A program made the translations under genes and the position numbers. A stretch of 64,000 nt of DNA. It comes from a virus. This document shows, one piece after another, positions 1 through 64,000 of the stretch. Every line of letters starts with the position of its first letter. Positions within the stretch are counted from its first letter, which is position 1. Under the pieces are notes generated by a model. It was not told the DNA's origin, did no database searches, and saw only the letters and a list, made by a program, of their open reading frames with translations. Location of the stretch: positions 1-64,000 of the IMG/VR virus record IMGVR_UViG_3300010970_000150, one strand, 5' to 3'.

Positions 1-41
1 GAGATGACCTTCAAACTATAATCGCTAACCGATTCCTGTAA
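1..41 (+). CDS. C-terminal end of capsid scaffolding protein (partial, copy A)
   Basis: Reads ..DDLQTIIANRFL*, similar to the end of 43493..44479 (..DDLNSVIEDYL*); same position directly upstream of the capsid gene. Confidence 0.6.
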   Translation, partial: DDLQTIIANRFL

Positions 42-73
42 TCATTCAAAACCCCTAAACCCTATATACTAAT

Positions 74-1105
74 ATGGCTAATCTCACAGAACCCTCCTTC
101 TCGTCTGGTAAGAGAGAAGAACTCGCTGACCTCATTGCTCTCGTTGATGCTAAGGATACTCCTTTCACCTCGATGGCTAAGAAGGGTAGCAAACCCGGAA
201 ATACTCTGTTCCGCTGGCAGGCTGATTCTCTTCCTACACCGAAGATTACTGGCACAGTCGATGGCACGGATGTTTCGACATACGAAAACTACACCAAGGA
301 TGGTGCTACCCAGTATCGTGCTGAACTCAGCAACTACATCCAAATCTTCAGACGCTCTGTCCGTGTGTCCCCGCTTACGCAGGATATCTCGACTATCGCT
401 GGTGTCCGTGATGAACTCGCTAACAATGTCGCTAAGGGCATTCAGGCTATCAAGCGTGATATGGAAGCCTCGATGTGTTCCGACAATGGTGCTCAGGCTG
501 ACGCTGGTGGTTCTACCCCCTACCTCACTCGTGGTCTCCACAAGTGGCTTCAACCGATTGCCACGAAGGATTCCGTCCTTCCTGTCATCGACCAGTTCTG
601 CACACCTACCGCCAATCGCTCGACTGTCGGTACTGCCGCCCTTACTGAATCCGTTGTCCAGAATGTCCTCACAGGCATCTATGGTCAGACTGGTCAGTTC
701 AAGGATTATGACCTCCTCTGCGGTACTGCCCTGAAGAGAGCGTTCACGAACCTCGTGTTCACCACGCCCTCCTCTGGCTCTCCGAACACCCAGACCGCCA
801 TCCGTACCTTCAATCGTGATTCGGAATCGTCTTCCTACATCGCCTCTGTTGATATTTTCGAGGGCGATTTCGGTAAGTTGAGACTCCACCCTTCCCACTA
901 CCTCAAGGCTTCCTCTGGCGTTGGTTCGACATTTGTCGGCTATGTCATTCCGTTTGACCAAGTCGAAGTGCGTTATGGTGGCAATGTCGCTGGCGTGACG
1001 GCTCTGCCGAACGCTGGTGGTGGCGAAGCCCGAATGATTGAAGCGGTTGCTGGACTTTGCGTCTACAACCCTCTGGCGTTCGGTGTGTTCGACTTCACAG
1101 CCTAA
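74..1105 (+). CDS. Major capsid protein, copy A (DUF5309/SU10-like HK97 fold)
   Basis: 343 aa; GKREELADLI..TPF, SNYIQIFRRSVRVS and FEGDFG motifs; paralog of 44500..45528, which follows portal and scaffold. Confidence 0.85.
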   Translation: MANLTEPSFSSGKREELADLIALVDAKDTPFTSMAKKGSKPGNTLFRWQADSLPTPKITGTVDGTDVSTYENYTKDGATQYRAELSNYIQIFRRSVRVSPLTQDISTIAGVRDELANNVAKGIQAIKRDMEASMCSDNGAQADAGGSTPYLTRGLHKWLQPIATKDSVLPVIDQFCTPTANRSTVGTAALTESVVQNVLTGIYGQTGQFKDYDLLCGTALKRAFTNLVFTTPSSGSPNTQTAIRTFNRDSESSSYIASVDIFEGDFGKLRLHPSHYLKASSGVGSTFVGYVIPFDQVEVRYGGNVAGVTALPNAGGGEARMIEAVAGLCVYNPLAFGVFDFTA

Positions 1106-1114
1106 TCCGCAGTA

Positions 1115-1480
1115 ATGTCAGACATCATTCAAAGTCTGGCTGACGCAGTCCCTGCCCACCTTCAAAAGAGGGTGGAGCAGGAACTCCTGTTGGGCTGGAG
1201 AATGAATGAGGTCAAGGCTAAGTCGGTTGCCAAGCAATCGGCTATTTTTCACAACAACAACGCCGCAAAAAGCGTTGATGGTATTGGCGAGAAAATCGCC
1301 TCTATCCCTCTGGATGCCTTTCACTACTGGTCTCACAGACTCGGCAAAGAATGCTGGTCTGATGACCAATTTGTGAACGACTTCATCAGAGATAACCCTG
1401 AGGTCGCAGTTAAAAATCGCATCAAGCGAACCTGCGTCCAAGGGGCAATTTTTACAGGTGACGGATATCTCATCAAATGA
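1115..1480 (+). CDS. Conserved hypothetical virion-associated protein, copy A
   Basis: 121 aa; paralog of 45534..45899 (HYW..RLG.ECW.D.QF). Confidence 0.7.
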   Translation: MSDIIQSLADAVPAHLQKRVEQELLLGWRMNEVKAKSVAKQSAIFHNNNAAKSVDGIGEKIASIPLDAFHYWSHRLGKECWSDDQFVNDFIRDNPEVAVKNRIKRTCVQGAIFTGDGYLIK

Positions 1481-2244
1481 GAACACAGAACTACTCCCAA
1501 ATCCTTTTTGACGCTCTCCAGTACTCTGGAAACGACCGCCAGAACATCACGGCAGAGACATTTGCTCAGTTCCGTGACTTCAGCAACGCTCGTATGCGTG
1601 AGGCTTGGGAGGCTAATAACTGGTCAGATGTCTGCCGCATTATTCCGTTTACTACAGCGGTTGATGTTAATAATGTAACATATTTCACACCTGCTTCAGA
1701 TGCTGGTGAAATCCTAGGAGTATTTACTAAGAACCCTCAGGAGACCACCAAGGCTGTCCAACTTCAGTACCAACTCTACGACAGCGGAACGGCTAAGAAG
1801 GTTATCCTGAACACGGCTATTGTCGATGGTTGGTATCTCTACCGAATTGCCTGCCCTGCTATTACAGGAGACCTCTATAGCCCTACTGTGGTGTACTATC
1901 AAGGCGTTCAGGTATACTTTGACGCTGGCTCTGGTACTGGCACTTTCACTCCTGTCCTAGGAAAGCCTCACACGGCTAATTTTTATACCTGTCTTGTAGC
2001 CTCTACGACTGCTGGGCAGAACCCTAATTCGCATCCATCATCTTGGGCTAAGGTAGAGATTCCTTATATCTTCTCTTCTTTTATGGCTTGGGCTTCTGCT
2101 TCTAACTGGCTTGTCTCTGAAGGACAAATCCAAGAGGCTGTTGTTATTGAGGAAAAGGCTAAACAGGTTCTTGATATGGAATACGACAAGACTCTTCGTC
2201 AACAGTCTCAGTTCGGAAGAATCAATATGACAAACACTTACTAA
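1477..2244 (+). CDS. Head-tail adaptor / tail tubular protein A-like, copy A
   Basis: 255 aa; position after capsid; paralog of 45896..46666; ATGA overlap. Confidence 0.6.
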   Translation: MRTQNYSQILFDALQYSGNDRQNITAETFAQFRDFSNARMREAWEANNWSDVCRIIPFTTAVDVNNVTYFTPASDAGEILGVFTKNPQETTKAVQLQYQLYDSGTAKKVILNTAIVDGWYLYRIACPAITGDLYSPTVVYYQGVQVYFDAGSGTGTFTPVLGKPHTANFYTCLVASTTAGQNPNSHPSSWAKVEIPYIFSSFMAWASASNWLVSEGQIQEAVVIEEKAKQVLDMEYDKTLRQQSQFGRINMTNTY

Positions 2245-2248
2245 TACA

Positions 2249-2548
2249 ATGGCTAACATCTCATTCACATCTCCTTTTATTCGTGGCTTTACCCATACCG
2301 ATGTTACAATTGGTACATCTGCCTCTACAGCCCTTGCGGTTGCCGTTACACCCGAAAGGCGTGTCAGCGTCATTATTCAGAACCAACACGCTTCGGCACT
2401 CCTTACTGTCATCTTAGCCGCCGATGGTACTGCTGGATTAAAGGTCAAGGCTGGCGAAAGCATTAGTCTTGATAACTACAACGGCATCATCCGTTGCTTA
2501 TCTGATACTGCCTCGACTCCTGTCCATATCGCCTACGCTGTTTGCTAA
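2249..2548 (+). CDS. Small beta-rich structural protein, copy A
   Basis: 99 aa; paralog of 46666..46971. Confidence 0.65.
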   Translation: MANISFTSPFIRGFTHTDVTIGTSASTALAVAVTPERRVSVIIQNQHASALLTVILAADGTAGLKVKAGESISLDNYNGIIRCLSDTASTPVHIAYAVC

Positions 2549-3402
2549 TGGGCGTTGATTTCCATTGGATAGGTACGACTATATCCTCTGGGTCTAGTCA
2601 TAACGGATTTAGCAAGATTGTGTCGTTTCCAAGCGTTGCTGGCTTCCCTGCGTACGGAACTGAGATTTCTAGGGCTTATAACACGCCCTATTCTGCTGGG
2701 TCTGTAATGGTTACAGTAAATGGAGTAAATTACTACAGTCAGTTCGCTGATTTCGTCACATATGCGGACGGGGCTGGAGGCACATTTACGGCTTGGGAAA
2801 ACATCAACACTTACGGATATAATGGCGTTCCATTTGCGACATATAATCATACATCTCCGTATCCGCAGACAACATATTACGACTTTGGTGGATATATTGG
2901 AGGTCAATATACTCAGTATTATACTCAAGATTTATATCTGCACAATGGTACTGGAAGTTATAATGTCGAGCAGAACGGAGTCAGTTATTACTCTTACGGG
3001 ACATTCATCGCACAAAGTTCTACCGCAGAGACGATGTATTATAACGGAACTTCTGGCCCAGTTCCGACAGGCAGAAACGAATTAGTTGATTACAAGTGGG
3101 ATGGTAGCGGTGGTTACTTCACGGCGTTTGCTGGCTACTCTGGAAGTTATTACTCCTACGGCACAGTTGTTGAATACGGCTATACGAATATGTATAATTC
3201 CCAATATATTAATGGGAGTTATTATGACGATGGAACTTATACCAATACTGATGCTTGGATTCATAACGGAAGCGGCAGTATCATCCAAGGAAGCGTTTCT
3301 GGGCTAGGTTCTTATTATGCTTACGGAACATACATCACATCTGATGGTATGTATAATTACTATTGGAATGGCTCTGGTGGATATTATACTGAAAATATCT
3401 GA
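2548..3402 (+). CDS. Tyr/Gly-rich repeat protein (putative fibre/decoration), copy A
   Basis: Start re-called at the TAATG overlap (2548) to match paralog 46971; repeats such as YYSYGT..Y.W(D/N)GSGGY. Confidence 0.7.
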   Translation: MGVDFHWIGTTISSGSSHNGFSKIVSFPSVAGFPAYGTEISRAYNTPYSAGSVMVTVNGVNYYSQFADFVTYADGAGGTFTAWENINTYGYNGVPFATYNHTSPYPQTTYYDFGGYIGGQYTQYYTQDLYLHNGTGSYNVEQNGVSYYSYGTFIAQSSTAETMYYNGTSGPVPTGRNELVDYKWDGSGGYFTAFAGYSGSYYSYGTVVEYGYTNMYNSQYINGSYYDDGTYTNTDAWIHNGSGSIIQGSVSGLGSYYAYGTYITSDGMYNYYWNGSGGYYTENI

Positions 3403-3417
3403 CAACTCATAAACTTT

Positions 3418-3600
3418 ATGGCTTCTGAAACTATCATTCAAAAAGGCTGGACTGCTTTCGTCAAAGACGATAAGTGCTTTGGCTATCAAGAGTTCACAAG
3501 AGAGGGCAAGTACTATGGCGTTCTTACGCTTATCAATAAGCCCACCGAGTCTCAACTGAAGGCTGAACTCAAGCGTCTCAAAATTTCTCTACCTAAATGA
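3418..3600 (+). CDS. Hypothetical protein (60 aa)
   Basis: In-operon ORF, identical copy at 47841..48023. Confidence 0.65.
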   Translation: MASETIIQKGWTAFVKDDKCFGYQEFTREGKYYGVLTLINKPTESQLKAELKRLKISLPK

Positions 3601-3704
3601 TTACCCTTATCCTTTCTACAATCACCTTTCTTGGTGGCGTTTATGTTGGTGCTCGCTGGGCTGACAAACTCAAGGATATCTACTATTCCATCGTATCTAG
3701 ATAA
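3597..3704 (+). CDS. Small membrane protein (35 aa, not in ORF track)
   Basis: MITLILSTITFLGGVYVGARWADKLKDIYYSIVSR; ATGA and TAATG overlaps with both neighbours. Confidence 0.6.
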   Translation: MITLILSTITFLGGVYVGARWADKLKDIYYSIVSR

Positions 3705-6004
3705 TGCCTAATGAATTCCTAAAGGACGGAGATATCAGTTTTGTCGGGCTTAACAGCCGTGACAATCCTGCATCTTTGTCTGCTGGAATTGTTAGCAGGT
3801 CTCAGAATTTCAGAATGGATAGGGGTGTTGCAACCGCAAGAAAAGGTCTGCAACGCAAGACTATTGGCTCTTTGGTTGGGCAAACCATCTACGGCACAGG
3901 CACATACATCCTTTCTTCTGGACAAGAAGTTATTGTTATTGTTGTTGCAGATGGTCTATACAGTTACAACCCGCAGACAGAAATTCTTTCCTCAAAGGTC
4001 TATTTCCCTAGCAGGGTAACAGGGAAGACGCTTTCATCTTCTGATTCGCTTACTGTTACAGTTACATCAGCCGCCCACGGACTGCTGGCTGGTGCAAGTG
4101 TGTATGTAGAATGCAGTAGCGTAGGGTATACTGGATTGTTTGTTGTTTCATCTGTTGCAACAAACACATTCACCTACACAATGCCCTCTGTTGCAAGTGC
4201 AGGGGCTGTGTCTGGTGTTGCCTGTAGTTATAGTGCCGCACAGTTAGTTACTACCCCAGACGGCTGTGATGTCTGTAATGCGTTTGACAAGGTTTTTATC
4301 AGTCGTGGCTTTGATAAGCGTCCGTTGATGTGGGACTTAAATGTAACCATAACTGCCCTTCCTGTTTCTCCTTCTTCTGGTCACCAGTTCCCTAACTGCT
4401 CTGGTCTGATGTTCTATGCAAATAGACTTATTGCCCTAGGAAAGCACCACAACGAGCCAACTGCACTCAGAAACTACGACACAGTTTCCGTAAGCAACTT
4501 CCTAGATTATGAAATGTGGGATGCCCTTGATGCGTTCACCATCAACAATGGCGGCAACGACCAAATAGTTAGCATCTCTCCGTGGACTCTTAATGAGTTC
4601 TTGGTGTTTATGCGTAACAGCATCTTCTATATTGGCGTTGGAACTAGTAGGTATATATCTGGAGATGCTCTTTCGGCAGACTCGTATGTTAGAACCCTTG
4701 CTACGGACATCGGCTGTTCGGCACGAAAGTCAGTCGTACAGGCTGGCGGTGGCGTGTTCTTCCTATCTGACAGCGGTGTTTACTTCCTCCAGCCTCAACC
4801 CGCTTCTGCGGAGTCGATGAAGTTGCTGACTATGGCTGACCCAATCTCAGCCCCGATTGACAATGTTATCCAGCGTATCAACAAAAACTATGCCTACCGA
4901 GCCGTTGCTACTTATTGGAACAATCGCTATTACCTTGCAGTTCCGCTTGACGATAGTACTGTCAATAATACTGTACTTGTATACAATTTTATTCTGAGGC
5001 AATGGGAGTCGGTTGATACATATCCTACGCTGGTAACTACAAAAAATCCCCTTACGGCTGATGTTTGGCAGTTTGGTGGCACTTATCCAAATTATATAAA
5101 TAACGGGGATATATATATTCAAATTACTAAAAATTCTGCACTTCCTAATCACGGACTTGCTGTTAATGATTATGTAACTGTAAATTTTGCCAATGATTCT
5201 TATTCTGGAGCAACACTTGTTGTCGGGAAGCATCCACCTAACGGAACATACAAAGTATTAAGTGGACAGCCGTTTTCTGATGTATATTTTACAATTAAGA
5301 TTCCATTAGACTCATTTGAGTCTCTTCCGTTTACTGGAAGTGACACGACTCCAAATTATATTTATACCTCTGGGCTTAGTCCTGCATTTTCTAAGGCTGA
5401 ATCAATTGCCCTTAAAGATTTCATTGTTGTTAAAAAGAACAACCAGAGAAGAATGTTTATTGTAGATAATGCACAGGGCATCTTTTTGACTGAGGAACTA
5501 GACTGGGATGAGTTTGGAGACTCACTTGGTGGCCCTATTTTGCCGTCTCCGTTAGATTCAGACACCCCTGCAAGCATTGCACAGGGTAAATATGGTAATC
5601 TAATTTTGGTGGCTACAACGGACTCAACAGGAGCACCAAATGCTAATGTGATTATTCTAAATCCACTTGAGTTTACAAAAAACGATATTAACGCTGTTCT
5701 TCAAACACGAAAATACTCATTCCTAGGTATTGGAGATAAGCGTTTTAGTTCTTATGTAGCAGAAATGGTTACCTCTGGAGGTGACTATATTGAAACATAT
5801 GCCGATGTTTCTAATCCTGATGTATACTTTAGGGTTGATGCATTTGGTGCGGCTGGCTATGAAGACTATGTAAGAGCCAATCCAATTAGAAAAACTGGTT
5901 CTGGTATGAGCATCAAATTTATTTCATATTCAAAAAGACCTTCTATTCGCTCTGTGTTTGTAAATGCACAAATTCAGAAACATAACAATCTAAACAAGAA
6001 ATAA
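3704..6004 (+). CDS. Tail tubular protein B / P22 gp10-like nozzle, copy A'
   Basis: 766 aa; DIGCSARKSV..GGGVFFLSDSGVY beta-propeller-like motif; WNNRYYLAVP; position in module. Confidence 0.7.
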   Translation: MPNEFLKDGDISFVGLNSRDNPASLSAGIVSRSQNFRMDRGVATARKGLQRKTIGSLVGQTIYGTGTYILSSGQEVIVIVVADGLYSYNPQTEILSSKVYFPSRVTGKTLSSSDSLTVTVTSAAHGLLAGASVYVECSSVGYTGLFVVSSVATNTFTYTMPSVASAGAVSGVACSYSAAQLVTTPDGCDVCNAFDKVFISRGFDKRPLMWDLNVTITALPVSPSSGHQFPNCSGLMFYANRLIALGKHHNEPTALRNYDTVSVSNFLDYEMWDALDAFTINNGGNDQIVSISPWTLNEFLVFMRNSIFYIGVGTSRYISGDALSADSYVRTLATDIGCSARKSVVQAGGGVFFLSDSGVYFLQPQPASAESMKLLTMADPISAPIDNVIQRINKNYAYRAVATYWNNRYYLAVPLDDSTVNNTVLVYNFILRQWESVDTYPTLVTTKNPLTADVWQFGGTYPNYINNGDIYIQITKNSALPNHGLAVNDYVTVNFANDSYSGATLVVGKHPPNGTYKVLSGQPFSDVYFTIKIPLDSFESLPFTGSDTTPNYIYTSGLSPAFSKAESIALKDFIVVKKNNQRRMFIVDNAQGIFLTEELDWDEFGDSLGGPILPSPLDSDTPASIAQGKYGNLILVATTDSTGAPNANVIILNPLEFTKNDINAVLQTRKYSFLGIGDKRFSSYVAEMVTSGGDYIETYADVSNPDVYFRVDAFGAAGYEDYVRANPIRKTGSGMSIKFISYSKRPSIRSVFVNAQIQKHNNLNKK

Positions 6005-6005
6005 T

Positions 6006-7166
6006 ATGCCACAAATCTCTAAAGGCGATACATTTGCCAACAATCAGCAACTTACAGCCGCTAGACTTAATCAGTTAGTTGATGCGGCTACTATCACAGT
6101 TAATGTGATTACAGACCAGACTCCTATTGCGTCAAATACACTTGAAGCGACTGACACCACAATTGTGAGTGATTCTGGTGTCTTTAAAAAAGCCGCTATT
6201 TCCGATTTTGTTGGTAGCGGTATTCCTGTTATTTCTCCCAGTGTAACATCTACTGCTAATAAAGACATTACCATTACTCCATTTGATGGTGTTTCTGTTG
6301 TTGGTAGCAACTACATCAGCACAGATGGAATTACAGTTACAGTAACTACTATTGCCGCTCACGAACTTTCTGTCAATCAGGTGATTACAATCTCTGGTGC
6401 TGGAACTGGATATAATGGCACTTTTAAGATTACAGAAGTTACTACATATACTTTTAAATATGTTCTTTTTGTTGCCGCAACAACACTTACACCTGTTGCT
6501 ACTGCTTGTACCTACATTAGAGAAGGAACAGCCAAGATTGCTGGACAGGCTGTTGTTTCAGATAATCTGTTTGTAAGTGGAAATGTAAATGCTCCAGTAA
6601 TTCAGTCTACATCTGTTGCAACAACAAATGTCACTTCCGACACTGCTACAATTAAAACAACAAATGTAACTACGGCACTTCAAATTTCTGGAACTCCTGT
6701 ATGGGGTCTTGTTTCAATTACAGATACTACAATTCCATTTTTTCAGTGCAATGGAACAACAGCAAGTGGAATTTCTACAACTTGTAATCAGTGGGTTACA
6801 TTTTTAACTCTAAGCGGACTTACAAAAACAAATAAAGAACAGTGGATTGTTGAAGCAGATTTTCCGTGTAATCAGTATACTCTTTACAGTGCTAGATTTA
6901 GAATTACTGTTGGTAGCACAGGTGCGGTTTATGCTATGCAGTTTAATTACATTCAGAATTATTCAAACTTTTTACTAAATCAGATTAAGATGTCTGCTCT
7001 TATTACTGAAGGTACAGTTCTTACAAGCGATTCTATCAAGATTGAGGTATTTTATAACTGCTCTGTTGTTGGGCCTTCTAATGTCTGTAATATTGGATAT
7101 GGCGGGGGGCTTGTTGACCCTACAGTTACATCTAGAGTTAGAACAACAAAGTACATTAAGCCGTAA
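6006..7166 (+). CDS. Tail fibre/spike protein, copy A'
   Basis: 386 aa, Thr/Val-rich; N-terminus shared with 50432..51670, C-terminus unrelated. Confidence 0.6.
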   Translation: MPQISKGDTFANNQQLTAARLNQLVDAATITVNVITDQTPIASNTLEATDTTIVSDSGVFKKAAISDFVGSGIPVISPSVTSTANKDITITPFDGVSVVGSNYISTDGITVTVTTIAAHELSVNQVITISGAGTGYNGTFKITEVTTYTFKYVLFVAATTLTPVATACTYIREGTAKIAGQAVVSDNLFVSGNVNAPVIQSTSVATTNVTSDTATIKTTNVTTALQISGTPVWGLVSITDTTIPFFQCNGTTASGISTTCNQWVTFLTLSGLTKTNKEQWIVEADFPCNQYTLYSARFRITVGSTGAVYAMQFNYIQNYSNFLLNQIKMSALITEGTVLTSDSIKIEVFYNCSVVGPSNVCNIGYGGGLVDPTVTSRVRTTKYIKP

Positions 7167-7595
7167 GTGTTGCCAGAAAGGTTAAAAATTGTACACGACT
7201 ATATCCTTCAAGCAAGGAGCAGGTCTAAGCGTATAGTTTTTGACATTATACACCTTGAAGAGTGGATTAAATGGGCAGACAAAAATGGGTTTCTTTTCAC
7301 TAATACTGAAAACGGAAAGGTAGATGGAGTTGTTGTAATCTACCCAATTGGAAGATGGGGAAAGGCTCCTATTCTAAGCCAAGTCCTTGGGCAATGCGGA
7401 TTTAAGGGAACACCAACAGACTACTTTATTATGGATGCTTTAGTTGACAATTCCAATTCAAGGTCAATTATATGCTCTAATATCTGTAAAGCATTTCCTC
7501 AAATTGAAAGTGACCCTGAGTCTCAATTGTGGTGTCAAAAGGGTGACAGGATAACAAAACTCTCTAAAAATCATACTATAAATCTTAAAAACTAA
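7167..7595 (+). CDS. Hypothetical protein (possible GNAT-like fold, T7 gp13-like position)
   Basis: 142 aa; weak paralog of 51670..52095 (WAD..G...YP..IMD). Confidence 0.5.
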   Translation: MLPERLKIVHDYILQARSRSKRIVFDIIHLEEWIKWADKNGFLFTNTENGKVDGVVVIYPIGRWGKAPILSQVLGQCGFKGTPTDYFIMDALVDNSNSRSIICSNICKAFPQIESDPESQLWCQKGDRITKLSKNHTINLKN

Positions 7596-8473
7596 TGGGT
7601 TCTACAAAAGTTCAAGCACCACCTCCTAGGGATTACTACAAGGAGTCGATGGATACAATTCGAGCACAAATCGATATGGCTCCTCTGCTTCTGGATGCCG
7701 AAAAAAGACTTGTTCCTCAGTGGCAACAGTTGCAATTAGAGCAGATGCGTGGTCAGGCTAATAACCTGCAAACATTCTATGGAGAAGTAATGACTCCATT
7801 TTCAAAGTTGGCTGGCAAATATGCTACTGAAATGGGTGCTAATGCTATGACTCCACTTGCTCAGTCTAGTAGAAGTGCTTACGAGTCTTCCCTTAATGGT
7901 GGTGCTGAAATTCAAAATAGACTTAGAGCATCTGCAATGAATGACCTTGATGCTGGAAGAGGACTTACTCCTGAAATGCAAAAAGTGGGTGACCAGTCTG
8001 CTCGTTCTGCCTTTGCCGCAAGAGGTCTGGGTACTGGATATCAAAGTGCTATGCAGGAAGTGCTTAATAATTACAATCTTGGAAATCAGCGTGAAGACAG
8101 GGCCAGAACATTTGCTGGTGCTGTCCTTGCCACAGACCAGAACATTGCTCAGGCTGGATACAGCCAGTATGGTGCTCCAATGATGCAGGGTGTTATGCAG
8201 GGATTTAGCCCTACTGGCATTGCCGCTAATGCTATGGGAATGAATCAAAGCCTTGGCCCGACATACCTCAACCCTCAAGACCAGATGGCTCAAAACATTT
8301 ACGCCAATAACTACAATGGTCAACTTCAGGCCAATGTTGCTACTGCTCAGAACAAGTCTGCACTTACTGGTGGACTTCTTAGTGCGGCTGGAAGCATTGC
8401 TGGTTCTGCGTTTGGTGCTGGTGGTATGTTTGGCAAGTCTACTGCGGCTACAAACAACTTCTATAACTCTTAA
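7595..8473 (+). CDS. Internal virion/ejection protein (small), copy A'
   Basis: 292 aa, Q/A/G-rich, AFAARGL, Gly-rich hydrophobic C-terminus; paralog of 52100..53176. Confidence 0.6.
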   Translation: MGSTKVQAPPPRDYYKESMDTIRAQIDMAPLLLDAEKRLVPQWQQLQLEQMRGQANNLQTFYGEVMTPFSKLAGKYATEMGANAMTPLAQSSRSAYESSLNGGAEIQNRLRASAMNDLDAGRGLTPEMQKVGDQSARSAFAARGLGTGYQSAMQEVLNNYNLGNQREDRARTFAGAVLATDQNIAQAGYSQYGAPMMQGVMQGFSPTGIAANAMGMNQSLGPTYLNPQDQMAQNIYANNYNGQLQANVATAQNKSALTGGLLSAAGSIAGSAFGAGGMFGKSTAATNNFYNS

Positions 8474-8475
8474 TT

Positions 8476-10443
8476 ATGCCTAGTCCTTTTTCTAAATACA
8501 CTGGAGAACAGGTTCAGCAAATCAATATCCTGCCTTATACACAGGCAATGGCTAATAATACCCAGCAAGCGATTGCTGGTGTTGGAGTAAACATTGCAAA
8601 GGCTATCGAGGGATACAGAGCGGCAAAAGATGAAAGAGAGTTTCTAAAGGCTCAGGTTCAGGCAATTACTGGAAAGTATATTGTACAAGACCCAACTGAA
8701 GATGCTCCTAAGAATGTAGTTAAGGCTGAGGCTCCTGACCATATCAGTCAGATTGCAACTAAGGCTATTAATTCTGAAGATGGATGGGATGGCCTTTCTT
8801 CATCTGATATGCGTGGCTTTTTGGCAAACCACCAAAGAACTCAGGCTGAAGCAAGAGTTGCATTTGAAGAACAGTATAAGACAGAAAATCTTAACCTTCA
8901 GAAAAAGCAGTATCTACTTCAAGAAGAAGCCAATCGTATGGCTAGGCAAAGGAATTTCTGGGAAGTTAAGAAAGCCAGAGATGAAGCGGCTATTCAGGAT
9001 GCTAAACTTGAAGTTCTTAATGCAGAAGTTGACCCTGTTGTTAGGCACACATTTACCAAAAAAGAAGAAGTAAAGACTGCTACATTTTACAATCAGACTA
9101 CTGGTGAAGAGTGGAATGGCCCTGTTGCCGAGGCCGCTACGGCCCTTGGCGTTAAGCCAGAAGACATTGTATCCCAGCAACAGTATGATGCCCTTGTTGA
9201 AGGTCTTAAGGCTAAGCCTGAGCAGGTTGTTGGTCGTATTTACTCAAGAGACGCAAACTTTGACCCTACGCTTCCATTTGATAAACAAAGCGGAGTTCGC
9301 ATAAAGGATGAAGACGGAGTTGAGAGAACCGACCCTCAAAGATTTGTTGAAGGTATGTACAGGGCCAGTCTTAAGGCTGGCGTTAACCCTGATGCGGCTA
9401 AGCGTCTTTTCTTTACTAACAAAGAAACAGGCGGTTTCAACACAAGCATTAATGTCAACGAAGAGACTTGGGCGGCGGCAACAAAACTTGCTACAAAGCC
9501 ATCTATTCAGGCCGTTCTTAAGCGTGATGGACATACATTGACTCCTCCTGTTGCTACAGGAATTAATAAGTTTGCTCTAGTTGAAGGCAGTGAGGGTGGT
9601 TATACTAACGAAAATAAGGTTACTACTGAGATTAAACTCAATGAAAGAGAAATCTGGGATGCCAAGTATGAGGCTATGGCTGAAAAATTTAGAGCAAGAG
9701 GAAAGCAGGTTCCATTTTCTAGAAATCAACTTGATACGCTAATTGGAGATAAGAGTGTTCCTTCTATGACGCTTCCTAACGGACAGCGTGTTTATGTATT
9801 TGGTACAAAGCCTTATACTGAGTCTCAACTTAATGCTCTTGCCAATGGTGTTGATGTTGATGGTGGCGTTGCGGCTGATGAAACAGTTGGTCACGCTAAA
9901 CTAGTTCAGTTTGATGGCTGGCTTAGACAGTTTAACCAGCCTAAGGACATTGGTGCTGGTGTTAAGGTGCAGTTTAAGGGCGGCTATAGGCAGTTCCGTG
10001 GCGATATGGAAAAGGACAAGGAAGCCCTTTCTCAGGCAATGATTGATATTCCTAAGGTTACTCGTGTGGCTGATGGAATGATTAAACTTACCAATGAAGG
10101 TTTTGCTAAGAAGGTTATGTCTCCCCAGTGGAATGCAGAATATGAAAATCTTAGACTGACGGCTGAAACGATGAGAACCTACTTTATCGCCAAGGGTCAG
10201 GAAACCGACAAGGACAATGCAAGACTTGCGGCAATTGTTGCCGACCAAGGATTGTGGCTTAAGGCCAACCCTGAATTGGCTAAGAAGATTATTGAGAACT
10301 TCAGGGAAATTGTTGTTGAAGGTTCCTCAAGAAGGCTTGCAGAGGCTGGGTTTGCAGTATCTAGTCCTAAGGCTAATATCGATAGAACGGCACTTCGCAA
10401 GTTGCTCGATGAGGCTGAATCCAAGTTTGCACCTAAAAAGTAA
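8476..10443 (+). CDS. Internal virion/ejection protein (medium), copy A'
   Basis: 655 aa; N-terminal FSKYTG..QQI resembles 53182..55743; precedes the giant gene. Confidence 0.55.
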   Translation: MPSPFSKYTGEQVQQINILPYTQAMANNTQQAIAGVGVNIAKAIEGYRAAKDEREFLKAQVQAITGKYIVQDPTEDAPKNVVKAEAPDHISQIATKAINSEDGWDGLSSSDMRGFLANHQRTQAEARVAFEEQYKTENLNLQKKQYLLQEEANRMARQRNFWEVKKARDEAAIQDAKLEVLNAEVDPVVRHTFTKKEEVKTATFYNQTTGEEWNGPVAEAATALGVKPEDIVSQQQYDALVEGLKAKPEQVVGRIYSRDANFDPTLPFDKQSGVRIKDEDGVERTDPQRFVEGMYRASLKAGVNPDAAKRLFFTNKETGGFNTSINVNEETWAAATKLATKPSIQAVLKRDGHTLTPPVATGINKFALVEGSEGGYTNENKVTTEIKLNEREIWDAKYEAMAEKFRARGKQVPFSRNQLDTLIGDKSVPSMTLPNGQRVYVFGTKPYTESQLNALANGVDVDGGVAADETVGHAKLVQFDGWLRQFNQPKDIGAGVKVQFKGGYRQFRGDMEKDKEALSQAMIDIPKVTRVADGMIKLTNEGFAKKVMSPQWNAEYENLRLTAETMRTYFIAKGQETDKDNARLAAIVADQGLWLKANPELAKKIIENFREIVVEGSSRRLAEAGFAVSSPKANIDRTALRKLLDEAESKFAPKK

Positions 10444-13400
10444 TGCCTAAAGAAATTGTATACTCTAGCGAAGAAGCATATAACAATGCTGTTCGCAGTG
10501 GAAATGTTAAGACTCCCAATGAGGAAGATGTTGCTGATATCAATCAACCGCTAGACGGCCCTGCTACAGCGGCTATCAAGGAAGAAATGACACCCGATGA
10601 AAAGGGTGAATATGTGGCTCAGATGATTAGCAGGTATGGAATACACGGATATGTTCCTACTTTTGAAGAGGCTATGGCTCATAGGGCTTGGAAGTCCAAG
10701 CAGGAAGTAAGTGCTTGGGAATCTATTTCTGGAGCGATGGAACATACTGCTGGTACGCTTGCTAATGGTGCTTGGGAACTGACTAAGGATGTTGCCACAC
10801 TGAAGGTTCCTAAGGTGCTTGGTTCTGTCGTTGAGGGTGCGGCTCTTGGAACGAAGAACTGGTTGTATATGTATGAGCAAGCCAAGTACGATGAAGATTC
10901 TTGGCTCCACAAAATGCTGTACGATACGCATTCTTCCGACCAAGACTACTACTGGAACCTGAAACAGTCGATTGAAACAAACAAGATGATTGCGAATGAT
11001 GAGCGTGATGGCATCATTGTTCCTCATCAAATTAACATTGGCGGTATGGATATTGACCTGACTAACCCTGCGGTTGTTCAGGCTATTTCTTATGTTGCAG
11101 ACCCTTCTTGGCTACTGCCAGAACTTGGCATTGAGGCTACTATTGCCAAGGGTATGCGTGGTGCGGCTGGCATTCTTCAGTTGAACGAACAACTTACTAA
11201 GGCCAGCGTATTTTCTACAAAGAAGGCTTCTACTCTTGCTGGTAAAGTTGGAGAAAAGGCTGGTGCTCTTGCTGGTCTTGTTGAAAGAACAGAAGAGAAA
11301 CTGATTGAATCTTTTAAGAATCTGACAGGAATGGATGCAGGAATTAGGGGTAGTGGTCAGGCTATCTATAAGGATAACCTTGTTCGTGGTGCGGCTGAAG
11401 GAGTTGGTGCTAACAATCTGCGTATTCCTGCTTGGGGTGTTACTACGCTTACTTGGGGTGCGGCTAAGATGACTGAAGTTGCGGCTAAGACCGCTGAACT
11501 TGGATTTGAACTTGCAAGTCAGGAATCAAAGATTGTTGGCCTTAGAATGTCTGAGCGTATTGCGGCTGAGTCTGCAAACCCTGTTGTAGCAAACCTTGCC
11601 AGAACTTGGTCTGTTACTGCGTCTCCTATGCTTGAATGGGGTACTGCTACTGCCAGAACATCGCTACATTCGGCTATGTATGGTGGTGCGTTTGGCCTTG
11701 TTATGGGTGGTGAAGACGGCTTCTATAACGGCCTTGGTACTGGCTTTGTTCTTGGTGGTGCATTCCACCAAATTGGCGTTGCCCACGGAGCAGTGTCTGG
11801 TGGCAATGCGGTTCAGGATGTTGTTAAGAACTTCCTTTGGGCTACCCAGCATTTTGAATACCACAATCAGGAGGGTCTTGCTAGACTGCTTCAGATTGTC
11901 GAAAAGGAGGGTGGCACTAAGGCTAAGTTGTCTACGATGGCTCAGGTCGGTGCGGCTGAAAGACTTCAGCGTAATGAGCGTAGGCTGTACCTGACGGAAG
12001 AACGAATCAAGAAGATGGCTCTTAGCCCTGAATGGGCTAAGTATGTTGAACTTCTTAATGACCCTAACTTTGGCGGTGTTACATTCCATCATACTGTCAA
12101 CGGAGAGAATGTAACTATCATCAATGTGGATAGGGCCGCTAAGTCTGCCCTCAGCGAAGAACTATTGCACACAGTTTTGCTTAACGACAGATACGCAGAG
12201 CCTTTCAAGAAGGCGGCTGTTGAAGCCCTTATTGGAACTGAAGACAATGCTGGTGCTCTTTACAGAATGCCAAAGGATGATGCTGTCAGACTCCTTGAGG
12301 CATTCAGAGATTCTTACCTCAAACTGGAAGGTTCTCTTAGTGATACAAACCCTGCCGCAATGGAGGCTATTCATCAGGATTTCAATCGTTCCATTGAGCA
12401 ACTTAAGAGGGGTGAAAGACCTACAACGCTTAGAACTGCCTTTGAAGAATTCCTGACCTCTTACTGGAATAGATTCATCGAAGAAAAGCCTATTGATTAC
12501 CTGCTTAATGGTGGTGACCTTGGCCTGATTAGAAACAGCATTGAGTGGGGCAAAGATGTGTATAGGGATATTATGCACAAAGACCTTACTGCCGCTGGTG
12601 CTAACTTTAAGTGGGGTACTAACCCTGATAATTTCTTTATCGAACAGAACACCAAGCAGAGAATTAGAATTCCGATGCTTGATAAACTGATGCGTCACTA
12701 TGTTAAGGAACTTGGTGGCGAAAGATACAAGGGATGGAAGAAGAATCCTGTTGTTCACTCCGACACTGGCGTTGCTTTTGCCAATGAACTTGAACATCTG
12801 TTCAACAAGGAAGGTGGTACTAAGGCTGAAATTCTTTCTGACGAAGTGTTGGCTGGTAATCAGACAAAGTCTTTGTTTGCCATTGTTGATGAACTATCTA
12901 AGGCTCCCTCTGACAAGCGTGGCCTTAAGTTTTCTTTCTATCAGGGAAACTCTGACAAGCCTGAGTATCAGTTCTCTTCTGCTAAGCCAAAAAAGCCTAA
13001 TCAAAAGGACAAAAGACCGACTCATCACGACAAGGAAAAGACTGTTGCTATGCCAACATCTAAATCTGATGATGCTCATTGGGCTGTAACCAGAAAAAAG
13101 TTAAAGGAAGTTTTTGGTGAAGATGTTAATTCTACACTTGAAGATGCTGATGTTAAGAACCTCAGAAAAAAGAAAGGTGAAATTCAGGAAGTCGATGTTG
13201 AAGAAAATGTTGGCTGGGACAAGATGGAGAGAGACGATGACGGATTCTGGAAGAGCAACTGGCAGGGTAATCCTAGAATTAAGATTACAGGTAAGGCTAC
13301 TGACTATGAACTGAAGGTTCTGGCTAAGTATCTTCCTGAGAACACTGTTAAGCGATTTGCTCAACTTAACACTGTCATTGAACGCTCTAGACAGGGTATG

Positions 13401-16400
13401 CTTGGTTCTATCAGCAATACCCTACAGGCTCCTATTCTTACTAAGAGCAGAGAAAAGGAAAGCGGTGCTAGAGAGCGTGGCTTTAAAACCAGACACAGCA
13501 CTTTCATTCCTGTTGAAGTTAATATGTACTTCCAGAGAACTAAGGTTGGCGAGCCTAACGAGGCTGGAGTTCAGAAGTACAAGATGGGTGATGCTCAGTT
13601 GCTTGTTAAGGCAATCGATATGGATGCCTTTATGACAAGAGTTGACTACTCTTGGAACAAGTTGGACGAGAAGGGCGTTGACTATAAAATGGTCAGACGA
13701 CTGTTTGGCACAAAGGAAAACCTTGTCGAAGCCGCTAAGGCTTTGCTTAGCAACTACAGCAACGGAGAAAAGGCTGAGGCTGGTGCTAAGATGTTCCAGT
13801 CTAACACGACATCGATTCGTGAAGCCGCTCATATGCGTGACATTGTAAACGCTGTCATTGGCTTCCACCCTACAAAGGAAATGCTTCAGAGTGGTATGAA
13901 GATGATTAGCCGCTCTGAGGGCAACTACCCTCTTAAGATGCAGAGAAGAAACACCGATAAAAAGGTGTCTATGCCTACTGTTATGACTGACTTTAACATC
14001 AGTCGTATTGGTACTCTTCGTGCTCTTGATGGCGAAGGATTCAGATATGACCACGACAATGCCTATGTCCGTTCTCAGTTTAACTTCTCCCCTGCCAAGG
14101 GTGGTCGTGACCACGAAGGCAGTTTCATTCCTGCCAGTGCTGAGCGTATCCTTAAGAACACTGTCTACAGAAACAAAGACGGAGAAGTGCTTGCTGTTTA
14201 TGACCTGAAAAAGGCCACTGCCGAAAGATATAAGATTACAACTGAGCCTTCTGTTTACGACTATGTCGATGATGGTCTTGGTCGTATGTTTGACATTGCG
14301 ATTCCTACGCTCAGAGGCTCTCAGTATTCTACGCAAAGCGGGTGGGTTCATTATACCCCTGACGGCTTTGAGGCTGGCCTTGTTGCAGATAAGCGTCTTG
14401 TCACTGGGTACATTGATACGCAGAGACACCTAGACATTAGCCAGATTCCTCACAACGCAGACTACAAGACTGCGATTGACACTGTAGTTCAGCGTGTTTC
14501 TCAGATTACTTCTAAGAATGCAGAACAGGTTCTTAACGACATCCTGAAACTTAGAGATGAAGACGGCACTACATTTAGAGAACTGTATTCAAGTCAGCCT
14601 GAAAGCATCCTACAGCACGAAGGAAGAAGTATGGATAACTGGCTTCTTACCAGAGACAATATCGACTTCTTTAACAATCTTGGCATTCACTCTGTCGAGT
14701 ACCTTGCACTTAACGAACTGAACGGAAACGAGTACTCCGCTGTTGCCGTCTATGACAACAAGAGATTTATTGAAAATGTCAGCAAGCGTTCACAGACAGA
14801 GCAGTTTAACTTCTCTCCTGCAAAGACAGTTCACGAAAGATTTGAGAAGGTAATTGCTAAGGCTGGTCACGAAAGAGCGTTGCTTGATTATGTCCTCAAT
14901 GAGAATGGAGAGGCTGTTCCTAACACGAGAAAGATTGGTCAGCACGACATCAAAAGAATCATTGATGAAGAGCGAGCCAGCATTCAGAAGACTATTGATG
15001 ACCTAAAGAAACTTAAACTTACTCAGGAAGAAATCCACGAGCGTGGAGTTAAGGTTCTTGTACCTATGGTTAAGGCAAAACTCAGGGCTGAGTTCAAGTT
15101 TGCCCCTGACGCTGTCCTACAGCAGATTGCAGAAGTTTCCCTTAGAGGATACAACATCACAAGTGGAGGCAATATTGTGATGAACGACAGCGTATTTATT
15201 AAGAATGCCAGAAGGTATGGAATCACCTCCAGAAAGTTGCTTGAGACTGGCATTCCTATGCTTGCTCACGCCGCTGAGATGACAGAAGCAGAGTTTGCGG
15301 CACTCAAGATGTTCCCCAAATACAAGGAAATCCTGAGACAAGGACGAGAAGCAGAACTTGCATTCCTAAAGACAGAGGAAGGTAAGAATATGTTTGAGCA
15401 TATTAACCAGCATATTATGGTTAAGCACGGAGGTTGGTCTGGCTTCTTTGATGCTATTGATAAGCGTCACCAAGGATTGATGCTCTTCGTTGATAAGGAG
15501 ATTATGGTAAAGAAGTCGGTAGACGGCTCTCAGATTTCAGCAATCAATCAGAAGAAACTGAAGGAACTGTTCGTAAAGAAGACCAGAGAGTTTGTTCTTG
15601 AGTCTCTCAGAAAAGACAACCTGTCGCTCGCTCAGCGTAAGGCACTCAATGAACTTCATAACCTTGGCAGAATGGAGTACGCAAACCCTGAAGGTCTTAT
15701 CAAGGAGACATTCTTTGACAGGGAGTCTGAACTTGCCTACACAAGACTTAACGAACTTCAGGCTAAGATTGACAGTATTTGGACTCAGGAGGCCAGTGCT
15801 AGAGTAGACGATATTCTTTCTGCTTACAACATTGAGGGCAGAAACGCCACAGCCATTGAGTGGGTTCGTGCCAATCTTTATGACGAGTCTGCCAAAGGTC
15901 TGCTTGAACTTGGCACTCCTGAAGCAATCAAAAGAGCCGTTGAACTGTATGCGTTCTTCAGCAAGGAAGCACACGGAGAGGTCTTTGATGTACAACAGGC
16001 GATAACAAAGAACTATGTTGATGCTCTTGCTAATCTTGAAAGCAAGGGTTACTACGGCTCTAACTGGGCGTTACAGGCACACGCTGGTAAACACTTTGAT
16101 GTTACTGATAAGTATGTTCTTGGAACTCATATGTGGAGATTTGAAGGTTCTGACTACACAGTAATTGAGCGTCTTCCTCATAACGGAGAACTGTCTACCG
16201 CTGAATCAATGAAGTGGAAGTACATTGAAATGTATGACCGCAACGGAAAGGTTATTTTTTCTGATAGATTCCTAAAGGAGTCTAGCGATAAAGAAATTGA
16301 TAATGCTAGAAAAAACTTTTTAAGACTTGCCACAAAGAAAGTAGACAATGCGGCTAGAAAACTTGGTCTGTTCTCAGACCATTACGAAGTAGTTGGCCCC

Positions 16401-19400
16401 AAGAAAGACTTCATCCTTAGAAGCCTTATGGATGAAAAGGGTCAGGCTATCCCTGAAAACTTTGACAACTGGGAACTGAGAGCAAAGGGAGACACCTATG
16501 TAGCCATTCAGCGTACAGACCAAGGCACTGATATCCAGTCTGTGCTTAACAAGAACGGCTCTTACGCAGGATTTAAGATTCTTCCTGAGATGACTCTTGA
16601 TGCAAATGGAAACAGAGTTGATTCTGGAAGAACACGCCTTGGCCCTTCTGGTCAGAAGACGACTGTAAAGGCTGAGATTGAAACGCTTAAAAAGATTCTT
16701 GCTGAAGGTGCTCCTATTACCATCAGGAAGGAAAAGAAGGTAAGAGAAATCAAGAAGGTAAAGGGAGGCTACGGCAATGGTAAGCCTGTCTATGAAACTG
16801 TTACCAAGATTGTATTTGAAGACACAGGCAAGAGAAGACCGCTTGAACTTTCTGAAAAGGTTCATCTAAGCGAACAACTTACTAGACTTCAGGGAATCCA
16901 ATATGGTGATACTGGAACCATTTTCCAGATTGATGGTAAGTATAACATTGTATTCCCTCCTGATGCTGAGGGTATCAATACGATTGAGAAAAGAACTAAG
17001 GCTCTTAGACAACTTAAGACATCTCAGTCTCCTAACATTGCCTTTGATGCATACCTTGACCGAGTCTACAATGACTTTGGCAAGAGACTTAGGGAGAGAA
17101 AGAGAACCGAACAGCGTCTGATTGACACAATCCTCTCTGACGGAGAGAACGGAAACCTTGCGAAGATGAAGGCTCTTGAGGCTGAGATTCGTGATGGTGA
17201 GTCCAAGTGGAAGCAGTACATCAAGAAGCGTACACAGGAACTCAATGTTGAACAGAAGCGTAATAAACTTCCCCCTCTTAATGTACTTGATGTAATCAAG
17301 ATTATCGAGAAGCAGTTGGATGCGGCACAGAAGGGTTCCGTATACCACGGAGACAAGGTTCTAGTTCTTGAACACCAACTTAGACAGTATGGTGCTCTTG
17401 AAAGAATGGAATTGATGTCCGAAACTGAGAGAGATGCGTGGATGACCCAGTATGCATTCCTCAAGGAAGACGGCAAGGCAGACCAGCACCTACTTGCTCC
17501 AGACCCTGCTGAGTCTAAGATGGCTTTTGTCCAGAGAATCAGACAGCAGATTCTTCAGTCTAAGCAGAAGCAGGTTGAGTTTAGAAGGTCTTACGATGAG
17601 ATTAACGGACTTGTTGAAGGCAACAGTGCCATCAAGGAGAAGGCTCTCTATCAGATTGAGTTTCTTGCTCAGCAGTATGCCGCCGCCAAGGGCCACAAAC
17701 TTAGCGACAAGTTCCTCCGTGAGGTAACACTTGAAGAGGCTATGGAGAATAGTGGTTCTTCTAGATACGGAGTTAAGGAAACAAAAATCAGCGTTGATTC
17801 ACTGAAGAAACTTGGACTGCACCCCAAGACACAGCCTAGATATATGCCTGATGAGTTTGGCATTCTTGGCAAGGGTTCTAAGTCGTTTACTACTCACGAA
17901 GAATACAAGAAAGCCTTTGAAGAAGGACTCACTTATGTCAGAGACAGATGGCATACCGCCTCAAACAAGGACGCTTTGGAACTTCAGGGCATCCTTGATA
18001 TGGGCTTCCAGCATTTGACCAGTGGTGAAAGCACTGCTGAAAAGAATGTCAGCAAGGAACTGGAAAAGATTAAAAAACTTAGCAAGATTCAAGACCCAAA
18101 GTTGAAGGCTTGGATGCTAGACCCGCTTAACCAGAACTTCATCGATGATGTAATCAAGAAGTACAAGGACAATTTCTACGATAAAGATGAAGCAATCAGG
18201 GCTATCGAAGAGAAGTATGATTTTGAGCGTCTTGGTAAGTATGGAAGAATCCTGAAGGGTGCTGAGGCAAGACTGCGTGAAACCAACCAGTCTCTTGCTA
18301 ATCATTTCATCGAACTGGACAGCCTTACTAACATCAGTCAAGCGTTTGGAAACCAGTTCAGACTTCCTGATGGCTCGCTTGACCTGAGAGCGGTTGAAAA
18401 CATTGAAACAATTGAGAAGTCCAAGAGAGCAAAGGAAATTGTTTCCATTGTACGCAAACTTGAGGCTAAGCGTCTTGCACTTGAAAAGAGAATCAAGAGT
18501 GCCATTGATTCTGTAGAAGACCCTAACGCTCCTGCTGGTGCTCATACGGAAGAGTTCAAACAGATGGTGGCTGAGCGTAAGATTGCCCAGCAGGTCAGGG
18601 ATAGGGTTGCTGAAAACGAAAAGCAGAATGCCACTCAGATGGAGCAGTGGAGAACTGAAGCCAGAGCAGAAGCAGAACAGTTGTTCCAGCGTTACAACAA
18701 GAGGGCTACTGAACTTGGTATGCGTGACTCTGAAGTAAGAATCGACCCTGCCAGCCCAGATGGACAGCGGTTCTTCTTTATGTTCCCCTCACTGTCTTGG
18801 GACTTCTTTGGCCCTATTCATTCCTTTGACTGGTCTGTTACTACTGATACCTATGGCCCTCACGCTGGTGAGTCTGCTGTTGGTGAGACATTCAGAAGCC
18901 TTAGAGGTAGCACTGAAAACGAGGTAGCCTCAAATGAGCGTAGGCGTAACGCTGGTCGCACAGTTTATCTGGCTGACTATATGTTCCGTGCCGAACAGAT
19001 TAAACTGTACCACGAAAAGAACCCTGATGCCAAGATGACAGCCGAGCATTCTATGCTACTGTCCTTGTTCCATCCTGAGGTTGCTAAAGACCCTGTCTTC
19101 ATCGACAAGCAAAGCAAGATTGCCCCTGACAAATTGGCAAGACAGATGGAACTGTCTCAGGGTATCAGAGACAAGTTCAAGAGCGGAACTGAGCGTGAAA
19201 GATTTGTCCGCACCTATGCGTATGAAGCCCTTCAGTTGCTTATGGGTTCTCAGTCCCTGAGAATCGAAGCGTTCAAGAGACTCAGAGGTCTTAATGATGT
19301 TGAGTTTGAGTCGTTCAAGAACTCAAGAAGCCCTGAGCAGGTTGAAGCCGCACTCAGAGACAAGGAAGTGATTGAGAACGCTATGTACTTGATTCGTGAC

Positions 19401-20978
19401 GCTAATGGTTACGCATTCCTAAAGCCTCAGGCCGATTCTAATCCTTATAACTGGAAGACTGGCGAAGTTGCTAACGGAAAAGACAAGCCACTGCTTAAGG
19501 ACAAGAAGCGTCAGGCGTTCCTTACTGGACACGGAGGACACTTCGGTATCCCCATTGACAGCCTTGTCAGAATGGAAGGCTTTAAAAAGGTCTGGGAAGA
19601 AGAACTTGGTTCCTACTCTACGACCTCTATGTTTGATGAAGGTAACCAGTCCTACATCAAGCGTAAGTACGAAGAAATGCCCCTGTGGCAGAGAATGAAC
19701 CTGCAAACAAGCACAGCCAACAGGCTTATGCTTGAGAACAAGCAGGGTATGGCACAGTACCAGCAGGAAGCACACGACAGAAGAGCCAACAAGCCTCTCT
19801 GGTTCCCAGAACAACTTGATAGGGTTGAGCACGGAGGTGATTTTTCCAAAAACGCTGACTACGAGTATCAGAGAGTCGAAAAACTTCTGACTACAACTCT
19901 TGCGGTTGAGTCTTCTATTCAGAAATTCAAGAAAGATGGAGTGAAGGCGTTTATTACCGAAAGACAGTTTGCCCTTCATCACTTGCTATCGCTAAACGAT
20001 GGTCTTGCCTTCTCCAATCTGGACTGGAGCAACACTGATGCAGGCTCGTTCCGAGAATCCAATGACGGAAGATACATCATTAAGAAGGTTGGCGATGACC
20101 ACTTCGAAGTGTTCTTTGCTGGCGAGAAGATTAAGAACGCCAGCGGTGTTCAGGTTCTTGAGATTCCTACAGTCCAAATGGGCATTGTTGAGAATGTAAC
20201 TCAGGCTCAGGTGCTTGTCAGATTCTACGAAGACGACATTAAGGGTATCAGGATTGCCTCTAACGCTATCACTGGTGGAGACAACAACACCCCTTGGAAG
20301 GTGGGCAATCAGCCTATGCCAGCCGACAAGACTGGTGCTGTAATCAAGTCCATTAAGTACGCTCCTCAGTTCTCTGAGACAGTCATTAAACTGTATGAAC
20401 AGAACAAGGGTTCGCCTCACTACTCTCAGGTGATGCGTGATATGCTGGCTGAACTTAAGTTTGATGGTGAGAACTACGCAGAGAACCAGTATGTTCAGTA
20501 TGTAACTGCAAACGGAACCATTGATACTCCTTTTGTGCTTATTACTCCTACAAGGGAAGGAGAACTAGCACGAACGCACACAAGGGGTACAAACTCTAGC
20601 GGTCACACAGTGTGGGAACTCAAGCCCAAGGTTGAGGCTCCTGATGTTCCTGCTACTGGCTCTACGCCTGATGCGGCTGAGAATGTTCACGCCCCTGTAC
20701 ATACATCTGACAACAAACCCACGGCCCCCGAAACACAGGCCGTGTCTGATGCCTCCAGTTGGAGAATCGAGTCCAGAATCCCCTCCAAGGCTGGAGAAGT
20801 GTACTCTGAATGGGCTACCATCAGAAACAAACTGAACTACCTTATGGTGCGTCTGAGAGACGAGAAAGGTATCTCTGTGTTCAGGCTGTTTAACCCTGCT
20901 TCTGGCTATGTAGGCCAATTTCGCAGAGAACAGGAAGCGGTTGACGCTGTCCTCAGAGAGGAGAGAACTAAGCGATGA
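10443..20978 (+). CDS. Giant ejection / polyvalent protein, copy A' (3511 aa)
   Basis: Gly/Ala-rich hydrophobic N-terminal segment; zincin-like EELLH..EEF; degenerate ART-like domain between two QFNFSPAK motifs; about 1200-aa core alignable to 55752..63512. Confidence 0.8.
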   Translation: MPKEIVYSSEEAYNNAVRSGNVKTPNEEDVADINQPLDGPATAAIKEEMTPDEKGEYVAQMISRYGIHGYVPTFEEAMAHRAWKSKQEVSAWESISGAMEHTAGTLANGAWELTKDVATLKVPKVLGSVVEGAALGTKNWLYMYEQAKYDEDSWLHKMLYDTHSSDQDYYWNLKQSIETNKMIANDERDGIIVPHQINIGGMDIDLTNPAVVQAISYVADPSWLLPELGIEATIAKGMRGAAGILQLNEQLTKASVFSTKKASTLAGKVGEKAGALAGLVERTEEKLIESFKNLTGMDAGIRGSGQAIYKDNLVRGAAEGVGANNLRIPAWGVTTLTWGAAKMTEVAAKTAELGFELASQESKIVGLRMSERIAAESANPVVANLARTWSVTASPMLEWGTATARTSLHSAMYGGAFGLVMGGEDGFYNGLGTGFVLGGAFHQIGVAHGAVSGGNAVQDVVKNFLWATQHFEYHNQEGLARLLQIVEKEGGTKAKLSTMAQVGAAERLQRNERRLYLTEERIKKMALSPEWAKYVELLNDPNFGGVTFHHTVNGENVTIINVDRAAKSALSEELLHTVLLNDRYAEPFKKAAVEALIGTEDNAGALYRMPKDDAVRLLEAFRDSYLKLEGSLSDTNPAAMEAIHQDFNRSIEQLKRGERPTTLRTAFEEFLTSYWNRFIEEKPIDYLLNGGDLGLIRNSIEWGKDVYRDIMHKDLTAAGANFKWGTNPDNFFIEQNTKQRIRIPMLDKLMRHYVKELGGERYKGWKKNPVVHSDTGVAFANELEHLFNKEGGTKAEILSDEVLAGNQTKSLFAIVDELSKAPSDKRGLKFSFYQGNSDKPEYQFSSAKPKKPNQKDKRPTHHDKEKTVAMPTSKSDDAHWAVTRKKLKEVFGEDVNSTLEDADVKNLRKKKGEIQEVDVEENVGWDKMERDDDGFWKSNWQGNPRIKITGKATDYELKVLAKYLPENTVKRFAQLNTVIERSRQGMLGSISNTLQAPILTKSREKESGARERGFKTRHSTFIPVEVNMYFQRTKVGEPNEAGVQKYKMGDAQLLVKAIDMDAFMTRVDYSWNKLDEKGVDYKMVRRLFGTKENLVEAAKALLSNYSNGEKAEAGAKMFQSNTTSIREAAHMRDIVNAVIGFHPTKEMLQSGMKMISRSEGNYPLKMQRRNTDKKVSMPTVMTDFNISRIGTLRALDGEGFRYDHDNAYVRSQFNFSPAKGGRDHEGSFIPASAERILKNTVYRNKDGEVLAVYDLKKATAERYKITTEPSVYDYVDDGLGRMFDIAIPTLRGSQYSTQSGWVHYTPDGFEAGLVADKRLVTGYIDTQRHLDISQIPHNADYKTAIDTVVQRVSQITSKNAEQVLNDILKLRDEDGTTFRELYSSQPESILQHEGRSMDNWLLTRDNIDFFNNLGIHSVEYLALNELNGNEYSAVAVYDNKRFIENVSKRSQTEQFNFSPAKTVHERFEKVIAKAGHERALLDYVLNENGEAVPNTRKIGQHDIKRIIDEERASIQKTIDDLKKLKLTQEEIHERGVKVLVPMVKAKLRAEFKFAPDAVLQQIAEVSLRGYNITSGGNIVMNDSVFIKNARRYGITSRKLLETGIPMLAHAAEMTEAEFAALKMFPKYKEILRQGREAELAFLKTEEGKNMFEHINQHIMVKHGGWSGFFDAIDKRHQGLMLFVDKEIMVKKSVDGSQISAINQKKLKELFVKKTREFVLESLRKDNLSLAQRKALNELHNLGRMEYANPEGLIKETFFDRESELAYTRLNELQAKIDSIWTQEASARVDDILSAYNIEGRNATAIEWVRANLYDESAKGLLELGTPEAIKRAVELYAFFSKEAHGEVFDVQQAITKNYVDALANLESKGYYGSNWALQAHAGKHFDVTDKYVLGTHMWRFEGSDYTVIERLPHNGELSTAESMKWKYIEMYDRNGKVIFSDRFLKESSDKEIDNARKNFLRLATKKVDNAARKLGLFSDHYEVVGPKKDFILRSLMDEKGQAIPENFDNWELRAKGDTYVAIQRTDQGTDIQSVLNKNGSYAGFKILPEMTLDANGNRVDSGRTRLGPSGQKTTVKAEIETLKKILAEGAPITIRKEKKVREIKKVKGGYGNGKPVYETVTKIVFEDTGKRRPLELSEKVHLSEQLTRLQGIQYGDTGTIFQIDGKYNIVFPPDAEGINTIEKRTKALRQLKTSQSPNIAFDAYLDRVYNDFGKRLRERKRTEQRLIDTILSDGENGNLAKMKALEAEIRDGESKWKQYIKKRTQELNVEQKRNKLPPLNVLDVIKIIEKQLDAAQKGSVYHGDKVLVLEHQLRQYGALERMELMSETERDAWMTQYAFLKEDGKADQHLLAPDPAESKMAFVQRIRQQILQSKQKQVEFRRSYDEINGLVEGNSAIKEKALYQIEFLAQQYAAAKGHKLSDKFLREVTLEEAMENSGSSRYGVKETKISVDSLKKLGLHPKTQPRYMPDEFGILGKGSKSFTTHEEYKKAFEEGLTYVRDRWHTASNKDALELQGILDMGFQHLTSGESTAEKNVSKELEKIKKLSKIQDPKLKAWMLDPLNQNFIDDVIKKYKDNFYDKDEAIRAIEEKYDFERLGKYGRILKGAEARLRETNQSLANHFIELDSLTNISQAFGNQFRLPDGSLDLRAVENIETIEKSKRAKEIVSIVRKLEAKRLALEKRIKSAIDSVEDPNAPAGAHTEEFKQMVAERKIAQQVRDRVAENEKQNATQMEQWRTEARAEAEQLFQRYNKRATELGMRDSEVRIDPASPDGQRFFFMFPSLSWDFFGPIHSFDWSVTTDTYGPHAGESAVGETFRSLRGSTENEVASNERRRNAGRTVYLADYMFRAEQIKLYHEKNPDAKMTAEHSMLLSLFHPEVAKDPVFIDKQSKIAPDKLARQMELSQGIRDKFKSGTERERFVRTYAYEALQLLMGSQSLRIEAFKRLRGLNDVEFESFKNSRSPEQVEAALRDKEVIENAMYLIRDANGYAFLKPQADSNPYNWKTGEVANGKDKPLLKDKKRQAFLTGHGGHFGIPIDSLVRMEGFKKVWEEELGSYSTTSMFDEGNQSYIKRKYEEMPLWQRMNLQTSTANRLMLENKQGMAQYQQEAHDRRANKPLWFPEQLDRVEHGGDFSKNADYEYQRVEKLLTTTLAVESSIQKFKKDGVKAFITERQFALHHLLSLNDGLAFSNLDWSNTDAGSFRESNDGRYIIKKVGDDHFEVFFAGEKIKNASGVQVLEIPTVQMGIVENVTQAQVLVRFYEDDIKGIRIASNAITGGDNNTPWKVGNQPMPADKTGAVIKSIKYAPQFSETVIKLYEQNKGSPHYSQVMRDMLAELKFDGENYAENQYVQYVTANGTIDTPFVLITPTREGELARTHTRGTNSSGHTVWELKPKVEAPDVPATGSTPDAAENVHAPVHTSDNKPTAPETQAVSDASSWRIESRIPSKAGEVYSEWATIRNKLNYLMVRLRDEKGISVFRLFNPASGYVGQFRREQEAVDAVLREERTKR

Positions 20979-21274
20979 GCGACCCTACCCTCCAAGACCT
21001 TCTTGACGAGTTCAAGAAGACAGGGTGGCTGTTTGCCATTCTTGGAGGGGCTGGTATGCTGGCTAGGCTTATCCTAACTGACGAAAAGTATCACACGACC
21101 CGCTGGTTTAGAATGGTAATGGCAGGGGCTATTGTAGGGGTAATCTGCTATTTTGCCCTACATCAGACTTCTATTGACCCTTTCTATAAAAGCGTACTAT
21201 GCTCAATTTCAGGTTCTATTGCCCCTGAGTTGTTTAACTGGGTGCGGAAGAAATTTTTACAAAAAGCCGAATAA
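20975..21274 (+). CDS. Holin
   Basis: 99 aa, 2-3 hydrophobic segments, basic C-terminus; close paralog at 63509..63814. Confidence 0.7.
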   Translation: MSDPTLQDLLDEFKKTGWLFAILGGAGMLARLILTDEKYHTTRWFRMVMAGAIVGVICYFALHQTSIDPFYKSVLCSISGSIAPELFNWVRKKFLQKAE

Positions 21275-21276
21275 CT

Positions 21277-23292
21277 ATGGCAAACATTGATAATATCGAC
21301 AGAGAGGCTCTAAGAGAAGCCTTTACTCGTTATGCTCATAACGAGATTGACACTGCCACAAAAAGATACCGAAGGGCTGGTGAGGCTATGAATCTTAGTG
21401 GAAGGTATTCGGCTGGAAACAATGTTTTGACATTAGACCCTCTTGTAAAATACAGATTTGCAGGAAGAGAAGCAATTGACGACTTGGAATTTAGTGAAGC
21501 AGTAAATGCTAATCCTGACAGGACTTGGTCTGACAGCAGATATCATACCCCATTCTTTACCCAAGGAGTTCCTTATTGGGGTATTGGTGATATGGTTATG
21601 AAAGGCACAGGAACCAACATTGGAAACGAACCTTCAAACCCATTTCTTATTGCGACATATGGAGACAACTGGATTTCATCTGCAAATGGAGAAAATTTAG
21701 ATTTAGGTGACAAAGATATTGATAGAGAAGCCATTAAATATCTTGCAGAACAGCGAGGTCTTAACGCAGACAAAATAAAAACAATTCAAGGTTTTTCGGA
21801 TGAATCAAACCAGATTACATCTAAAATTAGAAAAATACTTCAGGGTATTGAAGCAAGAGACATTGCACATAGAAAAGAAATTCCTAACTCAAAAATAACA
21901 GCAGAAGATTATTTAGAAAGGTCTGTATCAATTCCAGAAGTAGATGATTTGCTTAAACAGCATAAAGCACTTACAAAAAGAATTCATAAATTTGGCCCTG
22001 AAATTTCAACACATATTTTAGGCGATTCTTCAAAAGGAATTCTTCCTTGGAGAGAGCAGTTTGCAAAAACAAGTTCAAATCCTAACACTCAAGCAATAGC
22101 AACCTATCTTGAATCAACAAAGGCAATAGAAGAACTTTTCCCACCTAATATTCACGATTTTAAAAGACCTTGGAATGAAAGAACTAGTTGGGGTAAAGGG
22201 TTTCTTGCAAGATATCCAGAAATGGCATTATCTCCTGTTTGGGGTGATTATTCTCCAGACCTGCAAAGACTTCATAAACTTGATAGGTCAGTTAGTGCAA
22301 ATGCAGTAGGACTTTCAAATGTGCTTGATACAACAAATTTAACTCCAGATGAATTTGGCCTTGTTCAAAACCAAGACGGAAGTTTTAGTGTTAATCCAAC
22401 AATAAAAACAGGACTTAAAAACAAAGAGCCATTTTACCTTGATGTTTCAAGCGATGAAGATTTGTTCAAGAAAATTAAAGAAGGAAGAGCAACTACAGCA
22501 GAGGTGTCCAGAGCGTTTGGATTAGGTGCTTTAAAAAACACTGGATACAGAACATCGATTGGAGACGAAAGATTAGATTATATGGCTTTTCCCAATGACA
22601 ACATTGAAACAATGCCTAGTGTTGTTATTCCAAAAATAACAAAAGGAGAGCCTTTTAAAGTTCCTGCAAGTTCTGTTCAATTGGCTAATAGACCTTTTGC
22701 CGTATGGGAATGGAGTAAGGGAAAATTTAATCTAATAAATGAAGGAAACAATAATCCAATTGGAGGAAGTAAACCAATCCCAACTGAAAGCATTGCTAAA
22801 AATGGGCCATATCCAGATATGACCAACCAAAGAGTTGAAGATTTATTTAAACGAAACAGCAGAAGAGGCTTTGCGGCTGTTCCAAAAGGTCTTGAACGAT
22901 TTGTCGGTAATGTTGTTATGGACGCACAGGTAAATTTCAACAATTCTAAATCGTTTAGCAATCAGTATGTAAATGAACCAGCATTTAGAAATGCAATTAA
23001 CGGACACATTGTTGACAAAGCAGGTTCTATTGGCAAGGTTGTTGGAGCGGCGGCACTAACCGCACACGCTCTGAAGGAAGGCCCAGTTGACGCACTGGTT
23101 ACGGCAACGCTTGGCCCTATTGGAAGAGTTGCTCCTGAATCTCAATACGGCTCTTCTGCATACAGGGAAATGGTAGCCGCTCAACAGGCTGAAGACGCTC
23201 GCAGGGCCGCTATTACCGCTCAACAAATTAAATTCTATGAAGACAATACTGATTCTATCAACGCTACTCGTAGGCTGTTCCTCGGTCAGTGA
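21277..23292 (+). CDS. Hypothetical protein (671 aa) inserted in lysis cassette
   Basis: Long A-rich ORF; absent from the equivalent position in the second module. Confidence 0.75.
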   Translation: MANIDNIDREALREAFTRYAHNEIDTATKRYRRAGEAMNLSGRYSAGNNVLTLDPLVKYRFAGREAIDDLEFSEAVNANPDRTWSDSRYHTPFFTQGVPYWGIGDMVMKGTGTNIGNEPSNPFLIATYGDNWISSANGENLDLGDKDIDREAIKYLAEQRGLNADKIKTIQGFSDESNQITSKIRKILQGIEARDIAHRKEIPNSKITAEDYLERSVSIPEVDDLLKQHKALTKRIHKFGPEISTHILGDSSKGILPWREQFAKTSSNPNTQAIATYLESTKAIEELFPPNIHDFKRPWNERTSWGKGFLARYPEMALSPVWGDYSPDLQRLHKLDRSVSANAVGLSNVLDTTNLTPDEFGLVQNQDGSFSVNPTIKTGLKNKEPFYLDVSSDEDLFKKIKEGRATTAEVSRAFGLGALKNTGYRTSIGDERLDYMAFPNDNIETMPSVVIPKITKGEPFKVPASSVQLANRPFAVWEWSKGKFNLINEGNNNPIGGSKPIPTESIAKNGPYPDMTNQRVEDLFKRNSRRGFAAVPKGLERFVGNVVMDAQVNFNNSKSFSNQYVNEPAFRNAINGHIVDKAGSIGKVVGAAALTAHALKEGPVDALVTATLGPIGRVAPESQYGSSAYREMVAAQQAEDARRAAITAQQIKFYEDNTDSINATRRLFLGQ

Positions 23293-23818
23293 GCCTCCTG
23301 TAATCATTTCTAACAATGGTCAAAAAGATGCGTACATCGACAAGGTCGAGGCAGTCGTCTCTGAGTCGGCTTCTGCTCTCACTGCTGTCGCTCCTACCCT
23401 CCCTGCTGGTATCCCTAGAGAAATTGTCGAAGGGCAAGTCACGAGACTGAGCGGTATTGCCAAGCCTTCTGTTGAAAAGGTAAAAGAGTTTGAGCGTGTC
23501 ATTCGTGAGAAAGACCAAAAGGCCGTTGAGGCAGACAAGGCTAAGGCGGCTAAGGTTGATTCCGAAACAGACAGGCTATGGGCAGTAGTAGAGGAACAAA
23601 ACCAGAAACTGAATGAAGCAGTCGCACTGCGAGAACAAGCAGAACTGAAAGTAAAACAAGAACGAAAGACAACAATGCTTTACCAAGCGTCTTCTGCGTT
23701 TTTATTCTTATGTGTAGTTGGAGTTCTGGTAGAAGCATTTACGCCATTTAAGAAGGCTGGGTTTATCTTGATTGGAATCTCCACGCTACTCGGTGGACTG
23801 CTTCTGTATCTCGCTTGA
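23237..23818 (+). CDS. Lipoprotein with coiled coil and C-terminal TM helices (spanin-like)
   Basis: Lipobox LLVG/C at N-terminus, charged helical middle, two C-terminal hydrophobic segments; homolog begins at 63811. Confidence 0.6.
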   Translation: MKTILILSTLLVGCSSVSEPPVIISNNGQKDAYIDKVEAVVSESASALTAVAPTLPAGIPREIVEGQVTRLSGIAKPSVEKVKEFERVIREKDQKAVEADKAKAAKVDSETDRLWAVVEEQNQKLNEAVALREQAELKVKQERKTTMLYQASSAFLFLCVVGVLVEAFTPFKKAGFILIGISTLLGGLLLYLA

Positions 23819-23821
23819 CAA

Positions 23822-23936
23822 ATCAGCCCCGCTTGGCATCTTCCACACGCTTACAAAGGTTGGGGGCGTGGTAGCGTTGTGCCATTTGGGGCTGATGTAA
23901 GAACTGGTAATGCGTCCTACGCCTACATAGGATGCA
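23822..23936. terminator. Long hairpin plus short hairpin between convergent operons
   Basis: ATCAGCCCC..GGGGCTGAT enclosing TGGCA/TGCCA and CACGC/GCGTG; then GCGTCCTA..TAGGATGC. Confidence 0.5.
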
Positions 23937-23943
23937 GTAGCCG

Positions 23944-24261
23944 TTAGTCCCAATCGAAGTCTGGTTCTGGTAGATAGTCCTCGTCAGTCAGTTTGTCATC
24001 CTGAAGGATAGGCTTAGGGTCTGGCATAGACTTGATGGATTTCTCCATATTGAACACTACCATAGACTCTGCTTGGTCATAGGTCAGGCCATCTTTCTCC
24101 ATAAAAACCTTGATGACTAGTTCGTAGTCATAGATGATTCCTCCAGTCATAACGCACTTACCAAGTATTGCACCATCGAGCCACTCACGAGGCTCTAGGA
24201 AGGTGCAACCCTTGTAGCGTTCAGAATTTTCTTTAAGGTCAGCCTTTGAAACTTTTCTCAT
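23944..24261 (-). CDS. Hypothetical protein (105 aa)
   Basis: In minus-strand operon; GAILG..IIYDYE..DGLTYDQA pattern. Confidence 0.65.
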   Translation of the reverse strand: MRKVSKADLKENSERYKGCTFLEPREWLDGAILGKCVMTGGIIYDYELVIKVFMEKDGLTYDQAESMVVFNMEKSIKSMPDPKPILQDDKLTDEDYLPEPDFDWD

Positions 24262-24520
24262 AGGATTTCTTTTTGAACTTGTAGCAGGGAACCTTACGAA
24301 CGGCTACCACGCTTACCCTTCTTCTTGCCCAGATTACTTCTAGTTTTTCGTCTGTTAGATACTCGGTTAGTTTTCTTTGGCAGACTCTGTGGTTCATTCC
24401 GAACTTTTTCGCAATGTCTCTGGATGTATAATACTGGGATGGAATAGATTCCTCCGACACTCGCTTGTACCTTGTGTGGTCGCTCGCCAGTGCGTTCAAG
24501 AATTGAATCGTGTTCTTCAT
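24239..24520 (-). CDS. Putative winged-HTH DNA-binding protein
   Basis: Start re-called at MKNTIQ (ATGA overlap); YTSRDIAKKFGMNHRVCQRKL HTH-like segment. Confidence 0.55.
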   Translation of the reverse strand: MKNTIQFLNALASDHTRYKRVSEESIPSQYYTSRDIAKKFGMNHRVCQRKLTEYLTDEKLEVIWARRRVSVVAVRKVPCYKFKKKSYEKSFKG

Positions 24521-25272
24521 TCTTGGTGGTGGCTGAAGATGAACTTTTCTCCGACTCGGTGTGCTTGCCAAACCTTCCAGTTTTTATTGTGTACAAATCC
24601 GTACATCCATCCAGTACCCCACTTAGAAGTTGCCAATCGATTTTTTGCATAACGCATTTCACGCTTCTTACAGAGACACCCTCCTGAAAAACCAACAGTA
24701 CCTCTGTATCGCTTTGCATTAGTCTGCTGAATGGAATGGATGTGTCCCATAAGCACTGCCCCTTCCTCAAGTCCGTAGTGGATTGCGTGTTCTTCAACTG
24801 CTCTGATTCCACAAGTGTAGCCGTGTACTGTTCGGACAAGACCCAAGGTGTGAACCCCCTCTTCAGCGTGATAGGGGTAGATTTTTTTACACCCAACCTT
24901 CTTAAGATTGGAGACAATTTCGTCATCAAGGTCTTGGCAAAAGTCCTTAACGATTCCATTAGTCGATGAGTGAATGAAGTGGCTGATTCGGTCTTCGTGG
25001 TTTCCATAGTGAAAAACTGTGGGTTTTAGTTCATTGATAAATTGCAAGCCAGCCTCGACATCATCGTGCAAGGATTCGGCTTCCTCCTTGCCGCTGGCTC
25101 CAGACCTGAGACTACGAAAATCGAAGCAGTCTCCCAAATGGATGACCTCGTCAGGCTGGTAGTCCTGAATGAAATCAAACAGTTGTTTTGCGGCTTCGGT
25201 ATCTACCATATCTCCGTGGTTATCACCAACGGCAACGAACTTTATTTTTTTGCTTTTGTTTTTTTGGGACAT
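24517..25272 (-). CDS. Calcineurin-like metallophosphoesterase
   Basis: GDNHGD, HLGDCFD, GNHE, VHG and GHIH motifs. Confidence 0.9.
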   Translation of the reverse strand: MSQKNKSKKIKFVAVGDNHGDMVDTEAAKQLFDFIQDYQPDEVIHLGDCFDFRSLRSGASGKEEAESLHDDVEAGLQFINELKPTVFHYGNHEDRISHFIHSSTNGIVKDFCQDLDDEIVSNLKKVGCKKIYPYHAEEGVHTLGLVRTVHGYTCGIRAVEEHAIHYGLEEGAVLMGHIHSIQQTNAKRYRGTVGFSGGCLCKKREMRYAKNRLATSKWGTGWMYGFVHNKNWKVWQAHRVGEKFIFSHHQE

Positions 25273-25403
25273 AAGGGTTGTTCAGGCTCCTGAGGTTTAG
25301 AGGTTTCGTATTGTAGCAACTTGTACCTTAGTTCAGCGACTTCGTTGGTAAGGTACAGCATTGCTTGAACCATCTCTTCATACTTTACTGTTTTCGGAGT
25401 CAT
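25242..25403 (-). CDS. Hypothetical protein (53 aa, not in ORF track)
   Basis: MTPKTVKYEEMVQAMLYLTNEVAELRYKLL..; fills a gap in the operon. Confidence 0.45.
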   Translation of the reverse strand: MTPKTVKYEEMVQAMLYLTNEVAELRYKLLQYETSKPQEPEQPLCPKKTKAKK

Positions 25404-25545
25404 CTGGGATTTCAAAATTGTGACCGCTGACAGTCTTGATTGGCTTTTCTTTGGTGGCTCGCTTTAGAGCATCAATCAGTTCTTCAACGCTGATTCCTAG
25501 CATAAATGCACAAGCCTTAAGACTATTTTGCTTCGTGTGATTCAT
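25378..25545 (-). CDS. Hypothetical protein (55 aa, not in ORF track)
   Basis: MNHTKQNSLKACAFMLGISVEELIDAL..; fills a gap in the operon. Confidence 0.45.
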   Translation of the reverse strand: MNHTKQNSLKACAFMLGISVEELIDALKRATKEKPIKTVSGHNFEIPDDSENSKV

Positions 25546-25708
25546 ATTTGTTCAGTGAGAAAAGATAAGCCCATCGAGCCTTGGCATCGTTAAAGTATCG
25601 CTTGGTTGCAATAAATTCTGATGTGGTTTGGTTCTTTAACCCAGCCACAAGATGACCGCCTTCGTGGGCTGGTCGCTTCCAAGTACGCTTGCGTTTCTTG
25701 GTGCTCAC
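25523..25708 (-). CDS. Basic hypothetical protein (61 aa)
   Basis: GTGA overlap with the upstream lysozyme gene. Confidence 0.45.
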   Translation of the reverse strand: MSTKKRKRTWKRPAHEGGHLVAGLKNQTTSEFIATKRYFNDAKARWAYLFSLNKYESHEAK

Positions 25709-26121
25709 AGGATGCCTCTGGCACGATTAAGTGCAGGGTAATCAAGGTTGGTATTTAGTTTACGCTTAAAGGCTCCAGTAACGCCCATACAATAGCACAT
25801 ATAGACACGCATAGGAGTAGGCTTGATGCCATTAGATTGAAGAGTCTTTACAATCCATTCGCAGTGCCATTGGGCTACCTGCCGTGCAATTGGATAATTG
25901 AATGCGTTAGACTTGTTGTAAGGCCAGTTGGCTAAGTTACGCTTACAAGCATCCTCCCAAGCGGAGCGGTGCAATTGATAGGCTCCAAGAGCCTGACCTT
26001 TATCTGAGACGGCAGTGCAGTGATTGCTAGACTCGATGACGGCTAATTTATTCAAAAAGTCGTCCGTAATTTCCATCGCCTGTGCTTTGAGACACAGGAG
26101 AAGTAGCGTTGCGTATTTCAT
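25705..26121 (-). CDS. Lysozyme-like / lytic transglycosylase with signal peptide (putative endolysin)
   Basis: MKYATLLLLCLKAQA signal; AVIES catalytic Glu and GAYQL motifs. Confidence 0.7.
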   Translation of the reverse strand: MKYATLLLLCLKAQAMEITDDFLNKLAVIESSNHCTAVSDKGQALGAYQLHRSAWEDACKRNLANWPYNKSNAFNYPIARQVAQWHCEWIVKTLQSNGIKPTPMRVYMCYCMGVTGAFKRKLNTNLDYPALNRARGIL

Positions 26122-26130
26122 TGGTGAAAA

Positions 26131-26202
26131 TGTCCCTGCTAGGAATCGAACCTAGATAATTCGCTTAGAAGGCGAATGTTCTATCCATTGAACTACAGGG
26201 AC
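26131..26202 (-). tRNA. tRNA-Arg(TCT)
   Basis: Reverse complement GTCCCTG..CAGGGAC acceptor stem; anticodon arm TTCGC-CTTCTAA-GCGAA; T-arm CTAGG-TTCGATT-CCTAG; no encoded CCA. Confidence 0.92.
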
Positions 26203-26210
26203 AAGGTCAG

Positions 26211-26933
26211 TTAGAAGGGAACTTCGTCTTGGGATTCAGATTCAGGTTCACCATTCTGCTTCAACGCCCAGAGAGCCTGTGCAGACTTCTTGAGCGACTG
26301 GTCTTTAGCACCGACCTTACCAGTCTTTTCCCACGGCTTAGGCTCCCACTTGTTGGCCCAATAGTCGAGGTCGCTATCAGGAAGGGCAGACAAGGCAGTA
26401 CCCTTGTTCTTGCCAAACGGAACAGCGAGTTCGAAATCGATTCCAACGCTACCAGTGTGGGGTGCGACAAATGTAGCGATAGGAGCCGACTTCTTTACAG
26501 CCACAGGAGCAGAGGCAGTCTTAACTACTCGGTCTGCTTCACAGTCATCATCAGTAGTAGCCAGACCCCCAATAGAAGCCAAGCAATAGCGTCTCAGGTA
26601 GGTCAGGATAGCACCAGCCTGTTGACCAGTAGCCTGTTCACCAACAGGAACAATGCAGGAGGATTCGATGCTCGTGCCATTCTTATGGGCGATGATGGTC
26701 TTGATGCCGATGCCATTGTCGTGGTACTCAGAGGTTGGCAGTTGAATCACAGTAAGGCCGTGCTTGTGGAACAGGGGCTTAAGGTAAGACAAATGAGCCG
26801 ACAGGCTGGCAAATTTCGACTTAAAATGCGGATTGAAGTCATCCGCAACAATGTCCTTCGTCTCAGAATGCACATTTCCTAGTGCGATGTACAACTCAGA
26901 CAGGTTAGGCTTAGGAATAGTATCGTCTTGCAT
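26211..26933 (-). CDS. erf: ERF-family single-strand annealing protein
   Basis: NPHFKSKFASL, GAILTYLRRYCL..DDD motifs; acidic DEVPF tail; start re-called at MQDDTI. Confidence 0.88.
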   Translation of the reverse strand: MQDDTIPKPNLSELYIALGNVHSETKDIVADDFNPHFKSKFASLSAHLSYLKPLFHKHGLTVIQLPTSEYHDNGIGIKTIIAHKNGTSIESSCIVPVGEQATGQQAGAILTYLRRYCLASIGGLATTDDDCEADRVVKTASAPVAVKKSAPIATFVAPHTGSVGIDFELAVPFGKNKGTALSALPDSDLDYWANKWEPKPWEKTGKVGAKDQSLKKSAQALWALKQNGEPESESQDEVPF

Positions 26934-26955
26934 ATCGATTCGTTTCCAGAGTTCG

Positions 26956-27171
26956 TTACTTCTTGCTAACCACTTCATCGTTAACCTTTCGGCTATTGGA
27001 TGCATTGATTCGAACAGCATTGCCTTGGTCGTTGATGAACGAATAGTACAGATAGTGCTTAACCTTTACAGGCTTCAGCAATCGTGCCATTCGACCATCT
27101 GGGAGTACGATGTACTTCCGTGCGTTATTGACCTCAATGATAGAGGTCGTTTCGTTATTTTGGGTTTCCAT
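26956..27171 (-). CDS. Hypothetical protein (71 aa)
   Basis: Start re-called at METQNNE; lies between DnaC-like and ERF genes. Confidence 0.55.
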   Translation of the reverse strand: METQNNETTSIIEVNNARKYIVLPDGRMARLLKPVKVKHYLYYSFINDQGNAVRINASNSRKVNDEVVSKK

Positions 27172-27187
27172 ATGTTTGGGTGGGAAA

Positions 27188-27874
27188 TTACTGAGCGGCT
27201 CCGTAGATTCGGAAGTAGTCCTTAAGTCTGCGAATGATTGCAGAGCCTGTCTCTCCGTTTGAGAATCTGTCGGATAGTCCGCTTCCGTTGTAGTTGGTTG
27301 TGATGATGGTTGAGCGTTTATTGGAAGTCCGCTCGTCAATGATTGCAAACAAATCGCTCTCCATACGCTGAGTCAAGCGTTCTTTACCTAAATCGTCAAT
27401 GACCAGCAGAGAGCAAGCCACGAGGCGTTCAATCACCTCTCCGTGGTTCTGGTTTGCGAAACCTTCCTCAATTTGCTGTTCCAGTTTCCGCATCGTCAGG
27501 AAATTGCTGTGCTTCGGGTAGAAGTGGAGCCAGCCCTTGTTGAACATAGCCCAAGCAGTGCGTGTCTTGCCAGTTCCAGTGACTCCGTGCAACAGGACGC
27601 TATGCTCAGGATGGTACTCCTTCAGTGCGGTCTGCATCTGCGGAGCCAACTTGCTTTCCACAGTGTCGAGAAAGCCAATCGGAGTGGAAGGATGGGTTGA
27701 TTTGAAGCACCAGTTGTGCTTGTCAAAAACATCCTTGTAGATGTACGGATACTCGTGATGCTCCTTGGTCGGGAAGCAGTTCAAGCACACGGACACGAAT
27801 GGTTTGAACTTCTGGCTGTTAGCGTCCCACACAGGGGTCGCATCAGACTTGCAGTGAATGCACTTAGAAGCCAT
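27188..27874 (-). CDS. DnaC/IstB-like AAA+ helicase loader
   Basis: N-terminal CxxC..CxxC; Walker A GVTGTGKT; Walker B LLVIDDLG; IITTN..RRL. Confidence 0.9.
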   Translation of the reverse strand: MASKCIHCKSDATPVWDANSQKFKPFVSVCLNCFPTKEHHEYPYIYKDVFDKHNWCFKSTHPSTPIGFLDTVESKLAPQMQTALKEYHPEHSVLLHGVTGTGKTRTAWAMFNKGWLHFYPKHSNFLTMRKLEQQIEEGFANQNHGEVIERLVACSLLVIDDLGKERLTQRMESDLFAIIDERTSNKRSTIITTNYNGSGLSDRFSNGETGSAIIRRLKDYFRIYGAAQ

Positions 27875-28493
27875 TGGCGTGGTCGTTATTGGTTAGCGTT
27901 TTGGTTTTGTTGGCGGTTACTACAAAAAGACCCTGCCAGCCGAAAGCAATGCTTTTGTTGATTGAAGCAATTGCGTTTATTTCGTTTGCCCAAGAACCAA
28001 GCATTGTCAACTGCTCCTGTTGCGTCATCGCTGACAAGGGCTTCTTGATTTGCTTTCGATAATCAATCCATTTGTCCCAAGCCGTCTTGAATGCTTCTGC
28101 GTAAGGAAGGGTTAGGGTAGGTTTATCCTCTTTTTTATCTGCTGTTCTATCTGTAGGAAGTCTACTTCCCCCCCTGCGGGAAATAGGTTTCCCCCTCCCT
28201 AGGAAATCTGTAGCACCCACCAAGGCTTGCTTCTCCACTGTCCGTAGGATGCGTTTGCCGTTCACTTCGATGCGGACTACCAACTGGAAGTCGATAAGGG
28301 TTTTGAGGACATTCTTGACCTGTCTGTCGCTCAGTTGCAGGGTCTGTGCAAGGTAGCCGTTAGAGGCGTAACAGCCCTCTTCATTGTCGAGGGCGTTCAC
28401 GATTCCGTACACCACCTTCTCGGTGATGGTAAGGGTTTCCATCTGGAAGACCTCTACAGGAATCCAGACACCAGTGAATGATGGCTTGCTCAC
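27864..28493 (-). CDS. Replication initiator (HTH, lambda O-like)
   Basis: FTGVWIP, GCYASNGYLAQTL wHTH; W..W..YRK..KKP and GWQGLF C-terminal motif; adjacent to DnaC-like gene; internal repeats. Confidence 0.85.
   Translation of the reverse strand: MSKPSFTGVWIPVEVFQMETLTITEKVVYGIVNALDNEEGCYASNGYLAQTLQLSDRQVKNVLKTLIDFQLVVRIEVNGKRILRTVEKQALVGATDFLGRGKPISRRGGSRLPTDRTADKKEDKPTLTLPYAEAFKTAWDKWIDYRKQIKKPLSAMTQQEQLTMLGSWANEINAIASINKSIAFGWQGLFVVTANKTKTLTNNDHANGF
28154..28220. repeat. Iteron-like array inside the initiator gene (putative origin)
   Basis: TAGGAAGTCTACTTCCCCCCC / CGGGAAATAGGTTTCCCCCTC / TAGGAAATCTGTAGCACCCAC, 23-bp period. Confidence 0.65.
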
Positions 28494-29284
28494 AGGCTTC
28501 CGTAATTGATGTTCAGGTCACCAAGGACACCGCCCTGTGGGCCTTCCCAGAAGTCGCTCTGCTTGCTATCACCATAGTCGTGCAACTTCATCTTAACTGC
28601 GTTCATCCACTTGAACAGTTCTGTAGGCTCAATCTCCCAAAACGCACAGGTGCTAGGCTCAGAAGTTTCAACTGCAATAAATTCAAACCTGAACGGCCTA
28701 CGATATACTTCTTCAGCCAGTAGACAATAAAAGCCAGCCTGTACCCAGTACATTCTGTCCTTCACTGTGTACCTAAACTTTTCACCAGATACATCATCAC
28801 AACTTTTGATGTCCCTGATGATGCCGTTTTCAATGTCAATGATATCAAGACGAGCCTTGCAATCGTGACCGAACAACTTGCCAAGCAGGACAACCTCAGT
28901 GCGGACATCAGCCTGTGCCGCCATCCTCTGCCAGTCAGAATTCTGCTTGATGGCGTTGATAGCCCGAAGCACCACGGCCTCTGAATCGGCCTTCAGGATG
29001 GTCTTGCCAGCCGCACCCTCCTCAAAGGCTTGCTTGATGGCCTTACCCTCCTTGGTACGACCATCCACATCGGGATAGTAGGCGATGGTCTTGAGGTAAT
29101 CCTGAGGCTGGAGCATAGCCGTGTGGATGGCAGTGCCAATCCTCATAGCCTCGGTTGTCTCAACCTCCTTCTGGTTACGGAAGTGATAGGGTGAGCGGAA
29201 GAACGCCTTGAAGCGGGAAGCATTCAGGGCGGGAAGAGAGCGGTATTCGCTCTCCGACATAGTGCTGACTAGTGCGTTATTCAT
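28490..29284 (-). CDS. PD-(D/E)XK exonuclease, RecE/Exo VIII-like (DUF3799 type)
   Basis: SPYHF, GTAIH, KARLD, DIKS, Y.VQAGFY motifs. Confidence 0.85.
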   Translation of the reverse strand: MNNALVSTMSESEYRSLPALNASRFKAFFRSPYHFRNQKEVETTEAMRIGTAIHTAMLQPQDYLKTIAYYPDVDGRTKEGKAIKQAFEEGAAGKTILKADSEAVVLRAINAIKQNSDWQRMAAQADVRTEVVLLGKLFGHDCKARLDIIDIENGIIRDIKSCDDVSGEKFRYTVKDRMYWVQAGFYCLLAEEVYRRPFRFEFIAVETSEPSTCAFWEIEPTELFKWMNAVKMKLHDYGDSKQSDFWEGPQGGVLGDLNINYGSL

Positions 29285-29727
29285 TGGTTGTTTTGGTCGA
29301 AGTACATTTGCACAGATGGCTCCGTGCTCCAGTACTTCTCAATCTGTATGCTCCAGATTTGGGCATCGTCAAGCCAGTATCCGATTCTGGTAAATTCATC
29401 CAGAATGACCTTGACAACATTGTCCACATCTGGTTTGGTGGTTTTTACAAGTGTTTTACACTTGCTAATTTTTGGTAAAAGATACTTTGGGGGGCTATAG
29501 TACAGCCTGATGTAGACCCTAAGTGGCCCCTCGCAGGGCTTATCAGGCTTTCCAGCCACCATATACGGCCTAGCAAGGTCTACCCAAGCGGATACCTTGT
29601 TGTTTTTCATCTTGCCTACAAACATTTTGCCGCTCTTAGACCTAAGAACCCTCAAATTGGCCTGATGAGTGCTTTTGGGCGGCTCGATGGGCATAACTAA
29701 CCAACATTGACTTGTAGGCAAATTCAT
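29281..29727 (-). CDS. rusA: RusA-family Holliday junction resolvase
   Basis: KPDVDNVVKVILD..DDAQI. Confidence 0.9.
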   Translation of the reverse strand: MNLPTSQCWLVMPIEPPKSTHQANLRVLRSKSGKMFVGKMKNNKVSAWVDLARPYMVAGKPDKPCEGPLRVYIRLYYSPPKYLLPKISKCKTLVKTTKPDVDNVVKVILDEFTRIGYWLDDAQIWSIQIEKYWSTEPSVQMYFDQNNQ

Positions 29728-29743
29728 AATATCGTTGTTTTAT

Positions 29744-30199
29744 ATGGAATCTGAATCCAAATACGAAAGAGTCAAGAATGATAAAAAATCAACAACTCTT
29801 GAAAAACTTGACGCTAAAAAGAAGGAAGAAATTGTGTGGATGACCGAACAGGGCCATACACAGAAGGAAATTGAGGAAAAAGTTGAGGTTTCCAGTCACA
29901 CTGTGGTCGCTGTACGCCAAGATATGGGCAGTCAGGAGTCCTTAGACCTAAAGACTTACAAGGCCAAGACTTCTGACCTGTTCAAGTCCATCATTATGAA
30001 GGGTGCTCTCAGGCTTGATACTGAGATTGATAAACTGCCTATCAGCCAGATGCCTTTGGCCCTAGCAATTCTCATCGATAAGGTACAGACCCTTAATGAC
30101 CAGCCTGTCGTGGTCACTGAGCATCGCCTTAGAATCAAGCACGAAGATATTAATAAAATGATTTCGGGCGAGATTGTTGACCTTCCAGATTCAAAGTAA
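29744..30199 (+). CDS. Terminase small subunit (putative)
   Basis: N-terminal HTH (GHTQKEIEEKVEVSSHTV), helical AILIDKVQ region, C-terminal beta strand; ATG at 29744. Confidence 0.55.
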   Translation: MESESKYERVKNDKKSTTLEKLDAKKKEEIVWMTEQGHTQKEIEEKVEVSSHTVVAVRQDMGSQESLDLKTYKAKTSDLFKSIIMKGALRLDTEIDKLPISQMPLALAILIDKVQTLNDQPVVVTEHRLRIKHEDINKMISGEIVDLPDSK

Positions 30200-30310
30200 G
30201 GCAATTTTATCCCAAAACGATTTTGTCAAAAATCTTATAGGGTTAGGTCTTAACAGGGTAACAGAAGGAAGGTTTGGTGTCGGTTTGGCTCGTGCGTTGC
30301 AGATTTTTGA

Positions 30311-30344
30311 TTTCTCGACAGCGGTTATCGGGTATAATGGATGT
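30311..30344 (+). promoter_or_regulatory. Early promoter-like element, copy 1
   Basis: TTTCTCGACA-N6-ATCGG-G-TATAATG-G-ATGT; near-identical element at 35351. Confidence 0.6.
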
Positions 30345-30479
30345 AAGCAAGTAGTGTAGGTCGCACCGATTCGGGTTCGGGTTCCACGATGGGACTCACC
30401 GAAACATCTGCGTCACTCGTTAACCCAAATCAAAACGAGTGAGTGGAAGGTGCGTACTGAAACGAAAGCGATATACGAT

Positions 30480-31004
30480 ATGGAAACTAAAACTAACCTG
30501 ATGGAACTGCTGGCGAAGATTCAGTGCGTGGAAGTGTTCACCTTCCACCCCTTCAACTACTCCGCTCCGATTATGGGCGAAGACAAGTACGAGGGCGAAG
30601 GCAAGTTCCTCAAAGCGTTCAACGCTATCCTGCGGACGAGCGGTCAGCCGTTCATCTACATCACCGAAAAAGATGAGAGCGGCTGGTGCTATCGCCGCTC
30701 CATCACTGCATATAAGTTCGTGCAGTTGCTCGGCCTTGAAATCCTCAGCACTGGTCTGAAAGGTTTCACCGCACGGATGTTCGCCAACGAAAACGGAATG
30801 GGCAAAGATGCCGAAGCCGTCATCGCTGACAACACCAAGGAAGTCTACGCTTCCTTCGAAGATGGCGAACGCTACTGGAAGAACCTCGTGGCTCAGGAAC
30901 AGGAAATCGCTGATGCCAAGGCTCGCAAGGATGCGATGGAAGCCGCCATCAAGAAGTATAACGAGACGAAGGGTGGCGAAGAGAACATCGCTCTGGACGC
31001 TTAA
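30480..31004 (+). CDS. Early hypothetical protein (174 aa)
   Basis: ATG at 30480; C/G-ending codon bias; followed by hairpin. Confidence 0.75.
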   Translation: METKTNLMELLAKIQCVEVFTFHPFNYSAPIMGEDKYEGEGKFLKAFNAILRTSGQPFIYITEKDESGWCYRRSITAYKFVQLLGLEILSTGLKGFTARMFANENGMGKDAEAVIADNTKEVYASFEDGERYWKNLVAQEQEIADAKARKDAMEAAIKKYNETKGGEENIALDA

Positions 31005-31028
31005 CACGAACCAGTAACACCGACTGTG

Positions 31029-31072
31029 GAGAGGAGAGGCGAGCAATCGCTTCTCCTCTCTGCTTTTATTTC
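31029..31072 (+). terminator. GCAA-tetraloop hairpin / terminator
   Basis: GAGAGGAGAGGCGA-GCAA-TCGCTTCTCCTCTC followed by T-rich tract. Confidence 0.7.
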
Positions 31073-31092
31073 CTCCCAAACACATACCATAT

Positions 31093-31869
31093 ATGGACGA
31101 CACAGACTGGAAGAAGACCAAACAATTGTTCAACTTCGACAACGCAAAGACGAAGAAGGGCAATCACCTCGGATACAGCACTGCTATCCTCTACCTCGCA
31201 TCATCCGACTTGTCGGGTGTTGTGAATGTATGCAAACACGCCACGAAGGAATGTCGTGAAGACTGTCTCGTGTTCGCTGGCCTCGCAGGAATCTTTCCGA
31301 AGATTAATGCGGCTCGTGTTCACAAGACCAAGTGGATGCATATGTACCCAGATACTTTCTGGGCGAAGGTTGACCGAGAGATTCTCAATCACGAGAACCT
31401 CTGCTATCGCAACACGAAGCGATTGAAGCGTAAGTTGAAGCCTTGCGTTCGTATCAACGGCACATCGGATATCTGGAACGAGCATATGCAAACGCTTATG
31501 CATCGTTACCCTGATGTGCAGTTCTACGATTACAGTAAGGACTTCAATCGCATCGTTGACTGGACGATGGACAAACTGCCGCTCAACTATCATCTCACCT
31601 ATTCGTATGGTGGTGGAAACACCAACAACGCAAAGTGGTGTCTCGATAACGGAGTGAATGTTGCTGTCGTCTTTGATGTGAAGCGTGGCAAGCCGTTGCC
31701 AGTAACGCATTGGGGATACGATGTAGTCGATGGTGACACGCACGACCTTCGCTTCCTCAACAGGCCGTATGCTGGTCAAGGCTCAGTCATCGGACTCCGT
31801 GCGAAAGGCAAAGCATCTGGCAAAGAAGGACGAAGCAATTCGTTCATCCAGAAAGGCGTTGCCTCGTGA
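31093..31869 (+). CDS. Gp88-like (radical-SAM-related) early protein
   Basis: NVC.....C...CL, VRINGTSD, QFYDYSK, YHLTYS, DGD.HDLRF..GLRAKG. Confidence 0.75.
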   Translation: MDDTDWKKTKQLFNFDNAKTKKGNHLGYSTAILYLASSDLSGVVNVCKHATKECREDCLVFAGLAGIFPKINAARVHKTKWMHMYPDTFWAKVDREILNHENLCYRNTKRLKRKLKPCVRINGTSDIWNEHMQTLMHRYPDVQFYDYSKDFNRIVDWTMDKLPLNYHLTYSYGGGNTNNAKWCLDNGVNVAVVFDVKRGKPLPVTHWGYDVVDGDTHDLRFLNRPYAGQGSVIGLRAKGKASGKEGRSNSFIQKGVAS

Positions 31870-32036
31870 GCGACTGCAACTGCGGCAGTAAGAAGCCAGC
31901 GTACTGGCTCAACGATGGTCACGGAATTCCTCTCTGCAAAGTCTGCGAAGACTGCGAAGAGAAGAAACTCAAACGCTATCGCCCCGATATCCTCGACTCT
32001 TATGAAGCGGAAGAACCTATCGACTCCGATTGGTAA
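31866..32036 (+). CDS. Small Cys-rich (Zn-binding) protein, 56 aa, not in ORF track
   Basis: GTGA overlap; MSDCNCGSKKPAYWLNDGHGIPLCKVCEDCEEKKLKRYRPDILD.. Confidence 0.7.
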   Translation: MSDCNCGSKKPAYWLNDGHGIPLCKVCEDCEEKKLKRYRPDILDSYEAEEPIDSDW

Positions 32037-32049
32037 GAACAGGATTTCT

Positions 32050-32095
32050 CAGTGGGAGGAAGAACACGAAGTTCTTCTTTCCACTTTTCTTTCTC
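32050..32095 (+). terminator. Intrinsic terminator
   Basis: AGTGGGAGGAAGAAC-ACGAA-GTTCTTCTTTCCACT-TTTCTTT. Confidence 0.7.
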
Positions 32096-32209
32096 AGGCA
32101 ACTGAGGAAACCCAAACCTCCAACAGCGTGAACCCCGCCCAACCTAACAGGGAAGTATCGCTGACGGAGCAAACCGAAACGAAACATAACTAACAAACAC
32201 ACAACGCAT

Positions 32210-33010
32210 ATGAAAAACCTGATTGGTAAAGCCCTCGCTTGGTTCCTCCCTGCGAGCAAAACGGAACACACGCTTCTCGACTTAGAGATGCGTATTATGG
32301 GACTGGAACAGGATGTTCATCACCTCAAAGGTTTGCTTCAAACCGACAGCATCTCGCTGGCTGGTATGAGCAAGCAGAGTCACGATGAGCACTTCCAGAC
32401 CATCGTTCGCAAGTCCGTTGAAGAGTCGTTCGACTTCGATACGCTTGTCGAAGAGGCGATTGAGAATCACGACTTCACCGATAGCGTCAGCGATGCACTC
32501 GATGATGCCATCAGCAATCGTGATTGGGATTACGAACTGCGTGAGGCTATCGACTGGGACAAGGTTGCTGACAAAGTCGTAGGCAAGATTGATTGGTCTG
32601 ATGTTATCAGCGACAACTCGTTGCTGACCTCTGACGATATCGACCTCAATGACCTGATGCTCCAGTCGGAGCAGATGTCCGATGACGATGTGATGAAGCG
32701 TAGCGACCTGAGCGATGAAGTCGTAAACGAGTTGAAGCGTGACTGGTTCACGCAGATGCTCAAAGACGAAGTCAAGGCTCACTTCAAGTCCACGCTGTCT
32801 GAGGCTCGTGAGACTGAGGACGCAAATGTCCGCAACTGCATCGATGACGAAATCGAAATCAAACTCGATACGCTTATCCGTGAGCAGATGACCAGCAAGT
32901 TCGGTGAGCAGTGGGACAACTGGTACAACGAGAACACTCGTCATTGCGTGAAGGTTATCCTCGGTGAGTTCCTCGCCGCCGCTTACGAACAGACCAAGGA
33001 GACTAAGTAA
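32210..33010 (+). CDS. Highly acidic early protein (candidate DNA mimic)
   Basis: About 61 of 266 residues are D/E (manual count); periodic D(F/W)D..V..AI repeats. Confidence 0.75.
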   Translation: MKNLIGKALAWFLPASKTEHTLLDLEMRIMGLEQDVHHLKGLLQTDSISLAGMSKQSHDEHFQTIVRKSVEESFDFDTLVEEAIENHDFTDSVSDALDDAISNRDWDYELREAIDWDKVADKVVGKIDWSDVISDNSLLTSDDIDLNDLMLQSEQMSDDDVMKRSDLSDEVVNELKRDWFTQMLKDEVKAHFKSTLSEARETEDANVRNCIDDEIEIKLDTLIREQMTSKFGEQWDNWYNENTRHCVKVILGEFLAAAYEQTKETK

Positions 33011-33011
33011 T

Positions 33012-33263
33012 ATGTCCAAGGTATCTGAAAAGCGGCTCGCAGAACTCGTCTCTATGTTGGAGATTCCCGAAACCATTCAGCGTGAGGATTATCCTCCTGC
33101 ATCGCTGAGCGGTAGCGGAAACATCTTCATCGACATCGCCGCCGCTTCACGAGCGTGGCGTAAGGTCGATGTTGGCGTATCCAACAGGATTATGAGCGTC
33201 ATCAACGGCAACTGCGAATCCGAACACGAGGTAGACGCTCTCCTCAACCACATTACCCTTTAA
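33012..33263 (+). CDS. Early hypothetical protein (83 aa)
   Basis: ATG at 33012 directly after upstream stop. Confidence 0.65.
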   Translation: MSKVSEKRLAELVSMLEIPETIQREDYPPASLSGSGNIFIDIAAASRAWRKVDVGVSNRIMSVINGNCESEHEVDALLNHITL

Positions 33264-33365
33264 CCCAGAGTAATTTATTCCGTCCAACAATTTGTGCGAA
33301 AAGCGAAGGGATTGCGTCAGGTTCCAACGCCTAGTAGCACGAAACCAAAAAACACAACCAAAACT

Positions 33366-34307
33366 ATGCTACACAGCATCCAGACAGCCGCTGACCTGTC
33401 TCTAATCCGTCAGCAATACGAGCGTGAAGTAGAAATGCATCACGCCAACAGCCCGAAGGTTACTTCGGGTTCCAACGCCCACAACTATTCCGTTCGCTCT
33501 GTGCCGCTCTACACGGCCAGTGGCGTTCCTGCGAATTGCTGGGGCAATCAGCGGTGCGACAATGGTGTCATCATCGGGAAGACTTCCGATAAGTACGGCA
33601 TCATTCAGAACGATGTGTTCGAACGCACCATCCGCACTGGCTTCGAACAGAATGGTCTGTCGCCTACTGCGTTCCAGTCCATCGTGACTCGCCGTGGTGC
33701 TCGCACTCATATGCAGTTCGACTTCGCCACTGAGAAGGCCGACATCACTCGCAAGGGTGATATCGTTGCGTTGCGAATCACCGCTAAGAACTCGTTTGAC
33801 GGCACTAGCCGCTCTTCGATTTCTGTCGGTGCTCTGCGACTTGTCTGCACGAATGGTATGACATCCTTCCGTGAGGATATGATGTTCTCTGTGCGTCACA
33901 CTTCCAATGTGAACTACGAGTTTGTCAACGATGTCGTGATTCAGGCGATGAGCGAATGGTCTTCGCTTCGCACTGTCTGGCAGAACCTAGCCAACATCCC
34001 GCTCACGCAACAGCAGGGTTGGAACGCTATCGAGAATATGGTGAACCGAGGTTACCTTGGTGCATCTGTTCGCAAGCGTGTCCACGATGTGTGGTCTGTT
34101 CCTAATTACGATGCCGACAAGGCTCGTAACTTGTGGAACTTGTACAACGCTCACACGCAGGTGCTCACCCACCAGTTCAGCGAGCAGAAGTACGAGATGA
34201 CGAACCGCACTTCGTCTCAGGTTCTCCACGCACTGCACCACGCCACCACGAGTCACGATGAGTTCATCAACCTCATCGCCTCTCCTGACGAGGTTCGTAG
34301 CAACTGA
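33366..34307 (+). CDS. DUF932/DUF945-family protein
   Basis: SDKYGIIQN, NSFDGTS, RLVCTNG, RHT, LWNLYNA.T motifs; ATG at 33366. Confidence 0.85.
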   Translation: MLHSIQTAADLSLIRQQYEREVEMHHANSPKVTSGSNAHNYSVRSVPLYTASGVPANCWGNQRCDNGVIIGKTSDKYGIIQNDVFERTIRTGFEQNGLSPTAFQSIVTRRGARTHMQFDFATEKADITRKGDIVALRITAKNSFDGTSRSSISVGALRLVCTNGMTSFREDMMFSVRHTSNVNYEFVNDVVIQAMSEWSSLRTVWQNLANIPLTQQQGWNAIENMVNRGYLGASVRKRVHDVWSVPNYDADKARNLWNLYNAHTQVLTHQFSEQKYEMTNRTSSQVLHALHHATTSHDEFINLIASPDEVRSN

Positions 34308-34314
34308 TAACGCA

Positions 34315-34344
34315 GGGACTCATCATCGCAAGGTGGTGAGTCCC
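34315..34344 (+). other. GCAA-tetraloop hairpin
   Basis: GGGACTCATCATC-GCAA-GGTGGTGAGTCCC with no U-tract. Confidence 0.6.
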
Positions 34345-34354
34345 ACCTATCATT

Positions 34355-34555
34355 ATGATTACGATTAACGCAGTGACGCTGACCAACGCACAGTTGGAAG
34401 CACTAATCAAGTTGGTGAATCGTGGCTGGGTATTGGACTACTCATCCATCGTCAAACTTCCCGCAGAGGAGTGCATTATGATTGCTGTCTCTGGCCCTAA
34501 CACTGGTGCGAAGATGTTCTTCGGCATCGAAGCAGACGGATACACGCACTCGTGA
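34355..34555 (+). CDS. Early hypothetical protein (66 aa)
   Basis: Ends GIEADGYTHS; coupled to the next gene. Confidence 0.65.
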   Translation: MITINAVTLTNAQLEALIKLVNRGWVLDYSSIVKLPAEECIMIAVSGPNTGAKMFFGIEADGYTHS

Positions 34556-35004
34556 GCCTCAACTTCGAATTCGCTGAGGGCATTGACCGCAAGTTGATTG
34601 AGTACACGCAAGCCGATGGTTCGCTCCATTGGCTTCCTCGTGCTCAGTCGTTTGTGTTCTACCAGATGGGATTGCAGTTCGACATCGATGGTGAGATGAC
34701 CGATGCCAAACTTATTGAGTGTGCGAGGCGTATCGCACTGCTCGATATGATGGCTCATCACGCTCACTATTGGGAAGTTGTTGATGGTGTCACCATTGGT
34801 TACCGCCACTCACTCGCTGATGTGGTAACTTACTGGGGACTTACCACCAATGTTTCTCACAAGACGAGAACGCAGTGGGACGCATACTTCCAGAAGTGTT
34901 GGATTAACGCTAACAACAGGCGTTTCGATTCCGATGTGAAGGAAGTAATCGCTCGATTGTCCAAGCGTGTGCCATTCAGCACACATAAGAACACCGAGTC
35001 GTGA
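34552..35004 (+). CDS. Early hypothetical protein (150 aa)
   Basis: GTGA overlap; GLTTNVS motif. Confidence 0.7.
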   Translation: MSLNFEFAEGIDRKLIEYTQADGSLHWLPRAQSFVFYQMGLQFDIDGEMTDAKLIECARRIALLDMMAHHAHYWEVVDGVTIGYRHSLADVVTYWGLTTNVSHKTRTQWDAYFQKCWINANNRRFDSDVKEVIARLSKRVPFSTHKNTES

Positions 35005-35189
35005 GCGTATTCCCTCGCAAGCCAAGAGCCAAGGCTGGGTACAGATGCTGTGCTATGTGTCGCAAGACTAAGAAGAACGAATCGTTCCATCTTCTTAGCA
35101 CTAAGACCAAGTACCTGTCATCATACTGCAAGCCTTGTATGTCCATCTATATGCGTAGCAGGTATCTCTATCATAAGAAGAATGCCTAA
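35001..35189 (+). CDS. Small Zn-finger protein
   Basis: CAMC..K...F..SYCKPC. Confidence 0.6.
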   Translation: MSVFPRKPRAKAGYRCCAMCRKTKKNESFHLLSTKTKYLSSYCKPCMSIYMRSRYLYHKKNA

Positions 35190-35350
35190 CGCAGTAGAGG
35201 TCGCAGTAGTTACGCTGTGGCTTATCGCTATGATTCGAATCTCACGCAAGTGAGTTTCAATTAAGGCAAAAATCTTGCGTGCCATCAGGTTTTACTAAGC
35301 ACACAAGCAGTGGGTAGCAGAACATCAAACACTCTGCTATCCACTTTCAC

Positions 35351-35384
35351 TTTCTCGACAACAATCATCGGATATAATGAATGT
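35351..35384 (+). promoter_or_regulatory. Early promoter-like element, copy 2
   Basis: TTTCTCGACA-N6-ATCGG-A-TATAATG-A-ATGT. Confidence 0.6.
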
Positions 35385-35462
35385 GTACCCGCTACGGCAC
35401 TGACGCACGAGCGAGTACCCGCACGAACCAACAACAAGTGCGGTGACAGTAACGACACGCAT

Positions 35463-35870
35463 ATGAAACAGAAAACCAAGAAGCAAATCGAAACGCTCAA
35501 CGCTCAGGCGTTCATCACCACCATCAACTCGCTCGCCGCTATCGCGGTGAAGTCGAAGGTGAAGGAGAAGACGAAGGGCGGCAAGGTGAAGCACATCATC
35601 AAGCCCACGCTTGATGAAGCGAAGGCGTGGCTGATGGTGAGCGAGTCACTGCTCGCAAGCGTCATCGCCACTGCGGCCAAAGCGAAAGCCGATGCGAAGG
35701 ACGCTGATGAAGGCCACGCATTCAAGGGCGAAGTCGGAGTCACCTGCGGCAAGGTGAAGTCGCTCAGCGTTAACGACAAGAAACTGATGGCGATTGCATC
35801 GGCTCAGATGAAGCGTGCCGTGAATCTCAAATCATTCGCTCCGCTCTTCGCCGCTCACATTTCCAAGTGA
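35463..35870 (+). CDS. Basic Lys/Ala-rich early protein (135 aa)
   Basis: ATG at 35463 after promoter and structured leader. Confidence 0.7.
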   Translation: MKQKTKKQIETLNAQAFITTINSLAAIAVKSKVKEKTKGGKVKHIIKPTLDEAKAWLMVSESLLASVIATAAKAKADAKDADEGHAFKGEVGVTCGKVKSLSVNDKKLMAIASAQMKRAVNLKSFAPLFAAHISK

Positions 35871-36141
35871 GTGTTATCGCACTGGCATTGCTGCTGATTG
35901 TGATGCGTTGCTTAGACAGTAAGTGATGCGTTGATACAGTCACGGCATTGTGAGAAAGAACTCTCGCTCTCCACTCAGGTGGGGGGCGGGGGTTCTCCTC
36001 ACTTTTTGTCCACCCTCCTTTACGGATTACAACACACACATTATATTTGCAAAAGACATATAAGTCTGTGTAGGAAGGGGGTTATTAGGGGGATAGTGGG
36101 TTATGTATGTCAAGCGTTATCTGTTAGTTTAGCGTTTTGGG

Positions 36142-36207
36142 TAGGGGGAAATGTATTTCATAGGGGGGTGAAGTGTATTTCCTAGGGGGGGTGCTATGGA
36201 TTTCCTA
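36142..36207. repeat. Second iteron-like array (inverted relative to 28154..28220)
   Basis: Minus strand TAGGAAATCCATAGCACCCCC / TAGGAAATACACTTCACCCCC / TATGAAATACATTTCCCCCTA, period 22-23 bp. Confidence 0.7.
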
Positions 36208-36283
36208 CATATAGAATAGTCTCATAGAATAGTACATCGATACAATAGGGTTGACATAAGCATTCATTGAGTAATCTGAGGGA

Positions 36284-36769
36284 ATGAACATCAAAGAAAG
36301 CGACCTGATTGCGAAGAATGGCTGGCTGAAGTCCGATTTGAAGGCGGTTCGCCACGATGCCATCGAGTTTGAGGGTATGCGGCTCTGGTTTCGTGAGGAA
36401 TCCAAGAAGCCTAAGCATCTCCAGACCATTTGGTGGACTGATGTTGGCGTTATGTATCTGACTGAGTACTTCAGAGTTAAGAAAGAAATGGAAACTCCGA
36501 CTCCTATGGAGGAAAATAGGGTTATGTCCAAGGAAGAGTTTGCTAAATCGGTAAATAACTCTAAGTGGGTAGGCCGTATTGTTAGAAATGGCTACAAAAA
36601 CTTCAACACAGTTATGGTCGAACACGACTCTGGGTTTATGCTTCTAGTTAATTGTCGTAACAATAAAACTCTTCCGAAGAACTCGTATGTTGAAGTTGAC
36701 ACCAAGAACAATCGTCACACCATTCGCAAATCCGCATTTAAATCCTATGAAAAAGCCAAGCAAGCCTAA
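36284..36769 (+). CDS. Hypothetical protein (161 aa), first gene of packaging operon
   Basis: ORF downstream of TTGACA at 36251. Confidence 0.7.
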   Translation: MNIKESDLIAKNGWLKSDLKAVRHDAIEFEGMRLWFREESKKPKHLQTIWWTDVGVMYLTEYFRVKKEMETPTPMEENRVMSKEEFAKSVNNSKWVGRIVRNGYKNFNTVMVEHDSGFMLLVNCRNNKTLPKNSYVEVDTKNNRHTIRKSAFKSYEKAKQA

Positions 36770-36938
36770 CAAGCCTAAGTTTAAACAGCCCGATGCTATG
36801 CACGAGGCTCTTGATATTCCTAAGTACAGCAAGATGGAGGCCGATGATGGCTCTGAAAGCGAAGGTATGAAGCACGAAAAGTCCGAATCGAAGAAGAAAG
36901 AGTGCAAGGAGTGCAAAAAGAAGCCCTGTAGATGCTAA
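36747..36938 (+). CDS. Small charged protein with C-terminal CKECKKKPCRC
   Basis: ATG at 36747. Confidence 0.5.
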   Translation: MKKPSKPNKPKFKQPDAMHEALDIPKYSKMEADDGSESEGMKHEKSESKKKECKECKKKPCRC

Positions 36939-37039
36939 ATGAGCCAGATGATGAAGACGAAGAGGAGTCCACAGACCCTCTAGACTTTATCTGGCTTGAA
37001 AAAATTGACCCGATGCGTTGCTTCGCAACGCACAGATAA
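36932..37039 (+). CDS. Small acidic protein (35 aa, not in ORF track)
   Basis: MLNEPDDEDEEESTDPLDFIWLEKIDPMRCFATHR fills the gap. Confidence 0.4.
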   Translation: MLNEPDDEDEEESTDPLDFIWLEKIDPMRCFATHR

Positions 37040-37041
37040 CA

Positions 37042-37584
37042 ATGGCTCAACCTTTTAATCTTCCTCCTTTGCCTCAATGGCGTGGCTATACAGCCGCTAA
37101 CAATGCTGACCCTGCTATGTACTCGATGGATGGTCGTTGGTACAAGGAAGGCCAGACCATCAATAACGGCTATACAATTGGCCCTCGTGACCCTAAGACT
37201 GGTCAACTGAGTCTCCTGTATCAGGGAGGTGCTTTGCCTATCTCTATGGCTGGTTCTTCTCCGTTGCCGATGCCTGAAGTGCCTGAGTTTAAGAGAGTGT
37301 TTACGATGGGAGGAATTCCGTATACCGAGGCAGACCTTGCTAGGATGCAAGAGTTGAACAAAGATGGAGAACTGGATATGGATATTGAAAGGGCTAAAAA
37401 ATCGGCAATTAGATACCAAGTAGACCCTACTCTTCAAATGATGTTTGGAAAGTACAACGAAATGCAAAACAAAAGAATGTTCGAAGAAATGCAAAAAGAA
37501 GTGCTTCGTAAAGAACTAGCACAACAAGGGTTTAATCTTGAAAGTTCTGTCATTACTCCAAACGAAGATATTGATTACCAGTAA
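37042..37584 (+). CDS. Hypothetical protein (180 aa)
   Basis: ATG at 37042; stop abuts tRNA. Confidence 0.7.
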   Translation: MAQPFNLPPLPQWRGYTAANNADPAMYSMDGRWYKEGQTINNGYTIGPRDPKTGQLSLLYQGGALPISMAGSSPLPMPEVPEFKRVFTMGGIPYTEADLARMQELNKDGELDMDIERAKKSAIRYQVDPTLQMMFGKYNEMQNKRMFEEMQKEVLRKELAQQGFNLESSVITPNEDIDYQ

Positions 37585-37659
37585 GCCACAGTAGCACAAT
37601 GGTTGTGCAACAGTTTTGTAAACTGTAGGTTGTCGGTTCAAGTCCGACCTGCGGCCCCA
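37585..37659 (+). tRNA. tRNA-Thr(TGT)
   Basis: GCCACAG..CTGCGGC (one A-C mismatch); anticodon arm ACAGT-TTTGTAA-ACTGT; GTCGG-TTCAAGT-CCGAC; encoded CCA. Confidence 0.9.
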
Positions 37660-37663
37660 CTTT

Positions 37664-38044
37664 ATGGAAGAAGAATGGAAGCCAGTACCAATTGAGCAAT
37701 TTAAGGGCTTGTACGAGATTTCAAGCCTAGGGAGGCTCAGGGCTTGCCCTAAGACCACAAGTGACGGCAGAAGGCTTCCTGAGCGGCTTGTTAAGCCTAC
37801 TGTAATCAACAGTGGGTATCTTCAGTTCAAGTTGCACAACAATAAGTTTAGGTTTAATGTAAACGCACATAAACTTGTTGCAATTACTTTTGGACTTATA
37901 TACTGGAACGAACATTCCAATTCTAATTTACAAATTAACCACATTGACGGCAATAAGCACAACAATGCGGTTTCTAACCTTGAAGCGTGTACACCTAGTG
38001 AAAACCTTCAACACGCTTGGAGAACTGGACTAAGAAAAAACTAA
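37664..38044 (+). CDS. NUMOD4-HNH homing endonuclease
   Basis: EEWKPV..GLYEISSLGRLR (NUMOD4); INHIDGNKHNNAVSNLE..SEN..HA (HNH). Confidence 0.92.
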   Translation: MEEEWKPVPIEQFKGLYEISSLGRLRACPKTTSDGRRLPERLVKPTVINSGYLQFKLHNNKFRFNVNAHKLVAITFGLIYWNEHSNSNLQINHIDGNKHNNAVSNLEACTPSENLQHAWRTGLRKN

Positions 38045-38045
38045 T

Positions 38046-39323
38046 ATGGCTGAACCTATTGACCTTGACGAAATCTTTTCACCTTATGCCCTAGGACAAT
38101 CTAGGGAAAAAATGAAAGGAAGAGACAATTCCTCTGTAATTGATATTGTAAAAGATGCATTTAAAGAAGGCAGAGGGGGCTATTTGCTTGGAGGAGCAGG
38201 TGTGGCTACAGTAGGCGTTGGTGTCAAAAAGGCTTGGGATAAATCTCTTAAATCCAGTTTGGCGATGGTTCAGGATGCGGCTAAGGCTGAAGCCGAAGCA
38301 GTTGCAAAAGCCAAAGATGCTGGATTCAGAGTAAGACCTGTTACCTTGAATAAACCATTGGTTGGCACTATGTCTGGTGCTACTTCTCAAGGTGTTGGTC
38401 TTCCTGTTGCTGAAGCAGAACAACTTGCATTAGCAAAAGATATTACAAGAAGTAAATGGCTTCGTCCGTTTGGCCTTGGTCAATATGCTGATTCTGCACT
38501 GACTCCTAAACTTGAAATCAATCCTAGGGTGCTTAGAATTGCTGGACAGGGTGAACAAACTCTTGGCCTTACCCAAATGACAATGGCAGATGCTCCAAGG
38601 TCGTTTGTTGTTCCAGCCAGCAAGATTCCTGAAATTGTTGAAGGAACTACTAAAGAAAATGTCCCTGCTACATCGCCGTCTGTAGGTCGCACTATGGCGG
38701 CTGATATGCCTGCCCCTAGGTCTGGCCTTCCCTACAACAATTACCAAAGAGGTGCTAGAGCATTGTATAATATGCAGTATGGAAATGCTGGTATTCCTCT
38801 TAACTCTGCTTCAAATATTGGAAAGGCTTTGTTTAAAAGCGGTGCTGGATTACAGGCTATTATGGAAGGTACAACTGCCGCATATGATACTTGGCCTGAA
38901 TTTCTTGGAGGCAGTGGAAATAATGTTTACGGAAGAACTGTTGAAGAACTAAGAAGGGGTGTTAACCCTGAACTAGACCCATTTGCTTATAATGTAGTTG
39001 CTCCTTTTGGTGGAGGTCTTGCCACTACAAAGCGTTGGGGATATGGTGCGGCTAATGCGGCACTTGCTGGAGCACCAATGATGTACAACATCATTCAGGA
39101 AAACAGAGAAATGGATGCAAAAACTCAAGCAAGCCTTGAAAAAGCATTTGCTGAAAAGCCAGAACAATTTAATCCAGACGAACTTGAAAGACAAAGACTT
39201 AGAAGAATTGAACTGGGCGTTGCTACTTCTAGTGATGAATTTAGATTAAATACACCAGAAGCACATCAAGCATATAAAGCAAAAGTAAAAGAACTTGAAG
39301 AAAAGAAAAAGTCTAAGAAGTGA
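38046..39323 (+). CDS. Hypothetical protein (425 aa, Ala/Gly-rich)
   Basis: Long ORF coupled to TerL. Confidence 0.7.
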   Translation: MAEPIDLDEIFSPYALGQSREKMKGRDNSSVIDIVKDAFKEGRGGYLLGGAGVATVGVGVKKAWDKSLKSSLAMVQDAAKAEAEAVAKAKDAGFRVRPVTLNKPLVGTMSGATSQGVGLPVAEAEQLALAKDITRSKWLRPFGLGQYADSALTPKLEINPRVLRIAGQGEQTLGLTQMTMADAPRSFVVPASKIPEIVEGTTKENVPATSPSVGRTMAADMPAPRSGLPYNNYQRGARALYNMQYGNAGIPLNSASNIGKALFKSGAGLQAIMEGTTAAYDTWPEFLGGSGNNVYGRTVEELRRGVNPELDPFAYNVVAPFGGGLATTKRWGYGAANAALAGAPMMYNIIQENREMDAKTQASLEKAFAEKPEQFNPDELERQRLRRIELGVATSSDEFRLNTPEAHQAYKAKVKELEEKKKSKK

Positions 39324-40927
39324 TTGATTCTGAATTCAAGCCAACGCCTCATCCAGTCATCAAGATGCCAGACATCAAGATGTTGGTTGAGCGTTTTGGT
39401 ATTGAAAAAACAGCCCAAATTCTTGAACTAAGAGAAGACAAAATTCTTGCAGAGCAGGTAGACCCTTATCGTCACGGATTTGAGCCTGACCACTGGAAAG
39501 ACGCTGACAAAATTATCAAAGATAAACAGGAACTGCTTGTTCTTGGTGGAAATCGTGCTGGCAAGACTGAATGGATGGCTAAAAGAGTCATTCAAACGCT
39601 TATCAACAAGGAAAAGTCAATGGTTTGGTGTCTACATACGACTCAAAAATCCAGCATTCAGATGCAACAGAATGTTGTCTGGAAGTATATGCCTCCAGAA
39701 TTAAAAAATTGCAAAAAGACCAAGGTAACAAACATCGCATACAGCCAAAAAAACGGATTTTCTGAAGAATCTTTCATTCTTCCCAATGGTTCTCAGTGCG
39801 TGTTTATGAATTATGCTCAGAAACGAGATGTCATTGAAGGTGGCGAGTGTGATTTGGTATGGTGCGATGAACTTGTGCCTATGGATTGGGTCGAAACCCT
39901 CCGCTATCGACTGGTTACACGAAGAGGAAAACTGGTAATCACTTTTACGCCTGTTGCTGGGTACTCACAAGTCGTTAAGGAATTTGTGTCTGGTTCTAAA
40001 TTTACAAAAACGCTTCCTGCTACTGTCCTAGACCAGAATGTTGTTCATTGTAATGGTGCTCCAAGAGGGCATATGCCATATACTGCTGAAAGCCATCGTG
40101 GAAATGCTGGGGTTATGTGGTTTCACTCTCAACTTAACCCCTATAACCCATTTGATGAACTGATTAAGACTTTGCAAGGTAAAAACCTGTATGAGAAGAA
40201 AATCAGAGCCTATGGATGGGCAGATAATACTGTAGGCAACCAATTTCCAAGATTTGGAGAGCATAACATCATCAAAGATAGCGATGTACCCTCTGAAGGG
40301 ACTAACTATATGGTAACCGACCCTGCTGGAGCCAGAAACTGGTTTATGCTATGGATGCGGGTCGGAACTGATGGTAATTATTACATTTACAGGGAGTTCC
40401 CAGACATCAGTTATGGCGAATGGGCCTTGCCGTGTGAGAAACCAGATGGCAAGGAAGGTATGGCTCAGCGTAATGGTGCTGGTATGGGTATTGACGATTA
40501 CAAGCGTCTTATCCGTTCCCTAGAGGGGTCAGAGGAGATATTGGAAAGGTATATCGACCCTCGTGCAGGTGCAACACAGGCGGTTGGTCGTGACGGAGGA
40601 ACATCAGTCATTGAACTACTAGACTCAGGCGATGACCCAATGTATTTTGCACCTGCGGCTGGTGTGGCTATCGAACAAGGGGTTGCTATGATTAATGACC
40701 TCCTTGCATATGACATCTGTCAACCGATATCTCCGCTCAACCAGCCAAAACTTTTCGTAACAGACAGTTGCAAGAACCTTATATACTCACTCAAGGAGTG
40801 GACTAACGCAGACGGAGATAAAGGGGCTTCAAAAGACCCTGTTGACTGTTTGCGGTATTTAGTTGTTATGTCTCCTATTCATATTGACCATTCTAAGAAT
40901 CCAGTGAATCAACCCTTTTCATACTAA
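39320..40927 (+). CDS. terL: Terminase large subunit
   Basis: Walker A GGNRAGKT, Walker B VWCDE, ITFTP coupling motif, nuclease DPAG..DP.D.LRY. Confidence 0.93.
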   Translation: MIDSEFKPTPHPVIKMPDIKMLVERFGIEKTAQILELREDKILAEQVDPYRHGFEPDHWKDADKIIKDKQELLVLGGNRAGKTEWMAKRVIQTLINKEKSMVWCLHTTQKSSIQMQQNVVWKYMPPELKNCKKTKVTNIAYSQKNGFSEESFILPNGSQCVFMNYAQKRDVIEGGECDLVWCDELVPMDWVETLRYRLVTRRGKLVITFTPVAGYSQVVKEFVSGSKFTKTLPATVLDQNVVHCNGAPRGHMPYTAESHRGNAGVMWFHSQLNPYNPFDELIKTLQGKNLYEKKIRAYGWADNTVGNQFPRFGEHNIIKDSDVPSEGTNYMVTDPAGARNWFMLWMRVGTDGNYYIYREFPDISYGEWALPCEKPDGKEGMAQRNGAGMGIDDYKRLIRSLEGSEEILERYIDPRAGATQAVGRDGGTSVIELLDSGDDPMYFAPAAGVAIEQGVAMINDLLAYDICQPISPLNQPKLFVTDSCKNLIYSLKEWTNADGDKGASKDPVDCLRYLVVMSPIHIDHSKNPVNQPFSY

Positions 40928-43146
40928 TGCAATCTACTAATTATAACGATGAAACAGCAGACCAACTGCTTTATGCGTCCAAAGAGCCAAATATTCAGGC
41001 TCTTCACGCTGAGTTGGCTCGTTCTTACCTTTTTGGTGCTAATGTCACAGAACTCAATCTGAATGATGACCTTAGATTTTGCAGATGGAATGGTCAGACT
41101 TCTGACGGCAAAAAATTTAGCAAAAACCGAGACGAAGATGACCCCGCTTTGCCTTGGGAAGGCTCTTCTGATGTAAGAGTCAGACTTATTGATAGAGTCA
41201 TTAACGAACAGGTTTCCCTGTGGATGAACTCTCTTAAGAATGCAAAACTTGGCGTTACAGGAAGAACTTCTGAAGACGCTCAGTCTGCTGGTGCTATGTC
41301 AACGCTTCTTGAGTATGTTGGTGCTGGAAGAAATAAGCAGGAAATGAGAAGAGAAGCCGAACTGCTTGCTCAGTACACAAATCAGTATGGTTGGTCTGTT
41401 ATGCATATTGGGTGGGAACAGGAAATTGGTATGCGTGAGCAAAAGTTTACCATCACGGATTTGGTCAATATGGCCCAACAAGCCGCAGTTAATAATCCGC
41501 AGTCTCCGTTGGCTTCTCTTCCGTCTATGGTGATGAACAAGGAGCAGGAAGAACTTGCCGTTGCTGTTGCTCAGTCAGCCCTGCCTACTTACGAAGAAAA
41601 GGAAATTAGACGGATGGTTAAAGAACTTAGGGAAGAAGGTTTTACCAGCATTTTTGAGGAAGCGATTATGAAGAACCTTCCTATTGTTACGGCCCTTAAG
41701 CCGTATGATGAGATTACATTCCCTCCTGAAACAATTGACCTTCAGAAAGCCAGAATTATTTTCAGAAGAGTCTATATGACCGAAGTAGAGGTTCGTGCAA
41801 TGATTAACACGGACGGATGGAGTGAAGAAGGAATTGAAGAGGCTGTTAAGACAAAGGGACAGTTCTTCTGGTATCGTGACCCTAACATTGTTCCTATTAA
41901 TAGACTTAATCAGGATTATCGTCTTAGAACAAACAACCTTATTGAAGTCTGTTACGCATACTACAAGCAGTTGAATGAGAACGGAAATCCCTGTGTTTAT
42001 TACACAATTTTTTCTCCTAACGCTGGAACAGAAGTTTGCCTTAAGCACGACAAACTTGGTTATGCTCACGGAAAGTATCCTTTTGTAGTTCTTCGCAGAG
42101 AACACATCAGAAAAGCAGTTTATGAAAGCAGAGGAATCACTGACATTCTCCAAACCGACCAGTCTGAACTTAAGGCTCAGCAGGACTCCCTTAGAGATAG
42201 AACCGCTATCGAAACAGTCCCTCCTATTATGGTTAAGCGTAGGGGTGTTGGTGGTATCGGCAGAATTGGCCCAGCGATGCAAATCCCTGTCACTGGCCCT
42301 GATGACTTTAAGTTTATGGAGCCACCCAAGGGTACTCCTACTATTGCGGAGTTTGTAATTGCTAATGTTGAAAAGAGCACGGCTACATACTTTGGGCTTA
42401 ACCACCTAGAGACACCGCCTCCTTTGGCTCAGATGCTTCAGCAATCTTCCGTTGATAACTGGCTTACTGCTTGGTCTGAAATCTATACCCAGATGCTTCA
42501 ACTTTGCCTCCAGTATATGGATAGTGAAGAATTGGCTCGTATTGCTGGCGTAGATATCCCAAAAGGCATTGATGATATTGCCAAACAATACGACTTCGAA
42601 GTACGCTTTGACATCAGAAATCTCTATAGCGACCTTGTTATGGAGAAACTTCAGGCGATTAGTCAGTTCGTTATTCCGCTTGATTCTGCTGGTGTTATTG
42701 ACCGCTCCAAGTTGGTTCAAAAGGCAGTTGAAGCAATTAGTCCTGATGCCGCTAAAGAACTTGTTATCAATCAGCAGTCTGCTTCTCAAAAGATGTATCG
42801 TGATGTTCAGACGGATATTGGAATGATGATGCTTGGTAATGAAGCCAACTATGTGGAAAATGACCCCACGGCTCAGACCAAGATGCAGTACCTTCAGGAC
42901 ATTATGCAGAAGAATCCTAAGGCTCAACAGGCGGCTCAGTCTGACCAAATCTTCCAGATGCTTATCCAGAACTACCAGAAGAATCTTCAGATGTCTGTGA
43001 TGCAACAGCAGAACAAGCAGATTGGAAGAATTGGCGTGTCTCCTATGGCTGACAAGATGCAGGAAATGGTTCAGCAGTCTCAGGTTAACCTTAATAACGC
43101 CAAAACCCAGCAGATTAACCAAGGTCAGCAGGGAGGCGGTTACTAA
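40927..43146 (+). CDS. Portal protein
   Basis: 739 aa after TerL; YPFV..RE....SRGI motif; Q-rich barrel-like C-terminus as in P22-type portals. Confidence 0.88.
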   Translation: MQSTNYNDETADQLLYASKEPNIQALHAELARSYLFGANVTELNLNDDLRFCRWNGQTSDGKKFSKNRDEDDPALPWEGSSDVRVRLIDRVINEQVSLWMNSLKNAKLGVTGRTSEDAQSAGAMSTLLEYVGAGRNKQEMRREAELLAQYTNQYGWSVMHIGWEQEIGMREQKFTITDLVNMAQQAAVNNPQSPLASLPSMVMNKEQEELAVAVAQSALPTYEEKEIRRMVKELREEGFTSIFEEAIMKNLPIVTALKPYDEITFPPETIDLQKARIIFRRVYMTEVEVRAMINTDGWSEEGIEEAVKTKGQFFWYRDPNIVPINRLNQDYRLRTNNLIEVCYAYYKQLNENGNPCVYYTIFSPNAGTEVCLKHDKLGYAHGKYPFVVLRREHIRKAVYESRGITDILQTDQSELKAQQDSLRDRTAIETVPPIMVKRRGVGGIGRIGPAMQIPVTGPDDFKFMEPPKGTPTIAEFVIANVEKSTATYFGLNHLETPPPLAQMLQQSSVDNWLTAWSEIYTQMLQLCLQYMDSEELARIAGVDIPKGIDDIAKQYDFEVRFDIRNLYSDLVMEKLQAISQFVIPLDSAGVIDRSKLVQKAVEAISPDAAKELVINQQSASQKMYRDVQTDIGMMMLGNEANYVENDPTAQTKMQYLQDIMQKNPKAQQAAQSDQIFQMLIQNYQKNLQMSVMQQQNKQIGRIGVSPMADKMQEMVQQSQVNLNNAKTQQINQGQQGGGY

Positions 43147-43391
43147 TGAAAGATTCTGAATACAGGGTTTCTGTTTTTGGTTTTACGCAACCAAATGAAC
43201 TCTGGGAGCATATTTTGTATATTATTGACATAAACGCAGAAGCAGAATCATCGGTTGCTACTGGGGTTGATGTTTCTGGTGAACAGCGTATCCACGCTTG
43301 CGGAAGAGCACAGGCTTGGAAAGACATCAAAACCCTTCTTCTTGAAGAGCGTAAAAAAGGGCTTGATGCTAACGGAATAAATAATTCGTAA
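43146..43391 (+). CDS. Small conserved protein between portal and scaffold
   Basis: 81 aa, R.HACGRA; TAATG overlap. Confidence 0.65.
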   Translation: MKDSEYRVSVFGFTQPNELWEHILYIIDINAEAESSVATGVDVSGEQRIHACGRAQAWKDIKTLLLEERKKGLDANGINNS

Positions 43392-43395
43392 ATTT

Positions 43396-43425
43396 ATTTG
43401 ACAGTTGTAAAAAGAGTGTCAAATT
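43396..43425. promoter_or_regulatory. Inverted repeat with back-to-back TTGACA upstream of scaffold/capsid
   Basis: ATTTGACA-GTTGTAAAAAGAG-TGTCAAAT. Confidence 0.45.
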
Positions 43426-43492
43426 AACCCCAACAGTTTCTGGGAGTCTGCAAAAACCCTGCCCTAAAAATAGGCACTTTAGACCTTATCTA

Positions 43493-44479
43493 ATGACCAC
43501 AGAAAATAATAATCAGGGAGAAATGAACGAATCCCAGTCGCAAGACACAAACAGTTCAAACGAGCAGAATGGTGCTCGCACTGCCCACGACCTTAACAGT
43601 CGCTTGGCAGAACTACTTGGAGACGACCCACTTATCGCCCAAGCGGAAGCAGACGAAGCCGATAGTAATCAGTCTGAAGACCAAGAATCAGAAGGTGAGC
43701 CAGAAACGGACACCAATACTGAGGATGGCGAAGAGGTTCATTCACAGTCCGAGGATAATGAAGATGAAAATGTCTCTCGTGGAGTACAGAAGAGAATTGA
43801 TAAACTGACTGCTAAGCGTAAGGATGCGGAAACGCAACTGGAAGCCCTGCGGAAAGAAGTCGATGACCTGAAGGCTCAACAGAGTGCTCCTAGTAAGAGT
43901 ACAATTCTTCCTGATGTTCCTCATTCCAATCTGGATTCCGTTGCAGAAATCGAGGCAGAGATTGCCCAAGCACGAAATGTTAGAAATTGGGCTGAGGCTA
44001 ACGCAGAAGGATTTACACAGACTAACGAGGACGGCACTGAAACATATTATGACCCTGCCCAAATCAGGCAGATTAAGGTTAATGCGATGAAGGCTCTTGA
44101 AGAGTCCCTTCCTCAGCGATACCAGTATATTCAGGCCAGAGACAGTATCGACCCTGTTGCTAATAAGGAGTACCCTTGGTGGAAGGATAAGTCCAGTGCT
44201 GAACGGCAGATTGCCGAGAAGTTCCTGAACGCATTCCCGCAAATCAAGAAGTTTCCTGATTACAAGATGGTGATTGGCGACTATATTCGTGGTGTCAAAG
44301 CACGGGAAAACAACCTTAAGTCTAATAAGGCAATTCCGAAGGCTCCTACATTCCCTCGTTCAAGCGGTTCAGTGCCAACTATGAATAAACAGGACATTCA
44401 GAAAGGCAATGCAATGGCTCGTTTCCAGAAGACTGGAAAAGTTGATGACCTTAATTCAGTGATAGAAGATTACCTGTAA
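43493..44479 (+). CDS. Capsid scaffolding protein
   Basis: Acidic disordered N-terminus, GVQKRIDKLTAKRK coiled coil, directly upstream of capsid. Confidence 0.85.
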   Translation: MTTENNNQGEMNESQSQDTNSSNEQNGARTAHDLNSRLAELLGDDPLIAQAEADEADSNQSEDQESEGEPETDTNTEDGEEVHSQSEDNEDENVSRGVQKRIDKLTAKRKDAETQLEALRKEVDDLKAQQSAPSKSTILPDVPHSNLDSVAEIEAEIAQARNVRNWAEANAEGFTQTNEDGTETYYDPAQIRQIKVNAMKALEESLPQRYQYIQARDSIDPVANKEYPWWKDKSSAERQIAEKFLNAFPQIKKFPDYKMVIGDYIRGVKARENNLKSNKAIPKAPTFPRSSGSVPTMNKQDIQKGNAMARFQKTGKVDDLNSVIEDYL

Positions 44480-44499
44480 ACCCTAATTATTATACTACT

Positions 44500-45528
44500 A
44501 TGGCTTCTCTAACAGAAAGAAATATTGTGAGCGGTAAGCGTGAGGCTCTTGCGGACATCATCTCGATGATTGACGCTAAGTCCACACCCTTCACCTCTAT
44601 GGCCCCGAAGGTTGCTAAACCTGGCAACACTCTCTTCCGCTGGCAGGTTGACTCCCTCCCGACTGTGACCGCTGAACAGGCTGGCATTGTCGATGGTACG
44701 GATGTCTCCCCGACTGCTGATACTAAGAACTATGTCAAGGATGGCTCCAGCCAGTACCGCTATGAACTGTCCAATCATATCCAGATTTTCCGTGAAGCCG
44801 TCCGTGTGTCCCCGCTGACACTCGACATCGCTGTCGTGGCTGGTGTGAAGTCTGAACTTGCTAACAATGTGTCTAAGGGCATCGAAGTTACCAAGCGTAA
44901 GATTGAAAAGACCCTCTGCTCTGCTAACCTTCCGTTTGCCGATAACGGCTCGACTCAGGGTTACGCTACTCGTGGTCTGGACTCGTGGGTCAAGAATGAC
45001 TTCACTGGCGACACTTACCTTACTGTCCCCTCGTCCTTCCGTACTCCTACTACCTCTATCTCGACTGTTGGCACTGCTAACCTTGATGAGACGGCTGTTC
45101 AGGACATCCTTGCCTCCGTCTTTAACCAGACTGGTCGTATGCAGGAATTCGATGGTATCGTTGGCTACAAGTTGAAGCAAGCGTTCACCAACCTGACCTA
45201 CACGACTAAGCAGGGTACAGGCACTGCCCCGATGCAGGCTATCCGCACCCTCAATCGTGAGCAGGGTCAGAACTCCTACATCTCTGGTATCGATGTCTTC
45301 GAAGGTGACTTCGGCTCGATTCGCCTCCACACCTCGCTCTTCCTCAAGAACAACTTCTGCGGTTACCTGCTGAATATGGACTTGGTTGGCGTTGGCTACG
45401 GCGGCAATATCGCTCAGGTCAAGGAACTGACTGACAATGGTGGTGGCCCTGCTCGTCTTATCGAAGCCGTGGCTACTTGCATCGTCAAGAATCCGCTTGG
45501 CCTCGCTAAGTTCGACTTCTCTGCCTAA
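44500..45528 (+). CDS. Major capsid protein, copy B
   Basis: 342 aa; paralog of 74..1105. Confidence 0.87.
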   Translation: MASLTERNIVSGKREALADIISMIDAKSTPFTSMAPKVAKPGNTLFRWQVDSLPTVTAEQAGIVDGTDVSPTADTKNYVKDGSSQYRYELSNHIQIFREAVRVSPLTLDIAVVAGVKSELANNVSKGIEVTKRKIEKTLCSANLPFADNGSTQGYATRGLDSWVKNDFTGDTYLTVPSSFRTPTTSISTVGTANLDETAVQDILASVFNQTGRMQEFDGIVGYKLKQAFTNLTYTTKQGTGTAPMQAIRTLNREQGQNSYISGIDVFEGDFGSIRLHTSLFLKNNFCGYLLNMDLVGVGYGGNIAQVKELTDNGGGPARLIEAVATCIVKNPLGLAKFDFSA

Positions 45529-45533
45529 GGTTG

Positions 45534-45899
45534 ATGGCTGACGACATCGTCCAGTCGTTGGTTGAAGTCATCCCTCCTCATCTTCAAAAAGAGATGGAGA
45601 GGGAACTCATCAACGGCTGGAGGATGCGTGAGTCAGTTGCTAAGGCTGAATCGATTCAACACGGACACTTCGATAGGTTTAATGAAGCCAGAGAAGTGGC
45701 TGGTCTTGGTAGGAAAGTAGCCCAAATCCCCGCTGATGCGTACCACTATTGGGGCCAGCGTCTGGGCTATGAATGCTGGAAAGATAAGCAATTTATGAAG
45801 GAATTTCTTCGTGACAACGAGCAGTGTGCTGTTCGTAATTATGTCAAGAAGACAGTCGTTCAAGGCACTGTATTCGGTGCAGATGGCTTCGCAGTATGA
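45534..45899 (+). CDS. Conserved hypothetical virion-associated protein, copy B
   Basis: Paralog of 1115..1480. Confidence 0.7.
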   Translation: MADDIVQSLVEVIPPHLQKEMERELINGWRMRESVAKAESIQHGHFDRFNEAREVAGLGRKVAQIPADAYHYWGQRLGYECWKDKQFMKEFLRDNEQCAVRNYVKKTVVQGTVFGADGFAV

Positions 45900-46666
45900 G
45901 ACTTACCAATTTTTCACAAATCCTTTTCGATGCCCTGCAATTCAGTGGCAACGATAGGTACAACATTAGCAAGGAGACTTTTGGTCAATTCCGAGACTTC
46001 TGCAATTCCCGCCTAAGAGAGGCTTGGGAAGGGCAAGAGTGGTCTGACCTTTGTCGTGTCGAGCAGTTCACAACTGTCTATGATTCTGCTGGTGTTGGTT
46101 ACTTTATTCCAGCCACTGACTGTGGCGAGGTTCTTGGTGTATTTAACCTAAACCCCCTGCTTTCGAGCAGGGCTGTTGGTATGACATATCAGTTGTACGA
46201 TACTGGCACAGAACAGCGTATTGTGCTTGAAAAGACTACTATCCTTGAAGGTTGGTATTATTACAGAACTAAAGTTCCTGTTTTGACTGGAGAACTTTAC
46301 GATTCTAGCATTCCGTACTACCTTGATTCTCAGATGTATTTTGATTCTGGTTCTGCTACTGGCACATATATGCCTGTAGACGGAAAGCCTCATACTGCTA
46401 ATTTTTATACTTGTATTGATAATACATCTTCTGGTCAGACTCCGTTGACAAATCCAGAAAAATGGAAACTTGAAAAGATTCCTTATATTTTTGCTCAATT
46501 TATGGCTTGGGGTGCTTGTGCTAATTGGCTTGTGTCTGAATCTTTATTCCAAGAGGCTCTTGCTATTGATGCTAAGGCTAGACAGGTTCTTGACGAAGAA
46601 ATCGACAAGATTGTCAGACAGCAAAACCAGACACCTAAACTTAAATTTACAAACCCATACAGATAA
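45896..46666 (+). CDS. Head-tail adaptor / tail tubular protein A-like, copy B
   Basis: Paralog of 1477..2244. Confidence 0.6.
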   Translation: MRLTNFSQILFDALQFSGNDRYNISKETFGQFRDFCNSRLREAWEGQEWSDLCRVEQFTTVYDSAGVGYFIPATDCGEVLGVFNLNPLLSSRAVGMTYQLYDTGTEQRIVLEKTTILEGWYYYRTKVPVLTGELYDSSIPYYLDSQMYFDSGSATGTYMPVDGKPHTANFYTCIDNTSSGQTPLTNPEKWKLEKIPYIFAQFMAWGACANWLVSESLFQEALAIDAKARQVLDEEIDKIVRQQNQTPKLKFTNPYR

Positions 46667-46971
46667 TGTCCGCTTCTAATATCCAAATCTCTTCTCCGTT
46701 TCTTAGGAAATTTACTCACGCTACTTTTAGCGTTGATACTACTGCTTCTACTGTGCTTGATGCGGCTATTACACCCATTCGTAGAATTTCTGTAATTGTT
46801 CAGAATCAACACGCATCTGCTATCATTAAAGTTCGTTTTTCTGAGTCTGGCACTGAGGGTTTTCTTGTTAAGCCGTTTGAAAGCATTTCGCTAGATAACT
46901 ACAACGGACATATTAGAATTAGTTCTGACACTGCCGCTACTCCTGTTCATATCGCCTACGCTACGGCTTAA
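46666..46971 (+). CDS. Small beta-rich structural protein, copy B
   Basis: Paralog of 2249..2548. Confidence 0.65.
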   Translation: MSASNIQISSPFLRKFTHATFSVDTTASTVLDAAITPIRRISVIVQNQHASAIIKVRFSESGTEGFLVKPFESISLDNYNGHIRISSDTAATPVHIAYATA

Positions 46972-47825
46972 TGGGAGTTAATTTAAATTGGATTGGTAAA
47001 ACCATTGCCTCTGGGCCTAGCCACAGTGGGTTTGGTTATATTGTATCTAATCCTAGTGGTATTTCGTACCCTGCTTACGGAACTGAAATCTCTAGGACTT
47101 ATTACACGCCCTATTCTGTTGGGTCTGTAATGGTTGTCGTGAATGGGGTAAATTACTACAGCCAGTTTGCTGATTTTGTTACATATGCTGATGGTGCTGG
47201 AGGCACATTTACGGCTTGGGAAAACATCAACACTTACGGATATAGTGGTGTTCCGTTTGCGACATATAATTACACTCCTCCGTATCCGCAGACATCATAT
47301 TACGACTTTGGTGGATATATTGGAGGTCAATATACTCAATATTACACTTCTACAGGATATCTTTACGATGGTTCTGGAAGTTATACTACAGAGAATGCTG
47401 GAGTTAGTTATTACTCTTACGGAACATATATTGCACAAAGTTCTACCGCAGAAACGATGTATTATAACGGAACTTCTGGCCCAGTTCCGACAGGCAGAAA
47501 CGAATTAGTTGATTACAAGTGGGATGGTAGCGGTGGTTACTTCACGGCGTTTGCTGGCTACTCTGGAAGTTATTACTCCTACGGCACAGTTGTTGAATAC
47601 GGCTATACGAATATGTATAATTCCCAATATATTAATGGGAGTTATTATGACGATGGAACTTATACCAATACTGATGCTTGGATTCATAACGGAAGCGGCA
47701 GTATCATCCAAGGAAGCGTTTCTGGGCTAGGTTCTTATTATGCTTACGGAACATACATCACATCTGATGGTATGTATAATTACTATTGGAATGGCTCTGG
47801 TGGATATTATACTGAAAATATCTGA
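46971..47825 (+). CDS. Tyr/Gly-rich repeat protein, copy B
   Basis: Paralog of 2548..3402; C-terminal part identical. Confidence 0.7.
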   Translation: MGVNLNWIGKTIASGPSHSGFGYIVSNPSGISYPAYGTEISRTYYTPYSVGSVMVVVNGVNYYSQFADFVTYADGAGGTFTAWENINTYGYSGVPFATYNYTPPYPQTSYYDFGGYIGGQYTQYYTSTGYLYDGSGSYTTENAGVSYYSYGTYIAQSSTAETMYYNGTSGPVPTGRNELVDYKWDGSGGYFTAFAGYSGSYYSYGTVVEYGYTNMYNSQYINGSYYDDGTYTNTDAWIHNGSGSIIQGSVSGLGSYYAYGTYITSDGMYNYYWNGSGGYYTENI

Positions 47826-47840
47826 CAACTCATAAACTTT

Positions 47841-48023
47841 ATGGCTTCTGAAACTATCATTCAAAAAGGCTGGACTGCTTTCGTCAAAGACGATAAGTGC
47901 TTTGGCTATCAAGAGTTCACAAGAGAGGGCAAGTACTATGGCGTTCTTACGCTTATCAATAAGCCCACCGAGTCTCAACTGAAGGCTGAACTCAAGCGTC
48001 TCAAAATTTCTCTACCTAAATGA
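47841..48023 (+). CDS. Hypothetical protein (60 aa)
   Basis: Identical to 3418..3600. Confidence 0.65.
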   Translation: MASETIIQKGWTAFVKDDKCFGYQEFTREGKYYGVLTLINKPTESQLKAELKRLKISLPK

Positions 48024-48127
48024 TTACCCTTATCCTTTCTACAATCACCTTTCTTGGTGGCGTTTATGTTGGTGCTCGCTGGGCTGACAAACTCAAGGAT
48101 ATCTACTATTCCATCGTATCTAGATAA
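48020..48127 (+). CDS. Small membrane protein (35 aa)
   Basis: Identical to 3597..3704. Confidence 0.6.
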   Translation: MITLILSTITFLGGVYVGARWADKLKDIYYSIVSR

Positions 48128-50430
48128 TGCCTAATGAATTCCTAAAGGACGGAGATATCAGTTTTGTCGGGCTTAACAGCCGTGACAATCCTGCATCTTT
48201 GTCTGCTGGAATTGTTAGCAGGTCTCAGAATTTCAGAATGGATAGGGGTGTTGCAACCGCAAGAAAAGGTCTGCAACGCAAGACTATTGGCTCTTTGGTT
48301 GGGCAAACCATCTACGGCACAGGCACATACATCCTTTCTTCTGGACAAGAAGTTATTGTTATTGTTGTTGCAGATGGTCTATACAGTTACAACCCGCAGA
48401 CAGAAATTCTTTCCTCAAAGGTCTATTTCCCTAGCAGGGTAACAGGGAAGACGCTTTCATCTTCTGATTCGCTTACTGTTACAGTTACATCAGCCGCCCA
48501 CGGACTGCTGGCTGGTGCAAGTGTGTATGTAGAATGCAGTAGCGTAGGGTATACTGGATTGTTTGTTGTTTCATCTGTTGCAACAAACACATTCACCTAC
48601 ACAATGCCCTCTGTTGCAAGTGCAGGGGCTGTGTCTGGTGTTGCCTGTAGTTATAGTGCCGCACAGTTAGTTACTACCCCAGACGGCTGTGATGTCTGTA
48701 ATGCGTTTGACAAGGTTTTTATCAGTCGTGGCTTTGATAAGCGTCCGTTGATGTGGGACTTAAATGTAACCATAACTGCCCTTCCTGTTTCTCCTTCTTC
48801 TGGTCACCAGTTCCCTAACTGCTCTGGTCTGATGTTCTATGCAAATAGACTTATTGCCCTAGGAAAGCACCACAACGAGCCAACTGCACTCAGAAACTAC
48901 GACACAGTTTCCGTAAGCAACTTCCTAGATTATGAAATGTGGGATGCCCTTGATGCGTTCACCATCAACAATGGCGGCAACGACCAAATAGTTAGCATCT
49001 CTCCGTGGACTCTTAATGAGTTCTTGGTGTTTATGCGTAACAGCATCTTCTATATTGGCGTTGGAACTAGTAGGTATATATCTGGAGATGCTCTTTCGGC
49101 AGACTCGTATGTTAGAACCCTTGCTACGGACATCGGCTGTTCGGCACGAAAGTCAGTCGTACAGGCTGGCGGTGGCGTGTTCTTCCTATCTGACAGCGGT
49201 GTTTACTTCCTCCAGCCTCAACCCGCTTCTGCGGAGTCGATGAAGTTGCTGACTATGGCTGACCCAATCTCAGCCCCGATTGACAATGTTATCCAGCGTA
49301 TCAACAAAAACTATGCCTACCGAGCCGTTGCTACTTATTGGAACAATCGCTATTACCTTGCAGTTCCGCTTGACGATAGTACTGTCAATAATACTGTACT
49401 TGTATACAATTTTATTCTGAGGCAATGGGAGTCGGTTGATACATATCCTACGCTGGTAACTACAAAAAATCCCCTTACGGCTGATGTTTGGCAGTTTGGT
49501 GGCACTTATCCAAATTATATAAATAACGGGGATATATATATTCAAATTACTAAAAATTCTGCACTTCCTAATCACGGACTTGCTGTTAATGATTATGTAA
49601 CTGTAAATTTTGCCAATGATTCTTATTCTGGAGCAACACTTGTTGTCGGGAAGCATCCACCTAACGGAACATACAAAGTATTAAGTGGACAGCCGTTTTC
49701 TGATGTATATTTTACAATTAAGATTCCATTAGACTCATTTGAGTCTCTTCCGTTTACTGGAAGTTACACGACTCCAAGTTATATTTACACCTCTGGACTT
49801 AATCCTACCTTTTCAAAGGCAGAGTCTGTTTCGCTTAAAGATTTCATTGTTGCTAAGAAAAACAATCAAAGACGGATGTTCTTAATTGATAATGTGCAAG
49901 GCGTATTCTTGACAGAAGAACTAGATTATGATGAGTTCGGAGATTCTATTGGAAACCCAGTTCTTCCAAATCCTATAACTGGCGTTGACACTTTAGCAAA
50001 CATTGCACTTGGGTTATACGGAAACCTTATTTTGGTTTCATCCCTTACGGAAAGCGGTGCTCCTAACCCTAATGTAATTATTCTTGAGGCTTTGGCGTTT
50101 AGCAAAAATGCTATTAACGCAGTTCTTGAAACAAGGCAGTATTCATTTAATGGAATAAACGACAAGCGTTTCAGTTCCTACGAGGCAAACCTTCTAACCT
50201 CTGGCGGTGAATACATTGAAACATATGTAAATGTTCTTAACCCAGATATTTCCGTAAAGGTAGACGCACTAGGCTCTTCTTCACTTGAAGACCACAACAG
50301 AAGTAATCCTATTAGGAAAACAGGTTCTCACGCATCCATTAAGTTCATCTCTTACTCTAAGAGACCCTCTATTCGCTCTGCCTTTATTTACGCCAAGCAA
50401 CAAAACAAAAACAATTTAAACAAACAATAA
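48127..50430 (+). CDS. Tail tubular protein B / gp10-like nozzle, copy B'
   Basis: Identical to 3704..6004 for about 545 aa, then diverged. Confidence 0.7.
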   Translation: MPNEFLKDGDISFVGLNSRDNPASLSAGIVSRSQNFRMDRGVATARKGLQRKTIGSLVGQTIYGTGTYILSSGQEVIVIVVADGLYSYNPQTEILSSKVYFPSRVTGKTLSSSDSLTVTVTSAAHGLLAGASVYVECSSVGYTGLFVVSSVATNTFTYTMPSVASAGAVSGVACSYSAAQLVTTPDGCDVCNAFDKVFISRGFDKRPLMWDLNVTITALPVSPSSGHQFPNCSGLMFYANRLIALGKHHNEPTALRNYDTVSVSNFLDYEMWDALDAFTINNGGNDQIVSISPWTLNEFLVFMRNSIFYIGVGTSRYISGDALSADSYVRTLATDIGCSARKSVVQAGGGVFFLSDSGVYFLQPQPASAESMKLLTMADPISAPIDNVIQRINKNYAYRAVATYWNNRYYLAVPLDDSTVNNTVLVYNFILRQWESVDTYPTLVTTKNPLTADVWQFGGTYPNYINNGDIYIQITKNSALPNHGLAVNDYVTVNFANDSYSGATLVVGKHPPNGTYKVLSGQPFSDVYFTIKIPLDSFESLPFTGSYTTPSYIYTSGLNPTFSKAESVSLKDFIVAKKNNQRRMFLIDNVQGVFLTEELDYDEFGDSIGNPVLPNPITGVDTLANIALGLYGNLILVSSLTESGAPNPNVIILEALAFSKNAINAVLETRQYSFNGINDKRFSSYEANLLTSGGEYIETYVNVLNPDISVKVDALGSSSLEDHNRSNPIRKTGSHASIKFISYSKRPSIRSAFIYAKQQNKNNLNKQ

Positions 50431-50431
50431 T

Positions 50432-51670
50432 ATGTCCCAACTTTCTAAAGGAGATACATTTGCTGACGGACAGCAACTCACAGCCGCCAGACTTAACCAA
50501 CTCGTTGACTCTGGTCAAGTTCTTGTCGGTGCTATTACAGAGCAGACGGCTGTCACCGCTAACACCCTAGAGGCTACCGATGCAATCCTTGTGAGCGATG
50601 CTGGTGTGCTTAAAAAGGCTACTATTGGAGATGTAATTGGCTCTGGGCTTCCTATTACGGCTTCTTCTGTTACAACATCTGCTATCAATGGTGCTCCTAA
50701 TGCTGATGTAATTCTTACGCCAAACGATGCTGTTGTTGCTACAAGCAAGGTATTTACATCTGCTGATGGAATTACTGCTGTTGTTACCTCTGTTGCTCAC
50801 GCTCTTGAAACAGGACAAGTTGTTAACATCACAGCCAGCATTGCGGATTACAGCGGATTATATGCTATCACAGTTCTAACAGTAGACACTTTTAGTTACA
50901 AGATTAGACAAACTACACCTGTTGCCGCTAGCGGAACTTGTTCTTATACAAGAAAAGGAACTGAATTGGTTAAAGGAAGTAAGTCTTCTTTGTATAATTC
51001 TTATGTTGGTGGTTCTAGTACAATTGAAGGTTCTCAAATTGTTAGAGGAAATGAAAGCATTGATGGAAATCTAGATGTCGTTGGAACGATGTCGGTCAAG
51101 GGGCAATCTACATTTACGCTTGCCCCTATGCTTGGGACTACTGCGATTAATCCACGCCTTGACTACTTTGTTCAAACCAGAACACAGGGACAATTTACTT
51201 CTGGATGGGGTGGTCTTCAGAATCTTGCTAATATATATGGCACTAAAATTACGCCACTTAACATTACATTTACTCCACAAAAGGCTGGAAACAAGGTTCT
51301 CCTTACTTGGACTATTTTTGGAGAATGTCAATATGGTTCATTTAATGTATTTCTTGTGACTAGAACTCCTAATTCTGGCGTTGGTGCTGGTGTTGCTGTT
51401 GCACTCCCAGACTCTGTTGACTCATCTAATAATACTTGGTCAGGCGTTTCTACATATTATGATGGAAGCGATGACCAGACACCACAAGTTATTACTGTAA
51501 AAATTATTGATAATAACACCCTAGATGTTGATTGCACTTATGCTGTTCATTTTAGGGCTTCGGCTAACGGAACTAATACTTTCTTTTTAAATAGAACCGT
51601 TACTAGTACTGGCAGTTTTAGTCACAACTCTGGTATGTCCCTAGGACACGCTCACGAAATCTATATTTAA
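50432..51670 (+). CDS. Tail fibre/spike protein, copy B'
   Basis: N-terminus like 6006..7166; different C-terminal domain (LNITFTP...NKVLL). Confidence 0.6.
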   Translation: MSQLSKGDTFADGQQLTAARLNQLVDSGQVLVGAITEQTAVTANTLEATDAILVSDAGVLKKATIGDVIGSGLPITASSVTTSAINGAPNADVILTPNDAVVATSKVFTSADGITAVVTSVAHALETGQVVNITASIADYSGLYAITVLTVDTFSYKIRQTTPVAASGTCSYTRKGTELVKGSKSSLYNSYVGGSSTIEGSQIVRGNESIDGNLDVVGTMSVKGQSTFTLAPMLGTTAINPRLDYFVQTRTQGQFTSGWGGLQNLANIYGTKITPLNITFTPQKAGNKVLLTWTIFGECQYGSFNVFLVTRTPNSGVGAGVAVALPDSVDSSNNTWSGVSTYYDGSDDQTPQVITVKIIDNNTLDVDCTYAVHFRASANGTNTFFLNRTVTSTGSFSHNSGMSLGHAHEIYI

Positions 51671-52095
51671 TGACACTTGGTGACCTCATCGACTACATCA
51701 AGACGAACCGCAACAAGGGTCGTGGGGAAGCCTTTGGCTGGTCGGACGATGAGTTGATTACCTACCTACATTGGGCTGACACCTTCCAGTACCTGTTTGT
51801 TGTATCGGATGAAAATGGCTTTGCTGGGTGTTCTATAATGTACCCAGTAGCCGTCCCTGCCGAGGGCGAGCAAGCAGAACTAATGACTTTTAAGGCAAAT
51901 ATCCCTCTTTCTGAGGAAGGTACTGCCGCCCTATGTATAATGGACTTTGTGGCATCCACACCTGAGGCAAAGAAAAGCCTTGTAACCCAACTTAAAGAAC
52001 GCTACCCAAACTGGGAAAAGCAGGAAAAGTTGGCTTTGAGGTTTGGTGTAGTAAAGAAACTCTCTAACAAATACATAAACCTTTTAACTACTTAA
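51670..52095 (+). CDS. Hypothetical protein (possible GNAT-like fold)
   Basis: Weak paralog of 7167..7595. Confidence 0.5.
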   Translation: MTLGDLIDYIKTNRNKGRGEAFGWSDDELITYLHWADTFQYLFVVSDENGFAGCSIMYPVAVPAEGEQAELMTFKANIPLSEEGTAALCIMDFVASTPEAKKSLVTQLKERYPNWEKQEKLALRFGVVKKLSNKYINLLTT

Positions 52096-52099
52096 TATA

Positions 52100-53176
52100 A
52101 TGGGAAGCAAAAAAATCTCCGCACCCCCTCCTCGTAACTACGCTCAGGAAATGAAGGATGCCATCAACGCTCAAATCGAAATCCAGCCTAAGTTGCTGGC
52201 TAGCGAGAGAGAGTACCAGCCGCAGTACCAGAAACTCCAGCAGGAGATGATGGACAACCAACTGAAGTTCCAAGCGGAATCCTACGGCAAGTTCATCCCT
52301 CAGGCGGCTGAACTGAGCAGTCAGTACGCTACGGCTATGTCCCCTGTGTACGGACAGATTGGCGAGTCTGCTATGGGGGCTTACAGGCGTGGTATGGGGG
52401 CTGAGACTATGGGTCTGTACGATACGATGGCTCAGCAGGCTCAAGAAGGTCTTCAGGCTGGTTCTGGGCTTACTGCTCAAATGACTCAGCAGTCCCAGCA
52501 GGCGGCTAGGGCGGCAATGGCGGCTAGGGGTCTCACAGGCAATCAAGCAGTCGCTCAAGAGGTTCTAGGTAGTTACAATATGGGTGTGGCTCGTGAGGAT
52601 AGGGCTAGACAGTACGCTCAAAGCACCTACGGACTAGGAGCACAGAATGCTCAGCAGGCTATGGGCAGTTACGGCAGTCAAATGCTTACTCAGGCTAATG
52701 CTTACTCCCCTGCTAATATGTACGGCTCTGCCTACAATATGTCTCAGGGACTTGGTGCTCAAATCTTTCAACCTGAATCCCAATACAACTCTGCTCTTAT
52801 TGGTGCTAACCGCCAAGAGGCTATGCAAGTCAAGATGGCTAACCAACAGGCTAGCAATTCCTTTACCTCTGGTCTTATGGGTATGGGCGGTGCTATCATT
52901 GGCGGTATGGCTACTGGCGGTACTGGATTCTTTGCTAAGCCTCCCGTTCCTTGTTGGGTTGCTAGAGAAGTCTATGGAGAAGAAAACCCCAAATGGCTCT
53001 TCTTCCGTGAATGGCTTGAGACATCTGCTCCTAAGTGGTTTCATCAACTGTACCTTGAAGAAGGCGAGCAGTTCGCTGAATACATTAAGAACAAGCCTTT
53101 CCTCAAGGCTATCATCAGGCTTTGTATGGATGCGGTTATCAAGTTGAACTACAACTCTAATCAAATCCCTGCCTAA
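52100..53176 (+). CDS. Internal virion/ejection protein with extra C-terminal CWVAREVYG domain
   Basis: Paralog of 7595..8473 plus about 74 aa starting PCWVAREVYG. Confidence 0.65.
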   Translation: MGSKKISAPPPRNYAQEMKDAINAQIEIQPKLLASEREYQPQYQKLQQEMMDNQLKFQAESYGKFIPQAAELSSQYATAMSPVYGQIGESAMGAYRRGMGAETMGLYDTMAQQAQEGLQAGSGLTAQMTQQSQQAARAAMAARGLTGNQAVAQEVLGSYNMGVAREDRARQYAQSTYGLGAQNAQQAMGSYGSQMLTQANAYSPANMYGSAYNMSQGLGAQIFQPESQYNSALIGANRQEAMQVKMANQQASNSFTSGLMGMGGAIIGGMATGGTGFFAKPPVPCWVAREVYGEENPKWLFFREWLETSAPKWFHQLYLEEGEQFAEYIKNKPFLKAIIRLCMDAVIKLNYNSNQIPA

Positions 53177-53181
53177 TTTTT

Positions 53182-55743
53182 ATGGCTAAAACTTTTGGAC
53201 AGTATACTGGTGGCATCCAACCCATCCAAGGCATCAGCGAATTCGGTGCTCAGCAAGCGGCTAGCATAGAGCGTACTATGGGCGGTCTTGCTAATACCAT
53301 TACTAAGACCTATGATACACTCAACCAGCAGGAAGAAGAGAACTCCGCTAACAAGGAACTGATTAAAGGTCAGTCTGGAAACCTTGCCGCTATCAAGAAG
53401 TTGATGGATGCCAATCCTGACACCAAGGATAGTCCTTTGTCTCAGAGCATCACCGAAATGATTGCCAAGTTGGATTCCGCTGGTGACCTCAATCGTGGAC
53501 AACTCAAGGGACTCCTGAAGTCCTCTGAAGTCTTCACATCCCAGTTGCCCCTTACGATGCAGTTGCAGGATAAGGCGTTCTTGGCTCAGACTACTGCTGG
53601 CGTTCAGAAGGCTCTTGCGGCTCTCAAGAATCAGACAGTCAAGGATAGCAAAGGCTACGACATTCCTGTTCCTAGTTTTGCTGGTGGAAGCCCTGAGAAG
53701 TACCAGAAAGACCTACAGACCTTTTTTGAACAACACAAGAAGGACAACCCTGAGGTTCAACTTGATGTTGGCAAGGCTGTCAGAGATTCCGTTCAACTTC
53801 AAATCCAGCGGTTCACTAATGACCCTGACCTGACCAAGGCTGACCCCACTTACAAGCAACACCTAATCAGAGGCTTTGAAGCCCTCAGCAAGCGTGATGC
53901 ACTTACCGACAAACTTGCAACTCAGTCCTCTGAAGAGTATGGTACTGGTGAAAATATTATGGGGCAAGTTGGTGATATTGCAACACAGGACAAACTTGCT
54001 ACTTCAGCCCCTGCTGACATCCGCAGGGGAGAACTTGCGGCTGACGCTTTAGAGGCTCAGCGTAAGGCTGGAAATCTTCCCCCTGTTGCTGGCGTTACAC
54101 CTGAAACTGTTAATGTTGGTGAGCCGCTATCTGCCGTTCAAAAGGCTATAAACGCAGGAAAGCCTGTTTTTGAAGAACTTAATAAAGCAAAAGCAGACCT
54201 TGAAAAGTCTGATGATAAGATTACTCGTGATTTCACATACAAGAATGGAGAGTATGTTGACAAGAATGGAAAGGCTGGAGGTTACGCTGATGCAAAAGCA
54301 AAAAGAGATGCACTAAGAGAAAAAGTCGGCACTCTCACAAAGAAATACAATGACATTAAAATTGGAGATTTCCAAGACGATGTTCCTACTAGGGCTGAAG
54401 AAGAAATCCTTGCCGCAAATCAACTTACAGAAGAAGGAAAGTTTAAGGCTATGGTTGGAGTTAAGGCTGATAAATTTGAAAAGAAATACCTTGAAGAGTT
54501 GTTGCTTGATGTAAAGAAAGGTGGCTATGTTGGCTTTGGAGATAGAATGGCTCAAAATGCCGTTGGCAATGAACGACTAACAAACGAAGTTTTTAGAGAC
54601 CCTGATGTTGAAAGATTTGCTGGCAGGCGTTCGTCAATAGAGGCAATGGATGAAGTCACAAAAAAGAGACAAGATTTATTTAAATGGGTTGGAGAACTTA
54701 GAGACAAGCAAGGACTTGGACTGACGGAAGGTGGCAAGGATATTCGTCCTGCTCAAAAACTTGCCGTTCTTAGCGAACTTGAAAAAAGGATTTCAGACAT
54801 TGATAAGCGTCTTGCAAATCCTGTTCCCGCTAAAATTGTGACTCCTGCCGATGCAAGAGCACAAGCCGCTGGCATTGTTGCTGGAGGGGAAGCCCCAGCC
54901 GCTGAAGCACCCAAGCCTGACATCTATGCGATGGGCTTTGATTATAAGATGACAATTCCGGGGGTCTTTGTTAATGAAAGACCTCTCACCTACGATGAAG
55001 AGAGAGAAGGAGTTCGCAAGTGGTTTGAAGAAAATCACAATGGCGTTGTTCCTACTACTATTGATTCTATCTATAAGACTATCAGACCTGAAGCGGCTCT
55101 CAAATTTGCAAAAGGTCCGAATGGAGAAAATCTAATGCACACAGATAAGGGTTGGACGCAGATGACCCAATTGACTCAGCCTAAGGGTATGACCAGCGAA
55201 GAGCAAAGTGACGAAACTCTCTTTAAGTTTGGTCAAGTTGTTAATGGAAGAAGAGAACCTATGGAGGCTGTTAAGGGTTCTGGCATTATGGTAGTTGGAA
55301 ACTTTGGTGGAGGAAAGAAAAGAGCCGAAGCGTTTGCACAGAACCTTCAGGATGTAGCCACCCTTCAGGAATCCATTCCTGCACTTATAGAAATGTTTAA
55401 GAAACCCGGTCACTCAATCAGTATATTGAATCAAAAAGAACACGGCATTGCTATGTCTCACTTGGCAAAGATTCGTGCCGCCATTCGTGTTGAAACTGTC
55501 GGAACTGGACCAGTTGCTCTTCCTGAACACGAAATGATTAACAAACGCCTTGGTGACCCCAATGCCACCCTTACCTTTGACACAACTGAAATTGCTAAAT
55601 TGCAAGAGATTCTTAATACAGGCAAAAGCAATTTACAGAGACAGGGCGTTGGGCTTAATGTTACCTTTAGACCTCCCTCTAAAAACGGACAAAATCCTGT
55701 ACAGCAAAATAGAGTTGCCAATGCCATCAGCAGAGGTAACTAA
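53182..55743 (+). CDS. Internal virion/ejection protein (medium), copy B'
   Basis: 853 aa; syntenic with 8476..10443. Confidence 0.55.
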   Translation: MAKTFGQYTGGIQPIQGISEFGAQQAASIERTMGGLANTITKTYDTLNQQEEENSANKELIKGQSGNLAAIKKLMDANPDTKDSPLSQSITEMIAKLDSAGDLNRGQLKGLLKSSEVFTSQLPLTMQLQDKAFLAQTTAGVQKALAALKNQTVKDSKGYDIPVPSFAGGSPEKYQKDLQTFFEQHKKDNPEVQLDVGKAVRDSVQLQIQRFTNDPDLTKADPTYKQHLIRGFEALSKRDALTDKLATQSSEEYGTGENIMGQVGDIATQDKLATSAPADIRRGELAADALEAQRKAGNLPPVAGVTPETVNVGEPLSAVQKAINAGKPVFEELNKAKADLEKSDDKITRDFTYKNGEYVDKNGKAGGYADAKAKRDALREKVGTLTKKYNDIKIGDFQDDVPTRAEEEILAANQLTEEGKFKAMVGVKADKFEKKYLEELLLDVKKGGYVGFGDRMAQNAVGNERLTNEVFRDPDVERFAGRRSSIEAMDEVTKKRQDLFKWVGELRDKQGLGLTEGGKDIRPAQKLAVLSELEKRISDIDKRLANPVPAKIVTPADARAQAAGIVAGGEAPAAEAPKPDIYAMGFDYKMTIPGVFVNERPLTYDEEREGVRKWFEENHNGVVPTTIDSIYKTIRPEAALKFAKGPNGENLMHTDKGWTQMTQLTQPKGMTSEEQSDETLFKFGQVVNGRREPMEAVKGSGIMVVGNFGGGKKRAEAFAQNLQDVATLQESIPALIEMFKKPGHSISILNQKEHGIAMSHLAKIRAAIRVETVGTGPVALPEHEMINKRLGDPNATLTFDTTEIAKLQEILNTGKSNLQRQGVGLNVTFRPPSKNGQNPVQQNRVANAISRGN

Positions 55744-55751
55744 TAATTTAT

Positions 55752-58700
55752 ATGCCTGAAGAACTCTACAATACTCCTTCTAACAACAGCGGCGTGGCAA
55801 GTGGCTGGCTGGCTGTTAATGGAGTTGGACAACAAGACCAAGCCCTTCAGGGAATGAATGAAGATACAAAGGCTTACATTGAGACGCTTCCTCCCTCAGA
55901 AAGACAAAAGGCTATTGATGAGTTCAATGCCCCCCTTTCAGGTATGGAGGTTTACGAAGCCCTGAAGCAAAGCCCTGATTTCAAGCCCACGCACGAGGAG
56001 TACACCAAGTACCTCGCTTACGACAAGGAACATAAAACTTCCGTCCTTGAAGGTCTTGGTATGCTCGGTGAGGGTATGAGTGCCGTTATGGGTGACTTAG
56101 GTAAGGCGGCTGGTGCTGTCATTGACCATCCTATGTCTGGGCTGGCAAAAGCCCCTGCATCCCTCATTGAGGCGTTTGCACAGGGTACTCGCAACCTCTA
56201 TGGTATGGTGGCTCAGTCTGCTAGCCCTGATAGCGTGTTGTTCAAGATGAAGAACGCTCTTGCTGGCGATGGTACTGTTGACGGCTACAATCAATTCCTA
56301 GAGGCTCGTAAGTTCAATAAACATTCTGCGGCTCTTGCTGAAGGCAAGGAGACCCTAGTTATGGACAAGGATGTCATTGACCACGACCTCACTTTGGCGA
56401 TGTCTTATATCGCTGACCCTACACTATTTATTCCGTTTGGCAATGCGGCTTCTGCGGCTATGAAGGCTGTTGGTATGGGCGAGAAGATTGCCCTTATGGG
56501 TGGCAGAGCCGCTTCTATTAAGGCGGCTGTCATTGGTGGCGGCTTGAAGTGGGGCGTTGGTGCTCCCATTGAAGCACTTGCTAGTGTCACCAGAGGTACA
56601 ATTGAAAGAGGTGCGGCTCTTGGTGGTGCTGTCTTAGAAACCACTACAGGCATCTCTGCGGCTGAACTCAAGGCTACGGCTAAACTTTCTGCCGCTGGTA
56701 CGACCACGGCTTCTGCTCTTGGTGGTCATATTCCTATTATCTCTGATATCAGCAACACCTATGTTGCGGCTGGTGCGGCTAGAGGCTTTGGTGAAGCCAT
56801 TGGTGCTGTTGGTGAACAGATTCAGAAACAAGGCTTTAATCGTGGATACAACTCTTTTGCTCGTGAGGCTTTTGAGCAGACAAAAGGTCTTTCTCCCCAC
56901 GCCAAGGGACTCCTGAAAGTACTTGATGCCGTTGACCCTATGTTCTCATATGGCTATGGTACGGCTGTTGGTGCTGGACACGGAGCACTCATTGGTGGCA
57001 CTCTTGGATACCTGAACGCTGGAGAAGAAGGTATGTACCACGGAATGGGTGCTGGTATTGCCCTTGGTGCTACTGGTGCTGTGGGTGGCAGGATGTTTGC
57101 TGATGTTGCTGGTGGCACTAAGATGGCTAGAGCAGAAATTCAAGGAGGCTTTGTCATTGAAAATATGAGGGCTGACAAGCACATCAACTTAGAGGCTACT
57201 GAACTCTACCTTGAACTGGCTACTCGCAATGGAGACAGGGCTGGTGCTTTGCAAGTCATTGGAGGTCTAGACAGAGTTGCTCCTGATATGAGACTCATCC
57301 TTGGAAATGTAGAAAGCCAAAAGAAACTTCTTCAATCCAAAGGACTTAACGAACACGGACATAAGGTTGACCCTAAGACTGGAAAGGTTGAAATGCGTAA
57401 TGGAAAGCCTATTGAATACGAAGCCCCCCTTGCTGGCTTCTATGGTGGTGAAGGTTTTGTTATGCACACCGACAGAGATGGCAACGGCAAACAACAGGTC
57501 ACAGTTGTGATTAACACAGACGCTCTTGCTAGTGGCAAAAAGAATGTGATGCACCACGAACTTTTCCACGCTGTCTTCAAGACAACGATTATGGAGAAGA
57601 TGTTCAGAGACAACTTTGCTGAGGCTATCCTTGGAAAGTTTGATGCTAATGGCATTAAAGTCAAGGACTCTGAAATTAACCCCAAGGAGTTCAAGGCATT
57701 TGTTACACGAGAACTTGCTAACACAGTAGACCCTGCTACGAATAAGAAACTTGCTCCTGCTGAACTGACTAGAAGACTTAAAGAGTTCGATTATCACCTT
57801 GCTGAATATCAGAAGGCTGGAACTACGGCTAAGATGAATCCTGACTCTGCCAAGGCTCTTAACTATCTTGTTGAAGAATTTGGTGCTCACTACGCTACAC
57901 AATTTATGAAGGGTAAGCCTGTTGACTATCTGTTCAGAGGAGCAGAGTACACAGGTATGCAAGGCGTTATGGACAGACTCCACAACGGATTCCTAGACTT
58001 CTGGCAGGGTCAGACTGGTAGGCAGAACCCAACCTTTGGAGACTTTACAGCCAAGGGCTTTGATGAATCGTTTGCACCCAATAAAGGCAAGCGTACACTC
58101 GACCAAAGAAGCCCTGCTCTTGACTATATGGTGCAAGACCTCCTGCGTTCGGTTGCTGGTAAACGCAAGGGAAGCACGAATTCTTTTGATGTTAGAACGA
58201 TGTCTCCTGAGGCTCGTAACGCTTACTTCAACAGTTCTGGTATGGATGGAGTCAGGGCTTACTACGACAAGGACGGCAAACTCCGTAATGTCACAGAGGC
58301 TCAGGTAACGGCTGAACGACTTGAAGTCGGTAAGGCTATCCACGAATCCCTGTCTAAACTTGACCCTAAGGAAACCGCAGGTCTTGCTGACTCTGACGGA
58401 AATTTTGGTTCTTCCTCTACGCTTGGCACTAAGTTTAACGACACAGTACTGGCTCACCTTGTTAAAGAAGGTCACATCAGCCAGCAACTCGCTGAGCGTA
58501 TTAAGACTGTTCAGGACATTGTCAGCGGTCAGGGTTCTAATCGTGTCTCTTATCTCTACAAAGGAGCGTCACACGAAACAGAAGTTGGTCCAAATTCCCC
58601 TCGTCTTTACGGCAAGGATGTTCCTATCACAGCCAGAGAAACAATTGTTGTTGGTTACAAGATTACAATTAAAAAGGACGGCACTATGTCTCTCGTGATG

Positions 58701-61700
58701 AAGGGGCTAGATGCTAAGGTGATGGACGAAAGAGGAAACATTCAATGGGCTAAGCCTGAAGTCAGAGCACTCTGGCAGGGCGATAGAAACGCCTTTGACC
58801 AGTCGTTTATGGAGTACCTCAGCAACGCTAGTAAGGCTAGCACGGACAGGACTCGTGTTGAGTCTTCCCTGCTTCCTTCTCTTGCTATGGGTGACGGACT
58901 TGGTGCTGAGCGTAGAAATGTGATGCACCAGTTCCTTGGTATGGCTAAGCGTAAGGACGCAGGGTACTTCAACACTCCCATTGCTGAGATTCCTAGAGGC
59001 AAGACATCTGTCGTTACTAACTTCACAATGGACACTATGAGTCCTATGCGAAGCGACTCTCCTATTCGTTACGACTTCAACCTCGACAACGCCCACAGCG
59101 ACCTCAGCAGAAACTTCAAGGTGTCCGATATGGACTACGAGAAGACACCTCAGGGTGATGTGTTTACTCACGCATCTAAGTACAAGATTGTTGCGGTCAA
59201 AGACCAGCAGGCTCACCTGTACGATGCTAACGGAAAATCCCTTGGTGCGTTTAAGGACAAAGACCTCGCTGGAGTTGCTATGGAAAAGGCTTATGCGGCT
59301 GAGCGTGCTGAAACAGAAGTTCGCATTGAACGCATTAAGGAAGACCAACAGAAGCAACAGCAGAACTTCAAGGTGTGGGATGAAGGAACTATGGAAGAAG
59401 GTAGAAGGCTTGGAGACATCTTTGAGACAGAGCAAGGCAAGGCATTCGTTCACGGCACTACTCTTATCCGTCAGACTCGTGAAGAGTTCTACAGCGACAA
59501 TTTCTCTAAACTCCGTCAGGCTGACCCTGACACAGTTATGGCAGTCACGGAGCAAATTGCTCAGCGTGGCTATGCCCTCAGAGACCTCAGAACTAAGGCT
59601 TACGACAGACTTCAGGCTGAACTAGCCAAGGGCAAAGGTAAGGAATACAAGTTGGCTCGTGACCAGTACGATGTAATCGTCTCTCACGCTGACCGCTACA
59701 ATGACATCTTGCTTGCCTACGAAAGAGCCACCAGAGCCAAGACCAATGGTCAAGGCATCCTAGACTACATCAACACCCACAGACGCACCTCCACAGGCTA
59801 TGACAATATGGCTAAGGTGTTCTTTGGAGACCACTACGACTCCCAGTTCCAGACAGGTAAACCTGTCACTACAGTCGCTACACACGGCACAAGCAGTCAC
59901 GAACTGCTGACCTCCAGAGAGTTCGACCCTAAACAGTCTGGCTCTAAGCACGGAGCAGAGCACGACAAGGTTGGCATCTTCCTTTCTGGAGAGACCAAGA
60001 CCTCACACGGCTACGCTGACCCTAAGGAAAAAGACTTTGGCTATCGTCAAGTCAGAGCCGCTATCAAGTTCAATAATCCTCTGGTCGTTGACGCTCAGTT
60101 TAAATGCTATAGCCCTGATGTCTACGAAGGCTATATGAAGAAGGTCAGAGATGGTGGTCACGATGGCGTTATCATCAAGAATGTTTACGATGGTGGTAGT
60201 GCTGATACTGTCTTCATCGTCAATAACGACTCTGTTAAGGCGAACACGGCTATCATCGACACGCACATCGGTATGGAGCGAGTCAAGAGACAGTCTGAAA
60301 GCATCAGCGATATCTCCGCAGACAGCGACCAAGGCTCTGTCAGATACCCGATTCAGGAGTCTATGCCTCGTGGCAAGGATGTCCGTGTTGGTTCTCAACT
60401 AGGTTTATCTTGGAAGGTAGATGATGCAAATGCTCCTAAGGAATCCGCACAGGACTACAGCCGTCTCAAACTCATTAGAGAAACCCTTCCGATGCTTATC
60501 CCTGAGATTTGGGAAAAACTTAAGAAGACAGGTAGAATCATCAAGAACTACGACCCAAGAGAAATCCTTGGCGAAGTTTTCGTCATCAATCCTGACGCTA
60601 TGATTGCAGGCAATGTAAAGATGGGTGACACTACCCTTATCGGAGAAGCCCTAGGTGGACCGAACTTTACTATGGGCGAAGGTGCGAGGGCTGGCAATGA
60701 AGTTTGGGCTAACACCAAGACTGCGGCTGGTACATACGAGAAACAAATTGCTGACATCGTTGACCGAAAGATTAACGACTTAAACAAAGAAGCAAGAAGA
60801 CAGAAGTGGTCTAAAGAAAGAATTGATGCGGAGATTGCCAACATCACTACGCATATGGTTATCACAAAAGGAACGAACCAGAAGCCCCTGAGCAACCCTA
60901 CGGCATTCAAGGGTGCGTCTGATATCATCAAGACATTCGTTAAAGAAAGTATGCTTAGCGAGGCTGATGTAAAAGCGATGTTCCAGAAAGAATCTGAGAG
61001 CACAGTTCCTAAAGGAAAGGACAAGAAAACTGGCAAGTTCCCTGTGGACGAGAAAGGCGTTAGACTCCGTGAGAGATACCACGCTGATGTAATCGACTTC
61101 AAGGACATTATGGAACTCCCTCTGGGCGAGTTCTTGGCTGAGGTTGGAAGACGAGCAGAGAAATCGTTTGAGACTAGAGGTGACCTGATGAAGGACACCC
61201 TAAAGCAACTGGCTCAACTTCCTTCTATGAAGAAAGACGCTAAGAGTCTTGCAAAGATGAGAGCGATGTTTGATGACCCAAACTTCAAACTTAATAGAGC
61301 CGAGAACCTAGGAGAAGCAATCGCCACTAAGTTTTCCGAGCCTTACACGGATGGACTTAAGACATCTGAAGCCTACGCTTCTGTTTCCTTCAAGGGCAAG
61401 GCTAAGGTCGTGAAGGGTTCTCACCCTGACTATCCTTACTCAATTGTCCCAGCAGGAATGGGAGAGCCTACTTTCCACCTATGGTCTGACGCTATTGCCA
61501 TTCAGAAACTTGTAGATAAAACAGTTGTTCCTTTTGAAGCCCCGTCTGGTTCTCCTGCTAAATATCTCGATATGTCTAAACTAACGCCTGCTGAGGCTGG
61601 CAATCAACTTGGGTCTAACTCTGTGGGCTATACTAAGGCTAAGATGAAACCGCTTAAAGACATCCCTGCAAGACCTGAGGGCGAAGGACGCATCGGTATG

Positions 61701-63512
61701 AACTATAAGGTTGATGACATCGCTGGTGCTCCTCGTGAGGGCGGTGCTAAGACTTATACTGAAGGCAACGCTGAGTGGAAGGGTCAGTTCGTTGGACGCA
61801 TTGCTGAGCAAAATCCAGACAAGGTAAAAGGGTTGCAAATTAAATACATCGAAAACAAGACAATGTTTAAGGACAAGAACCTTGTTACTGTCGTTCTTCA
61901 TAACGAAGACGGACAACAGGTTGGTATTCTTAACGCTGATGTCTACAAAGATGGCACGGCTAAGATTGTTGACACTCAAGTGGCTGAGCAATTTGGCAAC
62001 AGAGGCTATAGCAAACTAATGCTTTCTGAACTTGGCGAGCGTATCAGAAGCCAAGGAGTCAAAGAAGTATACGGAGAGGTTGTTGATAAACTGGACAGAC
62101 CTACCAAAGCCAGAAAGTCTGCTTGGGGTAACGCTGAACTAGACCCTGAATCTATTTCCAATATGTCTGAAAGCGGTCAAGTTACTGTATCTAAACTTAA
62201 TCCTGACGCACACTACAAGGTGTCTGACGCAGAGATTGCACAAGTACAAGAAAAGGTTGATATGTTAAAGTCTATAGTAGATAGATATGAAAGATTTAAA
62301 GATGCTAAGGGCAGAGAAAACTCTGACAATAAGCGTAGATACTGGGATGCTAAGCGAGAGTACAACAAACTTAATGACTATACGCTGAAGCCTATGCTTG
62401 CTGAGATGCAAAAGCAAACTCCTGATACTACGCCTAACCTAAAGCCTTTTGAAGGCAACTTCAAGGTGAGCGATGCGGTTAAGACAGGCGTTGTTAAACT
62501 CGATGAAATCATTGGACGGCTTACTAAGACAGACAACATCTCGCCCTCTCTCAGAGATGCAATGAAGGCGTTGAAGGACGCTGTGCGTAAGCAGGATGCT
62601 ACAGACGAGGTGCTTATCCCTGAACTTAGAGAAGCCTACGATGCAATGGTAAGAAGCATTGATGACCAGATGGCTGGTGCATCGCTAACTCCTATTGATT
62701 CCCTCAAGGAAATCAACAAGGCTCTCAAGCCTCTTGATAAGAAGATTCAAAAGAACTCTGAGCGTATCCAGAAGAACGCTAGAGATGCACAGGAGGCTGA
62801 TATGGCTGAAGGTGCTGATGTCGAAAGTCAGGGCATCCAAGAAAGACAAGCGGCTAATCGCAGAGATATGGAAGAAGGTGCTAGCCTTGAGTCCGACCAA
62901 TCAACCGCTGAGATAGACCGCAGGCGTGGTGATGCCAGACTTGATATGGAAGAGGGTGCTAACCTTGATTCTGACCAAGTCCATCAACAGATTGGCGAGT
63001 ATAATGCAGACCAGAACGAAGCGGCTAATGTTGAAGCGGCTCAGCCTCGTAACCAGAACCTGCCTCCCCAGTTCCCTAACCCTGCCCCGACTGTTCCTGC
63101 TGGTCTCCCTAGTTACAAGCCGTCAGGTACGCCTGCCTTCCCTAGACCCCCTGCCACGCCTGCCCTGCCTCAGGTCAAGCCTAGCGGGGCTGTTCCGTTC
63201 CCCAGACCTCCCGCTACCCCTGCACTCCCAAGAGGCTCTATAGCCCCTCCTCCCCCCCAAGGAACGCCTGCTCCGAACCCTCTAGCACCCAGCCTTACAG
63301 CCGCTAAGCCTCTTCCCAAGTTGTCGGCTTGGAGAGGTTGGACGCTTGAAAAGGGTCTTAACGGAGGCTTCTGGAAGAACGCTGTCGGCTGGATGATTGT
63401 AGTCCAAGCGGATAAGTTCAAGGTGTACAACCCTCAAAAGGCTATGCTGGGAATCTATCAAGACCTAGAACAAGCCAAGCGGAGAGTCCAAAGGGCTGAG
63501 CCTAAGCAATGA
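55752..63512 (+). CDS. Giant ejection / polyvalent protein, copy B' (2586 aa): zincin HExxH, ART-like and GNAT domains
   Basis: HELFH..EEF; HGT..GIFLS..FNNPLVVD..GHDGVIIKNVYD; FGNRGYSKLMLSEL (GNAT motif A); six [NHS][FYW]KV[SWD]D motifs; Pro-rich tail. Confidence 0.85.
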   Translation: MPEELYNTPSNNSGVASGWLAVNGVGQQDQALQGMNEDTKAYIETLPPSERQKAIDEFNAPLSGMEVYEALKQSPDFKPTHEEYTKYLAYDKEHKTSVLEGLGMLGEGMSAVMGDLGKAAGAVIDHPMSGLAKAPASLIEAFAQGTRNLYGMVAQSASPDSVLFKMKNALAGDGTVDGYNQFLEARKFNKHSAALAEGKETLVMDKDVIDHDLTLAMSYIADPTLFIPFGNAASAAMKAVGMGEKIALMGGRAASIKAAVIGGGLKWGVGAPIEALASVTRGTIERGAALGGAVLETTTGISAAELKATAKLSAAGTTTASALGGHIPIISDISNTYVAAGAARGFGEAIGAVGEQIQKQGFNRGYNSFAREAFEQTKGLSPHAKGLLKVLDAVDPMFSYGYGTAVGAGHGALIGGTLGYLNAGEEGMYHGMGAGIALGATGAVGGRMFADVAGGTKMARAEIQGGFVIENMRADKHINLEATELYLELATRNGDRAGALQVIGGLDRVAPDMRLILGNVESQKKLLQSKGLNEHGHKVDPKTGKVEMRNGKPIEYEAPLAGFYGGEGFVMHTDRDGNGKQQVTVVINTDALASGKKNVMHHELFHAVFKTTIMEKMFRDNFAEAILGKFDANGIKVKDSEINPKEFKAFVTRELANTVDPATNKKLAPAELTRRLKEFDYHLAEYQKAGTTAKMNPDSAKALNYLVEEFGAHYATQFMKGKPVDYLFRGAEYTGMQGVMDRLHNGFLDFWQGQTGRQNPTFGDFTAKGFDESFAPNKGKRTLDQRSPALDYMVQDLLRSVAGKRKGSTNSFDVRTMSPEARNAYFNSSGMDGVRAYYDKDGKLRNVTEAQVTAERLEVGKAIHESLSKLDPKETAGLADSDGNFGSSSTLGTKFNDTVLAHLVKEGHISQQLAERIKTVQDIVSGQGSNRVSYLYKGASHETEVGPNSPRLYGKDVPITARETIVVGYKITIKKDGTMSLVMKGLDAKVMDERGNIQWAKPEVRALWQGDRNAFDQSFMEYLSNASKASTDRTRVESSLLPSLAMGDGLGAERRNVMHQFLGMAKRKDAGYFNTPIAEIPRGKTSVVTNFTMDTMSPMRSDSPIRYDFNLDNAHSDLSRNFKVSDMDYEKTPQGDVFTHASKYKIVAVKDQQAHLYDANGKSLGAFKDKDLAGVAMEKAYAAERAETEVRIERIKEDQQKQQQNFKVWDEGTMEEGRRLGDIFETEQGKAFVHGTTLIRQTREEFYSDNFSKLRQADPDTVMAVTEQIAQRGYALRDLRTKAYDRLQAELAKGKGKEYKLARDQYDVIVSHADRYNDILLAYERATRAKTNGQGILDYINTHRRTSTGYDNMAKVFFGDHYDSQFQTGKPVTTVATHGTSSHELLTSREFDPKQSGSKHGAEHDKVGIFLSGETKTSHGYADPKEKDFGYRQVRAAIKFNNPLVVDAQFKCYSPDVYEGYMKKVRDGGHDGVIIKNVYDGGSADTVFIVNNDSVKANTAIIDTHIGMERVKRQSESISDISADSDQGSVRYPIQESMPRGKDVRVGSQLGLSWKVDDANAPKESAQDYSRLKLIRETLPMLIPEIWEKLKKTGRIIKNYDPREILGEVFVINPDAMIAGNVKMGDTTLIGEALGGPNFTMGEGARAGNEVWANTKTAAGTYEKQIADIVDRKINDLNKEARRQKWSKERIDAEIANITTHMVITKGTNQKPLSNPTAFKGASDIIKTFVKESMLSEADVKAMFQKESESTVPKGKDKKTGKFPVDEKGVRLRERYHADVIDFKDIMELPLGEFLAEVGRRAEKSFETRGDLMKDTLKQLAQLPSMKKDAKSLAKMRAMFDDPNFKLNRAENLGEAIATKFSEPYTDGLKTSEAYASVSFKGKAKVVKGSHPDYPYSIVPAGMGEPTFHLWSDAIAIQKLVDKTVVPFEAPSGSPAKYLDMSKLTPAEAGNQLGSNSVGYTKAKMKPLKDIPARPEGEGRIGMNYKVDDIAGAPREGGAKTYTEGNAEWKGQFVGRIAEQNPDKVKGLQIKYIENKTMFKDKNLVTVVLHNEDGQQVGILNADVYKDGTAKIVDTQVAEQFGNRGYSKLMLSELGERIRSQGVKEVYGEVVDKLDRPTKARKSAWGNAELDPESISNMSESGQVTVSKLNPDAHYKVSDAEIAQVQEKVDMLKSIVDRYERFKDAKGRENSDNKRRYWDAKREYNKLNDYTLKPMLAEMQKQTPDTTPNLKPFEGNFKVSDAVKTGVVKLDEIIGRLTKTDNISPSLRDAMKALKDAVRKQDATDEVLIPELREAYDAMVRSIDDQMAGASLTPIDSLKEINKALKPLDKKIQKNSERIQKNARDAQEADMAEGADVESQGIQERQAANRRDMEEGASLESDQSTAEIDRRRGDARLDMEEGANLDSDQVHQQIGEYNADQNEAANVEAAQPRNQNLPPQFPNPAPTVPAGLPSYKPSGTPAFPRPPATPALPQVKPSGAVPFPRPPATPALPRGSIAPPPPQGTPAPNPLAPSLTAAKPLPKLSAWRGWTLEKGLNGGFWKNAVGWMIVVQADKFKVYNPQKAMLGIYQDLEQAKRRVQRAEPKQ

Positions 63513-63814
63513 GCCAAGACCCTCAATCCTTTGACGCTCTAATTGAAGAGTTCAAAAAGACTGGATGGCTCTTTGCTGTCCTTGGTGGGCTTGGTATGCT
63601 GGCTAGGCTTATACTTACGGACGAAAAGTACGAGGTTATGAGATGGTCACGAATGATACTTGCGGGTACTATTGTTGGAATCATCTGTTATTTCTCCCTA
63701 GGCAACACGGACATCGACCCTTTCTATAAGAGCGTTCTGTGCAGTATCTCTGGCTCTATCGCTCCAGAGTTGTTTAACTGGGCGAGACGCAAGTTTCTCC
63801 AGAAGACCAAATGA
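63509..63814 (+). CDS. Holin, copy B'
   Basis: Paralog of 20975..21274. Confidence 0.7.
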   Translation: MSQDPQSFDALIEEFKKTGWLFAVLGGLGMLARLILTDEKYEVMRWSRMILAGTIVGIICYFSLGNTDIDPFYKSVLCSISGSIAPELFNWARRKFLQKTK

Positions 63815-64000
63815 GTTTACAAAGCCTGACAATGCTATTTGTGTTTGCAACCTTAGTGGGTTGCACGACAGCCCCTACAGATAAGCCTGTCATCATCATT
63901 AACAAAGACAAGGACACCTACATTGACAAAGTCGAAGCCATCGTTTCTGAAGCGGGTTCTGCCCTTACTGCTGTCGCTCCTACCCTTCCTGTTGGAGTTG
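63811..64000 (+). CDS. Spanin-like lipoprotein, copy B' (partial)
   Basis: MSLQSLTMLFVFATLVGC..KDTYIDKVEAIVSEAGSALTAVAPTLP matches 23237..23818. Confidence 0.7.
   Translation, partial: MSLQSLTMLFVFATLVGCTTAPTDKPVIIINKDKDTYIDKVEAIVSEAGSALTAVAPTLPVGV

Follow-up and report, generated by a model that had tools for sequence, protein, structure and literature searches.

How should a short peptide that recurs six times within one giant phage protein be read? We examined this question in a window of 64,000 nucleotides (positions 1 to 64,000 of the 88,287-bp IMG/VR record IMGVR_UViG_3300010970_000150), in which one giant gene carries the repeats. The features that set the scene are the following.

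55752..63512, (+): giant ORF of 2586 aa; by synteny, it ends the tail/internal-protein block and is the largest gene in it
55752..59111, (+): conserved core (aa 1-1120), made up of a hydrophobic N-terminal part rich in Gly and Ala plus the HExxH region, common to the whole family
10443..20978, (+): counterpart giant protein of 3511 aa in the second genome of the record, with the same core and C-terminal domain

A giant gene at the locus of ejection proteins

Upstream of the giant gene lie a gene for a tail/virion structural protein of 767 aa (phrog_3287, phrog_8094) and then ORFs of 412, 141, 358 and 853 aa. This order supports the view that the giant gene occupies the usual locus of podovirus internal or ejection proteins, and its product is best explained as a candidate internal (ejection-type) virion protein of a podovirus-like phage of ∼44 kb, built on the plan of polyvalent proteins. 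The source is an uncultured tailed phage, and the protein strings exchangeable enzyme modules together with one short peptide per joint. The 88-kb record itself looks like two genomes of ∼44 kb each that were wrongly joined. The core of the 2586-aa protein shares 23% identity over about 760 aa with that of the 3511-aa protein, which has EELLH where HExxH is expected and two copies of FNFSPAK where the 2586-aa protein has NFKVSD; the cargo of the 3511-aa protein gave no match in PDB sequences or Pfam. Searching 50,697 phage records by megablast and tblastn with the 2586-aa protein returned no relative of the giant protein, and PHROGs gave no match to it. The core retrieved 171 cluster representatives by phmmer at E<=1e-3.

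Six copies of a hexapeptide selected as peptide

The original prediction, made from the letters alone, had listed six hexapeptides in this ORF. A pattern scan returned all six, identical in peptide and position, as x[FWY]KVxD at aa 1121, 1205, 1553, 1984, 2154 and 2236.

59112..59129, (+): copy 1 of the junction motif, NFKVSD, where core and small domain meet; its coil (pLDDT about 61) leads directly into the first strand of that domain
59364..59381, (+): copy 2, NFKVWD, from the pattern match and the AlphaFold models
60408..60425, (+): copy 3, SWKVDD, within coil of pLDDT<50 (residues 347-384 of model 1)
61701..61718, (+): copy 4, NYKVDD, in coil of pLDDT<50 (residues 780-804 of model 1)
62211..62228, (+): copy 5, HYKVSD, closing a segment of pLDDT<50 (907-964 of model 1)
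62457..62474, (+): copy 6, NFKVSD, closing a segment of pLDDT<50 (1027-1043 of model 1)

Against these six copies of [FWY]KVxD, 5000 shuffles of the protein gave a chance expectation of 0.06 and a maximum of 2, and among 369 ORFs scanned across the 88,287-bp record (minimum length 60 aa) no other ORF holds the pattern. The motif is selected at the peptide level, as had been proposed from the serine codons, which are indeed TCC, TCT and AGC in different copies. In 41 copies from the window and seven related loci, valine is encoded by GTG (15), GTT (11), GTC (7) and GTA (6), and aspartate by GAT (27) and GAC (10); on this scatter a repeat or recombination site acting at the DNA level was rejected. 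An internal translation start was also considered at copy 1, where AAGGTG, six nucleotides and ATG lie behind NFKVSD. It was rejected because no start codon lies behind the other five copies, and because the K/Q/M-Pro codons found throughout the family yield no Shine-Dalgarno-like sequence.

Structure prediction places the copies outside folded domains. In the AlphaFold model of the cargo region (model 1), whose confidence is low overall (mean pLDDT 58.8), four of the five copies covered are in coil with pLDDT below 50. The remaining one is found at a domain edge, as is copy 1 in model 2 (pLDDT about 61-63). No copy in either model falls within a segment of pLDDT>=70, so that the expectation of motifs in linkers rather than within folded domains held for six of six. 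That the motif could be a strand of each folded domain is unsupported: both models show the copies as coil or at the edges of domains. Every joint carries a short linear motif, in what is predicted to be a flexible linker. The placement at domain borders is supported by these models and by insertions in homologues beside copies 4 and 5: the largest insertions in the MAFFT alignment (600 and 198 columns) flank copy 5, and one of 46 columns lies two residues ahead of copy 4.

The modules between the joints

59130..59363, (+): small domain of sheet and helix (aa 1127-1204), homologous to the C-terminal one
59382..60407, (+): ART-like module (aa 1211-1552), from Foldseek and a match to PF18760 (ART-PolyVal) at E 0.011 that misses the cut-off
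60426..61700, (+): module of about 425 aa with no assigned function and no Pfam family
61719..62210, (+): GNAT-like module (aa 1990-2153), from Pfam at 19.5-20.7 bits and Foldseek matches to GNAT chains
62229..62456, (+): helical module of about 76 aa, from module clustering and AlphaFold
62475..63326, (+): tail region with helices, acidic repeats of the DMAEGAD type and a Pro-rich stretch
63327..63509, (+): C-terminal small domain (aa 2526-2586), which aligns to the C-terminus of the 3511-aa protein

The two small domains are related: jackhmmer with the C-terminal 62 aa recovers the first one at aa 1126-1180, and model 2 shows it as five strands with a long helix. The C-terminal small domain was found by jackhmmer in 141 of 174 family sequences, and is one of the most widely kept parts of the family besides the N-terminal core.

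The labels 'ART-like' and 'GNAT', as originally given, are plausible from the Foldseek and Pfam leads; the individual scores are under the curated cut-offs, and the leading Foldseek matches, to PARP/tankyrase and GNAT chains, have E 0.04-0.1. For the ART-like module, ART-PolyVal scored 17 bits against a cut-off of 31.2, and the Foldseek list (E 0.04-0.2) is led by tankyrase/PARP (probability ∼0.95, E 0.04) together with diphtheria-toxin catalytic domains. For the GNAT-like module, PF00583 (Acetyltransf_1) scored 19.5 bits against 20.7, PF14542 scored 20.7 against 30, and GNAT chains were matched by Foldseek with probability 1.0 and E 0.07-0.2. Precomputed annotations place PF18760 on the homologues P0015, P0017 and P0025, and PF00583 on P0007, P0011 and P0012; our own Pfam search of six homologues and two distant relatives found nothing.

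The modules are exchanged among relatives. Homologues have zero to three copies of the GNAT-like module, the helical module is replaced in some by a spacer of 18-27 aa, and the place of the ∼425-aa module is taken by unrelated modules (families F, H and M differ). Among shorter proteins, only one fragment was found when stand-alone GNAT or helical modules were sought.

Concerted change of the motif within each protein

At least five copies are present in 24 of the 29 close homologues, nearly all C-terminal of the core. Two copies are exceptions in location, namely FKATD at aa 478 in P0002 and FKAKE at aa 2237 in P0021, the latter within a module. Segment clustering showed that the modules between the copies vary among phages while the motif stays at each joint, so that the predicted conservation at junctions was found in spite of differing cargo. 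The motif marks sites of cassette gain, loss or exchange. Module borders were taken here from segment clustering and alignment insertions; BLAST end points were dropped for this purpose, as gapped extension blurs them.

KVxD is the local form of a more general motif, aromatic-x-Pro/Val-x-Asp/Glu. The family-wide form is [N/R/K/H]-[F/Y/W/M]-x-[P/V]-x-[D/E], and N-aromatic-K-V-x-D is that of the clade of the 2586-aa protein; the Asn of copy 1 is invariant in 58 aligned sequences. In 73 proteins, aromatic-x-[PV]-x-[DE] occurs 352 times C-terminal of the core against 129.6 expected, and 90 times within the core against 76.4 expected. The motif is retained across proteins with 26-40% identity.

The second residue of this general motif changes in concert at all joints of a protein. 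Pairs of copies share it at a rate of 0.41 within one protein, a value reached in none of 2000 permutations, and of 0.15 between proteins; its class (K, Q, M or S) changed at least 14 times on the core tree. Sister proteins differ by Q versus M at four homologous joints (P0046/P0045) and at five (P0048/P0047), by K versus Q at three, and by S versus M at three. Moreover, in 11 of 16 cases the module end 'RF[ND]..DIR' is followed by the variant of the host protein; the variant thus appears to track the host protein and not the module. Since the second residue switches jointly at homologous joints while codons vary freely, a specific reader at the protein level is implied. We infer that all copies are recognised by one such reader that co-evolves with the motif, and the motif very probably acts as a junction signal that a specific partner reads.

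The search for this reader by mutual information, in which the motif class was set against 1083 core columns and against both small domains, returned only the motif itself. The best covarying column had a z of about 6; copy 1 of the motif itself reached 14.5. Of the 30 core columns that ranked highest, five are at aa 596-647, near HExxH, and are too weak for use.

A candidate zincin and a proposed cleavage

57555..57569, (+): HELFH (aa 602-606), candidate zincin active-site helix, with invariant residues and helical in model 2
57873..57881, (+): EEF (aa 708-710), with E709 as candidate third zinc ligand, invariant and helical in model 2

The HELFH at 57555 and its downstream EEF are present as first described. 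The 58 aligned sequences, rows that were chosen by core coverage and leave out the EExxH clade, show no variation at H602, E603, H606 or E709. HELFH lies in helix 59-72 of model 2, following two strands, and E709 in helix 158-180, with pLDDT 84-88. HExxH is retained in 79 of 87 family members.

Matches of this region to zincin folds are weak. Foldseek gave no match at E<=0.001, and VIA-align of model residues 1-267 gave Z 4.8 with the N-domain of anthrax EF, 4.2 with LF and 4.0 with Certhrax, all under the level of a reliable match. On the 2586-aa protein, Pfam returned no peptidase family and neither an MPTase nor an LPD family at E<=1; a profile search (A3) against PDB sequences gave five matches at E<=1, all to unrelated proteins.

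As the most likely mechanism we propose that the precursor would be packaged intact through its conserved ends, that the motif would be a proteolytic processing site, and that cutting at the joints, within the capsid or after ejection, would free separate host-directed enzymes. Reading the junction motif as a cleavage signal has close to an even chance of being right. As the enzyme we would favour, with less confidence, the protein's own zincin domain, an assignment in cis that must be called doubtful; it would cut immediately N-terminal to the aromatic residue, which would occupy a hydrophobic S1' pocket.

The part of the original prediction that saw a peptide-level signal between cargo modules was upheld, but several observations count against the 'own protease'. 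Junction motifs are kept where HExxH is not: the EExxH clade, which includes the 3511-aa protein, has one to three [FY]SPxK joints, and among the distant relatives P0171, P0155 and P0162, which have no HExxH anywhere, [FY]QSxD occurs five times in P0171 and three times in P0155 (a search for P0171 in viral contigs found nothing). Neither does any column of the zincin region convincingly track the motif variant, and the weak fold matches point the same way. A table of HExxH loss against motif loss (83/35/14/1) was discarded as evidence, because the HExxH-less proteins are two or three clades in which only the terminal small domain was detected, and the comparison is not like for like.

Alternative readings of the joints

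It is conceivable, though rather unlikely, that the joint motif is a handling signal without proteolysis: a docking site for one partner by which the chain would be ordered in the capsid, or ratcheted unfolded into the cell module by module, and remain uncut. The partner could be the small domain of the family itself, a host chaperone or unfoldase, or the portal or ejection channel. The motif always lies directly ahead of the small domain, both in many giants that have two copies of it and in minimal members of ∼1000 aa, which lack cargo and have a single motif, ahead of their terminal small domain; the first role of the motif therefore need not be effector release. Docking would also agree with the motif being kept in relatives that lack HExxH, with the concerted change, which any co-evolving binder would fit, and with the N4 virion RNA polymerase, reportedly packaged unprocessed (PMC5512222). 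However, no column of either small domain covaries with the motif class, the motif is unpacked against the small domain in model 2 (coil, pLDDT about 61), and the conserved zincin signature of the same chain would need another job. An objection to docking from the tethering of the ART and GNAT enzymes would be weak, as they could still work within the 2,586-aa chain.

If the joints are cut, the enzyme could be another protease, encoded by the phage or by the host, with the HExxH domain being structural or aimed at host targets. That HExxH-less relatives retain recurrent motifs is in favour of this improbable option, as is the similarity of the [PV]-x-[DE] part to head-protease sites with a terminal Glu; were the reader a host factor, the variant switches between sister phages could track host shifts. 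On the other hand, Pfam and PHROGs gave no protease family, prohead protease included, in 19 other plus-strand ORFs scanned in the window, no other protein of the record holds the motif, and podoviruses of this capsid type are generally not known to encode a head protease. There is only a slight chance that the motif is a recombination scar, a short common splice sequence that permits in-frame exchange of cassettes, with copies inherited from the resident protein and no reader. Cassette gain and loss do coincide with the motif, and a module bearing the host protein's variant is expected for a junction inherited from the recipient. Yet Val is encoded by each of its four codons and Ser by both of its codon families, so that this synonymous scatter leaves no DNA identity for recombination. 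The motif also persists across the 26-40% identical proteins, and the joint Q versus M change at four or five homologous joints, which takes two base changes, cannot be explained by descent alone.

Comparison with known systems

T4 internal proteins and Alt are packed in the head, ejected, and processed by the head protease at a short motif, and the head-protease sites of T4 and of phiKZ-type phages end in Glu. The 2586-aa protein resembles such substrates in being a candidate for an ejected, head-packed protein with a short motif of acidic end. It differs in that head proteases are separate prohead enzymes that remove N-terminal propeptides, whereas its motif separates whole modules. Cutting of head proteins at a protease motif is described for SPN3US (gp245 substrates; PMC10052503).

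In plan the 2586-aa protein resembles polyvalent proteins, for which the main text of Iyer, Burroughs, Anand, de Souza and Aravind 2017 (PMC5512222) proposes autoprocessing by their MPTase and delivery with the invading DNA, and cites the N4 virion RNA polymerase as packaged without processing. As in the proteins described there, unrelated enzyme domains (ART, GNAT and others) and an HExxH...E domain are combined in one giant phage polypeptide: the ART-like, GNAT-like and HExxH regions and unassigned modules give at least two unrelated effector-type domains, with single assignments below cut-off. Unlike them, the 2586-aa protein has no Pfam MPTase or LPD family match, and its family has a defined motif at every joint that co-varies within each protein; that main text gives no processing site or inter-domain motif, and the word 'linker' does not occur in it. 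The nearest ESM-Atlas clusters are of LPD, MuF_C and PBECR families (scores 0.81-0.89), which we take as leads only. No published junction motif of this kind came up in our literature searches; supplements, above all those of Iyer et al. 2017, may hold site data.

By gene position, as the largest gene closing the tail/internal-protein block, the giant gene resembles that of T7-type internal virion protein D (gp16-like; N4 gp50, H66 gp60) as presented in the text of Hardies et al. 2016 (PMC4819975). That text describes IVP-D homologues carrying domains bound for the cytoplasm, and phiRIO-1 virion proteins in which no processing was seen. The examples in it have one embedded enzyme each, unlike the cassette train and repeated joint motif of the 2586-aa protein.

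MARTX toxins offer an analogy without homology. The account of Egerer and Satchell 2010 (PMC2900308) has them cut at Leu, within unstructured stretches that separate the effectors. The phage protein would follow their plan of conserved delivery ends, a central effector train that varies between strains, an internal protease and processing sites between effectors. The MARTX enzyme of that account is a cysteine protease, activated by InsP6, whose cuts fall after Leu, and the targets are eukaryotic cells. The phage protein has a zincin as its candidate enzyme and aromatic-x-P/V-x-D/E as its signal, would travel in a phage particle, and its cleavage is putative; Pfam gave no cysteine protease domain of the MARTX kind in the 2586-aa protein.

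Implications for the phage family

A quite speculative extension, to which we give little credence, is that the joints are a private 'cut here' code re-keyed in each phage lineage: the same residue (K, Q, M or S) would be switched in all copies with an unseen change of the reader, which would keep processing specific to a phage's own effectors. In this same speculative reading, a cut immediately N-terminal to the invariant aromatic would leave each freed enzyme with Phe, Tyr or Trp as its first residue. These are bacterial N-degron residues recognised by ClpS when at the N-terminus. The injected enzymes would then form a timed set with a built-in timer, active in the first minutes of infection only.

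The prevailing view of giant multi-enzyme phage proteins is that they are weapons which the phage injects and which are then cleaved into individual effectors, and we did not find the cut sites named in the literature examined here. This family gives exact candidate sites, together with a natural experiment in sister proteins that differ only in the key residue at each joint. The cassette system comprises dozens of unassigned modules, probably directed at host takeover or anti-defence. Should cleavage prove true, the co-evolution of reader and motif would become testable, the joints could be used for loading chosen proteins into phage particles for delivery to laboratory bacteria, and the mature effectors would be predictable from sequence in hundreds of uncultured phages.

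A junction hexapeptide in the giant protein

The original prediction described a hexapeptide that recurs six times in the giant protein, at apparent domain borders. A scan for x[FWY]KVxD found the six copies exactly as claimed, and we consider their role as a junction signal well supported. The main features are as follows.

55752-63512 (+), ORF of the giant protein, 2,586 residues
57555 (+), HELFH (aa 602-606), with EEF at aa 708-710, both as predicted, in the core (aa 1-1120)
59112 (+), copy 1
59364 (+), copy 2
60408 (+), copy 3
61701 (+), copy 4
62211 (+), copy 5
62457 (+), copy 6
62900-63330 (+), acidic and Pro-rich part of the tail (aa ~2385-2525)

In 5,000 shuffles of the giant protein such sites averaged 0.06, with a maximum of 2, and of the 369 ORFs with 60 or more residues across the 88,287-bp record, this is the only one whose product has the motif. 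Ser codons differ between copies, as had been noted. A partial seventh copy, KFKVYN, lies within the C-terminal domain. At copy 1 the Lys-Val codons read AAGGTG and are followed 6 nt further by ATG (Met1127), an arrangement (59121-59132) that resembles a ribosome-binding site and start codon and that is absent from copies 2-6; at this joint many family members have Met right behind the motif, as xPSEM. The acidic units of the tail are repeats of the type DMAEGAD-x-ES, and a Pro-rich stretch with near-repeats (PAFPRPPATPALP) comes after them, directly before the terminal small domain.

Searching with residues 1100-2300 gave 28 homologues, 2,056-3,045 aa in length. With the query counted, strict [FWY]K[VAP]x[DE] occurs at least five times in 24 of 29 proteins, two or three times in three and never in two. 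The copies are C-terminal to residue ~1100 (~510 in P0015, a homologue truncated at its N-terminus), apart from one match inside the core of P0002 and one within a module of P0021. At the joints the motif is kept in most homologues, while the modules between vary. Cutting the proteins at the motif and clustering the pieces gave a cassette map, which is approximate because the regular expression over-splits some modules. The shared plan starts with the core (~1,115 aa), an 84-aa domain and an ART-like module of ~348 aa, followed by a slot for one of several unrelated modules of ~400 aa. After that slot come GNAT modules, 0-3 in number, together with further cassettes 184 to ~575 aa long; the tail is preceded either by a helical module of 80 aa or by a spacer of 18-27 aa. 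The joints were also checked independently of the motif, from insertions relative to the query in a MAFFT alignment of 22 sequences. The largest (600 columns) lies 4 residues before the copy 5 aromatic and the next largest (198 columns) 2 residues after it; one of 46 columns sits 2 residues before copy 4.

Predicted structure

The AlphaFold2 model of the cargo (aa 1195-2330, same alignment) is weak overall (mean pLDDT 58.8), with clear folded blocks and low-confidence coil between them. Copies 3-6 (model residues 360, 791, 961 and 1043) fall within or end segments with pLDDT below 50 (347-384, 780-804, 907-964 and 1027-1043), and copy 2 borders the ART-like block on its N-terminal side; as about one third of the model is below 50, four of five copies would fall there by chance with a probability of roughly 0.04. 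The core model (aa 540-1210, 36 sequences) is better, with pLDDT 76.4 and pTM 0.64. It places copy 1 in coil (pLDDT about 61) immediately ahead of the small domain (aa 1127-1204), predicted as five strands plus a helix, and copy 2 at the fraying end of that helix. Every copy is modelled a few residues ahead of the next folded element. The models place the copies in coil or at domain edges, in support of the domain-border claim.

Neither model had a Foldseek match at E<=0.001; the list for the cargo model, all at E>0.001, begins with tankyrase/PARP catalytic domains and GNATs. The VIA-align Z scores were all below the tool's reliable level: 4.0-4.8 for the HExxH part of the core against anthrax EF/LF and Certhrax domains, about 6 for the small domain against sheet-plus-helix domains of small size, and 5-6.1 for model residues 363-580 against WYL/Sm-like barrels. 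The last part of the core (58455-59108, aa ~902-1119) has a WYL/Sm-like likeness to PafBC, BrxR, CapW and DriD, with 89-100 residues aligned and a score too low to trust. In these defence regulators, WYL/Sm-like domains sense a ligand or ssDNA.

Genome setting

Self-comparison shows that the IMG/VR record, which ends in a 55-bp terminal repeat, consists of two collinear, diverged genomes head to tail, offset by ~44.4 kb.

3031-5341 and 47454-49764, a 2,311-bp block identical base for base between the two genomes
37664-38044 (+), 126-aa homing-endonuclease-like ORF (NUMOD4 and HNH_3), directly upstream of a 425-aa ORF and the large terminase gene

The halves could be a true cointegrate of two genomes, a reading we do not favour. 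Since the halves are collinear but diverged, share an identical block, and the contigs that carry giant-protein homologues measure 40-44 kb, the "complete" record of 88,287 bp most likely arose when two related phages that occurred together, one of 44,423 bp and one of 43,864 bp, were mis-joined as a figure of eight in assembly. Both units carry genes for the large terminase, portal, SU10-type capsid protein (PF17236, E 6.5e-38), a 766/767-aa tail structural protein and four further ORFs, besides the giant gene. Cultured podoviruses have capsid proteins that share only 25-29% identity with this one. By its position, the giant gene corresponds to that for the largest internal (ejection) protein of podoviruses; among 50,697 phage records the giant protein has no relative.

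The motif in the wider family

A phmmer search of 1.84 billion representatives, with aa 1-1130 as the query, gave 171 proteins of up to 5,828 aa at E<=1e-3 and extended the observation to a large family. When the most recurrent aromatic-anchored five-residue pattern was sought in each large member, KPxE, QPxE, MPxE, QPxD, SPxD or QSxD was found 3-6 times in many of them. Because other members repeat these related patterns, KVxD is the variant that one clade, here called the KV clade, has of a general motif, [FWYM]-x-[PV]-x-[DE]. In the remaining family, 113 distinct sites in 26 proteins have N, R, K or H at position -1, Pro (100) or Val (13) at +2, Glu (80) or Asp (33) at +4, and Gly or Met next after the motif. 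In 73 full-core proteins, 352 occurrences of the general pattern lie beyond the core, where 129.6 are expected, and 90 lie within it, where 76.4 are expected.

The C-terminal domain (aa 2526-2586) and the small domain behind copy 1 are homologues. This domain is present in 141 of 174 sequences, in two copies in most giants, and many members have their final motif copy 61-70 residues from the C-terminus, immediately before the terminal small domain. The ~1,000-aa members are built of the N-terminal part, a single motif and the small domain, most of them with an HExxH as well. The giants therefore resemble this minimal plan expanded by another small domain and by inserted cargo cassettes, each of which would bring or keep a motif.

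The closest working analogue of this plan is that of the MARTX toxins (PMC2900308). As described in passages of that paper, the end regions deliver, the effector train differs by strain, and an internal protease processes at Leu sites within unstructured inter-effector segments. For phages, Iyer et al. 2017 (PMC5512222) defined polyvalent proteins and proposed that MPTase domains free the remaining domains; the passages concerned give no cleavage site, and the word "linker" is absent from the main text. Passages of Hardies et al. 2016 (PMC4819975) describe homologues of internal virion protein D with domains destined for the cytoplasm, and report no processing of phiRIO-1 virion proteins. The literature searches listed no article on a conserved joint motif in such phage proteins.

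Motif copies change together

Residue 2, the position after the aromatic anchor, is identical in 41% of copy pairs within a protein and in 15% between proteins; the within-protein value was reached in 0 of 2,000 permutations (38 proteins, KV clade collapsed to one row). Its class (K, Q, M or S) switches at least 14 times on the core FastTree (73 rows). Sister proteins, compared at joints with recognisably homologous flanks, differ in parallel: Q against M at four joints (P0046/P0045) and at five (P0048/P0047), K against Q at three (P0036/P0038), S against M at three (P0042/P0058) and K against M at two (P0037/P0058), with P0120/P0105 as exceptions to the rule that each protein uses its own residue. 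Likewise, a cargo-module end, RF[ND]..DIR, is followed by the motif variant of its host protein in 11 of 16 occurrences, five of those 11 being close relatives.

Descent alone fails to account for this parallel change at homologous joints. Gene conversion across 15 bases is an unlikely source, and synonymous codons are used freely over 41 motif copies (the window and seven related loci). We conclude that all copies of a protein share one specific reader, acting at the protein level.

What reads the motif

The original prediction held the motif to be a cleavage or translocation signal, and named a candidate protease within the protein itself. Its junction-signal part stands; the zincin acting in cis is a candidate, with arguments on both sides. 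Cleavage is the most likely mechanism at the motif, a judgement about as apt to be right as wrong. In favour of the zincin, none of 58 aligned sequences (identity down to 26%) departs from H602, E603, H606 or E709; the set was picked for core coverage and leaves out the EExxH clade. HExxH is kept in 79 of 87 members aligning over the region and in all 73 full-core rows; the core model places it on helix 59-72, preceded by two strands, with E709 on helix 158-180. The anchor is always large and hydrophobic, being only F, Y, W or M in the first copy wherever that copy aligns, and would suit the S1' pocket of a zincin.

Against the zincin, seven proteins of 3,467-3,717 aa have EExxH and nevertheless retain joints of the [FY]SPxK type, one to three per protein, on the flanks of a module of ~240 aa; the next ~2,000 residues are free of joints. 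The record's other giant protein has EELLH where the 2586-aa protein has HELFH in our alignment.

10443-20978 (+), ORF of the other giant protein, 3511 aa

It has two FNFSPAK copies (aa 1213 and 1455), one on either side of its ~240-aa module, and the ~2,000 residues beyond them show neither a joint motif nor a match to Pfam or to PDB sequences. Its size is reminiscent of virion RNA polymerases; size is the sole likeness, and nothing supports that identity. It also counts against the zincin that no column of the core or small domain tracks the motif class, and that three distant relatives of 3,428-4,135 aa (P0171, P0155 and P0162), which have only the N-terminal ~400 aa in common with the family, lack HExxH anywhere. 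[FY]QSxD, in these relatives as [FY]QS[AGP]D, is nonetheless repeated five times in P0171 and three times in P0155, neither of which matches a Pfam family.

Among 19 other ORFs scanned, a part of those in the record, no separate protease was found. The zincin acting in cis is the best single candidate for the reader; that it is the cutting enzyme we regard as possible though rather doubtful. The three HExxH-less proteins would make a useful test case for the identity of the joint reader.
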